Below are positions 1 through 64,000 of a stretch of DNA of 64,000 nt, piece after piece. Below the pieces are notes generated by a model. It was not told the origin of the DNA, searched no databases, and was given only the letters and a program-made list of their open reading frames with translations. The position numbers and the translations under genes are program-made. This DNA is from Marsupella aquatica (Eukaryota > Plantae > Marchantiophyta). The stretch covers positions 4,901,181 through 4,965,180 of the forward strand of contig OZ316895.1 in assembly GCA_973895155.1 (NCBI GenBank). Reading direction: 5' to 3'. Numbering within the stretch: position 1 is the stretch's first letter; every line of letters begins with the position of its first letter.

Positions 1-114
1 TCACGTAATCTGTGGCTTATGCTAGAAAATTCGAAGACCAGCTGTTTCCTATCAAAGTATCTGTCATCGTTCTAGATTAAAGTAGAAGGCAGACAATGAA
101 ATTGGGGATAGGCA

Positions 115-295
115 TGCATGCAGAGGACTGAGGTTTGTTTCTGAAAACTACAGTGTATGGCAATTTATTAAGACGTACTGTGCGTAGTACGACAGTTGTT
201 GGTATATTGCATGAGGACTGAGTTTGGTTTCTTTCCTGAATAGTATAGTGTATGGCAATTTATTGTACTGTGCGTAGTAGGACAATTGTTGATAA
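115..295. repeat. Diverged ~95 bp tandem duplication (2 copies)
   Basis: gaggactgag...agtgtatggcaatttatt...gtactgtgcgtagta.gaca.ttgttg occurs at ~123-201 and ~213-291. Confidence 0.8.
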
Positions 296-809
296 ATACA
301 TATAGAGATATATCACATCTCGAATCAGGTACGTGTTAATGATTTTGAAAGTGTTTTTCCATCCACTAAATATCCTTTAAAATGCCAAACAACTTCGATG
401 TGAATGCTGCATTTATAGTTACTGCCATCGTCGGGCAGCAGAGGACGATGTAGAGGAAATTAGGTAGGTGTTTCCAAGGTTGGTTGTTGTTTGATGAACG
501 TGTCAAGTATCTTGTCACTTCCTTTCCGAGTCCTCGATGTCTTTCTCCAATTTCAGCTGGAGCTCAATTTCCTTGAATGAAGAGGTGTTTCTCATAGAGC
601 TCTTCGCACTCGTCTTTCTTCCAGCTATTGGGCCGCTTATTAACGAACTTCCGCATTGGCTGAGTCATTGCTTGGATGAAACTATCAGCTAGTAGAATGG
701 GGTCTATATGCCAGCCAAACCATCTTTCTTGCCCGGCATATTATCTTGACTCTGACAAGGTTGTGAGCGGTGCTGATCTTCATTCTGTTGATTGACATGT
801 GTGGTGCAG

Positions 810-3800
810 ATCTACATCATTGCACTGCTGGTTGTCGTAAAGTTGATGGAACCGTAAGTAATGTTCTAGTCTGGCAAGACTCCAGACTGGTTACTGATTA
901 CTGATTGCATTGGACTTTGATAATCATGAGACAGAACCATAGAATGTATTAATGTGTGAGCACGATAAATTTATCCGTGATGGCAGTCAGTGGAATGAAT
1001 TGTTGCATTCATGAACCACGGCAAATTAGTCGTAATATGAATTGAAGTCTTGAATCCATTTATATTCAGGTAGCGAAGTCAGGTTTCTCATTTGTTTGAC
1101 TCGGATATCCCCAGGGTGATAAATATTCCTGCAACTCCAATGGATGCAAAATCAGATCTGTTTTGTGTACCAGTCGATCCTGGCCTTGATGGGCCTTGCG
1201 CGGGAATGCCTGAAAGACCTCCTCAGGACACCCTGGTAAAGTATCTTGCTGATCTTTACTTTTGGACTGTGCTGTCAGAATGCCAGGAGATTGAAGAAAT
1301 TGTGTTACTTTGCAATCCCAGATTTGCAAAGCATCTAAAGAGATATGACTGGATCGATTCTAAGTTTCACGTAGAGAGACTATTTTGAAGATTTAATAAG
1401 CTCCGCAACAGAAGAATTTTTGTGTTTGATAAGTTGCACTTTCCACTTGTGCAGCTTGCTTATGTCCCTCAGAACAACGATGCTGTCAACAAATTGGTGC
1501 TAAATATGGTTCAGCAGTTTGCACTTCAGTGAGGCCAATCTTTCTTACCTCTATACAGAAAACGAGGCAATGTTACCTTTTAAGTAGATTTGTCGCTCTG
1601 GAAACAGGACATTCTTTAATATGTTTAACTTTTTCAGTTCAGCTGACTTCAGTCCTTGCTTCGAAAGACAGATTTATGGTCTCATGAAGATTAAAAAAAA
1701 GTTGTGCTGTTTTTCAAGCTAAGTTTTCACTGTAACCTGTGCACAATTGGCACTGAAATCCTGTGCTCTGCAGATATAGCACACCAGCTCTTTCTCCAAG
1801 AGGTTTTGACACAGAAGATGATATGCAAAACTACTATTTTTCACATCCAGAAGTAAGATACACCTATCATGCCTTGCATGCTTTTTGGTAGTGTGCACTG
1901 GCAAGCACTAAAGCATACCTTGGTCGATCCTTCACACTCTTGCATGTTATCTTGGCTCTTCAATAGGTGTCCTGTTGGTCCGGGATGGGTCCATGCTGTA
2001 TACGTTCTCCATGATGACGAATTTAATGAACTAATATGAAAGCGAGAATATTCCGTTCAAGTTTACCATATTTGAGAATGATAATACACAGGGATTTGAA
2101 CTTGTCTGAATGGGTTTTTGCTGGCCTGTTCTTACAGACAGTCTTTGCAGCTATTGTTTTTGAGGGCGGTGATGTCTTCCAATCTCAAATTCTGCCCCAG
2201 GAACTGTCCTACAGCCTCAGGATGAATGGTAAAGAACAATTGTGAGACCTTCCTATATTGTGAAGCTAAAATTATTTCCTCAAGTCTAGTTGAAGAGGCT
2301 TGTTCTCATTTAGGAATGTGACAGTATCGCCTAAGTCTTGTGAATGTTTGTATGCAGGCTCCTATCTCCCATCAACTTTTAAAAGTATTGGAAACAAGGA
2401 GGATTGTCTGTTGGATGAGTTAGGCGTGTGCGATGCAAATGGGTACCTCCAGTCAGGTAGGTACTGTTTTTTTCGTTACATGTTTCATATTCGTATTGTA
2501 CATGACGAGGATGATGCTATTATTTCAGCTTTTTCATGCTGGTTAGTAGCTGATCTCTTCTTTCTGGAGTGCATCAGGCTTTCTTGCTCTTCAGAGTGTC
2601 ATTTCTCAAGTGACGAGGGCTGCAGCTCTCCCAGGAACAGACTGTCCGAAGAAGCAGAAAACACCTACATTTGTGCAACAACAGGCCTTACCTGCTTATC
2701 ATCGTTCGTTTGCATCTGTGGAGTTCCAGCTCTTCACTGCTTTGTACATGGTCTTAGCTCTTTCTCCTGTTCTGCAGACCACCCTTAGCCATATTGTACG
2801 AGAAAAAGAAACTCTTCTTAAGGTAAATTGTAGAATCTTTCCAAACTCTCTGGGTCATGAATTTCAGATGTCTTTAGCGATGGCGCTGGTTTGCTTATTG
2901 GCTCAATCTTAAATTTGAGTTGGAACAAACTTGAATTGATATAAATTGGAGGCTAAGTTCTGGAATTTTGAGTTCGATGTACGGATTCTTCTGTAGTTTC
3001 CCATACGTACGTATGAGGGCCCCTAACTTGTACTACGTGGCCAAACAACTGTCAGGAGGCTTGAATCTTTGTTTTTGTATGTGTCTGTACAGCAAACAGA
3101 AGGATAAGCAAACTCAATTTGTAAGCTATGCTGACTAGAATTTATTCGCACAGTGGAATATCCTGTGTCGCCTTCCCAAGGAGAGTACATTATCAAGTTG
3201 AAATGAAATACGATATTCTGTTTCATGTCTTGGTCATTGCAGGACTGCATGATAATGATGGGATTAAGAGAATCAGTTTACTGGTTGGCTTGGCTGATAA
3301 CATATTCTGGAATGTCAGCTGTTACTACTCTCATTCTTGTGAGTGATCAGTTGCTACGACCTCTTAAAGTCACAAATCTTTCTGCATATTTTGTACAGAT
3401 TTCGTCGTTCATGCGCTGCGTAATATGTTAGTCTCAAGCCTGAGGTTTAGGGTTACCCTTTGTTGATTGATTATTGCCATTGCTCTCTACGTCTTTTATT
3501 CAATTCTGGCCTGGCCGAAAGGCAGTTCCTGCTGCACATTGGCCCTCCACAAACCCTTGCCCGAAGTGTATTGCGCAGATCAGTCCGTGGGTGTTCTCCA
3601 TACCCCTCTAAGTATTCCCGATGGTTTGTCTGTGTTCTCCCAGATTGATTCTAGTGCATCAAAGGTGTCTTTGTGTAATTCAATAGTGGGTTTGTTCCGA
3701 CTTTTAATAAACAGATTGAGTTGGACCCTCATTTAATTCTTACCAATCGGATCACAGGTGTTCACAGCAAAATACACAGGTCTATTTGTTTTCACAGGCA

Positions 3801-6800
3801 TGGGAACGTTGTTTCTTATCATTTATCCGTACACTGTGTCCCTCGTTACCATGGCGTTTGCCTTCAGCGCCATATTTGCAAAGGTATCATCTCGTGGTTA
3901 ATTATTGTTTAACATATTGGGTGTGAATGAATGATTTGTGTATCTTGTTGTTCTACATGCTTGATTATTCAATAGATGAGAAAGGATGACTTTCCTCTCT
4001 AATGATTTCTGTTAAAGCGAGGACGCTATCCTACTTGCACGGACCTTCCTTTGGAGTTGAGGTGAAGATTTCGATATAGGGGGAGTGTTACTATAATCCC
4101 TGCTTGAAAAAGGCATGAGAGGACATAGGAAGTCCTACATGCTTATTCTTTAAACATGCCAGGTACTATGTTTCAAATTCGGGTTGTGCCTGGTGTTTGT
4201 GCTTTTCAATAGTCTGACCTTAGCTCACTTGTGGACTTGATATGCAGGCACAAAAGGCCACTTCGTTTTCCGGGATGTGGATTTTTTTGAGTAGCCTCGT
4301 CATCATTCCGATAGACTTGTTACGGTGGTCAACTCCAGTATGTGCAATTTTGTCGTTAAATTCCCCAGTTGGGCTGGCTCTGGCGGTGGATGTGATTGTT
4401 CGAGCAGAAGGCAGCGGGCAAGCGGTCACTCTTAATAACTTCTGGTCTACGGTTGCCCCCATAACTCTAACTCATCTCATCCCATCTCCTCTCACAGCGT
4501 CTCTTAAATCTTCCGTTTCTGTATTACAGATCTCAGGGATTGAGTCTTTTGTCTGCGTGCACTAGGTATTGCGATCATTCAGACTCTTGCAAGTATGTGC
4601 GTGTGCTGCAATCAGGCCAATGTTGGCGTTTCGAACTAGCTGGACGAAATGTTTATTTTCAGTTATGGTTGCTTTCAGAACATATGTTCAGTACTGATTC
4701 AGTTTGGTGCGCCCTTGAGTGGCGTCGCAGGCCAAAGGAACAAGCCCCTTGAGTATTGGTGCCCTTGTTCTCATATTTGTTGGTGACACCCTCGTCTATG
4801 GCATCATTGCATGGTTGGTAATTCATGTGTAATATCCTACAAATGAAGTTGGTCAAAATTTTTGCTTAGAGAGGATGCATGGATAAGTAAGTCAAATCAT
4901 TTAATATTTTCTCAAGACTTTGATGGCTTCGACAGGTATCTCGATAATACTTGGCCACATCCAGAGAGAGGCTCTAAGCGGCCTTGGGGCTTTTGTTTCT
5001 CTTTGCATTACTGGTTTCCTGCGAGTACAGAACCTTCATATATGCTTGCCCCTCAAGAGAATGTAAGTATTCATTAGGTTAGTAATATACTATTAAGGGA
5101 CATATTAGATGATCGTTGAATAGGACCTCTGGTTTTATCTCATACAGACAGTATTTGTTGTAAAGTGGCAGGTCCGTGGCTTGGCCAAGAAGTCAAATTT
5201 TAGAATCGAAGACCACCCACGATGATGAGATTAATCTTTCTCAGTGTCTTGTTTCTGTCAGCAAGAAACGTAATGTAATGTGCTTGCAATTTTTGTGCTG
5301 CAGCCTTCGTTTATTTCCCAGTCTCAGCTGGATGAAGCAAGCTTTGTTGTGGACACGCCAAATGACGTAGCTGTCGAAGGCAAGTGGATTCTGCAGCGGG
5401 TTATATCTTTTTTGGGAAGGTCTTTTTATTGTTCTTGGTTGCCTGCTTGAACACAGTGAATGAATAGTTCTGTAGAGATCTTATTGACTTGTTCCTATCT
5501 TGTTGAGACCCGTCGTAGGCTATCTCCAAGGTGCTTCCTGATTGCAATAGTCTTGTCTGTTATGGTTTTCCAGTCGATCAAACAGCAAATATTCAGGATG
5601 ATCCGAATGTGGAGGCTGTGGATCCAGCAATAGCTAGCAAAGTTGCCTTGGTTTGCAGAAATTTGAGAAAGGCATATTACAAGAAGAAGAAATGGTGGCA
5701 GTTCTGGGACATAGAAGGTGGAAGGGGACAAGGATCCAAGTGGCAGTGGAAGCCGGAATCCGAAGTTATCAAAGGGCTGAACTTGAATCTTTATGAGGGC
5801 CAGCTGTTTGCTTTTGTTGTAAGCAGTTCTATCAATAACCTGTGCGGATGCTCGCATGATATATATATAATTGACGGATAAATTAGTGAACCTTGGAAGT
5901 TTGTTATATACATCCAACTTGGAACATGGGTTTCTGCCGTTTAGTTCTGAATAGATTCTTTGTAGAGAGAGAGGTGGTCATAAATACATCAAGCTGATTT
6001 AGATAGTTGACTCATATATTCATGCTTCCTACTTGCTCAAGGACTTGCAAGTATCAAGAAGGATGAACTATCTTCTGAACTTTGAGCTCTGGTGCAGGGC
6101 CACAGCAAATCAGGAAAGTCGGCCTTGTTGTCTATACTGGCTGGCATATCACAGGGATCGTCGGGCGAAGCCTACATTTATGGCCTTCCAATTAGTGATG
6201 GAGGTATCGGTGATAATTATTTAGCCAGGATAGCATCTTGCCCTTATCAAAGTCCTTGGCCAGTCTGCTGGAAATTCTTATTTGACATGGTGATTTCAAT
6301 TGTTTTCAGGTTCAGAGTTGCGGTCGCTGGTGGGATTTTCTTATTTGACATGGTGATTTCAATTGTTTTCAGGTTCAGAGTTGCGGTCGCTGGTGGGATT
6401 TTGCCCTCAAGGAAACATTGGCCTTGATCTTCTCACTGTACGAGAGCAGGTGGGTGGAGGCTGCACTCCTATTTTTCCTATGATCTCTCTGGGTATGAAG
6501 ATGTTAGTTGCAATCATCCTTATTGGAACAGTGAACTAGGTGGTGCTAGAATTACGAGTAGCATTTTATTGTGATTCTTGACAGAAACCTTGTTGGTAGA
6601 GAGCAAGGGGAGGAAGCCAACTTTCTTCGAAGCAATTTTAGACTGGTTGTTGATGGTTTTTTTCATCCGGTGAAATTGGCAGCTTCAGTATTTTGGGCGA
6701 ATAAAGGGGGATTCCCTACATATGGGTCTTGACTCATTTGAACGCAGCAAGCAGCCCAGCAAGCCATTACCAGAGAGGATTGAAGACCTGCTGCAAGATT

Positions 6801-9800
6801 TGCAGCTTGTGCAGCTTGCTGATAGGATGGTTATGGAACTCACTGCTTCTGCAAAGCGGAAGCTCAGTTTGGCCATTGCTTTGATTGGAGACCCACAGGT
6901 CTCACTTTCAGCCCTGCGCTTTCTGTCTCTCCCTCCTGCTGTGTTCTTTGGAATTGGAAACGTTCGGATTCCATCCAATTCCACATCTTTGAACAATTTG
7001 TTTCATATGTGCTTCTGTGGCTATGTGGATAATCATGGATACCAACCGAGGACCTTCGGCTCAACTTACAGATTGCAATGACTGTTTATCCTCAACGATT
7101 CTTTCCGTGAGCATGTGCTACAGGGTCTGACCCCTGAAGTTATCTTTGTAGGTCGTCCTTATGGATCATCCCACTGCTTCCATGGACACAGACTCCAAAA
7201 AAGCGTTTTGGGATATGCTCAAAAAGCATCAAGAGGGGAGGGTATTTATATTTACAACTGATTCGATGGAGGAGGCTGATGTAATTGCAGACCGTAAAGC
7301 TGTATTATCTCATGGTGTTATCAAGTGCTGCGGCAGCTCCCGATTCTTGCGAAGTCGATTTGGTAACAATGCATGTTGCTTTGAGCTTCGAAGACTTTTT
7401 GATTGTGAATCCTTGGTGCACCTGAAAAATCCCCCACAGCTGTTCCATTTCTTGAGCTTACACCTGTATCGAGTTTTAATCTTTATTTAAACAAGTTGAA
7501 CAAGTGCAACGAAGATTGGCTTAAAAGATCTGAATACTACTGCTCCATGAGATTATGGCTGCAACTGGGCTGCAAAAGATTTGGATGGCGTACACCGGAA
7601 TCTCAGGACACCTAAACCTTGGGGCAAGGTAGCTTTAGAAGCTGAACTATTCTCAGATTTAACTGAAAGACTGCGTAAATTTTTGAACGTAGGATAAGAA
7701 TATACCAACGTTTTAGAAGGTGTGGATCATTACCAACGCAGGATGTTCATTAAGGGATGTCAGTTTTGACCACCATGCAAATGAAATTGAGGAAGGACTA
7801 CTGTCACATGTTAGTTAATTGCAGTCATAACATTGATGGTACTTTGCTCGGTGACCCATCTTCTACACTATCTCGTAGAACTGAAATCGTGCTTGGAAAG
7901 GAAATTGCTGGTGTCCATGAATCCTTTTGTCCTGTTTTGATACAGGTATTGAATTACTTGTGGGTACCTGATTTTGCAGGGTTGAGCTATCTATTGCACA
8001 TATCTAGAGAAGAATCATTCAATGCGACAGCCGTACTAAGTTTGATTCAAAGCCATATCCCAGAAGCCACTTTGGTCCCAACCTCAAGAGGACAATTGTA
8101 TTCTACGTACAAGATTCCACTTGGATATCCAGCCGAGACAAGTGCCCTTATAACAGAGCTCACAGGGTAAGTTCCCTTACCCCACTATGGGTTGATACCA
8201 TTAATGTATGCTCTATTTGATCATGACTCTCAAATAAGAGGTTGTTTGTTCTACACAAGCGACAGTAGAATCTTTCAAAACTGCTCCACTTTATAATAAA
8301 CTACTCAGTCTGTTGGTATTGTAGTTAAAGCTTTACATGCCATTTTTTTATGTGCGTCAGGTGGGTAATTTCTATGACAATATGCAGGCTAGAGCGAAGA
8401 CCAGCATAAACTGTTCTATGGTGATTGGTACGATAGGTCATAAATGGATCCGTATGATGATGGACTACATCTTTACTCAATTTGAAAGGGATACTTCAGA
8501 TTGGAACTATTTTGACCTTGGGAATATGATTAATTCAGATTTAAATTTTGTGTATGTGCAGAAGTGCAGCTCCACTGGGTATAGGGGAGGGGGCACTTGA
8601 AGCCACTAGCTTGGAAGAAGTTTTTATGCAGTTCCATGGTAATTCTTGTTTCGTTAGCTGTCAGAATATTCATGTTGCATGATCCGCCTACCTACTGTTC
8701 GTTTTTCTATTTCAATTCACCTGAAAGCCTGGCATGATTGAATCTCATACTGTCAGATGAGGATGAAGAGGAAGCAGGAGTGTTACCAAGTCAGGATTCA
8801 AATTCCTTGGACAACTGGGGTGATGAAACTGAAGACCTGGAGGGTGAGGCACTGCTAGAAACCAACGATTCGCATGTCATGGAGGACTCAACCAGGCAAT
8901 CAAGGAAGCAAAGACTGAGAATACAAACTTTTGCAATGATGCGGTCACGCTTTGCCCTCTACAGGTTAGACTCCCAGCTTAGATTTGCCTTTGATCTTGC
9001 AATGATATGGATCTTTCTCTTGCGTTCTTATTAGAGACTAGGTTGACTAGTTGGCTGACCTAGATTAGCTAGAACTTACGTTGTGAGGCATCAGTTTTTT
9101 CTGGAACAGTCGGTCGCCATAATTTTCCAGAAATTTTGAAATTGCTGCATGTGATTAGTTTGATTTAATTTGATCCAGGCGGAACATTATGGCGGTTCTT
9201 CTCACTTTTGGACTCCCTGTGGTATGCCTCATCACTTTTCGAGTCAAAGTTTCGATTGGCTGTCGTATTGACTTTCTCACTGTGGAAGATAAAGTCGAGA
9301 TGCACTTATACGAACATCTTAGTTAGTTTACTCTTTTAAAATAGAGGTGCTTGGATCTTATAATCTATCTGATCCATTTGCTGTATGTGGAACAGGCAAT
9401 CACTCTTGGAGTTCTTGTAATTCAGTCCATTGTTGGCAAGTACGACACCAAAGGATTGCCATTGGTCAACTCCAAGTTAGGACAATCGGTGCCAATATAC
9501 TATACACTAGGCAATGACAGTGCCTCTGTGGAGGCGCACTATCTATTGGATCAATTGGGGCCAAATCATATATTGCTCAACCAATCATCTTTTCTCAGCA
9601 CTTTTAATATTGATGGGATCAAGGGTGATGGACATGACGCTATTGGCCTATCATTTGATCAACTTGATCTTCAAAGTAACGTCCATCTCATTCATCATCC
9701 ATGTTTCTAGCTTGTGAAGGATTGGAATGAGATCCATTCAGTCAGTTTAATTTTTTAATTCCGTTGCTTTTTCAAAGCATGAAAGGTTTGTTTGTATTTT

Positions 9801-12800
9801 CAGACTTGTTGTTTCTGAAAACTTTGCACTCACTACAGCTAACTAATGTTACATAAGATGCATTACCTAAGCTTAGCGGTTGTGCAGGTTGCACAGTTGA
9901 ATATAATGTCCTTTACCAGCCTTCGCATATTCACGAGCTTCCCGACGTTATTGCTATGCTCGACAACTCCTTGCTGAACACTCTTCGGACGAACTATTCT
10001 GGCAATGCGAGTGCTCAAAATCCCAGTTCGCTGCTCGTTGCCAATCACCCGCTACCGTTTGCACAGCTGCGAAGCGCTTCAGACTTCCTGGTCATCATGC
10101 TCATGACCATAGGCCTCCTAATTGTTCCACCTGTTCTTGGAGCCCAGGTAGCGACAAGTCCTGGAATCCGGCTGCAATGTTGAATCAATCTCTTTATTCG
10201 TTCGAATGGGCTCTGAGCTGAGGAATCAACTATTTGACTCCCAGAAGAAGTCGGGGTTGTGTAACCACTAATAAGCAATAAAATAATGATACTTAGCCTA
10301 ATAGGAATTTTGTGGAGTTCCTAGTTGGATTGTATTGACTTCATTTTATAATCCAAGGCATCCAGGAGAGGCAATGGACAAATCGTTCGGAGAGAGAGGT
10401 GTGTTGGAAATAGTGATGTAAGGCCAACTGCAAGTAAACATAAAATGACGTATGTTATTGATAGCTCTAAACCTCAATATGGTATAACTGATTTTCGTGT
10501 GCTACAGGAATCCGCGATACTTTTCATATACTTGCCTATCTGATTAAAATGAATCGGATCAAATCTATTAAACTGATCTATAGTTGCTGGGCAGTCATTC
10601 AGGGCAAGAAAAACAAAGTAGAAACGGATAAATGTACAACAACGTAGTAAAAGATGACAGGTAATGACTAGGCAAACCAATTAATAGAGTACACAATTTC
10701 TTACAGAAGTGGCTGTTTTGTGCAGGTCGCTGCAGACAAAGAGTTGGGGCTTCTCAGCTTGTTTCGAGTCAGTGGCATGAGGGGCCTTGCGTATTGGGTT
10801 GCCACTGCTGTGTCAGACCTCATTCTATATTACATTGCATCATTCCTAGTGCTAGGCATTGGACTTGCCTTCGGCCATATACCATTCTATAAGGTGGAGT
10901 TTAATTGCTTCAGTTGGTGCTAGTAATGGGCTTTTCGAGATGAAGTTCTAAATGATACCTCAAGTGCCGTATTTCAAGGAGGAGTGCCGAAACAATCTCG
11001 AATTAGAATTGACACAGGCACCGAGGAATGCTGAATGGAATATTTTCGGAAATTAACCCTATGAAGTTGTTTTGTCCAACCAAGCAGGAGGCAAACCTGG
11101 CTATCTTTTTACTATTTCTTACAACCATCCCGGCTTTGGCTCTCACCAGCTACGTTTCAAGCTTCTTTTTTGTGACAGCACAAGGGTAATTTCTTTTGGC
11201 TTTTACCCAGTACGTGTTTGGGATTGGTCGATTTCAGTCCCATACTTTCCTTTCTTTTGCCAAGAGGAAATCTTAACTCTTTCGTTTTGCGCTGCAGAGC
11301 TGCGTCTCTCCTCTTTATGTTTTTTATACTTGCAGCCCTCGTGCCATACTTTTGGATACTTGCCGTCCCAGGTATTAAAGTATTTTGCCGGCTTGATTTT
11401 CTCTTGTTATTGTAGTATAGAGTACTCGTCTGATAGGGTAATTGAGGGGAGGAAGCAGTTCTCGCCATATTTCTTCTTTAGATTCTGAATGGTTGTGCTT
11501 CTGGTTCATGTGATGTAGCATTCTCCCTTTATCGCATGCCCTGCTTGCTCTCTTCTCAAAAATTGAAAGAGATATGGAATGGAAATATTTTTCCTTACAC
11601 AAAGTCCATTTTCCTTTGTCCTGAAAATTTTGGGCCATGTAATTGCAATTCTTTGAAATAAAGCCCCTAATTTTCAGATTACAAAACTGCTTTACCAATT
11701 TGCTAATAACAAAATATTGGTGTGACCTGAACTGCAGGCGTTATCCCATACGGCTGGCACTCGTTCCTCAATGTCGTCGATCCCCCATATGCGTTGATTT
11801 CAGGACTACACTTTATAGTCACATCCATTGTTGAGGTTAAGGACATAAATAGTCCAGAGCAAAGCAACCCTGGAAGGTTGTATTCTTTTGAATGGAGTGC
11901 CCACATTCTGGTGAGCATTGGTGGTGCTGCAGTTGCCATACTGCCACTTGCGCTGTGTATATGGATGCTGGACCAACACGAGACAGATCCAGAGCCAAAG
12001 ATTTTGGACGTGCCAGTTGCAGGGAACGAAACTGATGCAGCGGGAAATGCCCAAAGTTTTCACGACGATGCGGATAGCATGAATGATCTTAACCGTGAAA
12101 AGGAACGTGTTCAAACCAACGCTGCACGTTGGGAGAGCATGGGGCTCATGGGTGGAGATGGACCAGAAGGGGACCTGGTTCTCTGTTGTGGGGTAGGAAA
12201 GGTAAGTCTTATGCATGGCATAGGTTCCAATACAGCATTTGAGAATCATTTCTAGTTCTACTGAATGGCAAAGAAATTTGAAGTTTGTTCTCGACTGCTT
12301 GTTATGGTAAAAACTGGTCAACATTGTATAGACGGGTGTCTTGGATCCAGTTACCTCTGTAATACGTGCAAACTTCACTTTCCCTCCAAATTTGTATGCT
12401 GAATAATGATCCAGCTTTGGAAGAAGTAATTTTCCACAATGGTCTAAGAGCATGAAATTATTGTCTGTGCTCACGACTTTAACGTAGAAATTTGCCTAAA
12501 TTGCTGATATTTGTGAGGCGGCCTTTTTTTGGGTTTGTGTGTACTCCCAGTTGTTAATTCAGTTCATGAATATTTGAGTAATATTTCCTTCTTTTTCTAC
12601 AGAACTATGGTGGCCATACAGGGAGTTGCTTTGGACTTGGAGCTGACCCTGGATTGTGGGCACTTCGGAATTTATGGCTCGCTGTGGGACGGGGGGAGGT
12701 AAAACGACCCACCCTTCTCTCTTTTCTGGTGATCTGTCCTGCTTTTATGCACAAGATGTACCTTAATAATTACTGGAGTAACCTTGGGCAGGGGTACTCA

Positions 12801-14689
12801 AGCTCTTGTGCAACGGTTTGGTGAAGCAGGTGGTAGTCTTGGTTGGAGGACAAAAGGCTGGAAAATCATCGTTGCTTCATACTCTTGCGGGCACAACTCC
12901 TCTCTCATGTGGAGACGCACTCATTAATGGAGAGAGTGTTCGCTACAGTTTCCAGAACCGTCGAAGAGTCATTGGACTATGTCCCCAATATGAGGTGTGT
13001 CATCTAAACCCCTGTAGATAACGAGACCTTTAGCACTCCCATCCGACTCGTAAAATGAAATACTCTGAAGAGAGCAAAGCCTGGACTTTGAGTTGAGAGT
13101 AGCAGTAGTGTTGAAGCTTAGTGCCTTATTGTTAAAGCTATGAACAAGTACTCAATGACGAAAAGCTTGTCCTCTAAAAGTCTCAAGTCTTGATTAGGTT
13201 CCCTGGTAGGATTAGCAAGCTCAGCGCTGGGGGAAATTTTCATGAACACTGGTCGACACTCACTGCCTGGAATGTTCTTGCCATTTTGTCTGTTATGAAA
13301 TCCTTTCTCGAGTCTGAAATTTGACCGAAGCACATTTTTCTTTGAAATTTTGACGCAGTCTATGTACTACTCATTGACTGTAAGGGAGCATTTGGAGCTT
13401 TTCGTCGTTTTGAAAGGAGTGCCTGAGCCACACAGCTTGGCCGTTGAGGCAACTCTTCAAGCTCTGAACCTCACAGGTAGAATAGTTTTTTTCCAAAAGT
13501 CACGAAGGATATGTTTCACTTTCTGTATGAGTGAAAGCTTTTTGAGAGTGTCCTCTTCTGACTTAATTTGAAACTACATGCCAATTTATAATTCTTCTTT
13601 TCATGTCTCCGCAATACCAAATTTGATAGCCTCCATTGATTGTCATCTGTTTTCCACAGCTGTTGCTGATGAAGTTGTTGGAAAGTGTTCCGTGGGAATT
13701 CGTCGGAGGTTAAGTATTGGAATAGCAATGGTTGGAGGATCCTCAGTTCTTCTTCTTGATGAGCCCTCTTCAGGTCAGTGTCTTTCGTCTCTATTTCTTG
13801 GCTGAACATCTTGCATCATTTACAATGTAACGCTGGAAGATTCTGAAAAAACCGATATGTTCTTGGATAGGTACTGATATTGCCACAAGACGACGAGTGT
13901 GGAAATATCTTGTGGCTCAGTCTGGTCAACGCGCAACGCTAATTTGCACTCAATCTTTCGAGGAAGCAGAAGCGATTGGGTATGTGATGTTGGATGTCTG
14001 AGGCAGAAACAGTAATTTCAGAATGATCTTACAATCGCCTTTATATGTAGGAAAAAGAAACACGTACATTAGCTAACCTGCACTATATTATGCCAACATA
14101 TCAGAGTGTATGTAGTACGTTAGATCGAAGTCACAATTCAATATCGTCCGAACTAAAATGTGTATTGCTGTCTCTTATTTGGTCGAGGGATTTTGATGGT
14201 GTACGGAGTTTTTTGAGATTTTCTGTTTGAGAGTATTATGACCCGAACCTATTGTTTTGCAGGGTGAGGGTGGGCGTTTTGGTTTCAGGGCAGCTCAAGT
14301 GCCTTGCATCCCCTCAGGAGCTGAAGCGACGCTATGGTTCTTCTTATTCCCTATCTGTCAGTGCCTCATCTGAGAAGATCCCAGCCATAAGGGATTTCAT
14401 TTCGAGTCTCTTTCCCAGTCCCGAGCAGGATGGTGAGCTTGCTGTGAGCTCTAATGGCCAAACTGCTGGTGCTGATATTGAGCTTGTGGAAGGAGTTAGA
14501 GAACCTAATGAGCAATATAAGCTTCGGGTACCAGTACAAAATCTCGCTGGCCTTGCAACTTTACTGCGAGAATTGGAAGAGAAGCGGGAATCACTTGGAA
14601 TTACAGAGTATGTCGTCAGTCAACCGACTCTCCGTCAAGTTTTCCACCGGCTTTCCCTTGGCGACTCTGTTGAGACTAGTAGCCCATAA
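810..14689 (+). CDS. Full-size ABC transporter subfamily A (TMD-NBD-TMD-NBD), multi-exon; 5' end not located (may lie upstream of 810 or outside the window)
   Basis: GT-AG bounded exons give ABCA hallmarks. TMD1 region: LAYVP (~1456), YLQSG/FLALQ (~2450-2590), IVREKETLLK/DCMIMMGL..YWLAW (2790-3300). NBD1: NLRKAY..LNLNLYEGQLF, GHSKSGKS, GFCPQ, KRKLSLAIALIGDP, MEEADVIADR, GSSRFLRSRFG, SLEEVF. TMD2: AADKELGL..VSGMRGLAYW. NBD2: GGQKAGKS, GLCPQ, LLLDEPSSG, SPQELKRRYG, YVVSQPTLRQVF. Stop TAA 14687-14689. Confidence 0.9.
6275..6402. repeat. Perfect 63 bp tandem duplication spanning an ABCA 3' splice site
   Basis: ttcttatttgacatggtgatttcaattgttttcaggttcagagttgcggtcgctggtgggatt is repeated back-to-back; visible as the repeated 21-aa block in ORF 6092..6427. 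Confidence 0.95.
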
Positions 14690-17327
14690 CGAATCATTTT
14701 GAGGAAAGGAATTGCTCTCCCCTCTCGGCTCGCATGGGGCATTATTTACAGTTTCGCTACCTTCCAACACAAATATACGTTGAGAATGGTCCGTGACCTT
14801 TGTGCACAGCTCTTTTGTGAACCAGTTGTCGAGGTCTAGTCACGGCAACCTTGTCCCCAAACCTATTGCACATCTCCATATCTAGAATTGGAATGCACTA
14901 GTGGGCACGGCAGACATTTTTACTTGTCAACAATTAATATGTTCCAATTTCATTGGAGTAATTGCGAAACGTGATATAGAGTGTTGTTGAGAACGTTTAT
15001 TGACACCGATGGACAAGTCAGTTTGCTGATTGAAATATTTATGATGTTCAAGGGATTCGATCTTCCCATCTCTGATTAACTGCAACTTCCAGGGCTTTTG
15101 ACAGTCTATGGTACTCCGTCTAATTGGGCATTGGCGTACATTTTCCATGTGTCCTCAACCTTGTTATTATCCCAAACCCTGAAGGTTTTCTGGGGACATG
15201 ACATGTAGCCCAGGTCATTGGTAGTCTTTGACGTTTAGAACACCATGATCGGTTATGTGGATCTGACTAACTCCAGCCAAAAGGTGTTACGAAGTAAGGC
15301 TCGTCTTTCCAAGTCTGGTCTGGCCTTGGCAAGTTTCGTTTGTGCTGGCTTTAGATAGATTACGGTTGGACCCTCAATCTATCTAAGACTGTCAAGAATG
15401 TGGATGCATCTGGATCCAACTATTCTGCAATTGAATTGTGGAAATGAAATCTACGGAGGATTGAGTGTGCATTATTTACTGACCCATACTTGGATGGTAA
15501 CTACCTCCCCCCCCGCGAAAAAAGCCATAAGCCTTGTATTCGATTTGTGAACTGCAGTTTTGCTCCGACAGGGCCTTCTGTTCAAATTCGGTTGATTCGA
15601 GACACTTTAGGGACTTATGATTCGAGATGCCCAGATGCACATTCTGCTCCCACTGAATTTCTTTGTGTCGTCCAGACTGAATGTCACTCTTGAATTGTGG
15701 AATTTGAGGAAACTGGTACGACACAAATGCTCAATGCTGGAATGCAATAACGAAGCAGCACCCAAGAACACAAATTTGCTTCACGTGGAGCTCAATTTGA
15801 GAGCACAGGGAACTTTGTACAGAGAGGAAACAAGTTTTTCCATTTGTTCTCGAGCCGTCCGTGAGTGCGTTCTCAGGTCCGAGTGAAGGCGGGGATAATC
15901 CTGTCCTAATTAAGATACTTCTAATTTACAAGGATAAATATTAAATATGTTTTAATTTTGAATCTTACATGATGTATTTTATTTTATGAGAAGTGTAAGC
16001 AAGGAGCATTTTCTATGTTTGCATCCTAAACACCTTTATAAATTGTTGGTCAAAACTGTCTCAAATCTTTAAAGACAGAGAATTGTCATGCTAGAGAGAG
16101 ATTGGGTGTAATGCAAGTACATCTTCCAATGAATTTTTCTTGTAGAGGTGAACTGGCAATCCCTGAGCTATGTAGGAACTCTGGTCTTTCAGCACCAGCT
16201 GGTTACTTGCAGTTGCTCCTTTTGTTGAACATGCCTAAGCATTGAAGAGTTCCTCGTTGGATTGGCAGGGGAAGCTGCCTCAGAGCATCTCTAGCCATAG
16301 CGTCAAATGAGCCTGTAAACGTCCAAATGAACATAGAGGTTGATATTGGAGGGATGGCTTCCTAGTGGTGGCCCCTACCCCTAAGTAAATGGCAGCCAGC
16401 CTCTATTTTCATAACCCTAGCTGCCATATTTGGTAGAAATGGCAGCCAGGAGAGAGTACACCCACCTGTATTAGAGATTTCATCACATGTCATAAGATCC
16501 TGATATTGATAGAGATTTTGAACCTGGGGATACTCTCATGGACCACATTTCCCAAAATTAAGTTTAATTATAATAACTTGATGTTCATAAATTCCATTAT
16601 TTTTTGGTTTTGAGTTTGCCTTAGAGGAGTAGGTAAGCTAAACTTTCATCAAAGTGAGGAGTAAGTTTTGGCCATTGGGTTGAGCTATTTTATCATGGAA
16701 TGTAGAGGGGTAAATTAGATTAAATTAATTTTCATTGTGTGAATATGAAATATTAGGCTTTGTGTTTTGCTGTGTGTCCTCCTTCTCTAGTTGATTTGCT
16801 GGTGAAAACTAAAAATTATTTAAAACTCACAATAATAAAGTTATAAGCGCAAAACTCCCATCCGTAAGACTAATAGTAATCAAATTATAAGCCCAAAATT
16901 TACATAGAACACCAAATGTGGTCCATGGGAGCACTATGTCCAACATGGTGGTCCATCTGCGCTTCAGTTTACTAATGATTAGCCAACAAAATACTCGAGG
17001 GGCAATACAAGTAGTGCCAATTGTTTACACATTTGGCATGCATGTGTAAACAATCTAGCAGGCGACTTTTGGGACGAGCGATCTGCAGAGTGGGGCGCGG
17101 TTGTGGGGACAGGGATGTGATCTAGTGAAGGGAAGCAGCGATGGTGGGAGGGAAGCAAAGAACGTTCTGCAGTTGAAAAACCACCCGACTGTTGCCACAT
17201 GGGACTTGACAATTTTTCGTAAGGATGGAGATGCTGGGAATTTGACCAAGCTGAGCTCCTCCACAAAAGTGAATGAATTCCGTTTGCTGGGTGGCAAGGC
17301 AGAATTGCCTTCCGTTGTCCTTCCGTC

Positions 17328-20300
17328 ATGGCATTCCGGAGGGCCACTGGGGAGCTGCTGCTTGTCGCTCAACGCCGGTCATTCTCATATTTCTGTTCCA
17401 CATCATCATTAAACAAATTCCACAACAAACAGCCCAGTCCCAAATTCCTCGAGGACCCGATGGTGGTAGCTGAATGGGGAACGCTGAAAACTTCACTATG
17501 GCAGCAGCAGCAGCAGCAGCAGAAACAGCGCGGCTTCTCTACCCAGACCTCTCGTCATGCCGCCTCTCTCTCAGCTGGGCGCCCAATGCCCTCGAGCAGT
17601 AGGTAAGGCAGTTCTTTAGATCTCTGGACAGCAGCAGTTTTGGGTGTAGGGTTTGGGCAGGCTTCACGTACCTGCATTGTACGAACCATCTGGACTCTCA
17701 AGGTTCGTTGGGGAATGGAAAATGCTGACATCTCAAGAAGCAGAGCCTGGAAATCCATCGAAGAGAAATCGACGAAAAAGTTCAAGCCACTGAAATATTA
17801 TGAATATAGGAATGGATGATTGTAGAGGACAAGTCTATTATGGCAGTAACCTTTCTGGATATTGGACCTCCCGTCGCCTTGGTTAGATTACAGTCTTTCA
17901 ATTTTCGTGAGCTACGGGAGCTTTTCTTCTGCACAGTGTTGGGTTCAGTGGATGCTCTGTAGAACCCCGGCACGAGTGAAGTGAGTACACATGGGGATCT
18001 GAACCTCTGACCAATTGCCAAAAAGGGATCTCATCTCCAAATGCACCACTTACTTACACAGGAGTAGTCGGAGTAGAATATCTTTCACTTAAACCCTAAA
18101 CCCTTGCGTGTGAAACGAAAATATTGATTAGCCTGTAAGATTTAGGACTTCACATTGAGTCAAGCTTTTGAGGTTTCTAGTCTTTCGAGACTTCACATTC
18201 GTCAATGAGGAGAGTAATCGTAAAGATTTGGACCGAGTTTTGTATCTGAGCCATGGTTAATAGCACAGTTTTTGTCAAAATTTCCAGTTCAGTCCATTAA
18301 TTACTGAGAGGAGTGTCAACTTGTACTGGTTCTCTAATCTTGTGATGTTGCTTACTGTATCTCATCAGCAGGTTGGCCTTTTCTTACGTCTGTTTTTGCA
18401 GTTCTTTTCCTGCTTTTCGTGGCTAAGCCATTTATGTAAAGTCCAATTCAGCTCATTGCAATTTTGCTCCACTTGATCACCTTCGAATTTGATCCCGTTC
18501 CGAACTGTGGTTTGTTGTCCTTGAATCAGTTCTGAAGTTCTCGGAGAGAAACTGGACACAAGAATTTCCAGTGGCGATGAAAATGTAGAATCAGACACAA
18601 GGGTATGGAAGGACGAGGGAGCTGATTTCGTGGCAAATGCAGACAATCCACTCGGCGAAGCTGCAGCTGTGGGTCAGCGAGCGTTAATGGATAGCAAAGT
18701 TGGTGAAGAAGCTGCAAGCGGAAGCATTTGGAGTATCCTGAGAGCCCCAGCAGATGGAGTAGTTGTTTTAGTCGATGGATTGCACACATTAACAGGCACT
18801 TCATGGTAGGTGCGATTTATTGTGTCATTTACTTTGCAGTGGAGCTGTGTTTGACTGGTTCTTGGCATGTATGGTGTCGGATGTCCATCGTGGATTTTGT
18901 CTACAGAGACGGCTTCTTTCATTGTATTGCAGCCTCATCGAGGTCAGGTGGAATGGTAATGCATAATGCGCAGGTGGGTTACCATAATTGGATCAACGTT
19001 GGCTTTCCGAACAGCTCTTTTCCCGTTTACCGTCACATACATGAGAAAATCTGCTCAAGTTGCAGCGTCCATGTCCCTTTGTGAGATTCCGCTCCCCTGT
19101 TGAATCTCTTTTTTGAGCATCACGATCATCATCTACTACTATTCACATGACTTTTCTAGGCTTCATAAAACTTGCTATGAGAAATACTTAACTGAACTTT
19201 TGTCTATGGTTCTTGAATATGCAGTGCCGCCAATAAGGCCGCCAAAAGACTCGAATAAAAGTTTAGCTGATCAGTACCGCATCTTCACCAAAAGACGCCT
19301 TGAGCTAGGAGTTCCATCTCCATTCTGGGCAACCGCAGGCCTCCTACAGGTACTTATACTTGTCAACCACCAGTGGCTTTCAAAGTAGTCACGAGCAATC
19401 TAGAGTGGCTTTCACTCATCAATGGCAAGTGTCTCGCATCCCAAGTTAGCAGAAGCCCTTCATATAGGAGATTGCAGCTTCCAATTTTCAGCGATATTTT
19501 GGCTTGCAGTATTTGTATGACTGTTGATCTATTTCAGTCTCTAATTCGATAGTATACGAAGTAATTCAATCCTGGATTAGCTCAAGACGACGGTTAAATG
19601 CTCTTAACCCTACAGTAGTCTGATCGTAGTCGGACAGAACACGCATGTTCATGACAAATGGAATGGTCAGGGAAGACACATTGGTAAATAGAATCTCTTA
19701 ACTAAAACGAAGAAAATTCGAGGTTTACTTCAGTTTTAAAACTCTAACATTGAAAACAAAACCCTGTTTTGGCAGGCGCCCCTTTTTCTCTACTGGATCA
19801 TTGCCCTGCGGGGCATGGCCATGAATCATTATCCAGGTTTTGAGTCCGTAAGGTCTCATCCTTTGCCCATCGTGAATTTTTATTGTTGGAATTAACGATG
19901 TTCAGCTGACCGGCATGTGAGTAGTTGATCAATGAACGTCTTTTTGTTATGTGTCCTTCGGGTTGTTTCTGGATAAGATTATCAAGTAATTAGCCTTGGC
20001 TCATTTGCCTAGAACCTGACTGTAAGTTTGTCCGCTTTGTCGGTGTTCTTGTGGGCCGTAGGGTGGTGCACTTTGGTTTGTGGACTTGACAGTACCTGTA
20101 CATGGTGCGCTTGGTGCACTTTTCCCCTCTGTTATAGCTCTGACACACTTAATGAACGTACAGGTGATCATCACTGTTGTCCATTTATACCAATTTCAGA
20201 TGCATTTACATTTTCTTGAGACTGCTCCTTCTTATTGTTCTTTATCCTGGCCTTCATGAGCAACTAACGTTCGGCTCGTACTTCTCATTTGAATGCCTGT

Positions 20301-22757
20301 TTCTAGAAAATTTCAGGTTTCATTCAGGGCGATCAAGCCTCGTAATGACCTCACCGGATTTCTCATGAAGGTACTGATGACCCATCTTCTTTCCCTAAGA
20401 GGATTGTCGCTCAATTCCTTGATGCACATTCTTCTTTCCCTAAGAGGATTGAGGCTTTCTGCCGGACTTGAATTTTACAACGAATGATTGGACATAGCGG
20501 ACAATGAGTTAAGTTCGGGAAGCTAACCTGAAGAACTATGGTGGAATGGTTCGTGGACTGTTTCTTTCTATCTCATACTGGTGTATTTACTTGTGAACAT
20601 AGATATACCAATGGTGGCTGGAAGCTGTTACTATTCCTTTGTTCATCGTAGGCTTCTACCTACCCCAGGTGTGCAGAATACACCTGGTCCCCCAGATTAT
20701 ATTGATTTATGAGAGTACCCTTTCTTTTGATCGTCGATTCATCCCGTGGTCGATTTTTAGGACTCAGGAACTAAGAAAGCGAATCATTTCCGTTAGAATT
20801 GCCTGCCCATTGTGAAAGTCTTGTCCTTCCATCATTGCAGGGTGTATTTATGTACTGGCTAACCAATAACTGCTTCAACTTAGCTCAGGTAACATCCGTT
20901 TCAGCAAAAAAGGGTTTGATCCTCTATCCCGATGAGTTCTGAAAATGGCCTTTACAGCCCATGCTCGTATTGCGATTTTACGACTCCTATCATAACATGG
21001 CACTACTAGAATGGTTTGCAAAGCAAATCGATTTGCATTTTCAATCATACAAGACCTATTGCTCGTCACTATATTCATGATTAGATCACTGAAACGAGGT
21101 CAGCTTGGTTCTTATCCCACATGGTTCGTATGCTGAATTTGTATGTCTGGTACTCAGTATATATGAGGGCATTCAAAGTGCTTCAAATGTTTCCAATATA
21201 CACTTTCTTTGCTAACCTCCATTACAGTCAATAGCGTTGCAGAATGACGGGTTCCGTGGGAGAGTTGGTCTCCCTCGATTAGCAGAGTTGGAGAAGCTGA
21301 GATCCAAACAAGCAGCCCAACCTGTGCATGCTGACAATAACGATCTGGAAGTATTGAATCTGGATACGCTTCTGAAGGTATCCCCTTTATCCTGTGTTAC
21401 AGCGTAGGATTACACATTTTAAAGCCAGATTTGATCGGAACAAGAGTATTCCCACTTACGCTGTCTCTTAAACGCCTAGATGACTGTTTGGGCACTTTGA
21501 TCGATGTCATCAGCTCTCTTCGGATCATGTATCCAATCCAGGATTTTGTCAATGAGTTGCGGGTCATGCTTTTGAACAAAACTCATATATCTAGTTGTCG
21601 TTCTGGATGTATATTTAGTCTGCAACAAGTCACGTTACACAGGACCGTGATGAGGAAGCGTTAAAACTTTTGGAGTAAGTGTTCTGCCTGCCATTTACAA
21701 GTTTGAAGTTCATGTTGGCGGAAACATGTAGTGTCCTCTTGCAAGTTCGGTCCCCTCGTCTGACTCCTTTCCCATTTTATTTCAAGCATTGTTCGCGGCA
21801 GAGTTGTAGGAGTCAATTCTCTAGGAGACCGCCGCTGAAGATGAGTATGTGCAACTGCCTAATCTGGAACTCAATTTTGAGCAGGTTTCTGGTCAAGAAA
21901 TATCCAGATGAAGCTGAGGCATACAACGTTTATGGAATGCTACACATAAAGAAGAAACAGTGGTCTGAGGCAATTGAGTATTACAGCTTAGCCATCTCTA
22001 AGGTTGCCACTTACAAACTACTTCCTAGCTTCAATCGTTAGGAGACCCAATGCTCCTTGTCAGTCAATTGCAGCTCATTTGTAAGTCTAAGAATGTATCT
22101 AAGTAGGGTTGATAGGACCTTGCTGTCACCTGTAATCGGACTGAAGAGGATGCTTGGAACTACATGTAGGCAACCGACGATTCACAGCGCATCACTGCTT
22201 TTATGGGAGCAGGAATATCTTTGTACAATCAGGTTGGTTCCCCCCTCTGCCTTTGACGTCTGATGCCCAGTCAAGACGATAAATAGATGTGAAGTCCGTA
22301 CGTGCAAGTCCCACCCCCACCCCCACCCCCTCCCCCTGTCCCCAACACCCTTTGAATTTTGTATTTCGATGTGGATAAAGATGAAAGAGGCCCTTGCTTA
22401 CAATCCCACTACTGGTACAGGGACAAAAGCAAGAGGCTATTTCTGTGATGAAGCCTCTGGTTGATATCAAAGTGCCTCGAGAGCCTGTAATTCGGCAAAA
22501 GTACCTGCGGGCACTAGTCACTCTGGGGAGGTATGCCAGTACAGTAGTGCATTTCCTACGTGGAGTGGTACATGCTTTTGCTTTAAGTCATCGAGTCGAC
22601 AGATGGGAGCTCATTAAAGGAAGTCGCAATGTGCAGTGCTTTGAGCCAGGAAGGATTGAAGGAAGAAGCCCTTTCTGTGTTGAAGGTGGCCGTGAAATGG
22701 GATCGTTCCATAGAGGTATACATCAAGCAATTGAATGACGATTTGGATAACAGGTAG
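17328..22757 (+). CDS. OXA2: Mitochondrial inner-membrane insertase of the YidC/Oxa1/Alb3 family with C-terminal TPR domain (plant OXA2/COX18-like), multi-exon
   Basis: Arg/Ser-rich presequence-like start MAFRRATGELLLVAQRRSFSYF. Spliced exons read LHTLTGTSW/WVTIIGSTLAFRTALFP (18780-19030), LQ/APLF..ALRGMA (19350-19820), GGALWFVDLT (20060), LPQ/GVFMYWLTNN (20660-20870), all Oxa1-family motifs. TPR-like exons AEAYNVYGMLHIKKKQWSEAIEYYSLAI (21910-22000) and AFMGAGISLYNQ/GQKQEAI follow. Stop TAG 22755-22757. Confidence 0.88.
17502..17522 (+). repeat. (CAG)7 microsatellite encoding poly-Gln in the OXA2 N-terminus
   Basis: cagcagcagcagcagcagcag in frame with WQQQQQQQK. Confidence 0.9.
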
Positions 22758-23519
22758 AAGGTGAACTTCTAGTCTAGTTAGTAATAGATGAAATGAGATG
22801 CAAGAAGGTTTGCATTTTGAACCTTTAAAGTGGCCATTCACACGTACAAATGGAATAGTGGAGTAATTAACAGCAGGGAAATCGACAATAGCAAGCTGGG
22901 TCAGATATCAAACATATTGTACGTTTTAGCGTTGGTCGCGCTGCCACCTAGCCAAAACATGTATTCGCGAAGCATTATAATGGAAAAACACGTTGTCCAG
23001 AGCATTCTTGGGGCTATCGCGTCTAGATTTTAATTTCTTTCCAATTTCCCGAAACGGCATATCTTTCCGGACGGACGCATCTAAAACGTCGAATTTGTGC
23101 GGTTGGCGCCAGATTCTCTTAAATTAATTTTGTTATGCGTCATAGTATTCGTCACTCCCCACAACCTGGTGTGGAAAAAACGCGTAGAAAATACAAAGCT
23201 AGTGTCAAGTTGAAGAGTAAAGGATGCCTTGGATTCGTATGAAATTATGCATCTCTTCCACTGAAACCACGGATGCCTTGCATGGTTCAGAGACCTGCTT
23301 TCTGGATGTCTGGGCAATTCTACCGTTTGAGCTGAATGACTGGCATGCATCCGAATCCTCCACTGAATTATGAAGGATTACTGTCAGATCACAATTTGTG
23401 GAAAAACGTCTGTGTGTTTGGCGAATCATCGCATTTGATTCTTTAGCAAGCTAGGTTTCCGGATCTCACTTCCTGTACAATCACTTGTGCATATATGATG
23501 GAGATCTACAGTAGGATTT

Positions 23520-26500
23520 ATGGGAGAATACGACGACGTCGTTTCCATAGAAAAGTCATCCCACGGAGGTAGTCCAGCTCAATTTCTGCAAATGATAATA
23601 TCAGAAGTGAATGCTGTTGTTGATCTGGTGGTGAAAGCCACTACGTTTACCACTCAGTTGCAGGATGGGTGGTTTAAAGGTTCGGCGGAGCGTGAGTCAT
23701 TTCAAGACAAGGTTTGGGTCCTTAGCGCAAAGCATGTGCTGTGGAGCGAAACAACTGCAGAGATATGGCATTGTCGAGGACAAGCATTTACTGCGTCTAG
23801 TGAAGGCAGCCGAGGAAGCTCTCGAGAAGCAACAGCAATCGGTGCGAAAACTCAAGAAATCTCCATACAGGAGATGGCAGAAGAGGATATTCCCAGGCCA
23901 GCTCTCATACTTACTGGATAAGGTGTTGGAAATAGTGGATGCTGGCCCGCAATTGCTTGCAAGCAGGGTTGCCAACAACGATCTAGTGGATAGATACTTG
24001 GCACAGACTCCGGCCTCATTGCCTTTTGGTCCGGATAGAAACTATGTGCCAATTGCAGATTCAATCGTGGCGGTACGAAATACATTGGAGAATACAGAAG
24101 GACCCCGAGTAGTGACAGTTTACGGAGGCCCAGGAATGGGGAACAGCAGCCTACTGAAATATTTGGCTATTCACTACCAAGAAGAGCAGAAGAGACAGCA
24201 TGCAGGGAAGAGAGTAACCCAGCTGCTACTCGAACTGCTGGAGAATCTTGGGTTTGGAACTGGATATGCAACTCCAAATGGCTCTAGCAGCACTGGCACA
24301 GATGTACACGAAGCGGATTACACTGCTTTATCTTCAAATCAAATCAAACTCAGATCTCGCTTGGCTGAGCAGGAGTTGCTGGTCATCTTGGATGACTTAT
24401 GGCAGCCAGAGGTATTGCAAGAGCACCTCGTTCCTGCAAAGGGCGTTAAATGTTTGGTCACATCTCAAATGCGAGACGTTCACCGTTTTGCTGAACAGAT
24501 CCAGATAAACAGGCCCACCCTCAGAGAATCTAGCCGGATCTTGGCTAACTATACTGACGGACTTCCAAGAAAGGGTGAATTTCCTCACAATGTGAAGTTA
24601 AGCTTTACAGCTCTGTTTCGTCAGATTTGCAGTAAAATGATGTTCACCACTCACGGCTAAGGTTTTGGCAAGACTCCGTTTCGAGTATTTAGGCTTTTGA
24701 TAAATTAAGGCATGAGCCCAATTGTCATATGTAATACAGCCACTGTTATAGTTCCAATTAGCATAATCTTGTGACTGACACTTAACCCTAGTACTTGCCT
24801 CTGGCAGAGCATTGCAGAGGATATTTTGGACTGTTACATATACACCCGCTCCCTTTGGTCAACATTGGCATCAGCATAAACAGGAGTCGGGCAACTGATA
24901 TCAAACAGTGGGATGTGATAAAGAAACATATATACAACCACCTTGATGAGAATGATAACACTCCACCTGCCTTTGACAGGCCATACAGTCTTCCCTTCAG
25001 TGCATCGATGATGCTTATGGTAGAGTCGCTGCCTGCAGAGGCACAACGGCTCAATTTCTTGGTGGCTTTGTTGAAGGGTCAAAAGTTGCCTGAATCTCTA
25101 GTGAAGTATACAGCTTTATTCCAAAGGATAATCATGAGAGGTGTTTGGAAGACAAGTCACTGATTAAATTCACTGTACGAGGAGATAGGTCAAATGTAGA
25201 CATTCATAGGTTGAGGACGCAATACATTTTAGACAGAAAAAAGCCTGAAGTGAGATCTATAGGTTCTCAGATATTAGCTGCCAGTGGGGATCAAGATGTA
25301 GCTAGGCTTAGAAGGACCGTGGAAGCAGAGGAAACACTGGTCACTGTTTTAAGCGCGATTTACTACGATGAATCGCTCAAAGATGTTGTAGCGGGGACTT
25401 TAGAGAACCATATTACTTTCATCAATGATGGGGTCATTCCACGGAGTTTGAATGCAGAGACAGACAGACTTGATTTCGTTGAGACTGCAAGACGAAAGCA
25501 TAACCAAATCCGAGGCCTTGTTTGGCTCTTGAATGGTGATCATGAAGAAGACAACTGGAAACAACAAGTCCACGAGTCTGCAAAGAAGGTATTGTTAATC
25601 ATTTACCTTCGATCAAGTTAAAATGTCTCAGTTGTGTATTTCTGCTTCAAAGATTTCGGTGAATTACATTTTTTGAAACAGAACATGTCTCAGTTGTTCA
25701 GATATAGACCGATGCGAATGCGCTTAATGTTGAGCTTGTCCTGTTTGAAATCAGTCGTGCAATGCTGCTTATTAGTGAACGTCTCCTTTTCTCAAACTAA
25801 TGATAAGATTAATTTTGCGTCTACCTAAATTTTAGTAAACGAGAAACGCGATGTTCTTAATAGGCTCCGCGTCCGCATCACATTGTATAATTGTGAAGTG
25901 AGTGCAGTTTTCTTGCAGTTTGGATAGCAACCACATTTATCAATGGCTAATACTCGGGGCTTTGGGTGATTGTGACAGATTATTGCCAAGGGAAACTGGA
26001 GGACAATAGTATGGCACACGTACTCCAACTCATGGCTCTCTATCATTGCCACGCAGTAGATTCCTGTGAGCGCAGTGCGACTTTTTCAGAGGCATATGCT
26101 TAGACAAATCAAACTCTGTTGAAGCTGTTGCATAACAATGCCAGATCAATGAAAGAACGAACTGATGTCATCGCTGCTCTTCTGCATGTTCTTGGTTATG
26201 AAAGCAAGCACTACATTTGCAAATTTGCCGCAAAGTATGAGAAACCAATTATTATTTGCCATGAGTTGAAATAATAATCTGAGTGAGTCTGCCACACGTG
26301 CATTGGCACGAGATTCGCATGGTAGAGGGATTCTTACGATGGCAGAGCCTCCTGAACTTTTGGAGCTCTCTTTGTGGTACTAGTAGAACCTGGGAAATGG
26401 CGGGTTCAAACTTGCAGTATACATTATGAGTTATTTATGTCAGTACCGGCTTTCGGCCCTCAGAATTGCTGTTTCGTTGGACGCTTTTAAAACGCTCTTC

Positions 26501-26704
26501 AAGTTTTTCTTTTCGAGTGAGTTCTCCCCAACCAGGTGCGGAGGGTACGTGGGGCATGTCCTGTGTAGCCTTTCACTTACCTCCATTTTGATGTGGACAA
26601 GACTGATATTTCAGACTGTAACCAATGTTGTGCAAGATTTTATTTGGACCAGAATGATCAACATCCAGTTAAGGATTATCGTGGAAGAACTGGAATGTGT
26701 TTGA
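23520..26704 (+). pseudogene. NB-ARC (STAND/NLR-like) gene with helical N-terminal domain and non-LRR C-terminus; frameshifted
   Basis: P-loop region RVVTVYGGPGMGNSSL (Lys to Asn), kinase-2 LLVILDDLW, RNBS-B KCLVTSQ, GLPL-like HPLPLVNIG, and LEDKSLI..IHRL at the MHD position. Frame changes near 23640 and 25140 with no evident intron; stops in the C-terminal part. 3' end uncertain. Confidence 0.72.
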
Positions 26705-27150
26705 AAATTGCAGTGTCGAACAACAGAATGTTTTTTTCCCCTAAACCAACATGCTTTTCTATACTATTAATCTAGGTAGCTAAGTAGAAGCACACCGCAT
26801 CAGATGGTATCTGAGTTTAACTCAACAAGACCATTATGTCCGCCTACAAAAGATTATACTCAGGTGAACGCGTTATTTTTTGTAGAAAGTGTCACTGGAA
26901 ACTACCTTCTAAGAGAATCCATCTACACAAGAAATGTAGGAGTCATCTAGAGTCTTAATGAAAGACAAAGAAAAACTTAACCCAAGCAAAAACCATACCA
27001 TGAGAAGAGTTGGATATTTGTTTATACCCAGGTTCGTGTTCATCTCTTACATTGTCATGTTGCCCCACATACAGGGTTATTTCATGTATTGTATTCACAT
27101 GCGGGCTGGCAAATCTCCCCCGTTGCCAGCCTAATAACGATGTCTTGGAT

Positions 27151-27326
27151 ATTGCATTCGTGTTTCATACAATCATAGGGGTAATCACCGAAGATAATTT
27201 GCAATCTTTCCAGGATTATTTCGAGGCTACCATCTGCCATTGCATTCGTGTTTCATATTATCATAGGGGTAATCACCTATGATAATAAGCAAAATTTTCC
27301 ATGTTTATTTCGAGGCTACCGTCTGA
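27151..27326. repeat. ~88 bp tandem duplication (2 diverged copies)
   Basis: attgcattcgtgtttcata...atcataggggtaatcacc...gataat...ttatttcgaggctacc.tctg at 27151 and 27239. Confidence 0.85.
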
Positions 27327-28263
27327 CGATGAAATTATATTCTGTTTTGTGTATTGCATGTGTAATGAGTGGACAAAGGATTATTATAGAAAGCAGCAAA
27401 AGAGGTAGGCAAAATCGAGGAAAGTAAGGTGCTCGTCATCATGCAAAATTGTAGCATTGTGATGGATCTTTGTTTCGTCCCCTCGACCGTCCCTTGTTTC
27501 TAAATGCACCACGTCTGCTTTGTATTCTTTCTTTCCAATTGGAATTGCCCAATTTGGAGATGAGGAGGAGGGAGGGGGGTTCACGAGGTAGAATTTTATT
27601 CCTCTGGTTACACATTATGGATTTCGTTAGCCATGATTGTATTAGATTAGAACTGCTATGTGCAACTAAGGAACCAAAACATTTATTAGCGGACATAAGT
27701 ACCTGATCAACTACTGTACAAGACTGAATCTGAAACACCGATTGCTGATTTGTAAGGCCATTTTGTGATACAGTACGTCTCGAATACAGTTTGAATTGAG
27801 GGACTTTAATTAGACTACTCTCATGTACAGGCTCGGTTGTGCTGATTGGAATTCACGTCCAGGACACTTGACAGGCCGTGATTATGTCACTTCACTTAAG
27901 AGACAGTCTCATCTATATGCTGTCTTAGGTTTTAACGTACCCCGGATTAATTTGTCTCTCTGAATTGAGTTGTATTGATATGCTTGCCACTCTATTCGTC
28001 CGACCCAACTAGGAATCTCCAGAAGCTTCTTTCCTTTATCATTTTACACTTCTCTAGCTTGTCTGCATTTACCATTCTCATGCATTGTAGAACTAATTAA
28101 ATTGTAACGTCAGGTTAAGTCAACATCCCTCTTCAAAAGAGAAAATCTGCTCCTGTATGTATTATGATAATTTTTGAAGGAAGAAATGCAAGTTCGCTTG
28201 CCCCTTCGATATTGTATACTAGCTGCTATGGCTCGAGCCTCATTTTCCACCTGGTCTGGACTT

Positions 28264-28684
28264 TAATTTAAGGTGTTTCATCAATTCAGTACTCTAGCAG
28301 AGACAGATGCAAAAGCTTTGTTTTGTCAGAAGTTGAGTCAACCATCATACCAGGATACAATTCGGGGCCAACAAAGGACAAACCTTCTGTCAAGCCCAGG
28401 TCTCTTTCTCCACCTGGCACGGTTAGGATTCTACACTCAGCTGTGAAAATTGTATCACAGCTTTCCCACCTGGACATAATTTAAGGTGTTTCATCAATTC
28501 AATATTGTAGCTGAGTCAGTCAGTTCCAAAAGCATGGTTTTGTCAAAAGTCGTGTCAACCATGATACCAGGATACAATTAGGGGCCAACTCCAAAAGGAC
28601 AAACATTCTGTGAAGCCCAGCTCTCGTTCTCCACCTAGCACGGTTAGGAGTCGACACTCACTGTGAAGATTTTATCACAGCTTT
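28264..28684. repeat. ~214 bp tandem duplication (2 diverged copies)
   Basis: Both copies begin taatttaaggtgtttcatcaattca (28264, 28478), share ataccaggatacaatt.ggggccaac and gcacggttagga, and end tatcacagcttt. Confidence 0.88.
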
Positions 28685-31600
28685 GGTCAGCTTGTATTTC
28701 GATTACTCTCTCGTACAATTTATGGCGCAAATGACAAAGAAAGGCTGTTCAACCTGGTCATTTCTGGACATTTGGGCAAATGACAAATTAATCGAAGGGC
28801 TGTTCGGATTGGAAGCCCGATCAGTTCTGGACATCCGACATCCTGGAAAGCAATTCCCAGCACCTAAAGTGCAGCCACCTCAGTTATACATTGTTTCCTC
28901 AGTTCGACGCCCTCTCTGGAAATTTCTGTCTGACGGATTCCTCAGCCACTTCGCCGACCTCCATGTCGTTGTTGTGGTTGAATGTTTTCCCAATCCTCCC
29001 TAAATTTCCGCAGCATTGAAATCTCAGTGGACTCATGTCCCACCTTGACACCTTCTAACTCTTGTTGTCCCACGCCGTACTGTGGTCCCATTGTCCAGAC
29101 AACCCGGAGAAATATATATAACGAGCACTTCATTTTACTTCTTAGATTATGGGTTCCGCTGTGTAGTGTTTGATTTATAATTACAGATGATTATTGACTC
29201 AGTTCCTTTAATTTTGTTCAGGGGGTGGGGTGGTGATTGAATAAGTTCATTTGATTTTGACGGCCAGTTTTTATAAATTCAAGGTCCACAAACATTCATT
29301 GGTATGTTCGCAGCCTTTGTGGTTGTTGCTGTCCTTCTCCTCCTGCAACACGTCGGCACTGTATCTTTCTGAGATCTTGCAAGAAATTATTTGATTTAAC
29401 TATATAAAAAAGACACATTCCTATATTCATTGGTTTGCACTTCTCCCTTGGCTTATAGCAACAAATAACATAAATATGAAAGTTGAAGGACTATATGTGA
29501 CCTTGTTTAGTTTCCATCTACCTTTCAGGAGGGGTTAGGTTGTGTTTATTTATTTTCCATAATACAAAGGGGAGAACCACGTGGCAGCTCAGAGGGGGAA
29601 ATCCTAAAATTAATTACATTGGGACAGCGCGAGGGCAACGCCCCAATGGGCAAAAAGGGTCAAAGTGACCGTAAGCACGTCGTTGGCCAGAATTAAACCA
29701 CGTCAAGTTTGGAGTTGTAGTTTAATGTGCTTCTATCCCCGCTTTACATGGAACTACTGAAAGTCCTTGTAGTTTTTTTGTCCCCAATGTTTTCAAACAT
29801 AGGTGCGAGTAAATTTTTTATTTTAAACAACATGATATTGTTTTTCAAAAATAATGTGTAGTTCTATCTCAAAATGGAGGGCATTTTTATGCAAAGTTGT
29901 TTGCTAAGAGTTAACATAAAAGATCTGGTTCGCTTGAGGGTGAGAAAAAAATCATACTTAGATCTGGACTTCAATCTTGCAGCTGTCCATTTTGCAATGA
30001 AGTGGCTTCTTAAGATTAAAATCCTCCAAACAATGATAATTTTCAGTCCTTTTTTTACGACATGCAAATTTCTCATCCACACTGGATCGTCAGTCCTTTT
30101 CAGCATGACAGAATTTCCTCCATGCTTAGAATTCAATTTGGATCATCCATACTAGGCAGCAATACAAAATGATAACCTGAGGGGGTACCTACTGGGAGGA
30201 CGAAAGACGGCACTCTGAAATAGGGAGGTGAGGGTTGGGGTGGAACACACAGGTAAGGCAGTCTAAACCCTGCCGCTGAGGGTGATAGAAACCATGAAAA
30301 TTGTTCAATGTGACAATTGCAGGGCCATGAAATCTCTTGTGGCTACCCAAGGTTAAGTGACTTATTAACCCGTGATGAAAAAAAGAGTGATATTGTTAGA
30401 ATTAATCCCGGCATTAATTTTAGAAACGTGACAATCTAATAAAGCCCAGAATCCAAAACCCTCCTTGGCTACAGAAAATCCAAAATACTGGTCATGAACT
30501 TCAGTCACATGACTGAGCCTCGACATCTCAGTAAGACTCCATGTCTGTGCTTCGTAACCTCAGAGCAGCTCTATCTCTGTCTGTGCTAACTAAGCTTTCT
30601 GGCCTACATGTGGAACTTTCTGAAATCACACAATCTCCCAGATTTGGTTGCGTTTTTGTCTTCCAATCAGGACTTTTGTCTATGTCATCCGTGGCACTTT
30701 CGGTGCCTCAAACGAGTTATTTTTTATAGAATCACTAGAAATCCTTGGTGGCGATTTCTTTCTCTCTCAATTAGATACTTACAGTAAATTCTTAAATCTC
30801 AAATGAAACATCATTTAAAAAACGTTTCTCAATAAAATAATAATAATTATGAGATGAAAGATTTAAAAAATTATTTACAAAGGGTTTCTGAGAAATACTG
30901 AAATTTTTTTAAATGAAAGTGAATTGTGGGGGTTTACACTAAGCTGGTTGTAACTGTGTGAGTGTTACCTTTACTAACATCATGCATAGCATTTCGGCCC
31001 ATGCATAGGACCATGCACACCGTATGTGCTCAGGAACCTTCACCAGCTGTGATTCATCCCATATTCCATATAACTTCATCCCGGGTGTCCAAATTGCCAC
31101 ATGGCGCCAGATTGTCTTCCATTGCTCTGTCTACTCTGTGGATACGGTCTTCGTAAATCCCTCCCTGCAAAACGACGGATATGGTCTGGACTGCACCGTC
31201 GAGTGTATTGTTGCCCATTTTTCTAATTTAAGGGGCTTGCCTTTCTTCCCAACCCCCCAATCCATCACTAAATACCAAAGTTGGTAACTATCAATGAAAG
31301 GTTTTGAGAAGTTTTTTGAGCAACTTGCAAAATTTTCAACGTGGCATCCTTAGAAAATTAAGTCTTGTTTTATGAGCAACTAGCTTAGATTTCAAGCTTC
31401 ATACTAGGATAGGATTTCTAGCCACGTTAACTTTCCATTTGTTGGGTGCACAATGACAGTCATGAATTTAGTGTAAAAACCATACAAAGACAAATGTGGG
31501 ATCCAATCCGAGTTCATAAAGGAGTTCATAAAGGTTCCAATAGAGATTATGTCAAAGCTTAGAGCTCATTCAATTCTGAATGTAAGTAGCTACCACGGCT

Positions 31601-32825
31601 CATATAGCCAGGCCAAATTAATAAAAATAGCATATTCAATCATGAAATTTAAACACTATAATAGCAAGTGATCTTGCTATTTCTTTCTCACACTGTCGTT
31701 ACAAAATGTCATTCTCTCCCCTCCCCCACTATCCCCAAGTGCCATTTGATTATGGTCACATTTTTATCCAACCATGAGATGGGCCTAAAGGTTGCCGCTG
31801 TATACCTTTTTCTGCACCCAATTTGCCCCTCTCCCAATAGCTCATACAACCACGTCTCATACACTCCTTGAAAATAATGCAATTGTCAGGATGACTTGCC
31901 AAGTCCCCATCGCCTCCCACTATCTGGCTATTTAAGTTATGCTTAAACAACACTTCCTTTCAACATCACTTAATATTGACAATACTGACTGTACAAAGTA
32001 CACGGGAAAGTATGAGCATTGCACTACTGAGTAAGACTCATGATACAAGCAAAGAGTCTGGGTTTTCCCTTAAAGCTGATGGCACCCCAAACTACACTGG
32101 GCCTCCCAAACCAGCTCATTACAGACCAAAAATCTGCGGTTCCCGCAAAACATGACTGTCAGTAACTCAGATGGTCATCGCACCGACATATGCACCAAAG
32201 TTGCTTTGCACAATATATATATATGTGTCTGCACCCTTCAAGAATCATTGGCGCCCATTCAATAATTGTCAGCACCCAGTTGACCCGCCCAAGCATGTAC
32301 ATTGAAACCAGTCTCAAAAGTGAAACCCCGTGGATTGATTTGGGTTGAAAGTTGGGTTTCAGTCATGCGCATAGATTTCCTAGGACAAATGACTGCAAAT
32401 AAAATGAGAAACAGCAAATTTGACACTCCCTACTAGTGAGGGTTGTCGTCACCCCTACTAGTGCGGGTTTTCCTCAACACTGAGGGCGAGTTCACCAAGG
32501 GGGAACAAAAAAGTGAAATTTCTCGTCTGGGCAGCACAGCCGGTGCCCAAGACGAGAAATTCCACTGCGGCCCGTTGCTGTTTTGGCCTTCCAGAGGGAA
32601 GGAAAGGCTCCCTCTGTCCCTCAGTCCCTCTCGACCGGCCTCGAGTTTCTGGGCTCGCAACTGACAGATGGCGCGCAGGGGCGTGTTCCACGCGGTGGGG
32701 CAGAGTCAAGGAGGGGTCCAGCTATCCGGACGGCGCGCCGTCAACGTCGGTCCAACGGAAACTATTTATTATTAATTAATTTAAAACTTCCGGGCTGACC
32801 GTCTCGCCGGGCCGCCCACGGCGAC

Positions 32826-32833
32826 TATAAAAA
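32826..32833 (+). promoter_or_regulatory. Candidate TATA box / Pol II core promoter of the hairpin-cluster host transcript
   Basis: TATAAAAA follows a GC/CpG-rich stretch (32560-32825) and precedes pyrimidine-rich cattcca/cattctc repeats ~20-50 bp downstream. No convincing protein-coding ORF follows. Confidence 0.55.
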
Positions 32834-33629
32834 CCACGTTCGTCATTCCATATTTCATTCCATTCTCATTCCATCGGCCTTTGGTTTCGCGTCGCCACAC
32901 AAACGAAGCGCCGCATGGTCCCTCTCGTAACGCCTCTCGTTCCAACCTAACCAGGGTTCCGACCGCTTAACCTGCCTTCTTTAGTCTCACATGGGTTTCT
33001 GGATAGGAAAAGGGGAACTCTCTGAGTTCAGCTTTTCTCTCGAAAGAGTGCCATGCTTGTGGCTGTTTGTGCTATAAGCGTCTCTGGTAGGGGAAGAGGT
33101 TGTATGGGAGTTCTCGGTGACGGAGAGACTGGTCTTGGCGGCTCGACCTCAGAATGCAACAGTTTTTGCTTCAGGAATGGTGATGGCTCTCGATCGAGGT
33201 AATGTAATGCAACACACAGCTCAACTTCAATTCCGCTCCACAGACTGACACCTCTTCTTGACATTCATCATGGGTACCTCAGGGTTGTGCTCATATGCAT
33301 TTCGTGAGCCTATATACATACTAAAAAGTTTTGAGATTAATGATATACTAGAGTGTGACTGAATGAAGTCTGGCTTAGGGGCTCACGCGCAATGTGGTCG
33401 TCTGGAAGTTGCAATGTCAATAGTCCATCACTAAATTCCAGGTCAAGTACAAGTCTAGGATGCCAGTGAACACAGTTCGTATTTTATTCCGATCATCGAC
33501 CTGTTAGCACACCATAATTGTTGAATCGTCGAGAGACTTAGTATTGTATTCTGATCATCAACCTGTTAGCACACTATAATTGTTGAATTGGCGAGAGAGG
33601 AAATCCAGATTGATATATGGTGCTCTCAA

Positions 33630-36600
33630 GAAAGACAGATTCTAATGGACTGGCCAAACTCAAGATTATTCGAGAAATGAGTGTAGTCGGCGCACTGTGT
33701 TAGTATCGTCGCACTGGTCTAGTGTTTGAATGAGTGCACTGAGTGTGCTCTGAACAATTCACTGCGCCATTCCTAATCCTAAGGATATAGAAGTAAAATC
33801 AAAATGTCAAGAACCAGATCATGTGGATTTTTGACGAATGATGCACAGCAACAGCTAGCGCCCTTAATGTGAATGTCATTACAATAGACATCCACATTGA
33901 GTATGCTAGCTGCTTGCTGGGCAATGTGCTTCGAACAATTCACAGCTCCATTCCTAATCCTAGAAATTCTATAGACAGGTTCAATAGGACTGGCCAAATT
34001 ACAAGATTATTCGAGAAATGAGCCGTAGTACGTCGGCGCACTGCGTTAGTGTAATCTCGCTGGTCAAGTGTTTGAATGACTACAATATATGAGCTACTAT
34101 ACAATTCACAGCTTTATTCCTAATCCTAGGATATATGAGTAAAATCGAAATGCTAAGAGCAAGATCAGGTGAATTTTTGGACGAATGATGCACAGCAACA
34201 GCTAGCGCCCTTAATGGGAATGTCGTGAGAAGTAAACAGACATCCGCATTGAGTATGCTAGCTGCTTGCTGGGCAACATGCTTTCGAATAATTCACGGCT
34301 CCATTACTAATCCTAGGATATATGAGTAAAATCGGAATGCCAAGAGCGGGATCAGGTCAGGTGAAATTTTTGGACGAATGATGCACAGCAACAGCTAGCT
34401 CCCTTAATGGCAATGTCATTGGACACCCACAGACATTCGCATTGAGCATGCTAGCTGCTTGCTGGGCAATATGCTTCCGAATAATTCACAGCTCCATTCC
34501 TAATCCTAGGATATATGAGAAAAATCGAAATGCCAAGAGCAAGATCAGGTGAATTTTTGGAGGAATGTTGCACAGCAACAGCTAGCGCCCTTAATGAGAA
34601 TGTCGATCATTGGACACCCACAGACATCCGCATTGAGTATGCTAGCTGCTTGCTGGGCAATATGCTTCCAAATAATTTAGAGCTCGATTTTTAATAGATC
34701 CTAGTAAGGATATATAAGTAAAATCGAAATGTCAAGAGCGCGATCAGGTGAATTTTTGGACGAATGATGCACAGCAACAGCTAGCGCCCTTAATGGGAAT
34801 GTCGTGAGAAGTAAACAGACATCCGCATTGAGTATGCTAGCTGCTTGCTGGGCAACATGCTTTCGAATAATTCACGGCTCCATTACTAATCCTAGGATAA
34901 ATGAGTAAAATCGGAATGCCAAGAGCGGGATCAGGTGAAATTTTTGGACGAATGATGCACAGCAACAGCTAGCTCCCTTAATGGCAATGTCATTGGACAC
35001 CCAAAGACATTCGCATTGAGCATGCTAGCTGCTTGCTGGGCAATATGCTTTCGAATAATTCACAGCTCCATTCCTAATCCTAGGATATATGAGAAAAATC
35101 GAAATGCCAAGAGCAAGATCAGGTGAATTTTTGGAGGAATGTTGCACAGCAACAGCTAGCGCCCTTAATGAGAATGTCGATCATTGGACACCCACAGACA
35201 TCCGCATTGAGTATGCTAGCTGCTTGCTGGGCAATATGCTTCCAAATAATTTAGAGCTCGATTTTTAATAGATCCTAGTAAGGATATATAAGTAAAATCG
35301 AAATGTCAAGAGCGCGATCAGGTGAATTTTTGGACGAATGATGCACAGCAACAGCTAGCGCCCTTAATGGGAATGTCGTGAGAAGTAAACAGACATCCGC
35401 ATTGAGTATGCTAGCTGCTTGCTGGGCAATACGCTTCCGAATAATTCACAGCTCCATTCCTAATCGATCCTAGGATATATAAGTAAAACCGAAATGTCAA
35501 GATCGAGCGGGATCAGGTGAATTTTTGGACGGATGATGCACAGCAACATCTAGCGCCCTTAATGGGAATGTCGTGAGTATTAAACAGACATCTTCATTGA
35601 GTATGCTAGCTGCTTGCTGGGCAATGTGCTTCGAACAATTCACAGATCTATTCCTCGTCCTACTTACGCATTCTATGAACAGGTTCTGTAGGACTGGCTT
35701 ACAAGATTTTCGAGAAATGACTGTGGTCGGTGCACTGGGTAGTATCATCTCACTGGTCTAGATTTTGAATGAATACAATGAGCGAGTATATATGATTTGA
35801 AGAATCCACAGCTCCATTTCTAATCCTAGAATGTATCGGTAAAATCGAGAGCCAAGAGCGGGATTATAAGAATTTTTGGACGAATGATGCACAGCAACAG
35901 CTAGCGCCCTTAATGGGAATGTCGTGATAAGTAAACAGACATCCGCATTGAGTATGCTAGCTGCTTGCTGGGCAATGTGCTTCGAACAATTCACAGATCT
36001 ATTCCTCGTCCTACTTACGCATTCTATGAACAGGTTCTGTAGGACTGGCTTACAAGATTTTCGAGAAATGACTGTGGTCGGTGCACTGGGTAGTATCATC
36101 TCACTTGTCTAGATTTTGAATGAATACAATGAGCGAGTATATATGCTTTGAACAATCCACAGCTCCATTTCTAATCCTAGAATGTATCGGTAAAATCGAG
36201 AGCCAAGAGCGGGATTATAAGAATTTTTGGACGAATGATGCACAGCAACAGCTAGCGCCCTTAATGGGAATGTCGTGATAAGTAAACAGACATCCGTATT
36301 GAGTATGATAGCTGCTTGCTGGGCAATGTGCTTCGAACAATTCACAGATCTTTACCTCGTCCTATAGATTCTAGATATGAGCAGGTTCTGTAGGACTGGC
36401 AAAATTACAGGATTTTCGAGAAATGACTGAAGTCGGTGCACTGAGTTAGTATCATCTCACTGGTCTAGAGTTTGAATGAATACAATAAGCGAGTTTATAT
36501 GCTTTGAACAATCCACAGCTCCATTTCTAACCCTAGAATGTATCGGTAAAATCGAGAGCCAAGAGCGGGATTATAGGAATTTTTGGACGAATGATGCACA

Positions 36601-37560
36601 GCAACAGCTAGCTCCCTCAATGGGAATGTCGTGATAAGTAAACAGATATCCGCATTGAGTATGCTAGCTGCTTGCTGGGCAATGTGCTTCGAACAATTAT
36701 TCACAGATCTATACCTCGTCCTATAGATTCTAGATATGAGCAGGTTCTGTAGGACTGGCCAAATTACAGGATTTTCGGGAAATGACTGAAGTCGGTGCAC
36801 TGAGTTAGTATCATCTCACTGGTCTAGAGTTTGAATGAATACAATAAGCGAGTGTATATGCTTTGAACAATCCACAGCTCCATTTCTAACCCTAGAATGT
36901 ATCGGTAAAATCGAGAGCCAAGAGCGGGATTATAGGAATTTTTGGACGAATGATGCACAGGAACAGCTAGCTCCCTAAATGGGAATGTCGTGATAAGTAA
37001 ACAGACATCCGCATTGAGTATGCTAGCTGCTTGCTGGGCAATGTGCTTCGAACAATTATTCACAGATCTATACCTCGTCCAATAGATTCTAGATATGAGC
37101 AGGTTCTGTAGGACTGGCCAAATTACAAGATTTTCGGGAAATGACTGAAGTCGGTGCACTGAGTTAGTATCATCTCACTGACCGTCTAGAGTTTAAATGA
37201 ATACAATAAGCGAGTATATATGCTTTGAACAATCCACAGCTCCATTTCTAATCCTAGGATATGTGAGAAAAATCGAAATGCCAAGAGCGGGATCAGGTGA
37301 ATTTTTGGACGAATAAATCACAGCAACAGCTAGCGCCCTTAATGGGAATGTCATTAGAAATCCAGACATACTCATTGAGTATGCTAGCTGCTTGCTGGGC
37401 AATATTTTTCGAGAAATTCACAGCTCCAGTTCTAATCGTGAGGATTCTATAGACAGGTTCTATAATTATAGCCAATTAATTAATACAAGAAATCATTCGA
37501 GAAATAACTGTTGCCGGCTCAATGTATCAGTATCATCTCACATACTTAGTGTTGCATGAG
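33630..37560 (+). repeat. Recently amplified part of the hairpin array: ~190 bp monomers, a ~574 bp trimer, and ~350-360 bp units
   Basis: Spacing between successive 5' arms: 347, 193, 187, 199, 188, 187, 199, 195, 351, 351, 356, 359, ~363. Spacers are near-identical between copies. Confidence 0.93.
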
Positions 37561-40500
37561 TACATAGCATTGTCGTAGTCTGCGTGGCTGATAGGAGATG
37601 TACAAGATGGGAACTGTTCGGGTGACATTGTCAAAAGTATTGGTGTAAAGGTCTTACAGTGGAAGATGCTTGGATCTGGCGTGTAGATTACAGATGAATA
37701 TATATCTCCCTACATATGGCGTGTAGATGACAGATGAATATGTCTCCCTTAATTACACGTTTTAGCGCGCAAAGAGAACAACGTCTACACGTGAAACTTG
37801 AGAGATTGGAAAATTAAAAGTCGACCCCATGCACTGAAAACTTAAGCTGATGTGAGGTCATAATGACGAAGATTCGTCTGTCTTCTTTTATGATAGTACA
37901 TACAGGACGAATCTTGCAATCCGTCGGGGCCCTCATCGGAACGGGAAAACCTAGCAAAGGATTCTTTGGGGCGATAGAAATTGCATGAACTATACTGGGA
38001 TCTGAGCGAACTCTCTGCATCACTAGGGTAGATTCCAAGGGCCGAAAAATCAAGTGGATTCAGGATTGTCAGATGGTCTCAAGTAGGCATTTCTCGAATA
38101 ATCCATGTAGTCCCACGGAATCTGTCTTTCGTGATTCTATAATTAAGACCTTACCCTTACAGGAGCGCGCTTTGTCTCAGCATTCCTGTAGTCAGAACAT
38201 ATTATGAAGACGTAGTCCAGCTCCAGATACCCGCCACTTGAGAATGATTGATTCATGAACTGACTGTTATTTGGTTGTCATTTACTTCCCTCAACATCGT
38301 TTCCGTTAGCAAATGTGACATTGCTTAGAGATATTTATGGCCGGGAGACGCTCGAAGCTTGGTACATATCAAGCTCTAGCGCCCCTGATGCTAGCTGCTA
38401 GCTAGGTGACAAACTTCTCACAACTTACTTTTAATGTCATGATAAATTAGGTTCTACCGGGAGCAGCTAGCTTCTTCGTCCATAATTGGTACATGATCAC
38501 GTAGTTTTGTGTAGATTTTCAGTTTTTCAATCTAGAATTAGTTCCATTCGTGAAAACCATTTCTATCAAGTGACCAAGCTAGATAGAGCAATTACTAAGG
38601 TGTTCGAGGAGTCAGTGATCTTAAAAATGGTGTCACCTCTACAGTGCTGACAGAAATACATACCTCGATCACAAATTAACACTTCTCCATTAAGCACGAG
38701 TAAGCATTGTTCAGCTGCTGTCTATTCTGTTGTCACACGGAGCAGTCAGAACCCTTTCTACTGTCTGCACTCGAATAAATACGTTCTTGCAGGGCCGAAT
38801 CTCTTATCACACCATCAGAATGCAATCTGGCATTCTTTCTATTTTAATGTACGTAGAAGAGGCGAATGAAGGTTGATTCTTAGCAAGAGGTAGTTAGTCG
38901 CATTAATGGGGATGTCAGCGAACTTGGGCTGCTCGTTTGACTGCCATTTGAGAGGAGTCCAAAGATGTCCCAATGGATTCTGCTTGCTCGTTGCTAGGGA
39001 ATGAGTTTCAGGTGACTCGTCAGCTTAACGTACGTACTCAGTACTTTCTCCCGTGCTTAAAAGACCCAGACTGTATAAACAATTAGTTTAAGTGGTGATA
39101 ATTAAATCAGATACGGCCGCATACAAAACTAACGATAAAGTTTTTGTTTAAATGTGGATAAGGTTCTGTTGCTATTCACCTAAATGTCCAAATTCGGGGT
39201 CCAAATATCTGAGTGTAGTATAATATGACGGGATATTTTAACACTGATTTGATGTCAACTACAAGTCCATGGAATAGGTAAATAATCGGGTAAATAATAC
39301 GTGCTGCTGTGGGGCCTACTGTTCTTAGTCCACTACTTTTGTCGTCGACCTCGGCTTGCTATCATTTATGTAGGACCCAACATGTTACTACACTAGCTGT
39401 ACTATATGTAAAGCGGTAAGTATAATATTATTCTCATTATCTTGGAACACATAAAGTCGATAAGTAAAAATGCATTCCCCTTTCTGACTATTTCTAAGGT
39501 ACGTTGATAGTGCTATTTTTTAAGTCAGCCAGGTTTGTGAAATGTATCAAGAGCAAGAGCTAGCGCCCTTACTAATGGCGGTGTCATCGTATTGGTAACC
39601 AAAGATATCGACGTTGAGTATGCTTGCTAGCTGCTTGCTGCAGAGCAGTACGCTGCTAGCTAGCTAGCACTAATTAAACAATATTTCTTCATTTCTCGGG
39701 TACATTTACTACACCTTCTTAATTATCGACAACAACACTCGACCATATATATGTGAAGGCATAACATTTCAATTAAGGAAAGCTTTCAAGGTTGAATTGT
39801 CTGCGGAAGTATGATGCACAGCAAGCGCTAGCGCCCTTAATGGAGATGTCACGACGTTGGTAATTGACGGACATCCACATTGAGTATATATGCTAACTGC
39901 TTGCTGGGCATTATGCTTCTCACAATTCACAACTATTCTTAATGTTAGGACAAGGACGAAGTGTATCACACATTGTCATTAATTACATTAACAAAGAGCT
40001 CATATAAACATCTGGACGATCAAATGAATGTTAGATAAAGAGTGGTTTTATGAATAGTGTGGAGCATGATGCACAGCAAGAGCTAGGGCCCTTAATGGAG
40101 ATATCGATCATGCACGAAATTGATAATGAAAGATATCCACATTGAGTATGCTAGCTGCTTTCGATCGATCTGGGCAATGTGCTTCTCACAATTTACAATG
40201 TCATTTCTGCTATCAACCTCGGGGCCTAAATAAACATAGGACACCTCTTCAATTCGCTGTATTAACAAAAGTACATGTTTTAGGGTGATAACGTTGTTTT
40301 TAGAATCAAGGCTGGTTTATGGTGTATATATGAATTGTCTGATAGAAGTATGCTGCACAGCAAGAGTAGCGTCTTCAATGGAGATGCTGAGAAATTTGCA
40401 ATTCAGTGTAATGCTTGCTGCTTGCTGGCCGGGTAGTGTGCTTTTCACAACTCACAACCACACTTTTCTTCTCTCATGGCTCTCGCCTCATCGAGTATGC

Positions 40501-43500
40501 ACATATGTGTAGTCCTGACACATTCATTTTCACTGCGTTCACACATTAAATTAGGTGGGTAACCTTGAATGTTTTCAAAATTAAGGCTGGTTTATGAATG
40601 GTCTGAAGCATGATGCGGGGCAACAGCTAGCGTCCTTGATGGAGATGTCATAAAACTGGTCATTAAAGACATCCATATTGAGTATTCTGGGCAGTATGTT
40701 TCTAGTAATGCGCAACCAGAATTTTGTACTCTAAAGGGTGTACGTGGTCTAGGTCTATGTTGTTCTCACTTTCACGTACTATATTAGCAAAACTGTGCAT
40801 CATATATTGTCTAGGTTTCAAGCTAGGATAGAGTACATGTTTTCTTTCTGTAATTCAACCGTGGTTCTTAAATTTGTCTGAGGAATGATGCACAGCCAGC
40901 GCTAGCGCCCTTATTAATGGAGAAGGTCTACATATTACGTCACATTGAGTATGCTAGCTGCTTGCTGGGCAACATGCTTCTTTCGATTTGTAGTCTGATC
41001 GACTCGATCTCTGCTTATGTTTGGGTGCACTTTTTGATTTGATCTGGATGGCTATAGTAATAGTTTTGATTTGCTGTTGTTGCCTGCGGTAGTTAAAATG
41101 AAGGATGTGAATTGTCTGAGGTATGATCGATGCACAGCAAGCACTAGCGCCCTTAATGAACATGCCTAAATATGGAAATTCTGCGACATCTACTTTGAGT
41201 ATGCTAGCTGCTTGCTGGCCAATTAATATATATCTTTTAATTTCCACTGGTGCTCTATCATGATCGATCTCTCTCTAGGTCTGGGTCAACAAATTGTTTT
41301 GATAAATAAAGAGTACGTAACAAATTTGATTTTTTGCTTTTGTCACCTGCAATATTGGTTTAGAGCGTCAGAGGATATCTTTCCACTACAAAGACTTGTC
41401 TTATCTTAGGTAGAAGCTAGATGTAAATGAATTGTCCGAGGTGTGGCCGGTGCACCGCAAGCGCTAGCGCCCTTGATGGAGATGTCTAATTATGCGAACT
41501 CTACGACGTCCGCATTGCTTTCTGGGCAAGATGCTTCATTCAATTTATACTCCGACTCGATCTCTGGTTAAGTTAATTTTTTAATGAAGCTCTCTGTAGT
41601 TCGGATAAGGTATGTGTTTCCTTTCTGTAATATATATATTTTATATATGTGGATGCCTTTTTTTAATTCCCAAAGTAATCCACATTATATTGAGTACGCT
41701 AGTTGCTTGCTTGGCAATATGCTTGGTAGAATTTAAAACTTCTCTTTCCTACTCTTATGGTTTGCCTAGTATGGATATGAAAAAAACTATTTGACTCTGG
41801 AAACAATAAATTCAATTCTCAGATTGATAAAACATTTCAAGAGTAGGTATGCCTTGTTCGATGTATGATGCACTGCACACTGCACAGCAAGAGCTGGGCA
41901 GCGCCCTTAAGGCGATGCCATATATCCCTGTGATAACGGTATGCACATTGATTGTGCTAGCTGTAAGTTGCTGGCAATATGCTCTTTCCAAGTTTTACAT
42001 GGGGGTGGCCTGGCCTAAAGTCATGAACCGAACAACTCCTGGACCACTCAGACTAAACATTCATGTCTCACATTGATATAACGTACATTTCAGGAGTAGC
42101 TAGCAATGAATTGCTTGATGTCTGATGCACAGCAAGCGCTAGCGCCCTCAATGGCTATGTCATGAAATTGGTAACAAAAGGCATCCGCATTAAGTGTGCT
42201 AGCTGCTTGCTGGGCAATATGCTATTGAACAATTTGCAACTGCTCTTTCCCAGTCTCATGCATGCATGGGTAGCCTACAAATATAAAGCCAAGAATTGCA
42301 CTCAAACAAAAACAGTACGTGTCAGATTGATAAATCACTTCAAGAGTATGTATGAAGTGAATTATTGGATGTGTGAGGCACAGCAAGAGCTAGCGCTCTT
42401 AATGGCAATGCCATCACATTGGTCGATCAGCAAAAGCATTCACATTGAGTATGCTAGCTGCTTGCTGGACAATATGCTTCCTGATATTCACCGGCCGTAG
42501 TACTTTTCTTTAAATTTATTTCTTTGACCACGAAGTCTCAGTTCCTAAACGGATTAGAACTTCACCTAGCTAGATCGGCTACGGTAGGAGACAGAGCTTT
42601 TTATTATTTTGAAATATTTCCTTACCTTTAAGAAGGTCAGAGGAGCACGAATATCACAAGGGCATCAAACCGATATATGCAATATTGTAATGAACAACTA
42701 TACCAAGGTTCTGTTAGGAGCAGGGAATATAATTCCAGCAAGGAACTAAGTCTCTACATTCCGAATTGGTTTCTTTAATTAATCTCTTCGACAAAGTAAA
42801 CTCACAGGTACGTAATTTTGCAGCTGAAGACGAAGACCGCCTGCCCAAGAACCTAAGGTTTATTTATGGTACGTATTTGACTGAGTTCATTGTGTCACTT
42901 GCCCGGTCACATGTGGGGCAACATGCATGTGAGGCAACGTGCTTGAACCATTTGAAACGCGAGGGAAGATTCTCGTTTGCTACCGATTACCCGACCGATT
43001 GCAGGTACATGACAGTTTCAGATGGATTAATTTTTTAGAGTTTAGTCCAGCCTTGCAAGGGGACTGTTACGACCCATGTACATTTGCAATTAATTGCGCT
43101 AATGTAAACTGTTTGAGACATCGTGTAGCTGGGAAGAAGGCTGGCAGGGTAGGATTATTCCGTTCAGACCCCCTTCAGCCCAGCTGGTACCGATGTTTTC
43201 AACTTCAGTGTTATTGACCATCGTTGGCAACTGCATCGATCTCATAGTCTAAGAAGACGAAGTAGCATAATACCCAGCGACAGGTCCGATTCAACCGACG
43301 AATTACAAGCACAGTAGCAGCTAGGGGAATCGATCACAAAATAAGGTGGATTATATGGAAGAATTTTAGATCCTGTTTCAGAAAGTTCAAACAAGCGTCT
43401 GAGTTGCTTGTCACCTGCAATATCGGTCTGAAATGGTAGACAGTCCCGCGCGAGTCTCAGATCAAACTTCTCTACGTATAGCTTTCCACTGTCCCGCAGT

Positions 43501-44990
43501 AGACATGCAAGTTTGTATATTAGGCGTTGGCAAAATGGTTTCAATAACAATGTGAAGATATGAATCGCTAGTGCCCTAGATAGATCTCTAAATATTCGAC
43601 TCACCGACATCCTCACTGAGTATATATGCGTGCTGGGCAATAATTATGCTTGGTTCGACTTGTACTTCAACTCCATCTTTGGATAAGTTCGAGTCAATAC
43701 TTTGACTAATGAAGAGAATTAAGTAATATTGACTTGCTTCTATCGCTGCAGTATTTGTCTAAAAATTAATTGTCACTACCGGTCGAGATATTAATGTGGG
43801 GACTCAACGACATCTACACCCGTATCTACATTGAGCCTGCTAGCGGCTGCTTGCTGGGCAATATGCTTTATTCAATTTGTACTTGGGCTCTATATATCAT
43901 ATCTCTCAGTAGGTTTGGGTCCATCAATTTGTTTTGATCAAGAGTAAGTATGAATTGTCGGTATGACACGTACACAGCAAGTGGTAGCGCCCTCAATGGA
44001 GATGGTCTACATATATATTCTCTGAAACTCAATGACATCCACATTGAGTATTCTAGCTGCGCGCTTCCTGGGCAACATGCCTATTTCCATTTGTAGTCTG
44101 ACCCGACCTCTGGTTATGTTTGGATCAACTTTTAACCGATCAAGAGTAACAATTTTGATTTGCTTTTGTTGCCTGTGGTATCGGTCTAAAAGTGAAGGTC
44201 ACTTAGGAGTCTCAGGGTATGCCTTTCCACTCCCCTTTCCACTATGTACAACTCATTAGACTGCAGTTTTGTACGTATTATAGGTTAGTAAAACATAAGG
44301 GCCGTCTTGCATGTGCAAGAGTCCTTTAAAAAGCGGCCCTTACCTGCCCACAAACGTCGGGAAAAAGTGTGTGACCAAATCAAAACACGGTCTTTCAAGT
44401 CAATGCTCCACTCAGTAGCGTGTCTTCCTTTGTTTTTTCCACCCCTTGAGAATACAGGCTCAAAGAGTAAGCATGTGCCACTTAAAGGGTATATAATTTG
44501 GGGACCCTCACATGCAAGATGGCTAGGCAGACGTATATATATGAGTTCTACGAGGTATGGTTCACAGCAACCGCTACCGCCCTTATTGGTCGGAGATGTC
44601 TAAATATATATTGGAACTCAACGACGTACATCTACATTGAGTATGCTAGCTGCTTGCTGGGCAACAGGCTTCATTCGATTTGTAGTCTGACTCGATCGAT
44701 CTCCGATTATGTTTGGGTCACCAATTTCTTTTGATCAAGCGTACACACCAATTTGAATTTCTCCTGCAATATAGGTCTAAAGCTTCAGAGCTTATCTTTC
44801 TATTTAAATTGACTCCACAGTGTTATATCTTAGGTACAAGAAGTAAATGAAATGTCGAGGTATGATGCACAGCAAGCTCTAGCGCCCTCAATGGATCTGT
44901 CTAAATATATATCGGAACTCGACGACGTCCACATTGAGTGTGCTAGCTAGCTGCTTGCTGGGCAATACGCTTCATTCAAATTGGGCTTGC
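33820..44990 (+). ncRNA. Tandem cluster of ~28 (+~5 remnant) imperfect stem-loops; putative polycistronic pre-miRNA cluster of one family
   Basis: Each unit has a 5' arm TGCACAGCAA(C/G)(A/C)GCTAGCGCCCTTAATGG..ATGTC, a variable ~9-25 nt loop, and a 3' arm GACATCC.CATTGAGTATGCTAGCTGCTTGCTGGGCA. The arms are imperfect reverse complements (~36 bp), extended by a lower stem tgaattgt..gtat / atgct..acaattca. 5'-arm starts: ~33842, 34189, 34382, 34569, 34768, 34956, 35143, 35342, 35537, 35888, 36239, 36595, 36954, 37318, 39552, 39815, 40070, 40354, 40614, 40889, 41131, 41451, 41881, 42126, 42378, 43971, 44561, 44866. The repeats are seen directly; the miRNA interpretation is inference. Confidence 0.75.
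44301..44523. mobile_element. Possible small MITE inserted between hairpin units
   Basis: gccgtcttgcatgtg (44301-44315) and cacatgcaagatggc (44509-44523) are reverse complements at 14/15 positions. No clear target-site duplication. Confidence 0.4.
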
Positions 44991-47427
44991 ATGGGCTCTA
45001 TCTCTGCGTAGGTGTGGGTCTAAACAATTTGTTTTGATCAAGAGTACGTACATAAAACTTGCGATTTTTCTCCTGTCGCCCTCGCTGTCGCCTACAATAT
45101 CGGTCTAGGCATAAGAGCACATATATCTATTTACTTGTCCTTATATCTAGTCTATTGCAATTAAATAATAAACTTTATCTTGAATATTGCTTGATGGGCA
45201 ATGAATGTTCTTTTGAATTGGTGACTCTTCTTGATCTTGAATATTGTTGTGTCTCTAGAATATTGTTGTGTCTTTGGGCCCTCACTTCTAATAAATATGT
45301 AAGTGAATCGGCCAGTCGATCATGATCACTTTTTACTTACCCATTGTTATTTTTATTTTACTATAAAAGGTTTTTGATCATTTATAATTATGAGTTTGAT
45401 CGAATAATTATGGACCCCTATTAGTCCCTGACACAAGGATGCGTCACTTCAGCGAGTATGGTGACAAATAAGATGGAGCAGGTTTTTTGGAAAACAAAAA
45501 GATCCTTGTCATGTTTGTGTTCATATTTACGTAAATTATAGGATGGCATATCATAAGTATTAAGCGTAAAAAAACAAAATACAAAGGAAGAGATGTAATG
45601 TTTTTCACTGTAATCTTATTAGTTACCATTCTAGTGTTTTTAAATTATTTACTGTGTAATTAATTAAATAATTGTCTCTAAAATAACGTAAGTAAGTAAT
45701 GGCATACTTGATCCTCTTTCTTTTGATGAGAGAGATACCAATGAGAGATGATTTGTGAATACCTAGGGTACTACCATTCTATCACATTGCGTCGAAGAAA
45801 CAGAGAAGTGATCTTCAGTTGAGTTTTGAGTTTGAATTTGAATTTAATTTGAGTTTTGAGGTGAATGGTGGATACAGTATGATCGTATAACTTGCACACA
45901 CTTAAAGAACCGTCATTGACTCAAGAAGTGCAACATCATAAAATGTCCACCTCCCTTTCTCTATGAAGAGATGTCACAATCCCGTCACCGTCACAAACTT
46001 AGCCGCTGCAAATATTGATTTCTTTGATTATGTTGTCGTCGCTTGTCCGCAATGCTTACTTCCCGGCTTGAATTGTTTGCGTCCCTCCAGGCTTCAACTA
46101 AAGCTCACTCTAAACACAAGTTGATGCCAAATGCAGCCTCTATGTCTAATTGAAGAAACAATTGCTGGTCTCCCCTCACACCATGGCTTTCTTAAATTTA
46201 AAAGACTACAAATTAAACCTACATGTGAAGTGATGGCTCGTTTGTTTTGTGTGTTCTTCCCACCAAAATGACAAGCGTTCTTTGGCCAATAGTTGAGTGT
46301 TGTCTTCCGGTCTGTCTTGTGACCATACTGCTTAACATAACTCACAAACAATCATCAAGAATCATGGTAGAAAAACGATTTCTCCAATGTGTAAACGAAA
46401 ATCATAAAAAACTCAATTCCTTCACATTCAACCTTCCATTTGATAAACTAGAGAGATCATCTCAACCAGATCGATCTCTAACTTGTATCTTTCAAGTGTT
46501 CTCTTTTGTACAAAGTATTGGGCCTAGCCACCCAGCACCCTCACCAATCCCAACACCCATGCCTAAGTGCCCTTCATGCCCTTCATGCCCTTCATGCCTC
46601 CATGAAACTTCTTGAGCAAGCAACTTGATGTCTCTTGCACCCCCCGGTGGTCACTCCCATACAAAGCCACACTTGCTCCGTAACACGACCGTTGCTCAAT
46701 GGTCCTCACTGTTTGCACAAGCGACCAAGCACTCCGATGAGTAATCCAAAGGATCTAGACATTTCAAGACTAACATCCTAATTCAAGCTCAAAAGACATT
46801 GGTAAGTAGGTCAACGAATAGGTCCTCCGGCCTTGGTCTGCATGGCCTTGCCATAAGCCAACACTAGAGCCGACACCCACTATTCATCCAAAACAGTTCC
46901 TCTTTGGATGCAGCCCGTGCTCCCCAACGTACCTATCCGTCACTGGCTGACCGCCCTGCCCCCAGGACCCTAACCCCCAAGCTTCACATGACCCAACTAG
47001 CTTCTAATGTTAGTCTAAGTTCTTAATGTGTGCCATTAGGTCAATGCATCACCTTTGCTAGTACAACGCCTCATTGTCCACAAGTCTCCCTATATTTAGT
47101 ACCCACCGAATCAATAACCGTCCCGAGGGCTTGGACTATAAAGAAGCTTGACATTGGAATCAGCAATACTAAAGCTAAGTGGTAGGATAGTGGAATTTGG
47201 CAACTCCTCCTAAAATGTAAGAAAAATACATTTTAAAACCTCTATAAAGTTGAACCCTAAACTTGGAATATTCCAAAAATAGACTCTAATGTTCTTACAT
47301 ATATAAGTCTCAAAATAGAATGTAAAGGACCCTAATGTTTCTCTCAGAAAATTCTTAAGTAAGTTTTTTTTTAGAACCATAAAACATTATCCTTTGTCGC
47401 ATGTGATGTGTCATTTTTGTGGAAGTG

Positions 47428-49311
47428 AAACCCCAGCTTTGATATATGATCAACATATGGTTGAATTTCTATCCTAATAAAAAATTCTAGGTCTTTAGCC
47501 ATATAATTATATGGCAGTCATGTGTCACCAAAGCCTTGACCAGAGCTTGGACCAAAGCTTTTCATCGATTATTCCAGGTGTCACAACATCATTTTGGCCC
47601 TCTCTCTTGAGGCCCATAAAAAGCTTTCAATCCCGATCTTGCAAGCCTCTTGTGGATTCTCTTTGTGAGTTTTATCGATCAGCAATGGATCAATATATCA
47701 CAAGTGTTGGTGGTGTTGCATTTATTTCTCTAGCTTAGAAGCTTGAAATTCATTTGTTGTTTGTTGTAGTTAGTTTGCATAGTAGAAAGCCAAGGTAAAT
47801 TGCCAAAGTGTTGCTTTAATCAATGCCAATACAACCTAAAACCCTCAGTCTTAGATATATTTGTCAATGGCAAACATGTAATACAGACTCTCCTTGATGT
47901 TAAATATATTTATGATGATAAATATATTATGGTGTTTGTGACGATGTATGTAGGAGATATTTGCACTTTATTGGCACCCATCAACCAGATAGTCATTGGT
48001 TTACATGTGTTCTAGTGATAAATGGTCTTTACCAATGAATTGATGTGGATTGGAGAGCATAGTGGAAATGGTGATCAACTCTGTACAGATCACAAGACCC
48101 GTTGTTTTTCCTTGTGAACAAATCAAGAGATTGATTGGCAGGACATATCACTCGACTAATGATGAACCTAAAGTATTTTGTTGTGCACACCTTGATCAAT
48201 TTGTCACAATTTTTACCATTATGCTTGTTTAAGAAGTCTATTGATGGTTAGACAATTCCTACAAGTTAAGACCTGAGTAATATATGTTGCAAGTTCTTGA
48301 TGTGTCACTATTGCGACAATCACTTCAAATGCATAAACTTGGTATCCTTGACCTTGTCTAGTGTTGCAAATGTCTGCACTGGGTGCCATGATGGAACATA
48401 TGGTACCTTGACAATTGGCCTCTAGTTTATTGCCCTCACCATGTTATGTGAAATGGTTACCCTAACCCTGTTGATCATCATACAACTTACTCACACTACA
48501 TAGCATGGTTGATAAACTCTTTATGTTTTTATTAACAAACAAAGAGTAGATTGTTGTTCTATTGATTCTAGTATCACTATGATCAAGCATAACATAGTAA
48601 TGTCAATAAACTAGACACTAGATGCCAAAGTATGACATGTCTCAATCACATATTTCTTCAGATGCCTGCTGTTGTTGTGAGACTCATCCTAATACCAAGT
48701 GCGAGACATTTGCAATACTAGTTTAGGTCAAGAATAACAGGTTTACGTAATTAGAAAACCTGCAAGTTCAACACTCATATCTTTGTTTGTGGAACCGCCA
48801 ATTAAACCATCAATAGACTTTGCAAACAACCAAAGTATTTAATAAAACTTACAGCAATCAAGATGTGCATAACAAAATACTCTAGGCTCATCAATGATAA
48901 GTTGATCTATTCACTAAATCAAGCTCTTAGTCGATCCACAAAAGTAACAATGAACTTTGTGATTTGTACAAAATTTATCTACGTGTACATTATGATTTCC
49001 TTCTATATGGTTTCCTTCTACATGGTTAAACACCATTTATCATGCACATTATGATTTCCTTCTGCATTGTTAATAAAATTCTATATTGCATATTCGCCAT
49101 GGACAAATATATCAAAGTCAGAAAGGTATAAATTACAGTGTCATTGCTTTAAAACAAAACTTTGACAATTAAACCCTAAACCCTAAACCCCCAGCTTTGA
49201 TATATGATCAACATATGGTTGAATTTCTATCCTAATAAAAAATTCTAGATCTTTAGCCATATAATTATGTGGCAGTCATGTGTCACCAAATTAAAGCCTT
49301 GACCAGAGCTT
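47428..49311. repeat. ~120 bp direct repeat, copies at ~47428-47548 and ~49185-49311
   Basis: ccccagctttgatatatgatcaacatatggttgaatttctatcctaataaaaaattctag.tctttagccatataattat.tggcagtcatgtgtcaccaaa is present twice. Confidence 0.9.
49170..49190. repeat. Short interstitial plant telomere-type repeat (TAAACCC)3; a 2-unit run also occurs near 18090
   Basis: taaaccctaaaccctaaaccc. Confidence 0.75.
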
Positions 49312-50077
49312 TTCATTGATTTCGACCACATTTTTTTGTGAACAAAACTTTGACAATTTAACTCAACTCTATAATCTGCAATCCAACTGTGATTTTGTAA
49401 TCAGCAATGACAATTTAACTCGGCTCTGTAATCTGCAATCCAACTGTGGCTCTATAGTCTGCAATCTGCAATTATACAATTGCAATAAACAATAAATGAT
49501 TTTCAAGTTTTTAAGAGAATTAAGTGCAGCATCACAACCAGTTGTAGTTGATATCCACTGCAATTCAACAAAGGTCATAAGTTTGGAAGATTTTTATGGG
49601 TCTGATGAGAGTGAGGCAAAGCAGATACTGTGAAACCTAGAATGGATCCACAGAAGCTCTGGTGATACAGGACTGCAAAACATATGTTTAAGGACTTGGG
49701 GTACCCCTTCTTAAAATATAAAGACTACCGTACATATATGGTCATCCAGTATAGTCAAGAGATTGTATGGTTACTAACCCTGAACCCACAACTCAGGCCT
49801 GCGGCTGAATTATAAGACCCCTTACTTTAGCTAGAAGATAAGTACTCACTGATGGAATGTATCTCCATGCACTAAAGTCATCCCAGCCCTGGCCAGTAGA
49901 GAGATTATAACCATAAGATAAGTTGTAGTCACCCATGGTAACCATCTCTGCTATATATGATGTCACCCTCACAATGGCTTTGGAGAACCATGCACACCAG
50001 CAACAAACTTCACATTCGTGGTCACCAATGTTTCCCATTGACAATTATGGCCTTTCCTTTTACATGTTGATGACTTC

Positions 50078-50284
50078 CAAAAACATGATTAGTCTCTCAC
50101 CCCCCGCAATTCATTAAACAGTAGTCTAAGCTGCTGATCATGTAATTACTTCAAAAAACATGGTTAGTTTTTCACCCCCCAAATCAATAAAACAGTAATC
50201 TATGGTAGTAGATTACATCCAAAAACATGGTTAGTCTTTCACCCCCCCAATTCATTAAAACAGTAGTCTTAGCTACTGATCATT
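50078..50284. repeat. ~70 bp minisatellite, 3 diverged copies
   Basis: aaaaacatg.ttagt.t.tcacccccc...aaacagta.tct is repeated three times. Confidence 0.8.
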
Positions 50285-50569
50285 GCACTCGGGAAGCCTC
50301 ACAACCTCATGTTGTCATTAATGGCTCCAAAGTTTCACGGATGTCATGGAGTAAGCTGAACATGAGCGACAACTCTGGCTCCAGGAGGGATTGTTCTCAT
50401 CAAAAATATTTCAAATATTTTGGATCAATTTGTAATCTCTAACTCTAACTGACCCAAGAATACTCAAAGCTATTGATGAGATGCAGATAGAATTCTATCA
50501 ATAATTTTGACCATATTTGGGTTTAAGTTCGAGATTAAAATTCATCCAAGATATTCCAAGCAATAGATC

Positions 50570-50691
50570 CACTAGATAGAATCCCTTTCTCTAGCAATAG
50601 CTAGTCGTGCTTCTGACTCCACAAAGTTACACTAGATAGAATCCCTTTCTCTAGCAATAGCTAGTCGTGCTTCTGACTCCACAAAGTTACA
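50570..50691. repeat. Perfect 60 bp tandem duplication overlapping the TDP1beta stop codon/3' UTR
   Basis: cactagatagaatccctttctctagcaatagctagtcgtgcttctgactccacaaagtta occurs twice in tandem. Confidence 0.95.
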
Positions 50692-53600
50692 GTCTCTGGC
50701 ATTTCCTTCCGATCATGGGCGTGAAGGGATCAATCTGGCTCCAAAGGAGTTCTCCATACTCTTCCTCCTGTTGCGAGTTTGACGCAGACTCGAGACACAG
50801 CTGAGATTCATCCCCATTATCATCTGTGTCAGATCTTGCCATCTCTATCTCGCTATCGTCACTTGAGCCGCTTTCTAGAAGTGACAATTTACTCCTCAAG
50901 CTCTCCGCAACGTTATACATTGCTTTCTTTGTGGCAGGTTGATCCACGTCCAGATATTTTGGAGCCGGGACACAAAAGGGTAACACGAACTTGTCCAAGC
51001 CCAACCTCTCGTTATCCACGTCTGATTCCATCTTGCTCTCGTCCAAATTAGGCTTCTGAGCGAGTGGTTTAAACTGAAGTAATTTTGGACCTTCATTCGG
51101 AGGAGGCTCCACAAATACGAGGCCAACCTCGTAGTTAGAGATAAACAAGTTACAACCTAAGGTGGTTGGACGGCAGTTGCAAGGATGAACAGCTTTAGCG
51201 TGCGGCCTACCCCATGCAGCTGGGCTGAAATTATGTGATCCGCAGTAGACCCAACCGTAAGGAGCCTCTCTGGGATGGCTTTGAAATCTCCTTTGTGCCA
51301 CCTGGTCAAGAAATGAACGCGCTAATTACGGGGTCCATTTCAGCTGAACACAAATTATTGTACTTTAACTAGCATTGGATATGAGGAGTCCTGGTGACTG
51401 ACCTTCACGTGCATGGGGATGCCCTCACGTTCAGCTGGAAATGGAACGGCGTCATAGAGGATGCAAGCTGTCTTCAATCTCTCCCATGTGCTCTAAGGAA
51501 GAGACAGTTGTAAAAAGTGTTAGAATTTTGATATCTTACACAATTACCTTCATCAAGTAAATTAATTCAAATCTCAAAGTGAGGTACAGCAGGAACGCAA
51601 GTGAGGAAGAAATAGATAAACACGGTCACCAGTTCAAGAGGGATTGCCTGAGGCTCATACCTCAGCAAAGCACAGAACTGCTTGGTGGCTGAAAAGTCCA
51701 CATTTGGCAGCTTTTACACTTTGGATGGTTGGAAATACCACTCCTATAGACGGAGCGTTAGCTTCATGTTCAGTTGTCCAGGCGCCCCACTGCAGTAAGA
51801 AAAGGCGTGAGAACTCAAAATAAATGAACGTAGAAAATTATTATCAGGGAAGCCCGTTGTGAGATTGATCATCCTCATTCAAATGTCCAGGAGAACGCTT
51901 TGTCATAACTATGTGCACCTGAGAGTCTGACTCTTCAGACAAATCTGAACGAACTGCTTTCTTCCCGGCAGCAACAGAAAATGCAGCTAAAAAGGCAGCA
52001 TCCAAAGATGTTCCAATGGAAGATGAACCTGGCATGGCCAAAAGAGGTACGGAAATCTCAATGATATTGACAGATATAAATTGAGTTCACAAAAAAATGC
52101 GGAGTTTGCTCAGAAGCTTAATTACGAAATAATCAAAACGGAAAACCCCATCAGAAAGAAACAAAAACTCTTAGGCCAGTCAGTCGAAGTCTACATAACG
52201 CAAGACTTAAAAGTGACTGGGTTTACCGTAGATGAAATTGGTCTCGCTTGCGTCTAGCCAATTGAACTTGGATAGAATCTGCAAGATTTACACCACAAAC
52301 AATTAGCATACAAGAAACTATTACCAAATTGCTCAACAGATAGTAAGCTCGAAGCGTTTCATATGTCGGACTATTTTGAGAGGAAGCGTCGTCCACGTAC
52401 CAAGTCTAACTTTGAGGACCTTCCAAAGACATTCATAAGCATCCAAAGGAAGTCATTTCTAGTAGGTCAGCAGGTTCTTTACTGATTTATCTAATGCATG
52501 GTATTCATGCCATAAACGCAATTTCAATAGCTAATCATCATCCTGACCTTAGATTCATTGCAAGCAGACACACTTTGGGTGAGAGACTATCTACCTGACG
52601 AAGTCGCCACAATCCAAGAGGGCGCTCCATGTTCCGTAACAAGCCGCATAAGGCTATGGTGTGATGAAGGGATAAATCCTTGGTTGAAAGGGATGAAAAT
52701 GTCCGGCCCTGCCCAGAAAGATGGCTCAGGTTTGTACAAGCTACCAAAGAAAACTAAACTCCTAAGAAAAATTTGGAAAAGGTCCTTACAATCTTCCTAT
52801 GCACCTTTGAAAAGGAGTTGAATTTCCATGGGTAAGAGAATGCTCGATTATTATAGACTTTACAGTTTATCACCATAGTAAATTACATGACATTCCTTGA
52901 TGAGAGAGACCACTCACCTCAAAAACATATAGTACAAGCTGTGGAACTTTCTTGCTCATTCCATTCGCGAGACCAATCACTTCATTTGGCCGGATGAAAG
53001 CTGCGAATGTGCAGAGACCACTGTCATAAAGGGGAGCAACCCACTTTGCTACAGGTCGTGGCAGAAAACCTATGTGTACAGAATTCGCTGGAAGAGAGGA
53101 AGACAGTGAGTCCCCAGCCACCTGCAAAAGATCTTTTCCATTGACCACCTCCATGCCACCTTGGTTTGAGTCTGAAGACACAATTACAGTCACGGCATTT
53201 GAATCGGCGGTCAAATTTGTGATTCTTTCCAATTGAACTTTAACCAATCCACTCTCCAGTAAATCTGTATTGTTCAGAATAGCTGCAAGGGTTCGAACTC
53301 GTTTCCCACATGGATCAGCGGAATCCTTGAACCTATGACTTACTCCAACCACAGTGCTCTGAACAGCAGCAAGCAACTTTCTAGTTCGCCGAACACCATT
53401 CTCTGCAGTTAATAAGTCCTGCGGTTAACGGAGCCTGTCAGTAATTGCAATGTCCGTCGCTTGCGAATATTCCAACTTTTTATCAAAGTCAGTAGTCTCT
53501 CGGTTATGTCCACATCTCGTTTCAGACGAAAACCTGCGGACTTACGTGAGGGTTATTAATACTTAGGAATTTCCACATGTTCACAGAGATTTACATATTT

Positions 53601-56487
53601 TAACAGATAATCTATCATGATTTATGCACGTTTTCCGTACATTTGAACATGTTTCATGATCAAATGAAGTTGATCGACCGCCACTTCTTTGGTGAAAAAG
53701 GACTTTACTGAGGGTGCACTCCACAACGAGCGCTGGCTTATGTGAAAGACTAGTGTACTTAGTAGCTGAATTGTCTCAGCTTGGAGGTAAGTCCAAATTG
53801 TTTACCTTCTTCACCAGGTCCCGTACAGAAGCAGGAACAGGTGGGCATGGACAGCCATAAAATCCTGGAATAGAGGTGACTAGTGATGCTGCTGCATTGC
53901 TGAAGTCGAACTCAGCCAAATCAAGAGCCCAGTGTGCTGCAGAAGGTACGTCTGCAACAAGGGAGGCTATGAAAGAAGACAAATGCATCGCAAAATCGTT
54001 TTGCGTGAGCTGCGGAACCAACACAGTTTCATCGATACCAGATGTGCAGAACAATGCCTCATAGTCGCGTAAATCTTTACGGGGAAAGTCCTGCCACCAG
54101 ACACTGTTGGTGACGTGCAGCCACTGCATGAAAGGAAGAAGTTAGAAGAAGATTCCGGTGTAAATTTCCTGGCAACATTTATGTGCAATAAGATGAACCT
54201 TATTTGGACTTACTTCACTGGTGACGCACAACAACGCAAAGAAGCCCATTGATTGGGCTCAATCTTCTACGTCATTTGAGTGACAAGCCACATCAACATA
54301 ACTAACCATGTGAGCCTTCACCGCGTGGGCTCTCACACACCCCGGTTCAGATCATTTTCTAATACTCAATATTTTGTTCGAAAATGTTCGGCGTTACCTG
54401 AGAGCGAGTGAGATTGGCTGAGGTAACAATTACACGAATCCTATCCTTTCGAGGCAAGAGAAAGATCTTGGGATGGTGACATCCGATCCCCTGTCTTTTC
54501 TCTGTAGTAAAGCAACAAGAATCTGGAAAACCAGGATATCTGCACCAAATTACCACTGGTCGGGTCAAAAGTACATTTGTGAACACAACACTACGTTCGC
54601 AAAACAGGCGTGACCTAAATGAAAACAATTGATATTCACAAATGGTACACGCTCTGGGCAAAAGATGTCTGTGAACTCACACAAGTTTGACGTTGGGCCA
54701 ATTAGGAAAAGGTGAAGAAGTACGTGATTCTTCAGCTGTACTCCAGCAGCGATCACGGTCATGACAAGCCACAGTGACGGGCAATTCAGGGGATATATTG
54801 TGTGAAGAAAGGAACCTGCACAGAATGCTTAAACCTCAATTCTATCATTAACATTGCTAGATTTAGAATTACGAGATAAAGATTGTTCTCCAAACAATTG
54901 TAATAGTACTAGAGGCTTAACCTAGAGTCATCCCTTGCTTTGAAACTAAAGACATTGGAAATCGTCTCTTAACGGCACCAAACAATTCTCATCCACAGGG
55001 AGTGGGCTTCCAATTTTTTCTCAACAATGAACTGCGAACAATTGTCCTGAACGAACTCACCACATGATGTCACTCGTGAAAGTCGCAATAAATATGCCAA
55101 GAAGACCGTCTGTAGGATTCAGAAGCTCTTGCAGAGAAACTGTCTGCTGAGAATGGACTTGTGAATCAGGTTCCAAGTCTTTCAGTCTATTTAAAAGAAA
55201 CCCAGATCCAGGGGATTTTCCATTCAAAACTCCAGTATCTGCATTGGACATGTGTTCCTGAGCGAGCCCCGTCCTCTCCAACTCGTCCAGCGTGCCTCGA
55301 TCGTCTTTCACCTCTCCTCTTAGTGAAGTTTCATCCATCACAGGCCCAGCACTGTGAGACTTATTTCCAGACATAACCTTAAAGTTGTCTGTTTCTGGTT
55401 TCGTCGCCAACTCTGCACTTGAACCACTTCTAGAGTTTTCAATATCAATAGCCTTGGCCAAGGAAATTCTCGCAGATGCAGGAGTGACAGCATCGCCATC
55501 GATCACTTGGCACCTTGATGGCCTTTCCAACAGCATTTTCCTATCCTGACAAGGTGGACTAGTCCTGGCTGAAACTTTGGCATTGCATTCTTCCGACAGT
55601 TCCAAGTTATCAAAATTTCGTTCCAGTATTTTAGAAATCTCTTTGCACTGATTCAATCCATGACCCTTGAGAACCGTTTTGCCGTCGTCCAACCCTCGAT
55701 CCTGAACCTTCGTTAACCCTGAAGACCCTTCTTGTTGTTGCCTCAACAGTCCCATAATCTCAGCGGTGGACCGTTTGGGTATCTTTCTCACTCTAGCTTT
55801 AGACGAAGTAGACGACCGGCGTTCAAATGAGATGGAACTCTTCTCATCTGTCGATCTCCATCCTCCCTCCTTACAACTAGACAAAGGCCGCTTCCTACAA
55901 AAGGTAGGCAACGGGATACAACCTTTCTGAGATTGTTCAGATCTTGGATTTCTAAGCATCCTTACATCTACTTGGACTGCTCTGGGAGGGTGGGTCGGAC
56001 ACAATGTTTTCACCTCAAAGAGATCCACCAGCTCAACAAAGAACCCAACAGCATCGCCGAACCCAGGATCCTCCACAGTCCGAGCATCCATTGTGCAGGC
56101 CACGAGAGAGACTTCAGATCCAGGATTCAAAATGCGACAACCTCCCTGCGCCAATTTCTTTCCATCCACATACAGTCCGTTCAGAGACGGCTTCATTTTC
56201 TTTCCGGGGGCCAAAACCGATGATGATGGCGTTACATTTGCACTGGTGATAAGAGCGTCCACCGGCGCACCTTCAAAGAGCAAGAGCTGGTTGGTGATGT
56301 TGTCCCAATAGACTTGGCAATGCTGGCGGCTCACCCGCGCATCTGAGAAAACGACATCGCAGCAGCTCCGTGATCTGCCAAAGGTGTAAACCCGTCCAGG
56401 AACCAAAAGCAACTCCCGATACTTCTTTCCAGTCCGTGCGTCGTACATTGGCGCACGAAGCACTCGCAGTTTGAACATCGTCGTCAT
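50687..56487 (-). CDS. TDP1beta: Tyrosyl-DNA phosphodiesterase 1 beta (FHA + PLD/HKD-type TDP1 + HIRAN), multi-exon
   Basis: FHA motifs FGRS..CDVVF...VSRQHC..SLNG; IATFTSDIMW/FL; first catalytic motif HHPKIFLL..IRVIVTSANL; VWWQDFP; LVTSIPG; HIRAN-like DSNAVTV..IGFLPRPVAKWVAPL; IGVVFPT; second catalytic motif PMHVK/VAQRRF; WVYCGSHNFSPAAWG; ISNYEVG. Confidence 0.92.
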
Positions 56488-56744
56488 CGCCTTCTGCCGA
56501 AGTCACCCGATGACCTCGACCTGGATCCACACCTCCTCCACTAAGAAGACGGGCGGAGTTTCCTATGGTCTCCGGTCTCCTCACAATCTTGGACGCCATA
56601 CAAAAACTGAGAAGCCGAAGAGTCCGTGAAATGCATGGAAAAGACAGAGTTGAAAAGAATTGAGGAACTTGTGTTGAAGGCGTGATGTAATCGACGTCGA
56701 GAAATGGGGAGATCGATAGCCAGAAAAAGTTGATTCGGCGCATC

Positions 56745-57725
56745 GAGAGGCAGAGGGCAAATGTCAAGAGAGGATCTAGTAGTGAAAAGGAACGGAGACA
56801 ACAGAAAATGAGATCATCTCAAGAATTGTAGAGTAGAGATAGAAGAATCAAATAGAAATGGATGAATTATGTTCATGGCATGGACAAAAATTGATGGAAG
56901 AAGATGAGCGAAATTGAGTTCATCTCAGGCAATGGAGAGATTGGAAGGACGAGATAAATGAGAGAACGACTTCCATATGAAATGTCCGTAACACACACCA
57001 GCAATCGGAGAAAACTTCGGAAAGTACATCCTATCGCGTGGAACACATGCCCTGGAGCTCAATGCCATCGTGAGGAAAAGGGCAAGAGGAGGCAGAGATC
57101 GAGAGGTACATGGCAAACGATAATAGAGGATCTACTGATGAAAGGGAACGGAGATGACAGAAAATGAGTTCATCTCAGGAATTGTACAGAGGGATCCAAA
57201 GAATCAAATAGAAAAGGACGAATTAAGTTCATGGCACGGAGAAGTTGATGGAACAAGATGACCGAAAAATCAGATCATCTCAGGGAATGGAGAGATTGAA
57301 AGGACGAGAGAACGACTTGCATTTCATACTCCGCAATCGGAGAAAACTAAGTTCTCAAGGTTCTGAAAGTTCATTCTATCGCGTGGAACACTTGCTCTGG
57401 AGCGCAATGCTATCTTCCGGAAAAGGGCAACAGGAGGCAGAGATCGCGTACAGCAGCGATCGCAAGAATCATATAAAAAAGGATGAGTTAAGTTCATGAC
57501 ACGAAAAAGTTAATGGAACAAGATGACCCAAAAATGAGATCATCTCAGGGAATGGAGAGATTGAAAGGACGAGAGACCAACTCACATTCTATATTCCGCA
57601 ACTCACACCCGCAGCCGGATTCTCAAGGTTCTGAAAGTTCATCCCATCGCGTGGAACACTTGCCGTGGAGCGCAATGCTATCGTGTGGAAAAGGGCAAGA
57701 GGAGGCAGAGATCGATGGACAGAAG
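56745..57725. repeat. Three diverged ~270-360 bp purine-rich tandem units upstream of TDP1beta (promoter/5' UTR)
   Basis: Recurrent blocks aagaatca.ata.aaa.gga.ga.tta.gttcatg, tcatctcagg.aatggagagattg.aaggacgaga and atcgcgtggaacac at ~56840, 57200 and 57465. Confidence 0.8.
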
Positions 57726-58037
57726 CGGAGTACAGATTCCGCATTCTCTCGGGCAGAATGACTGATCACAGATTGCTGGTTTGGAAATTTGTCATCCGCG
57801 CGGCAAATTTGCCGTCGACACTAGTGTACAGCAGGACAGCGAAAGGGCGGGAGGAAGCGGATAACAAATTTCCTCTCCTCTGGAATCCGAATTTCCGATT
57901 CTCTCGCCTCTCTCGTGGAGTCGTGGAGTGTATGGGCTACTCTAAACTCTTTGTACGGTGTGTAGCCTTTTAGGCTGATTTTGGAGCGAACTCCAAAATT
58001 GATTGCACCACTAATTACAGTTCATTAATTACAGTCC

Positions 58038-58532
58038 ATGGTGTAAAGTGCAATGTGGATAGTTGCATTTTTAATGATGGTGTTAAGTGCAATGTGGACA
58101 GGTGCATTTTAATCATGGTGTTAAGTGCAATGTGTAAAGGTGCATTTTTAATCATGGTGTTAAGTGCAATGTGGACAGGTGCATTTTAATCATGGTGTTA
58201 AGTGCAATGTGTAAAGGTGCATTTTTAATCATGCTGTTAAGTTTTCCCCCATCCCTGGGGTTCACGCGGAATAAAATTTAAATTTAAAAATAAAAAATAA
58301 AAAATAATTCATCCTGTTAAGTGCCATGTGGACAGTTGCATTTTTAATGATGGTGTTAAGTGCAATGTGGACAGGGCATTTTTAATGATGGTGTTAAGTG
58401 CAATGTGGATAGGTGCATTTTTAATGATGGTGTTAAGTGCAATGTGGATAGGTGCATTTTTAATCTGGTGTGTTAAGTGTAATGTGGAAAGGTGCATTTC
58501 TAATGGTGTTAAGTGGAATGTGGATAGGTGCA
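58038..58532. repeat. 38-39 bp minisatellite in two blocks (~5 and ~6 units)
   Basis: Unit atggtgttaagtgcaatgtgga(c/t)aggtgcatttttaat(c/g). The blocks are separated by an A-rich stretch and bracketed by the direct repeat tccaaaattgattgcaccactaa (57992, 58566). Confidence 0.93.
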
Positions 58533-59528
58533 CTTGTTGATTAGGCTGGTATTATTGGGTAAAAATCCAAAATTGATTGCACCACTAATGCACCACTAAC
58601 TACAGTCAACATTTCCACGGATCAGTTTTTTGGACATTGCTACTAAAGATATTCAAATTTACAATAGTGTTATTGTTTTATTCTTATTAATAAATATCTC
58701 ACCGGTTGGGTATATTGGTTACCCCAGTGTTATGTCAGAACTAAAAGCCCAGATGGACTGGGATCGGGACAATGTCCACTAAGCCCTGGTGGACAAACAA
58801 AACTTACATGGACTGGGCCAAAACACTCGAATATGCTCCCGCAATGTTTGTTCATTCTTGTTGTGTACACTTTCCCGAAGGATCCGACGGGGCAGGGCTG
58901 TGAATGTTGCATGCAAGGAAAAATAGTCAGGAGCCGTCTGGAAGGGCTGGCTGGGGCAGTCGGGCTTCGAAGGGTTAAGACAGGCATGCGGGCAGGCGAC
59001 CCACCCCAAATTGGGGAGGTCAACTGCTCAAACAAGGGATGGGAAGCATTTATGGCCGTTGCATGTCGAGGCCCTAACCAGAGTAACTTTTCTGAACTCA
59101 TGAAGGAAAATGATGGCAAAGTGATTAAACCACACCTGCCACTATAAAAGCCTCGTTCCATGTCTCACTACTCACCATAAAAGGTGGAACATTAGCTGCA
59201 AATTTTGTGGAGTACTTGTCAAAAGAAGGTTTTGCTGTCAACACCTTTTGTGGAGCTCAAAGCCCATTTCTGAACTTGTACTCCTTAGAATGAGAGCTAG
59301 AGGTTACCCGTAGCCCTTTATAGGGGCAGGTGTGGTTTAATGGAAGGAAAGAGTGGCAATGTAGATAATACACAAGAAAACAATGGCAATCTAGTGAATC
59401 TCAATAAAAAACTGTAGGAAGATTTTCAATTAGTACGTCTTTAGTGGCAAAGTAGCTAAAAATTATCCCGGATTAGTCTTTTGATCATGTGTATGCCTTA
59501 ATGCAGTCTCACTGTTTTCTTCTCATGG

Positions 59529-60239
59529 TGTCGTGACATATAGTATCGTAGCCATAGTGTATCAAAAACATACAAGTCGCTGGCAAGGCATATGTGCAAG
59601 CTGCTAGCAACCAACATGCATAGAAAAAGTCCAATCACAATCACAAGTGCCAAGAAAAAGCAAATGAAATGGTATGTACGTAGTGGAGGTGTAAACCTCT
59701 GTATATAAAAGGCGTAAGAAAACAATCGTACTGAAATCGAATCGAAAACCGGCGGGATGCCAAGATCGGCCGGGAGCATCTAATAAATCACTGTGTGAAT
59801 CCCGTGTACGGAACTGACGAGCACTGTCTGAGCTCTATCAACAGCGATTCAAGAAGAACTGAAAACCCACAAAGAAAGACATGCCCTAAGTAAACAAAGT
59901 TCTGGCGTCACACTAACAAGCGTGTTTGCTTCAAGAACGCCTGGCATTTGCTATAAGAACATGTTGCTAACTCAAGTAGTACACTAGCCCTAACTACATA
60001 CCTAGCGGGCATGCGAGGGACATGCCGATGTGCATAAGAGGCACTGTCCCTCGGCATGACAGCTGTCGTGACATATAGTATCGTAGCCATAGTGTATCAA
60101 AAACATACAAGTCGCCGGCAAGGCATATGTGCAAGCTGCTAGCAACCAACATGCATAGAAAAAGTCCAGTCATATTCACAAGTGCCAAGAAAAAGCAAAT
60201 GAAGTGGTATGTACATAGTGGAGGTGTAAACCTCTGTAT
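59529..60239. repeat. 176 bp direct repeat (59529-59704, 60064-60239) in the 3' non-coding/LTR region of the gypsy element
   Basis: tgtcgtgacatatagtatcgtagcc...gtggaggtgtaaacctctgtat occurs twice with few differences; the right copy abuts a G7 polypurine run on the minus strand (60240-60246). Confidence 0.9.
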
Positions 60240-63200
60240 CCCCCCCAGACCACAGCCAAAAGGAGGGCTGAAGAAAATTCAGGTAACACGTGGAGCACAG
60301 GAAGGGCAAAACCATAACCCTTCTGGCACCTGGGTAAATTCAGGCCGAAGGCCGAAAAGATGGTACCCTCCATTGCAATTGTCACACAGCAGCATCTGGT
60401 CAGCATCATCAATTCGCAAACACACTTTGCAAGGGTAGTCCACAGGTGGAATCCAAGTAGAAGTCACAATGGTGGGATCCAGGTTAGGCAGATGACAAGG
60501 GGCGCAATTCTTGGCATTGTCAGCAATTGTGCGCCCATCTGCCCCTTGTAACTCTAGCACTCCAGACGGTCGAATAGCTTTAACCCTGAGAATAGTACAA
60601 CTGGTAGAGGTGTCCAGGGTGTCGTTAGCTTGCCGCTGCAAGTACACAAAATCTCCCACATCAAACTTCCTGACCTTGGGCTGAAAAGTGCCCCCTCGTG
60701 TGTGTCTAACGCAGTGTGTCCCTATGTTGTGCAATGGCCAAATTATCCATGGCCATGGGCATAACCCTCCTGAATAGGGCAGCCCTCTCAGAGATCACAT
60801 CAGACCAAGTCACAACTGAATCCAAGTCCACCACCTGAAGCATGTGAGCAGCAATAGCAGAAGGTGGAACTGGGTGATGACCAAACAACAAGAAGTAGGG
60901 AGAAAAGTTAGACAATGCTGCATGTCTAGACATCCTATACCCCATGATGGCAATGTAGGGTAAGGCCAGGTCCCAATCCTCCTTGTTTTTGGTGAGGCAA
61001 ATCTTTCGGAGACCCTTCTTGCATGTCTAAACCATGCGCTCTGCCAAGCCATCTGCCTATGGGTGATCTCGTGATGTCCGGCGATGATCAATGAGGGCCT
61101 GATCAAGCAGCTCCTGGAACTCTCCTCTAAACTCTGAGCCCTGGTTAGTGAGACATTCTGCACAAGCTCCAAAGCGGCTGAGAACTTGTTGCAGGAATGC
61201 CTGGCTAGTGCTACGGGAGGTCTTATCCGGCAATGCCACAAGTTCTATCCACTTGGAGAAATGCTCTATCATGATCATGATGTAGAGATTACCCCGAGAT
61301 GTGAGGGGTAATTCTCCAGCCAAATCACATGACCAACGATAAAACATGCCTTGAATAGGGAGTGGATGAAGTGTGGGTTGTCGAGATGTGAAAGAAGTCC
61401 TTACCCTATCACACTGCTCACACTGGGCAATAACATCTTGAACCTGACCATGCATGCCTCTCCAATGATAATGAGGGACCAAGAGGCTGTAAGTCCTCTT
61501 AACACCAAAATGACCAAGCCCCTCTCATGAATGGGTGGAACCACCACTTCCCTGTCTGGCAAGCAGTGCACAAGATGATCTCCCTTCCACAAGTAGCGCT
61601 TGGACCTTTGCTGAATTTGGTCTCTCTGGGCAGCAGTAACATGGATGGGGTACTCCCCATGCTGCAAAAATCTTAGAGTGTCGATGTCCTCCCATATGTC
61701 CACCACAGGTTGGTCAACAACATAACATGGCAGCAAAGCAAGATAGGTAGATGCATGAAAGGTAGGCAGGATGGAAACCTGGTCAAAATCCTGTCATGCA
61801 TCTGAGGAATCATCAGAGGCAATCAAAGGACTGCGGGACATAGTGTCAGCATTTTGATGTGTCACACCAGGCCTATGAATTACCTCAAAATCATACTCCT
61901 GGAGTATGAGCGCCCAACGAGCAAGCTTGCCAGTAAGCTTGTCGTTGGTCATCAACCACTTCAAGGGTTGGTGGTCGGTGTAGAGAACAAACCTGGTCCC
62001 ATAGAGGTAGGGCCTATAATGTATGATAGCCCACACAACAGCAAGGCATTCACCCTCATAAAAAGAATAATGACTCTTTGCCTGATTGTTGCTCCTGGAT
62101 GCATAGGCAATGACGTACTCTTTACCTTCCTCATCATGCTCCCAGAATGGCACCAATCCCAAGGGCACTCCAATCTATGTGTAGCACAAAGACCTTGTTG
62201 AAATCAGGTCTTCTCAGCACCGGGTATTCTGAGAGCTTCTCCTTCAAAGTGGCAAATGCTGCCTCAACATCTGTACTCCATGTCCAAGTCACATTCTTTT
62301 TCAACAAAGCATACAATGGGTGTGCAATGGTACTGAAATCTTTGATGTAGATCCGGTAGTAATTGCACAACCCAATAAAACTCCTCAAAGTGTGAACATC
62401 GGTAGGAGTGGGCATTTCCAAGATGGATACCACCTTGGCCCAGTGAGCCATGGTTCCATTTGGAAGAATGCGATGCCCAAGATATACTACTGATCTGACA
62501 ACAAATTCACACTTCTTGGGGTGTATCTTTAGGTTCACCTTCTTAAGCCTCATGAATAGTTCCTCAAGGTCAAGTAGATGCTGGTCAAATCCTTTGCTGT
62601 GGACCAACACATCATCAATGTAGCATTTCAGAAACTCAGCACCTTGAAGAACCTGGTCCATGACTCTTTGAAAGAATAAGGGCGCATTTTTCAAGCCAAA
62701 TTAATGGCATCACCAACCACTCCCATAGTTGGTTACTACCATGGAAAGCTGTTTTCTTGCGGTCCTTTGCAAGCAGCAAAATCTGGTTAAAGCCTTGCCT
62801 TAGATCCACAAGAGTGAAGATGTCTGAGTCTCCAATGCTGTCAAATAGCTCCTCTGGCCGTGGCATGGGGTACCTGTCCTGGGGTGTGACCAGGTTTAGT
62901 GGCCTGTAGTCCCCACACATGCGCTTCTCTGTCCACAATCCACTGGAATCCTTCTTTGCTGGCATCACTGTAGCTGCTGCAAAATCTGATGTAGATGGCT
63001 AAATAAGACCAGCTTCATATAACTCTTGGCACCTCTCATCCACCAGCTGCCACTCATGCTTACTCAAACGGTGTCTCCGCCTGAAGATAGGTGTTTCATC
63101 AGCCAACTCAATGGAGAACTGCATAGTCTTGCACTTACCCAAGTCCTTCATAGAGAAAGCAAACACATTCTCATGCTTGAGGAGCAAATTCAGTAGCTGG

Positions 63201-64000
63201 TCCTTCTATCTTTTACTCAGGTGGTTGCCCATGATGAATGTGTAGTTGGCAACACTAGTCTGAATAGGACCTGATGTACTCGTGCTTGAAGAGCCAGAAG
63301 TGCTAGCCTCTCCACTGTCCAAGCTGCTAGCATGCTGCTGATAAGGTGATGAGGCCTCTCCAAGGCCTGTTGTATCTGTTGCTCTGGTCTGATCCACACC
63401 ATGAAACTCAGAAAAAATATCAGCCACGTTACAAGGGACCTCCTCCCCCCCAACACTTGGACTGAAGCGGTGAGTGTTGAATAGAGGTAAGTGCACTTGG
63501 TTTGGATGCCATGTAGCAGCACCATGGAGTGGTAGGGCTGGAACTCCTGATGCTGGATGAATGTACATCTGAAAAAGGATGCAAGTGACCAGAAGCCAAG
63601 TGAGAGCATTAAGATCCATTACCCTGCCAAGTAAAGCATTCCTGGCCAACCTGGTGATCTGGGTGTGACCTGTAGTACCGGATTGGAAGCCCATAGCCCG
63701 TTCTCTCTCCTCAGGACTAGGTTCATCCCAAGTACCGGTAGAATGTCGATAAACCAGGCCAGGACCATCACCCTGAAAGGCATGTGCACCTGGAAAGGAT
63801 ACAAATGTAGGCCAAGCAACACGGGGCTGTCCAATGGTATTGGCTGGATACCAAGGTGCTGGCTCTTGCCGTGTAACCGGTTAGAAAGAACTGTCAGGAT
63901 CCAAAATCTGGTCCACTGTGAGGTTAGTGTCCGTAGATGTGTGGTGAAGAGCTAACTCCAACAAGGAAGGTGGTGCAAGGTTAGTCCAAAAGTTACGAAG
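60240..64000 (-). mobile_element. Ty3/gypsy LTR retrotransposon, defective, 5' part outside the window; order DNMT3-like MTase - RT - RNase H - integrase - PHD
   Basis: RT: RMCGDYRPLN..DRYPMP, DLRQGFNQI, KTAF, YIDDVLV, LGH, LRSFIGLCNYY. RNase H: DWSALGIGAIL, IAYASR, ECLAVVWAI, YTDHQPL. Integrase: HWRGM..CEQC, SCDLAG, IEHFSKW, QGSEF, GLAERMV. PHD: CKVC..LCDNC..H..WFCPSC. The RT-RH-IN order is gypsy-type. Several frameshifts and stops. Confidence 0.93.
63595..64000 (-). pseudogene. C-terminal half of a DNMT3-like C5-cytosine methyltransferase domain within the retrotransposon polyprotein
   Basis: My translation from 64000 leftward: LRNFWTNL..LTVDQILDPDSSF*..PTFVSF..EPSPEERERAMGFQSGTTGHTQITRLARNALLGRVMD. 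This parallels DNMT3A motifs VIII-X as I recall them ([40 protein letters not shown]). In-frame TAA at 63881-63883. Confidence 0.8.

Follow-up and report, generated by a model that had tools for sequence, protein, structure and literature searches.

The 22-nt microRNA miR2118 is a trigger of phasiRNAs that derives from the 3' arm of its hairpin. The miR2118 super-cluster on rice chromosome 4 is described as 15 copies in ~20 kb, with candidate polycistrons of two or three, and the same source reports seven rice miR395 hairpins within 1002 nt (PMC4860694). A survey of three plants gives eight hairpins as the maximum for a miR395 cluster (PMC2812943). Descriptions of liverworts credit them with a small number of MIR genes that mostly stand alone, on the basis of Marchantia and Pellia data only; of the 23 units in an account of Marchantia, one is a polycistronic locus, which holds two hairpins, and the same account reports DCL1/HYL1 machinery in Jungermanniopsida transcriptomes (PMC9291395).

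We analyzed a 64-kb window (the whole stretch of Marsupella aquatica DNA under study) and identified 33 hairpin loci, 14 young and 19 old, all on the + strand and spanning 33815-44991 (11.2 kb). A profile built from 16 units gave 34 + strand matches with E<0.01, all in 33817-44988, two of which represent a single remnant; no further unit was found in the window outside the array, the next-best profile match having an E-value of 0.081. The loci belong to one family on one strand, and neighbours lie less than 3 kb apart, with a widest gap of ~1.1 kb. The array sits in non-coding DNA of this leafy liverwort, where the longest ATG-initiated open reading frame encodes 112 aa. It is present in sequencing runs that come from three studies and carry two organism labels, one haplotype among them being diverged. 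No RNA run was listed for 35401-45300, which has no bearing on expression. The first-pass annotation had counted 28 units and ~5 remnants, which the profile search bears out, and its description of the arms, the lower stem and the single orientation was accurate; its ~30 hairpins, however, overstate the competent copies, because only about 18 of the 33 loci look competent by duplex criteria.

Similar to the rice miR2118 region, this locus gathers many homologous hairpins in one place, but its 33 loci occupy 11.2 kb, 14 of them lie in 3.6 kb, and it has no Rfam match to miR2118. It shares with rice miR395 the close, co-oriented arrangement of a single family arising from successive duplication of one hairpin, and differs in holding two to four times as many copies, in grading from young to decayed units and in belonging to a family that is not conserved. 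A 33-copy single-family cluster would exceed the surveyed plant clusters in size and density (8 hairpins in a compact cluster; 15 in 20 kb); the earlier statement that plant polycistronic loci usually hold few hairpins has to be supplemented by the precedents of miR2118 and miR395. In comparison with the MIR genes of Marchantia and Pellia, the same DCL1/HYL1 machinery is reported, but the cluster is far larger than the two-hairpin locus of Marchantia. The giant animal clusters, which we take to be C19MC and miR-430, are likewise single families dosage-amplified by tandem duplication, but their biogenesis machinery differs and the likeness is an analogy only. Such animal clusters, in human and zebrafish, are reported to contain more than 40 loci (PMC2812943). 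We consider the array to be probably (at a probability of about 0.6) a lineage-specific MIRNA cluster shaped by birth-and-death evolution, with the mature strand predicted on the 3' arm.

The young block (33815-37428, + strand), delimited by profile, folding and tree, contains 14 near-identical hairpin units of ~125-135 nt spaced 193-363 nt apart, a copy number that rests on the assembly. The 14 units form one clade (support 95/93). Within the block, a three-hairpin segment at 34161-35313 was recently duplicated (34161-34739 and 34740-35313; 569 matches, 5 mismatches and 5 gaps), and 35509-37288 consists of five repeats of 351-363 nt, each comprising one hairpin and a long spacer, with adjacent repeats differing at 10-15 positions. 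Every young unit folds as a single hairpin (14/14; z -3.4 to -8.3 against dinucleotide shuffles) in the folding check that the first-pass annotation had proposed, and in all 14 the + strand fold is more stable than the - strand fold. Seven consecutive units placed in one 1.4-kb RNA were predicted to form separate hairpins.

Each stem pairs over ~50-55 bp, interrupted by regular mismatches. All 14 young units were predicted to give a 21/22-nt duplex whose ends overhang by 2 nt and whose 3' arm carries a 1-nt bulge; together with the folds, this supports the pre-miRNA geometry proposed earlier. In a representative unit, the 5' arm (34186-34209, + strand) would yield a 21-nt star strand and the 3' arm (34256-34280, + strand) a 22-nt mature strand bearing the bulge, with structure allowing two cutting registers: register A (34189-34209 and 34256-34277) and register B (34186-34206 and 34259-34280). 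The second mature candidate of the first-pass annotation (34449-34470) corresponds to register A. In register A, plant MIRNA duplex criteria were passed by 13/14 young units and 5/19 old loci, and fewer than five 3' arm bases were unpaired in 13/14 young units. DCL1 is reported to use stem lengths of 15-17 nt (bioRxiv 129684); the upper stem has this length in 10/14 young units in register A and the lower stem in 9/14 in register B, the upper stem being slightly better conserved. The predicted 22-mer begins with U in both registers. The 1-nt asymmetry is kept in 29 of the 30 scoreable 5' arms, and the bulge is one inherited feature that was not gained repeatedly. The idea that it was kept through three separate deletions was dropped: CA, GA and GC differ by one substitution, so persistence of the bulge is weak evidence. 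Some bulges are reported to yield 20/21-nt products instead (PMC4615586).

The old block (38335-44991, + strand) comprises 19 diverged loci, as assessed by profile, alignment and duplex check. Both arms lack indels in the 21-nt core at 7/19 loci, and pairing is proper in five of those seven, leaving an intact duplex at 39784, 40861, 41099, 42098 and 42349; the remaining loci carry indels or deletions or are half units, and 14/19 fail the duplex criteria. Folding is mostly weak, with z <= -2 in only 5/20 windows. The most diverged member (38862-39015, + strand) has a long loop and altered arms that still pair (z -2.3; 6/200 shuffles were as good). The earlier picture of arms persisting in the older half overstated its integrity, as most of its units are damaged and decaying. 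Eight segments of the long spacers, designated type B, of which the first lies at 33655-33775 (+ strand), show a weak relationship to the unit at the two ends of the lower stem. They fold no better than shuffles (z -0.7 to +1.2 on the + strand); against unit 34161, 3/300 shuffles scored as high, and the comparison was non-significant with two of three old units. A type B segment is probably a long-decayed unit.

Conservation was highest on the 3' arm, as previously noted. Among 15 old units, column identity reached 88-90% on the 3' side of the duplex and 86-89% on the 5' arm; it was 60% for the loop and 46-50% for the flanks. In paralog pairs, substitutions affected 7/93 positions of the 3' arm versus 53/218 of the homologous spacer in the old block (p=5e-4) and 4/100 versus 33/212 in the young block (p=0.002; loop plus upper stem, 37/177), although these p-values are only approximate because paralog pairs share ancestry, and conversion of one arm by another could look like selection. 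In both layers, the rate of change of the 3' arm is thus roughly a third to a quarter of that of the homologous spacers, as expected if the mature miRNA is under selection, and the earlier placement of the mature strand on this arm is the most likely one. The 5' arm was intermediate (16/100 old, 7/96 young); in the old block, the difference between the arms (7/93 versus 16/100) gave an equally approximate p=0.08. On the 3' side, the conserved stretch continues for ~12 nt above the duplex, and within the stem conservation is lowest at the ends. Four old units, three of them already broken, showed no constraint when the window was compared with the diverged haplotype (6/154 changes in duplexes versus 18/426 in spacers, p=1.0). 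Covariation among 17 units was modest (0.116 versus 0.105 shuffled; 49/500 shuffles as high), and two-sided change occurred in 10/49 pairs, mostly in the poorly aligned lower stem and loop edge. RNAalifold returned no consensus fold for a 24-unit alignment.

The haplotype result, the broken state of most old copies and the higher-order repeats of the young block would fit a (nearly) neutral, satellite-like amplification of a single ancestral hairpin that was, or had once been, a MIRNA, by unequal crossing-over, with copy number unselected and the arms kept alike by gene conversion. We regard this reading as unlikely, because in the young block the rate of change in loops and spacers is 4-5 times that in the 3' arm and because conservation in both blocks favors the 3' over the 5' arm, an asymmetry that conversion does not explain. 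The mode of copying also bears on whether the array came from a MITE or small transposon whose terminal inverted repeat is the hairpin. The spacers of old units are mutually homologous (11 alignments of 170-408 nt, 67-76%), and target-site duplications were absent at the 24 of 33 loci assessed, the longest flanking repeat being 0-4 nt, the same as random. Because the copies multiplied along with their spacers and without target-site duplications, they are not MITE insertions; the outcome that the first-pass annotation had set against its own proposal, a MITE with target-site duplications, was not observed in the 24 units, and the copies are tandem with related spacers within the window. Every unit is an imperfect inverted repeat, and both unit flanks tested from sequencing runs X3 and X5 (2/2) are missing from the window's array, so more copies exist somewhere in that genome, a point in favor of a mobile origin. 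The stem ends, however, are the least conserved, and a MITE-like insertion that does occur in a spacer (44299-44525, no strand assigned; 15-nt terminal inverted repeats at 44301-44315 and 44509-44523) looks different from the units, which makes such an origin very improbable. The borders of this insertion show high depth and many differing loose ends in all four sequencing runs examined.

A hairpin-siRNA or proto-MIRNA locus, transcribed but imprecisely diced by DCL4 or DCL3 into a spread of siRNAs, would agree with the ~55 bp of pairing per unit, the two plausible registers and the conservation that extends ~12 nt beyond the duplex on the 3' side. Drosophila hp-CG4068 is reportedly a tandem-hairpin hpRNA locus of this kind. 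Maize hpRNAs are described as long, near-perfect hairpins, one example measuring 4,480 bp (PMC11390486). The stems here, in contrast, are short with regular mismatches and form no long near-perfect inverted repeat, the conservation peak lies on one arm, and nowhere else in the window was a gene or element homologous to the array found; we therefore consider this alternative improbable. Descent from MIR390, in which the 5' arm would represent miR390 in diverged form, would be compatible with a lineage-specific MIRNA cluster. Marchantia miR390 (PMC4788410 Table S1) can be aligned to the 5' arm in nearly all units, with 15/21 identities and one gap in the best old units, and its 3' end agrees with register A (for six old units, p=0.014 against shuffles and 0.029 against random window 21-mers); MIR390 is the sole polycistronic locus in the Marchantia account (PMC9291395). 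However, p was 0.35 for a young unit, unrelated 150-nt windows scored 9 in 4/341 and 7 or more in 21/341 cases, no MIR390 match appeared at E<=10 in Rfam searches of four stretches, and of the two arms, the 5' one is less conserved. The lead, chosen by eye among many families, fails multiple testing. Despite a weak 5' arm likeness and a comparable stem, the six mismatches, the gap and the missing Rfam match indicate that the array is not a MIR390 member, and descent from it appears improbable.

Other searches for a known identity agreed with the first-pass annotation, which had recognized no known family: no Rfam, Pellia or Marchantia family matched, the miR390 likeness being marginal. Rfam gave 0 matches at the gathering cut-off over 64 kb, and E-value searches of four stretches gave sub-threshold, structure-driven matches only (for example mir-4798, which scored 33 bits where the cut-off is 75). 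By eye, neither arm matched any of the 42 novel Pellia miRNAs in Table 2. Searches for the arm motifs in the Pellia supplements and in the Marchantia supplements other than file 1 matched no mature miRNA except the pen-miR8186 probe, which shares only a 10-mer on the minus strand. The exact 24-nt 3' arm pattern had 0 matches in metagenome contigs, no unit was found at E<=1 in 19 TDP1-related metagenome loci (36-64% identity, distant plants), and literature searches found neither a mention of four arm motifs in RNA letters nor a comparable bryophyte or leafy-liverwort cluster. A cluster of H/ACA snoRNAs, with whose structural features the units were compared, was ruled out by structure, no pockets being present. 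For the 3' candidates, no target with a penalty <=6.5 was found in the rest of the window; the 5' candidate had one site at penalty 6.0. The GLPL motif of NB-ARC, which we presumed to be a possible 5' arm target, was rejected: when the antisense arms were translated, the peptides agreed with 14 proteins at no more than 4 of 6-7 residues, and a pattern search gave no site.

If the array is a MIRNA cluster, it would likely encode an undescribed microRNA family with a 22-base product, for which the locus yields two exact 22-nt predictions, and it displays the birth and death of MIRNA copies at one locus. The tandem array was built by local duplication of hairpins with their spacers. Pol II would transcribe the + strand, perhaps starting at a promoter-like site near 32.8 kb and reading through several hairpins, and DCL1 would cut either from loop to base with a 15-17 nt upper stem (register A) or from base to loop with a 15-17 nt lower stem (register B). 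The U start in both registers would suit AGO1 loading; the 14 young copies may supply a high dosage while old copies die, and the strong recent amplification suggests selection for dosage, for instance in defence or in conflict over reproduction. The 22-nt length would permit triggering of secondary siRNAs. Since DCL2 is reported in seed plants only (PMC10721683), a bulge-made 22-nt miRNA would be among the few routes to 22-nt triggers in bryophytes. In a stronger version, which is tentative and on balance unlikely, a miR2118-like super-cluster would have evolved independently in a lineage for which absence of DCL2 is reported: one promoter would drive a ~12-kb polycistron, and its young hairpins would release large amounts of a bulge-made 22-nt microRNA that sets off phased secondary siRNAs, with reproductive tissue or a genetic conflict as the probable setting.

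Outside the array, a broken NB-ARC gene in several frames lies upstream (23592-26470, + strand), with relatives found in Calypogeia fissa only, and sequence comparison identified an FHA/HIRAN/TDP1 gene downstream (50717-56487, - strand), whose flanking TDP1 exons are 57-90% identical to those of Calypogeia fissa, a comparison by which the DNA was placed among leafy liverworts. A candidate promoter at 32400-32900 (+ strand) has TATAAA at 32826, a motif with five occurrences in 32-46 kb, followed by a pyrimidine-rich tract; of all 1-kb bins in the window, the one holding this site has the highest GC content (0.508). Inspection by eye for consensus motifs also suggested a candidate 82-nt intron of a 5' leader at 33199-33280 (+ strand), with GT..AG borders and a branch-like motif.

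We built a profile from 16 units and searched the window with it at a cut-off of E<0.01. The results revealed 34 plus-strand matches, all between 33817 and 44988 and representing 33 loci, and the profile found no comparable units elsewhere in the 64 kb. The array of about 30 co-oriented units (28 recognizable units and about five remnants) described in the first-pass annotation is thus reproduced. The 14 young units (33815-37428) form one clade, within which a three-hairpin segment is duplicated in copies differing by 5 mismatches, and five repeats of 351-363 nt differ at 10-15 positions; the young units thus arose from recent higher-order duplications. Eight "type B" spacer segments alternate with the hairpins of this block (33655-37560) and are probably a decayed unit that was carried along.

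All 14 young units fold as a single hairpin (z -3.4 to -8.3, MFEI 0.71-1.01), and in all of them the plus strand folds better than the minus strand (for one unit, z -8.6 versus -5.9). Among the 19 diverged loci of the old block (38335-44991), 7 retain a core without an indel in both arms, and 5 of those 7 pair as a duplex; the remaining loci carry insertions of 4-8 nt or deletions of 17-23 nt, or are half units. The earlier view of the full set as hairpins stands for the young block but not for most of the old loci, and about 18 of the 33 loci appear competent.

The stretch 35401-45300 is present in five sequencing runs from three studies, and four of these were compared with the window over 37301-45300. 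Of the young units, this comparison reached only the last, and the young count of 14 rests on the assembly. Run X2 is identical over the compared stretch but may be the source. X3 and X4, which carry a different organism label from X2, contain both exact and few-percent-diverged pieces at a given position, the two differing in depth, as would be expected of a hybrid, a polyploid or a mixed sample; all eight listed pieces of X5 are diverged. At least two haplotypes or subgenomes therefore carry the old block. Two unit flanks from X3 and X5 were absent from the array: one gave 0 matches and the other a single 2-mismatch match at 23692 (equalled by 10 of 100 shuffles), so additional members exist somewhere in that genome.

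In each of two predicted duplex registers, A and B, the 3' overhangs are 2 nt long and both strands begin with U. Register A places the 5' arm at 34189-34209 and the 3' arm at 34256-34277, with an upper stem of 15-17 nt in 10 of the 14 young units; register B lies three bases lower, with a lower stem of 15-17 nt in 9 of 14. Stems of 15-17 nt are those described for loop-to-base and base-to-loop processing in bioRxiv 129684. Because of one unpaired base in the 3' arm, both registers predict a 22-nt 3' strand and a 21-nt 5' strand, and the 5' arm retains this 21/22 asymmetry in 29 of the 30 units that could be scored. According to PMC4615586, such bulges usually yield a 22-nt strand, although some bulge positions yield 20/21, and triggers of secondary siRNAs include a disproportionate share of 22-nt miRNAs. 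Thirteen of the 14 young units fall within the mismatch limits quoted in PMC10760457, and seven consecutive units placed in one 1.4-kb RNA each fold independently.

Across 15 old units, column identity falls from 88-90% (3' duplex arm) and 86-89% (5' arm) through 82-84% (upper stem) and 70-79% (lower stem) to 60% (loop). Because the flanks of old units may be non-homologous, we compared pairs with alignable spacers, retaining four old pairs without shared members from 12 aligned. Substitutions in these pairs numbered 7/93 in the 3' arm, 16/100 in the 5' arm and 53/218 in the spacer (p=5e-4 and p=0.11 for the 3' and 5' arms versus spacer). In two of the pairs left out, one member is the badly broken unit 40322, and the 3' arm is damaged there (9/23 and 5/28). 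The corresponding counts for four young pairs were 4/100, 7/96 and 33/212, with 37/177 in the loop and upper stem (p=0.002 and p=0.046 for the two arms). Two X5 contigs differ from the window by 30 substitutions over 40080-40916, 29 of them also in X3; in the four old units covered, three of them already broken, duplexes (6/154) and spacers (18/426) did not differ (p=1.0). The 3' arm, claimed to be the most conserved part, is so among paralogs of both blocks; between haplotypes, the duplexes of these old units show no constraint. The picture is one of birth and death, in which the 3' arm would be constrained while a copy was or is active, and the copy would decay freely later. Across 17 units, 87.8% of cells were paired and 10 of 49 pairs showed two-sided change (9/500 shuffles); the covariation score was modest (equalled by 49/500 shuffles), and RNAalifold returned no consensus fold on a gappy 24-unit alignment.

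A set of MITE insertions was considered as an alternative origin of the array. A real MITE-like element, bounded by 15-nt terminal inverted repeats, lies in an array spacer (44299-44525); it is at high copy, with diverse loose ends, in each of the four runs compared. Target-site duplications, which the first-pass annotation had named, on dispersed copies, as the mark of a MITE, were absent from the 24 units tested within the window, and spacers are homologous between units, once spanning two units (408 nt, 68%); such insertions are therefore an improbable origin of the array. The array, a candidate, most probably works like a homologous MIRNA cluster, a reading to which we assign a probability of roughly 0.6 on sequence evidence. 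Published work describes rice miR395 clusters of 7 hairpins in approximately 1 kb and rice miR2118 with 15 in approximately 20 kb (PMC4860694), two to eight hairpins per cluster in a three-genome plant survey (PMC2812943), a single two-hairpin polycistron among 23 Marchantia units (PMC9291395), and DCL2 in seed plants only (PMC10721683). No comparable bryophyte cluster was found in the mostly open-access literature searched. The array is a real, unusual locus, probably a new family and an extreme in cluster size, but not a new kind of system.

Rfam returned no match at the gathering threshold, and even at E<=10 it listed no noteworthy plant family, and the arm motifs did not occur in the main text of the literature searched. 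No match was found by eye among 42 novel Pellia miRNAs in PMC4368373 (Table 2; supplement), or among Marchantia mature miRNAs in the searchable part of the PMC4788410 supplement, in agreement with the initial impression that this is not a known family. The 5' arm is identical to Marchantia miR390 at 15 of 21 positions with one gap (p=0.014-0.029 for six old units, p=0.35 for a young unit), and the score of the best plus-strand units was equalled by 21 of 341 unrelated windows; as a pointer to the family's origin this likeness is weak. A scan of the remaining window yielded no target of the candidate small RNA, and none was suggested by neighbouring protein families. One kilobase upstream of the array, on the plus strand, a GC-rich stretch containing TATAAA (32826) together with a pyrimidine tract forms a candidate promoter, followed downstream by a candidate 82-nt intron; on the basis of consensus motifs, these are taken as putative transcription signals, and the 14 kb around them contain five copies of TATAAA. 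The promoter-like site is closely preceded by a 20-bp GC-rich inverted repeat (32512-32566, 90% complementary, 15-nt loop), adjoined by a 25-nt tandem pair (32428-32477).

The window derives from a plant nuclear genome. The array sits between a broken NB-ARC gene split over several frames (23592-26470, plus strand) and an FHA/HIRAN/TDP1 gene (50717-56487); its DNA has no match to these flanking proteins, and its longest ATG ORF is 112 aa. The best match of the FHA/HIRAN/TDP1 gene is in Calypogeia fissa, a leafy liverwort (first exon 64%, versus 38-45% for Sphagnum; 57-90% across ten exon matches). Relatives of the NB-ARC gene (4 of 7569 candidates, 850-1231 aa) occurred only in Calypogeia fissa, which suggests that it may belong to a leafy-liverwort-specific family. 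The window also carries a multi-exon ABCA-type transporter gene (1-14700, plus strand; R1 domain match 14231-14686) and broken LTR-retrotransposon frames (60282-62998, minus strand) comprising RT, RNase H and integrase, the last followed downstream by a PHD finger. A long, imperfect AT-rich hairpin (50401-50555) at the 3' end of the TDP1 gene adjoins an exact 60-nt tandem duplication (50570-50691), and a minisatellite of approximately 13 copies of a 39-nt repeat occupies 58037-58532.

Follow-up and report, generated by a model that had tools for sequence, protein, structure and literature searches.

Tandem mega-clusters of the miR-430 type in animals combine high copy number with higher-order repeat units, and their dosage is set by amplification. 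They belong to the animal pathway and have short precursors, so that they serve here as an analogy only. The closest described systems in plants are clusters of a single MIRNA family. Rice miR395 clusters hold at most 8 copies each (PMC2812943), and the miR2118 super-cluster on rice chromosome 4 has 15 copies in about 20 kb (PMC4860694), in both cases according to the available text of the papers. Nearer in lineage are the MIRNA genes of Marchantia and Pellia, which come from the same plant group as the species studied here. Most liverwort miRNAs are species-restricted according to the available parts of two sources (PMC9291395, PMC4368373), and the first of these, a review, names in that part one polycistronic Marchantia locus of two pre-miRNAs. 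The small RNAs of leafy liverworts look little studied, since no miRNA paper on the Jungermanniales was found by title or abstract.

The window analysed here is a stretch of 64,000 nt from the liverwort Marsupella aquatica. A profile search reveals 33 copies of one hairpin unit within 11.2 kb of the window (33.8–45.0 kb), all 33 on the plus strand, in an array without a long ORF. As in the miR395 and miR2118 clusters, so far as the available text describes them, the copies belong to one family, each with its own stem-loop, and lie on the same strand at short spacing as a product of successive duplication. The array differs from those clusters in its 33 copies, of which 18 of the 27 tested are structurally intact, and has no sequence relation to them (no Rfam match); the rice clusters are validated by expression, whereas the liverwort array is known from sequence alone. 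We consider that it is probably a birth-and-death cluster of plant MIRNA genes, predicted to belong to one lineage-restricted family that is not yet listed. If real, it would be unusually large for a plant MIRNA cluster made up of one family, exceeding the miR395 and miR2118 clusters as described in the available text, and would offer a compact case in which to study the gain and loss of MIRNA copies.

Arrangement of the copies

The start-to-start distance between copies is mostly 187–590 bp, and the array has the spacing and orientation expected of a polycistronic homologous cluster, in which members of one family lie less than 1–3 kb apart on one strand. It begins at 33.8 kb, well to the left of the interval 39552–44964 considered in an earlier sequence-only reading of this DNA. 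Its parts are as follows.

33810–37430, plus strand: young array of 14 near-identical hairpin copies (profile search)
38352–39020, plus strand: two remnant hairpin copies
39542–44990, plus strand: old array of 14 copies that retain both arms, and 3 fragments (41629, 43550 and 43764)
40071–40175, plus strand: copy with a G-C to A-U double change and 8 nt inserted towards the base of the 3′ arm
42105–42491, plus strand: the two best-kept old copies (42122 and 42373), with arms free of indels
44301–44523, strand not assigned: MITE-like insertion between copies, an element that ends in 15-nt terminal inverted repeats and is present in high copy number elsewhere

The left-hand array is a recent amplification, in which units of 187–199 bp form a duplicated trimer (~574–579 bp) and are followed by units of 351–363 bp. 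The upper stem is deleted from the first remnant (38352–38428), and the second (38862–39020) is diverged with an enlarged loop; a doubtful extra scrap of the unit lies at 45188 (E = 2.6 in the profile search). In the old array the spacers have largely diverged, most of them to the point where they can no longer be aligned, and 11 of the 14 two-armed copies have indels in their arms. Most copies in 39.5–45 kb are decaying rather than held by selection, and the intact ones lie mainly in 33.8–37.4 kb. Many of the indels in arms and spacers between 39500 and 45000 are 4 nt in length, and often tandem duplications.

The contigs of run X1, which may be the window's own sample, match the window with no differences over 38200–44522 and 44637–45300, and the base changes in the copies are therefore not assembly slips. 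X1 depth over the arms rises to 107 per bin against ~20, which fits the window's own copies. Over the MITE-like element it is 636 against ~20, about 30 times single-copy.

Structure of the hairpin

Folding each copy with its flanks gives a hairpin of ~135 nt including a long lower stem. Starting at the base it comprises a basal stem, the lower stem and a block of ~27 bp that is interrupted by one bulge and by an internal loop of 2 × 2; above this block are a short upper stem and a loop of 9–26 nt. In the intact copies the duplex has three mismatches and one 1-nt bulge, with 21–30 pairs below it. The candidate mature strand lies in the 3′ arm, in a register that we selected for its 5′ U rather than derived from reads.

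35948–35968, plus strand: candidate mature 21-mer of the 3′ arm in an example copy (predicted)

This 21-mer, with U as its first nucleotide, is exact in 15 of the 33 copies, and because the old spacers no longer align its retention was counted in favour of the MIRNA reading. In the chosen register 18 of 27 copies (those other than six remnants) have a duplex with five or fewer mismatches, no asymmetric bulge exceeding 3 nt and both strands of 20–24 nt, the structural criteria for plant miRNAs in the available text of PMC12594335. All 14 of the young left-hand copies are among them, together with 4 of 13 from the old array on the right (40066, 41127, 42122 and 42373).

Conservation within the hairpin is highest in the 3′ arm, lower in the 5′ arm and lowest in the upper stem and loop. 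Among the old copies 10 of 255 cells depart from the consensus in the 3′ arm block compared with 25 of 275 in the opposite arm (P = 0.02), and the duplex as a whole has 53 such cells of 723 compared with 37 of 204 in the upper stem. Opposite UGC the 5′ arm carries CA, GA or GC, the three dinucleotides that keep two Watson–Crick pairs. This asymmetry bears upon a reading in which a plus-strand hairpin RNA is diced imprecisely into siRNAs, or remains an undiced lncRNA with acting hairpins (protein-binding or decoy sites). Such an RNA would explain the strand bias described below and the conservation of the stem equally well, and yet one arm is kept better than its partner over a block of ~21–28 nt and the stems have fixed mismatches and a bulge of the miRNA type; we regard it as unlikely.

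A search of Rfam 15 with the hairpin gave no match at the gathering score. The best match below threshold is to mir-4798 (33 bits, where 75 are needed), and is a likeness of shape only. A scan for tRNA and tmRNA found none. Plant snoRNAs are often clustered, and with an AUGAUG stretch before the hairpin and ACA after it the copies might be read as a cluster of snoRNAs or scaRNAs. This is highly improbable in view of the missing Rfam match and of a fold with no large internal pocket; the hairpin has neither box C together with box D nor a pocket with H/ACA boxes, and its box C-like stretch lacks a box D partner and lies within a base-paired part of the fold.

Four motifs from the arms have no match in the full-text literature or the main text of PMC4788410 (miRBase lies outside this scope), nor in the supplements of PMC4788410 (two of three files), PMC5569507 (four files) and PMC4368373 (two files). 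Comparison by eye with the Pellia sequences tabulated in PMC4368373 (Tables 1 and 2) reveals none that belongs to the array family; the closest there is pen-miR8186, with a 10-nt overlap with the complement of the 3′ arm. The array thus appears to belong to no family found, a candidate from sequence that is unusual in size and lineage. The sole metagenome match to a 20-nt pattern of the 3′ arm (L001) lies in an apparently bacterial contig that lacks the hairpin and has no further similarity, and was set aside as chance.

Folding of the two strands

Relative to shuffled sequences, the core fold has z scores of –3.7 to –7.1 in the young copies and of +1.2 to –5.5 in the old ones. Folding is better on the plus than on the minus strand in 32 of the 33 copies; for the core of the hairpin the plus strand is more stable in 23 of 33, and both strands fold well. 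In the young copies the gap between plus and minus strands is –9.1 kcal/mol compared with –2.6 kcal/mol in shuffles. The sequence-only reading had looked to the same comparison, unit by unit, in 39.5–45 kb. There the plus-strand advantage of the 17 old units is –5.7 kcal/mol compared with –4.6 kcal/mol in shuffles of the same composition (Wilcoxon P = 0.31), which is no more than base composition accounts for. RNAalifold applied to 21 copies returns a weak consensus of –2.68 kcal/mol with a covariation term of +0.5, which is weak because broken copies and misaligned rows were in the alignment.

Good folding of both strands in the core is what would be expected of a cruciform or a protein-binding repeat acting as DNA, for example as a chromatin or recombination element. 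When arm is aligned to arm in a strand-neutral manner, G·T outnumbers A·C in 27 of the 33 copies, with six ties and never the reverse; the copies are not independent and much of the excess is inherited. This direction, together with the conservation of mismatches and bulges that a cruciform does not favour, makes a DNA-level element very unlikely.

Base changes in the paired regions

The sequence-only reading had rested its case for plus-strand RNA structure on compensatory and G:U-preserving substitutions. Direct inspection finds every string that it quoted at the unit in question. The G-C to A-U double change is present in unit 40066 (its 40070), and both arms of 39542 (its 39552) have insertions. 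Units 41875 and 42373 (its 41881 and 42378) carry the double change from U-A to C-G, which is also found in unit 40350, absent from its list. Single changes that make G:U pairs are likewise real in 39542, 40610, 41447, 42122 and 44862, but the list of singles said to make or resolve G:U was selective. The cccucaaug of unit 42122, offered as a resolved G:U, faces A and gives C·A, and changes of U:G to C-G improve both strands and are uninformative on strand. The gacguc string is present in both 41447 and 44862; as these are sister copies (support 92) it probably reflects one inherited event. The 3′ arm has lost 11 nt in 40610 and 13 nt in 41447, so that the G:U changes of these two units sit in broken hairpins.

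Across 26 core pairs, the 14 two-armed copies of the old array contain 12 G:U-making and 5 A·C-making cells, 19 other pair-breaking cells, 5 double-change cells (3 distinct) and 39 gap cells. Covariation is not significant. Double changes occur in 3 pairs compared with 1.1 ± 0.9 in shuffles (49 of 500), and the corresponding counts are 13 of 500 shuffles for cells and 53 of 500 for the score; the test used 26 distinct rows and 27 pairs, aligned by MAFFT with the upper stem of 40350 misplaced. G:U and compensatory changes picked by hand overstate selection, and the proper null for claims about G:U is the count of mirror-image A·C changes with a spacer control.

The arms are inverted repeats, and a change to G:U is therefore the same mutation, in an identical context but on the other strand, as its mirror change to A·C; a process acting on DNA only predicts a ratio of 1:1. 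Over the whole ~135-nt hairpin, counted on a tree, there are 30 G:U-making and 13 A·C-making transitions (P = 0.014), or 22 and 7 after hand-pruning of doubles and unpartnered cells (P = 0.008). Counted once per site the ratio is 15:8 (P = 0.21). For the core pairs alone it is 12:5 (P = 0.14), and 7:5 per site (P = 0.77). The spacers give 42:58 (per-site rates 0.23 and 0.28), and mutation bias therefore does not explain the excess of G:U. The hairpin differs from the spacers with P = 0.003 by Fisher's test on tree counts and P = 0.06 like for like, per site. The event tree covers 28 copies and its deep nodes are poorly supported (17–65); lower-stem columns were blanked wholly in 39542 and 41127, and on the 5′ side in 41875, 42122, 43966 and, for the most part, 41447. 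Pair-preserving changes concentrate in the upper and lower stems, and in the duplex region plain mismatches make up 21 of 31 events in the tree count.

Support for a plus-strand RNA is thus moderate and depends on the counting method. The earlier conclusion that function lies at the RNA level and on the plus strand, rather than in a neutral satellite, is still the likeliest reading. The evidence first cited for it does not carry it, and it is kept on account of the whole-hairpin tally of G:U against A·C with its spacer control, and of the conservation of the duplex between haplotypes.

A second haplotype

Contigs identical to the window, together with contigs that are ~3% diverged, are present in runs X3 and X4, which come from one study of organism B. 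Over 38200–45300 of the window organism B has two haplotypes, as in an allopolyploid or a mixed sample, and joints in its contigs suggest fuller versions of the remnants at 38.35 and 45.19 kb. Counts were made on diverged contigs covering 39426–40166 and 41882–42465, from 40 of 234 difference rows. Substitutions are found at 2 of 334 sites in the duplex, 5 of 96 in the upper stem, 7 of 121 in the loop and 24 of 774 in the flank. The duplex differs from the rest with P = 0.002, which rises to 0.025 should two unplaced differences belong to the duplex; with fully listed contigs only, P = 0.018 against the rest and 0.12 against the flank. At 41940 and 42435 full Watson–Crick pairs in the second haplotype replace the G:U and C·A, respectively, of the window. 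The latter change, to G at 42435 in the region of the two best-kept old copies, turns C·A into a C-G pair. At 42138 the second haplotype breaks a pair.

These data, with those on strand, can be set against a functionless fold-back element, derived from a MITE or satellite, that was amplified in tandem and is now decaying, while gene conversion and template switching maintain the likeness of its arms. Such an element would account for the arm indels in 11 of 14 right-hand copies, for the presence of the same 4-nt indels in the spacers and for the many pair-breaking changes without significant covariation; the left-hand array is young, and its integrity needs no selection. A process in DNA predicts equal G:T and A·C, and 30:13 was observed against the spacer control. 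Moreover, the haplotypes differ freely in loops that lie 20 nt from the arms but not in the arms themselves, all copies have one orientation, and the X1 depth over the arms fits local copies, unlike that of the repeat at 44.3 kb. We judge the fold-back element improbable. Gene conversion among the copies could nonetheless be an alternative cause of the likeness of the arms.

Putative expression and targets

A MIRNA cluster of this kind would be transcribed by Pol II from the plus strand into an RNA bearing many of the hairpins, probably beginning from a TATA-like box at 32.8 kb.

32826–32833, plus strand: TATA-like box (CTATAAAA), candidate Pol II core promoter (inferred from sequence)

The box lies ~1 kb ahead of the first copy, with a GC-rich stretch before it and a pyrimidine-rich stretch after, and its pattern has two matches in 30–46 kb, the other being at 45362. 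About 260 nt upstream of the box is an inverted repeat of 20 bp (32512–32566, 90% complementary).

Dicer-like 1 is predicted to cut each hairpin and to release the same 21-nt guide from the 3′ arm, so that copy number would set the dose of guide. Fresh copies would be born by unequal crossing-over or tandem duplication and old ones would decay, and the G:U bias would record past selection for the RNA fold, at a time when the old copies still worked. A more detailed form of this scheme is tentative, and somewhat doubtful as a whole: a family specific to leafy liverworts, amplified into a single polycistronic array of ~11 kb with 33 hairpins, of which about 18 are predicted to be still processable. 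If true, the array would be a plant counterpart of the miR-430-type dosage arrays, in which the birth and death of copies can be seen in one locus.

An ungapped scan for targets in the window outside the array gave a best score of 6.5, within the range of 5.0–7.5 found in five shuffles, and hence revealed no target there. Hand translation of the complement of the candidate 21-mer gives K-Q-L-A-Y-S in one frame, which we take to be close to the GLAYLH motif of receptor kinases. miR2118 silences resistance genes, and by analogy the candidate guide might silence a large kinase family.

Neighbouring elements

The window has further features near the array.

33650–37584, plus strand: second spacer element of ~130 nt, in eight copies between hairpins, sharing the 3′ flank of the hairpin
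50687–56487, minus strand: gene for an FHA-HIRAN tyrosyl-DNA phosphodiesterase (Pfam FHA, HIRAN, Tyr-DNA_phospho)

The second spacer element is possibly a long-decayed paralogue of the unit. It was considered as a second hairpin and rejected, as it folds no better than shuffles (z –0.7 to +1.2).

The genes of the window are intron-rich and include an ABCA-type transporter. The phosphodiesterase is presumably of the TDP1beta type; its last exon shares 79% identity with a Calypogeia fissa protein, followed by Sphagnum proteins at 41–43%, which points to a leafy liverwort as the likely source of the DNA. As a target of the candidate guide it was discarded, the 16-mer with three mismatches at 51453 falling outside the ten best sites. 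Upstream of this gene are about three diverged purine-rich repeats (56900–57720). An NB-ARC-domain gene (23499–25621, plus strand), 8 kb upstream of the array, is spread over several frames, which may reflect introns or damage. A retrotransposon at 60279–63880 (minus strand) has reverse transcriptase, integrase and a PHD finger, also in several frames.

Follow-up and report, generated by a model that had tools for sequence, protein, structure and literature searches.

A DNMT3-like cytosine methyltransferase in the Pol frame of a decayed Gypsy retrotransposon and its bryophyte and algal relatives

The locus described here raises the question of whether a DNA methyltransferase that reads in frame with the reverse transcriptase (RT) of a retrotransposon belongs to that element and, if so, what it might do there. 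The stretch of DNA that was analysed, referred to throughout as the window, is 64,000 nucleotides long, and its minus strand contains a decayed Ty3/Gypsy retrotransposon, of which the 3' 4.5 kb lie inside the window. The minus-strand frame that begins at position 64000 reads LRNFWTNL...EERERAMGFQSGTTGHTQITRLARNALLGRVMD, traverses a Ser/Thr-rich linker and continues as LLLKHENVFAFS. The explanation that we favor, with a probability of about 0.65, is that of a decayed Gypsy element with a Pol-borne DNMT3-like enzyme that likely methylates the element's own cDNA, and with integration from a 2-LTR circle.

Anatomy of the window copy and identity of its methyltransferase domain

Downstream of the methyltransferase frame, Pfam matches to RVT_1, RT_RNaseH, Integrase_H2C2, rve and a C-terminal PHD finger follow one another (Table 1), and these matches, together with the stops and frameshifts among them, identify a dead Ty3/Gypsy copy. 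The frame is interrupted by a TAA within the methyltransferase part and by a TAG where RT begins. Because stop-free relatives are open at both positions, and because at 63208 the contigs of three sequencing runs all differ from the window, these stops are regarded as lesions of this particular copy. A third stop and a frameshift lie within RT and another frameshift lies in RNase H. The copy in the window is dead.

Several other features of the window may be recorded here. On the minus strand, 50690-56502 is occupied by a host gene of several exons that encodes FHA, HIRAN and tyrosyl-DNA phosphodiesterase domains; its FHA exon matched five hypothetical or unnamed proteins, and among the matches to its phosphodiesterase exon Streptophyta were the commonest. 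On the plus strand, a TPR exon (21679-22038) and an NB-ARC exon (23635-24657) possibly belong to a single NLR-like gene at 21679-25621, and 14231-14686 holds an ABCA-type transporter exon (Pfam R1_ABCA1). Tandem arrays with units of 195/386 bp, 351 bp and 39 bp are found at 34103-37423 and 58037-58532. A MITE-like pair of 30-nt inverted repeats, 158 nt apart (59124-59341), adjoins the 3' end of the element.

Table 1. Features of the retrotransposon copy in the window, in the order in which the element reads.
Feature	Position	Strand	Evidence and remarks
C-terminal part of DNMT3-like C5 cytosine methyltransferase	63563..64000	-	77-79% identical to the PF00145-bearing proteins P0002/P0021; truncated by the window edge; holds the tail of motif VIII, target-recognition region, motif IX (63686-63724), motif X (63611-63652) and stop TAA (63881-63883)
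Ser/Thr-rich linker, methyltransferase to RT	63209..63562	-	Open in frame; weakly constrained, pN/pS 0.51
Ty3/Gypsy reverse transcriptase	62455..63208	-	Pfam RVT_1; stops TAG (63206-63208) and 62999-63001; frameshift near 62700
RNase H	61971..62286	-	Pfam RT_RNaseH, E 6.9e-30; frameshifted near 62140
Integrase, H2C2 zinc finger and rve core, with stops	60826..61524	-	Pfam rve, E 1.5e-12; Integrase_H2C2, E 4.7e-11
PHD finger at Pol C-terminus, followed by the stop codon	60279..60449	-	Pfam PHD, E 2.3e-10
Seven-G run directly 5' of B1, predicted polypurine tract	60240..60246	-	G-rich run also precedes B1 in related loci
Repeat B1, 176 nt, CACGACA at its end	60064..60239	-	97% identity to B2
B/A joint CACGACA-GC-TGTCATG, near-palindrome, predicted integrase attachment site	60055..60070	-	2-nt spacer in 12/12 loci examined; outer ends are the same heptamers
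Repeat A2, 357 nt	59705..60061	-	Mate A1 predicted at the element's 5' end, beyond the window
Predicted self-priming sequence inside A2	59847-59860	-	
Repeat B2, 3' end of the element, last bases CA	59529..59704	-	Predicted target duplication in the adjoining 59525-59528

The identity of the truncated domain was assessed with a profile built from 57 distant relatives without L002, P0020 and P0177. The 146 residues of the window score 181.9 bits against this profile and the best of 1000 shuffled versions scores 2.1, so that the match is not due to chance. Searched alone, the fragment gives no match to Pfam PF00145 and no meaningful match in the PDB, because motifs I to VII lie beyond the window edge. 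Proteins that are 74-79% identical to the fragment do match PF00145, with scores of 36.5 bits (P0002), 28.5 (P0004) and 28.4 (P0021) against a curated cut-off of 22. In these three proteins the motif order is unrearranged, with ELFGG, GWECQGFS, IENT and HRLRN in succession, which we take to be motifs I, IV, VI and VIII. The full set, comprising motif I (FxG), the Cys of motif IV, the Glu-Asn of VI, the RxR of VIII, and motifs IX and X, is therefore present when the tail of VIII, IX and X in the window are read together with the remainder in relatives at 77-79% identity. In an alignment of 60 rows the motif IV Cys and the motif VI Glu are found in 60/60, and the two Arg residues of motif VIII in 60/60 and 59/60. 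The residue before the motif IV Cys, which is Pro in the usual PC motif, is Glu in 50 of 53 copies; across the rows of the wider family it is Glu in 34/60 and Pro in 23/60.

A profile of eight family rows retrieved DNMT3A first from the PDB (E 3.8e-10), followed by DNMT3C, DNMT3B, DRM (5e-5) and HhaI (1e-3). A structural model of the domain of locus L002, predicted from the 60-row alignment, has a pLDDT of 97.2; a single-sequence prediction reached 33.6 and was not used. The top Foldseek match of this model is DNMT3A in complex with DNA (6f57, E 3.3e-19, TM 0.75), and the best VIA match is DNMT3B (Z 29.7, rmsd 2.4, 269 residues aligned), with M.MpeI at Z 25.8 and HhaI at Z 23.8. Inspection of the sequences and of the predicted fold thus indicates that the domain is a DNMT3-like C5 cytosine methyltransferase, with DNMT3 as its nearest solved sequences and folds and with its motifs not rearranged.

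These results bear on a preliminary description of this DNA, which had proposed that the end of a DNMT3-like methyltransferase, with motifs VIII, IX and X, runs in frame through a linker into RT. The frame and both of its stops read as claimed, the score against the family profile agrees with a C-terminal methyltransferase part, and the resemblance to DNMT3 was recovered by both the PDB profile search and Foldseek. The anticipated DNA_methylase match was obtained above the cut-off in the three relatives named above. As to the upstream motifs that had been expected, motifs I and VI and the catalytic Cys of motif IV are present in the relatives, but motif IV reads EC, not PC.

The family and the selection on its domain

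Metagenome contigs were scanned with the methyltransferase as the query, a design in which copies without the domain are uncounted. At least 222 matches resulted, and 80 loci were kept. The N-terminal half of the methyltransferase lies upstream in 78 of these 80, and RT lies downstream in 67; among the other 13, 11 end too soon. The full domain order in the family is Gag-zinc knuckle-PR-MTase-RT-RH-INT-PHD. Together with the window, the kept loci comprise 57 sequences distinct at 97%, with the domain at the same position and in the same frame. A stop-free methyltransferase domain is present in only one of the 80, L002, where methyltransferase, RT and RNase H share one intronless open frame of 847 residues; none of the 80 has a whole open Gag-Pol. 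The window's own subfamily is represented along the element by 5269 and 2805 contigs of two runs, and a single 863-nt contig from run X6 spans its methyltransferase, linker and RT. We conclude from this arrangement that the family has multiple copies and that the methyltransferase is integral to its Gypsy Pol.

Between the window and L002, at a pS of approximately 0.73, pN/pS is 0.19 for the methyltransferase part (95% interval 0.14-0.26), 0.11 for RT and 0.51 for the linker (0.39-0.67). Comparison of L002 with L004 gives 0.21 and 0.12 for the two halves of the methyltransferase. Between subfamilies the methyltransferase shows a dN/dS of 0.07-0.13 when corrected and a pN/pS of 0.12-0.22 when uncorrected. 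Among close, decayed copies the median dN/dS is 0.40-0.44 for the methyltransferase and 0.39 for RT, a rise shared with RT that is expected from decay after insertion. These substitution patterns show that the domain is under purifying selection and was therefore retained during the active life of the lineages.

Among the relatives are proteins named from Sphagnum magellanicum, S. compactum and the liverwort Calypogeia fissa, with three further proteins from Closterium, and in these the methyltransferase sits after the protease or before RT. The window shares 44 of 59 residues with Calypogeia, compared with 33-41 for seven other close relatives, and in the frameshifted tail 27 of 50 positions match Calypogeia, compared with 17-24 for the 80 kept loci. 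In a tree, the window, Calypogeia and the Sphagnum pair form one group with a support of 100, within which the branching is unresolved. The host of the window element is probably a bryophyte and perhaps a liverwort, as far as these similarities can tell. The remaining 59.5 kb of the window gave no blastn match to the 80 kept loci. The data do not call for a recent horizontal transfer between Sphagnum and the host of the window, because synonymous sites are near saturation; an older transfer may have occurred. A viral donor was also considered and rejected, in that the best 80 viral loci match only the generic N-terminal motifs, at 25-44% identity and with E values of 4e-11 or weaker. A regular expression for the PHD residues gave 0 matches in the relatives. 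Two incidental observations concern individual sequences. The element in L002 is adjoined at 16563-17951 by a PPR gene ending in a DYW-type motif, a family assigned by eye that is typical of land plants. The NCBI record of P0265, a methyltransferase of the same family, bears the name of a bacterial MAG, Candidatus Obscuribacterales, probably because eukaryotic sequence contaminated that bin.

When 1.84 billion representatives were searched with a profile, 377 clusters (50% identity) scored E < 1e-30. In most of the best 150 of these 377, the domains follow a second order, RT-RH-MT-INT-PHD, and typing of 146 full domains gave 93 with this order, 15 with PR-MT-RT and 38 untyped. The second group, with the methyltransferase between RNase H and integrase, is thus the larger; it includes P0003, P0031, P0053, P0087 and others. 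The PR-MT-RT elements group together in the RT tree (36 rows, SH-aLRT 99) and in the methyltransferase tree (39 rows, SH-aLRT 98); these trees, which hold 29 of 67 second-order proteins, are unrooted quick searches run without bootstrap and without host DNMT3. One of the 15, P0110, falls among the RT-RH-MT-INT-PHD set.

The preliminary description had further inferred an apparently land-plant element and had called for intact copies and dN/dS to be examined. The relatives named from Sphagnum and Calypogeia agree with that inference, and the value of 0.19 between the window and L002 is one of purifying selection. Intact copies were found to the extent that the L002 domain is free of stops, but not as a whole open Gag-Pol.

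Split repeats, predicted priming and a proposed route of integration

The gene order PR-RT-RH-INT and the DDE integrase are those of Ty3/Gypsy elements. The ends are different from those of an ordinary member of this group. In place of two matching terminal LTRs, they have the form A...B-A-B; full-length loci, seven of which have both ends, are laid out as A-ORF-B-A-B, and the window holds the 3' half of this layout, with its two B repeats 535 nt apart. On this organization, the element functions as a Gypsy element without being a canonical LTR element. The A1/A2 pairs of full-length loci are 84-92% identical. The outer termini are TG...CA, and an exact 4-bp target duplication flanks seven of the nine copies with both ends (5/7 long and 2/2 short copies; two of the seven long copies have no exact duplication). 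The inner B/A joint combines both end heptamers around its short spacer in every locus examined (Table 1). At the A2/B2 joint, the end of A is fused directly to the start of B, and almost all copies show the fusion exactly. A short form, in which the element stops after B1 and has no A2-B2, was also observed; L069 and L071 have both ends and are the two with exact duplications, and L003, L029, L030, L046, L048, L072 and L080 are of the same form.

By eye, no tRNA-type priming site was seen after A1. A 15-nt pairing of the end of A1 with A+165 was found in 7 of 24 copies and at 0 of 144 control positions, and pairing of at least 11 nt in 13/24 copies versus 15/144 control positions; the 15-nt run is absent in 17/24 copies. 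The partner of the A1 end lies 31-32 nt after a TATA box. In the window, A2 holds a variant of the pairing site, and a matching variant, with two compensatory changes, follows A in a loose end from run X1 (4 contigs).

Based on these observations, replication through a circle may be proposed. Transcription would begin within A, some 32 nt past the TATA box, and the 5' end of the RNA would fold back onto the sequence at the end of A1, so that the RNA primes its own copying; the plus strand would be primed at the G-run. Standard LTR replication with both priming sites would then yield a linear B-A-ORF-B-A cDNA whose ends have no TG/CA. Joining of these ends would produce a 2-LTR circle, and a staggered cut by integrase at one B/A palindrome would give A-ORF-B-A-B. 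The short form might arise if both palindromes were cut, if a 1-LTR circle were opened or by later B1-B2 recombination. Two of these steps have precedents: self-priming has been described for Tcn1 and Tf1/Sushi elements (PMC6317226), and the foamy virus integrase cleaves the palindrome at the 2-LTR circle junction, giving processed ends (PMC1180852). We consider this route fairly probable. It fits because the A/B joint fuses the priming-site boundary of A with the G-run boundary of B.

The methyltransferase could be exactly as described above and the ends nevertheless be formed without a circle, if B2 were copied from RNA or acquired by template switching and integrase acted on linear ends. 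Such copying has been modelled for split-repeat, DIRS-like elements. The exactness of the A2/B2 joint in nearly every copy, which end-joining need not produce, would be natural on this scheme, and the short A-ORF-B copies with target duplications require no circle. It is the location of the joint, precisely where A is bounded by the priming site and B by the G-run, that argues for the circle, as does the relationship of the B repeats: B1 and B2 of the window are 97% alike, whereas the B of the window and the Sphagnum-like B agree only at their ends, so that B2 was apparently renewed from B1. On balance, formation of the ends without a circle seems unlikely to us. If the circle model holds, this would be a natural retroelement for which the 2-LTR circle is the standard integration route. 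The A-ORF-B-A-B ends also explain why LTR finders that require two matching terminal repeats would miss such elements.

A proposed role for the methyltransferase and comparison with known systems

As a component of Gag-Pol, the methyltransferase would be packaged into the particle and, lying beside RT, would be the first to meet the double-stranded cDNA, as has been proposed (PMC5890265). Its likely target would be CG, by analogy with SymbioDIRS-Dnmt3 and DNMT3A in yeast, and the PHD finger on the integrase would recognize a histone tail and so direct where the element inserts. That the enzyme methylates the element's own new cDNA is, in our estimate, somewhat better than an even bet.

The observed/expected ratio of CG is 0.24 in the window copy (60300-64000) and 0.61 in the rest of the window. 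For CHG it is 1.01 in the same interval, compared with 0.62-0.77 in L002, L003, L004, L006 and L066, and the high value in the window may reflect a host with weaker CHG methylation. In related copies the decay is strand-symmetric (CG 0.19, CHG 0.21-0.23, CHH 0.07), and around Sphagnum-like loci the flanks are CG-poorer than the elements. Symmetric decay in all three contexts and CG-poorer flanks are what host silencing would give, and CG depletion was accordingly rejected as proof of self-methylation.

Two other interpretations of the domain must be weighed. It may be kept as a DNA-binding or decoy module, or act on another substrate, such as RNA, an RNA:DNA hybrid or host chromatin at the insertion site. 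The corresponding Klebsormidium domain was without activity in yeast, a result that its authors call inconclusive (PMC5890265), motif IV reads EC in place of PC, and no element-specific methylation scar is separable from the host decay, all of which would suit such a role. Among rows that share only 30-50% identity, however, the Cys, the Glu and both Arg residues are kept in 59-60 of 60, which would be unlikely for a mere binder. Further, EC and PC forms coexist in one family, with PC kept in 23 of 60 relatives, and the related SymbioDIRS-Dnmt3 domains do methylate CG (PMC5890265). We therefore doubt this interpretation and give it a minor share of the probability. The other supposes that a host DNMT3 fragment was captured once, or that the assembly is chimeric, within a dead element. 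This would account for a copy that is cut by the window edge and whose methyltransferase has no Pfam match of its own, and selecting loci by their methyltransferase leaves domain-less copies uncounted. The same position and frame in all 57 distinct sequences, the proteins named from Sphagnum, Calypogeia and Closterium, and an intronless domain under purifying selection are incompatible with a single accident, and on these comparisons a one-off capture is already refuted, with hardly any probability remaining to it.

Returning to methylation of the element's own cDNA, a broader picture can be drawn, which we offer tentatively and at odds slightly below even. The elements would form an old green-plant Gypsy lineage, extending from a zygnematophyte alga to mosses and liverworts, whose Pol couples a writer (DNMT3) with a reader (PHD), methylates its own cDNA, primes itself and integrates by way of a 2-LTR circle as the normal intermediate, cut open at an internal palindrome by the DDE integrase; hundreds of protein clusters would hold the same module in a second order.

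With these results, the range of Gypsy elements that carry a methyltransferase grows from one alga to include land plants. Further additions are a liverwort-like subfamily, the Closterium relatives, a large group with a second domain order, and a model of the unusual ends that can be tested. With 377 clusters and two domain orders, the family is much larger than the available text of the literature describes. Bryophyte genetics and methylomes make it testable why a transposon carries an enzyme of the class that silences it, and bryophyte DNMT gene counts may include element-borne copies. In the text available from PMC12344493 and from bioRxiv 10.64898/2026.05.21.726589, 'streptophytes' are given for such elements and no land plant is named; that of PMC11244446 holds nothing further on them. 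Searches for a Sphagnum retrotransposon DNMT3 or a bryophyte DNMT Gypsy, with subscription papers mostly outside their range, found none, and the supplements of the 2018 and bioRxiv papers could list land-plant copies.

Among known systems, the host genes PpDNMT3b (Yaari et al. 2019, PMC6453930) and DRM share a DNMT3-type catalytic domain with the window element. PpDNMT3b carries out de novo CG and CHH methylation (PMC6453930). Both are host genes outside any polyprotein, and the motifs of DRM are rearranged whereas those of the window family run from I to X in order. Tcn1 and the Tf1/Sushi elements (Neumann et al. 2019, PMC6317226) resemble the family in that no tRNA-type priming site is seen and fold-back priming is predicted, but they have ordinary LTRs and mostly a chromodomain in place of split repeats, a PHD finger and a methyltransferase. 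The foamy virus integrase (PMC1180852), like the one proposed here, cuts a palindrome at the LTR-LTR joint. In the virus that palindrome is formed from the cDNA ends, whereas in the window family it would lie inside the LTR, and the inserted element would be a circular permutation. SymbioDIRS-Dnmt3, which methylates CG in yeast (PMC5890265), likewise has a Dnmt3 domain inside Pol and split direct repeats; it is a dinoflagellate element with a tyrosine recombinase, in contrast to the DDE integrase and 4-bp target duplications of the window family.

The closest counterpart is KnitGypsy-Dnmt3 of Klebsormidium nitens (de Mendoza et al. 2018, PMC5890265), described there from Klebsormidium only, whose domain gave no methylation when tested in yeast. 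Like the window family it has, within a Gypsy Pol, a Dnmt3 domain that is intronless, has its motifs unrearranged and lies in the frame of RT (and RNase H), DIRS-type repeats in the order A-coding-B-A-B (Figure 4 legend, PMC5890265) and purifying selection on the domain, with Ka/Ks under 0.2. It is algal, whereas the host of the window element is probably a land plant, since Sphagnum and Calypogeia are named among the sources of its relatives. For KnitGypsy-Dnmt3 the available text mentions no PHD finger, domain order, target duplication, priming site or integration model, all of which are given here for the window family. As a whole, the shared organization indicates that the window element is a land-plant representative of the kind published from Klebsormidium.
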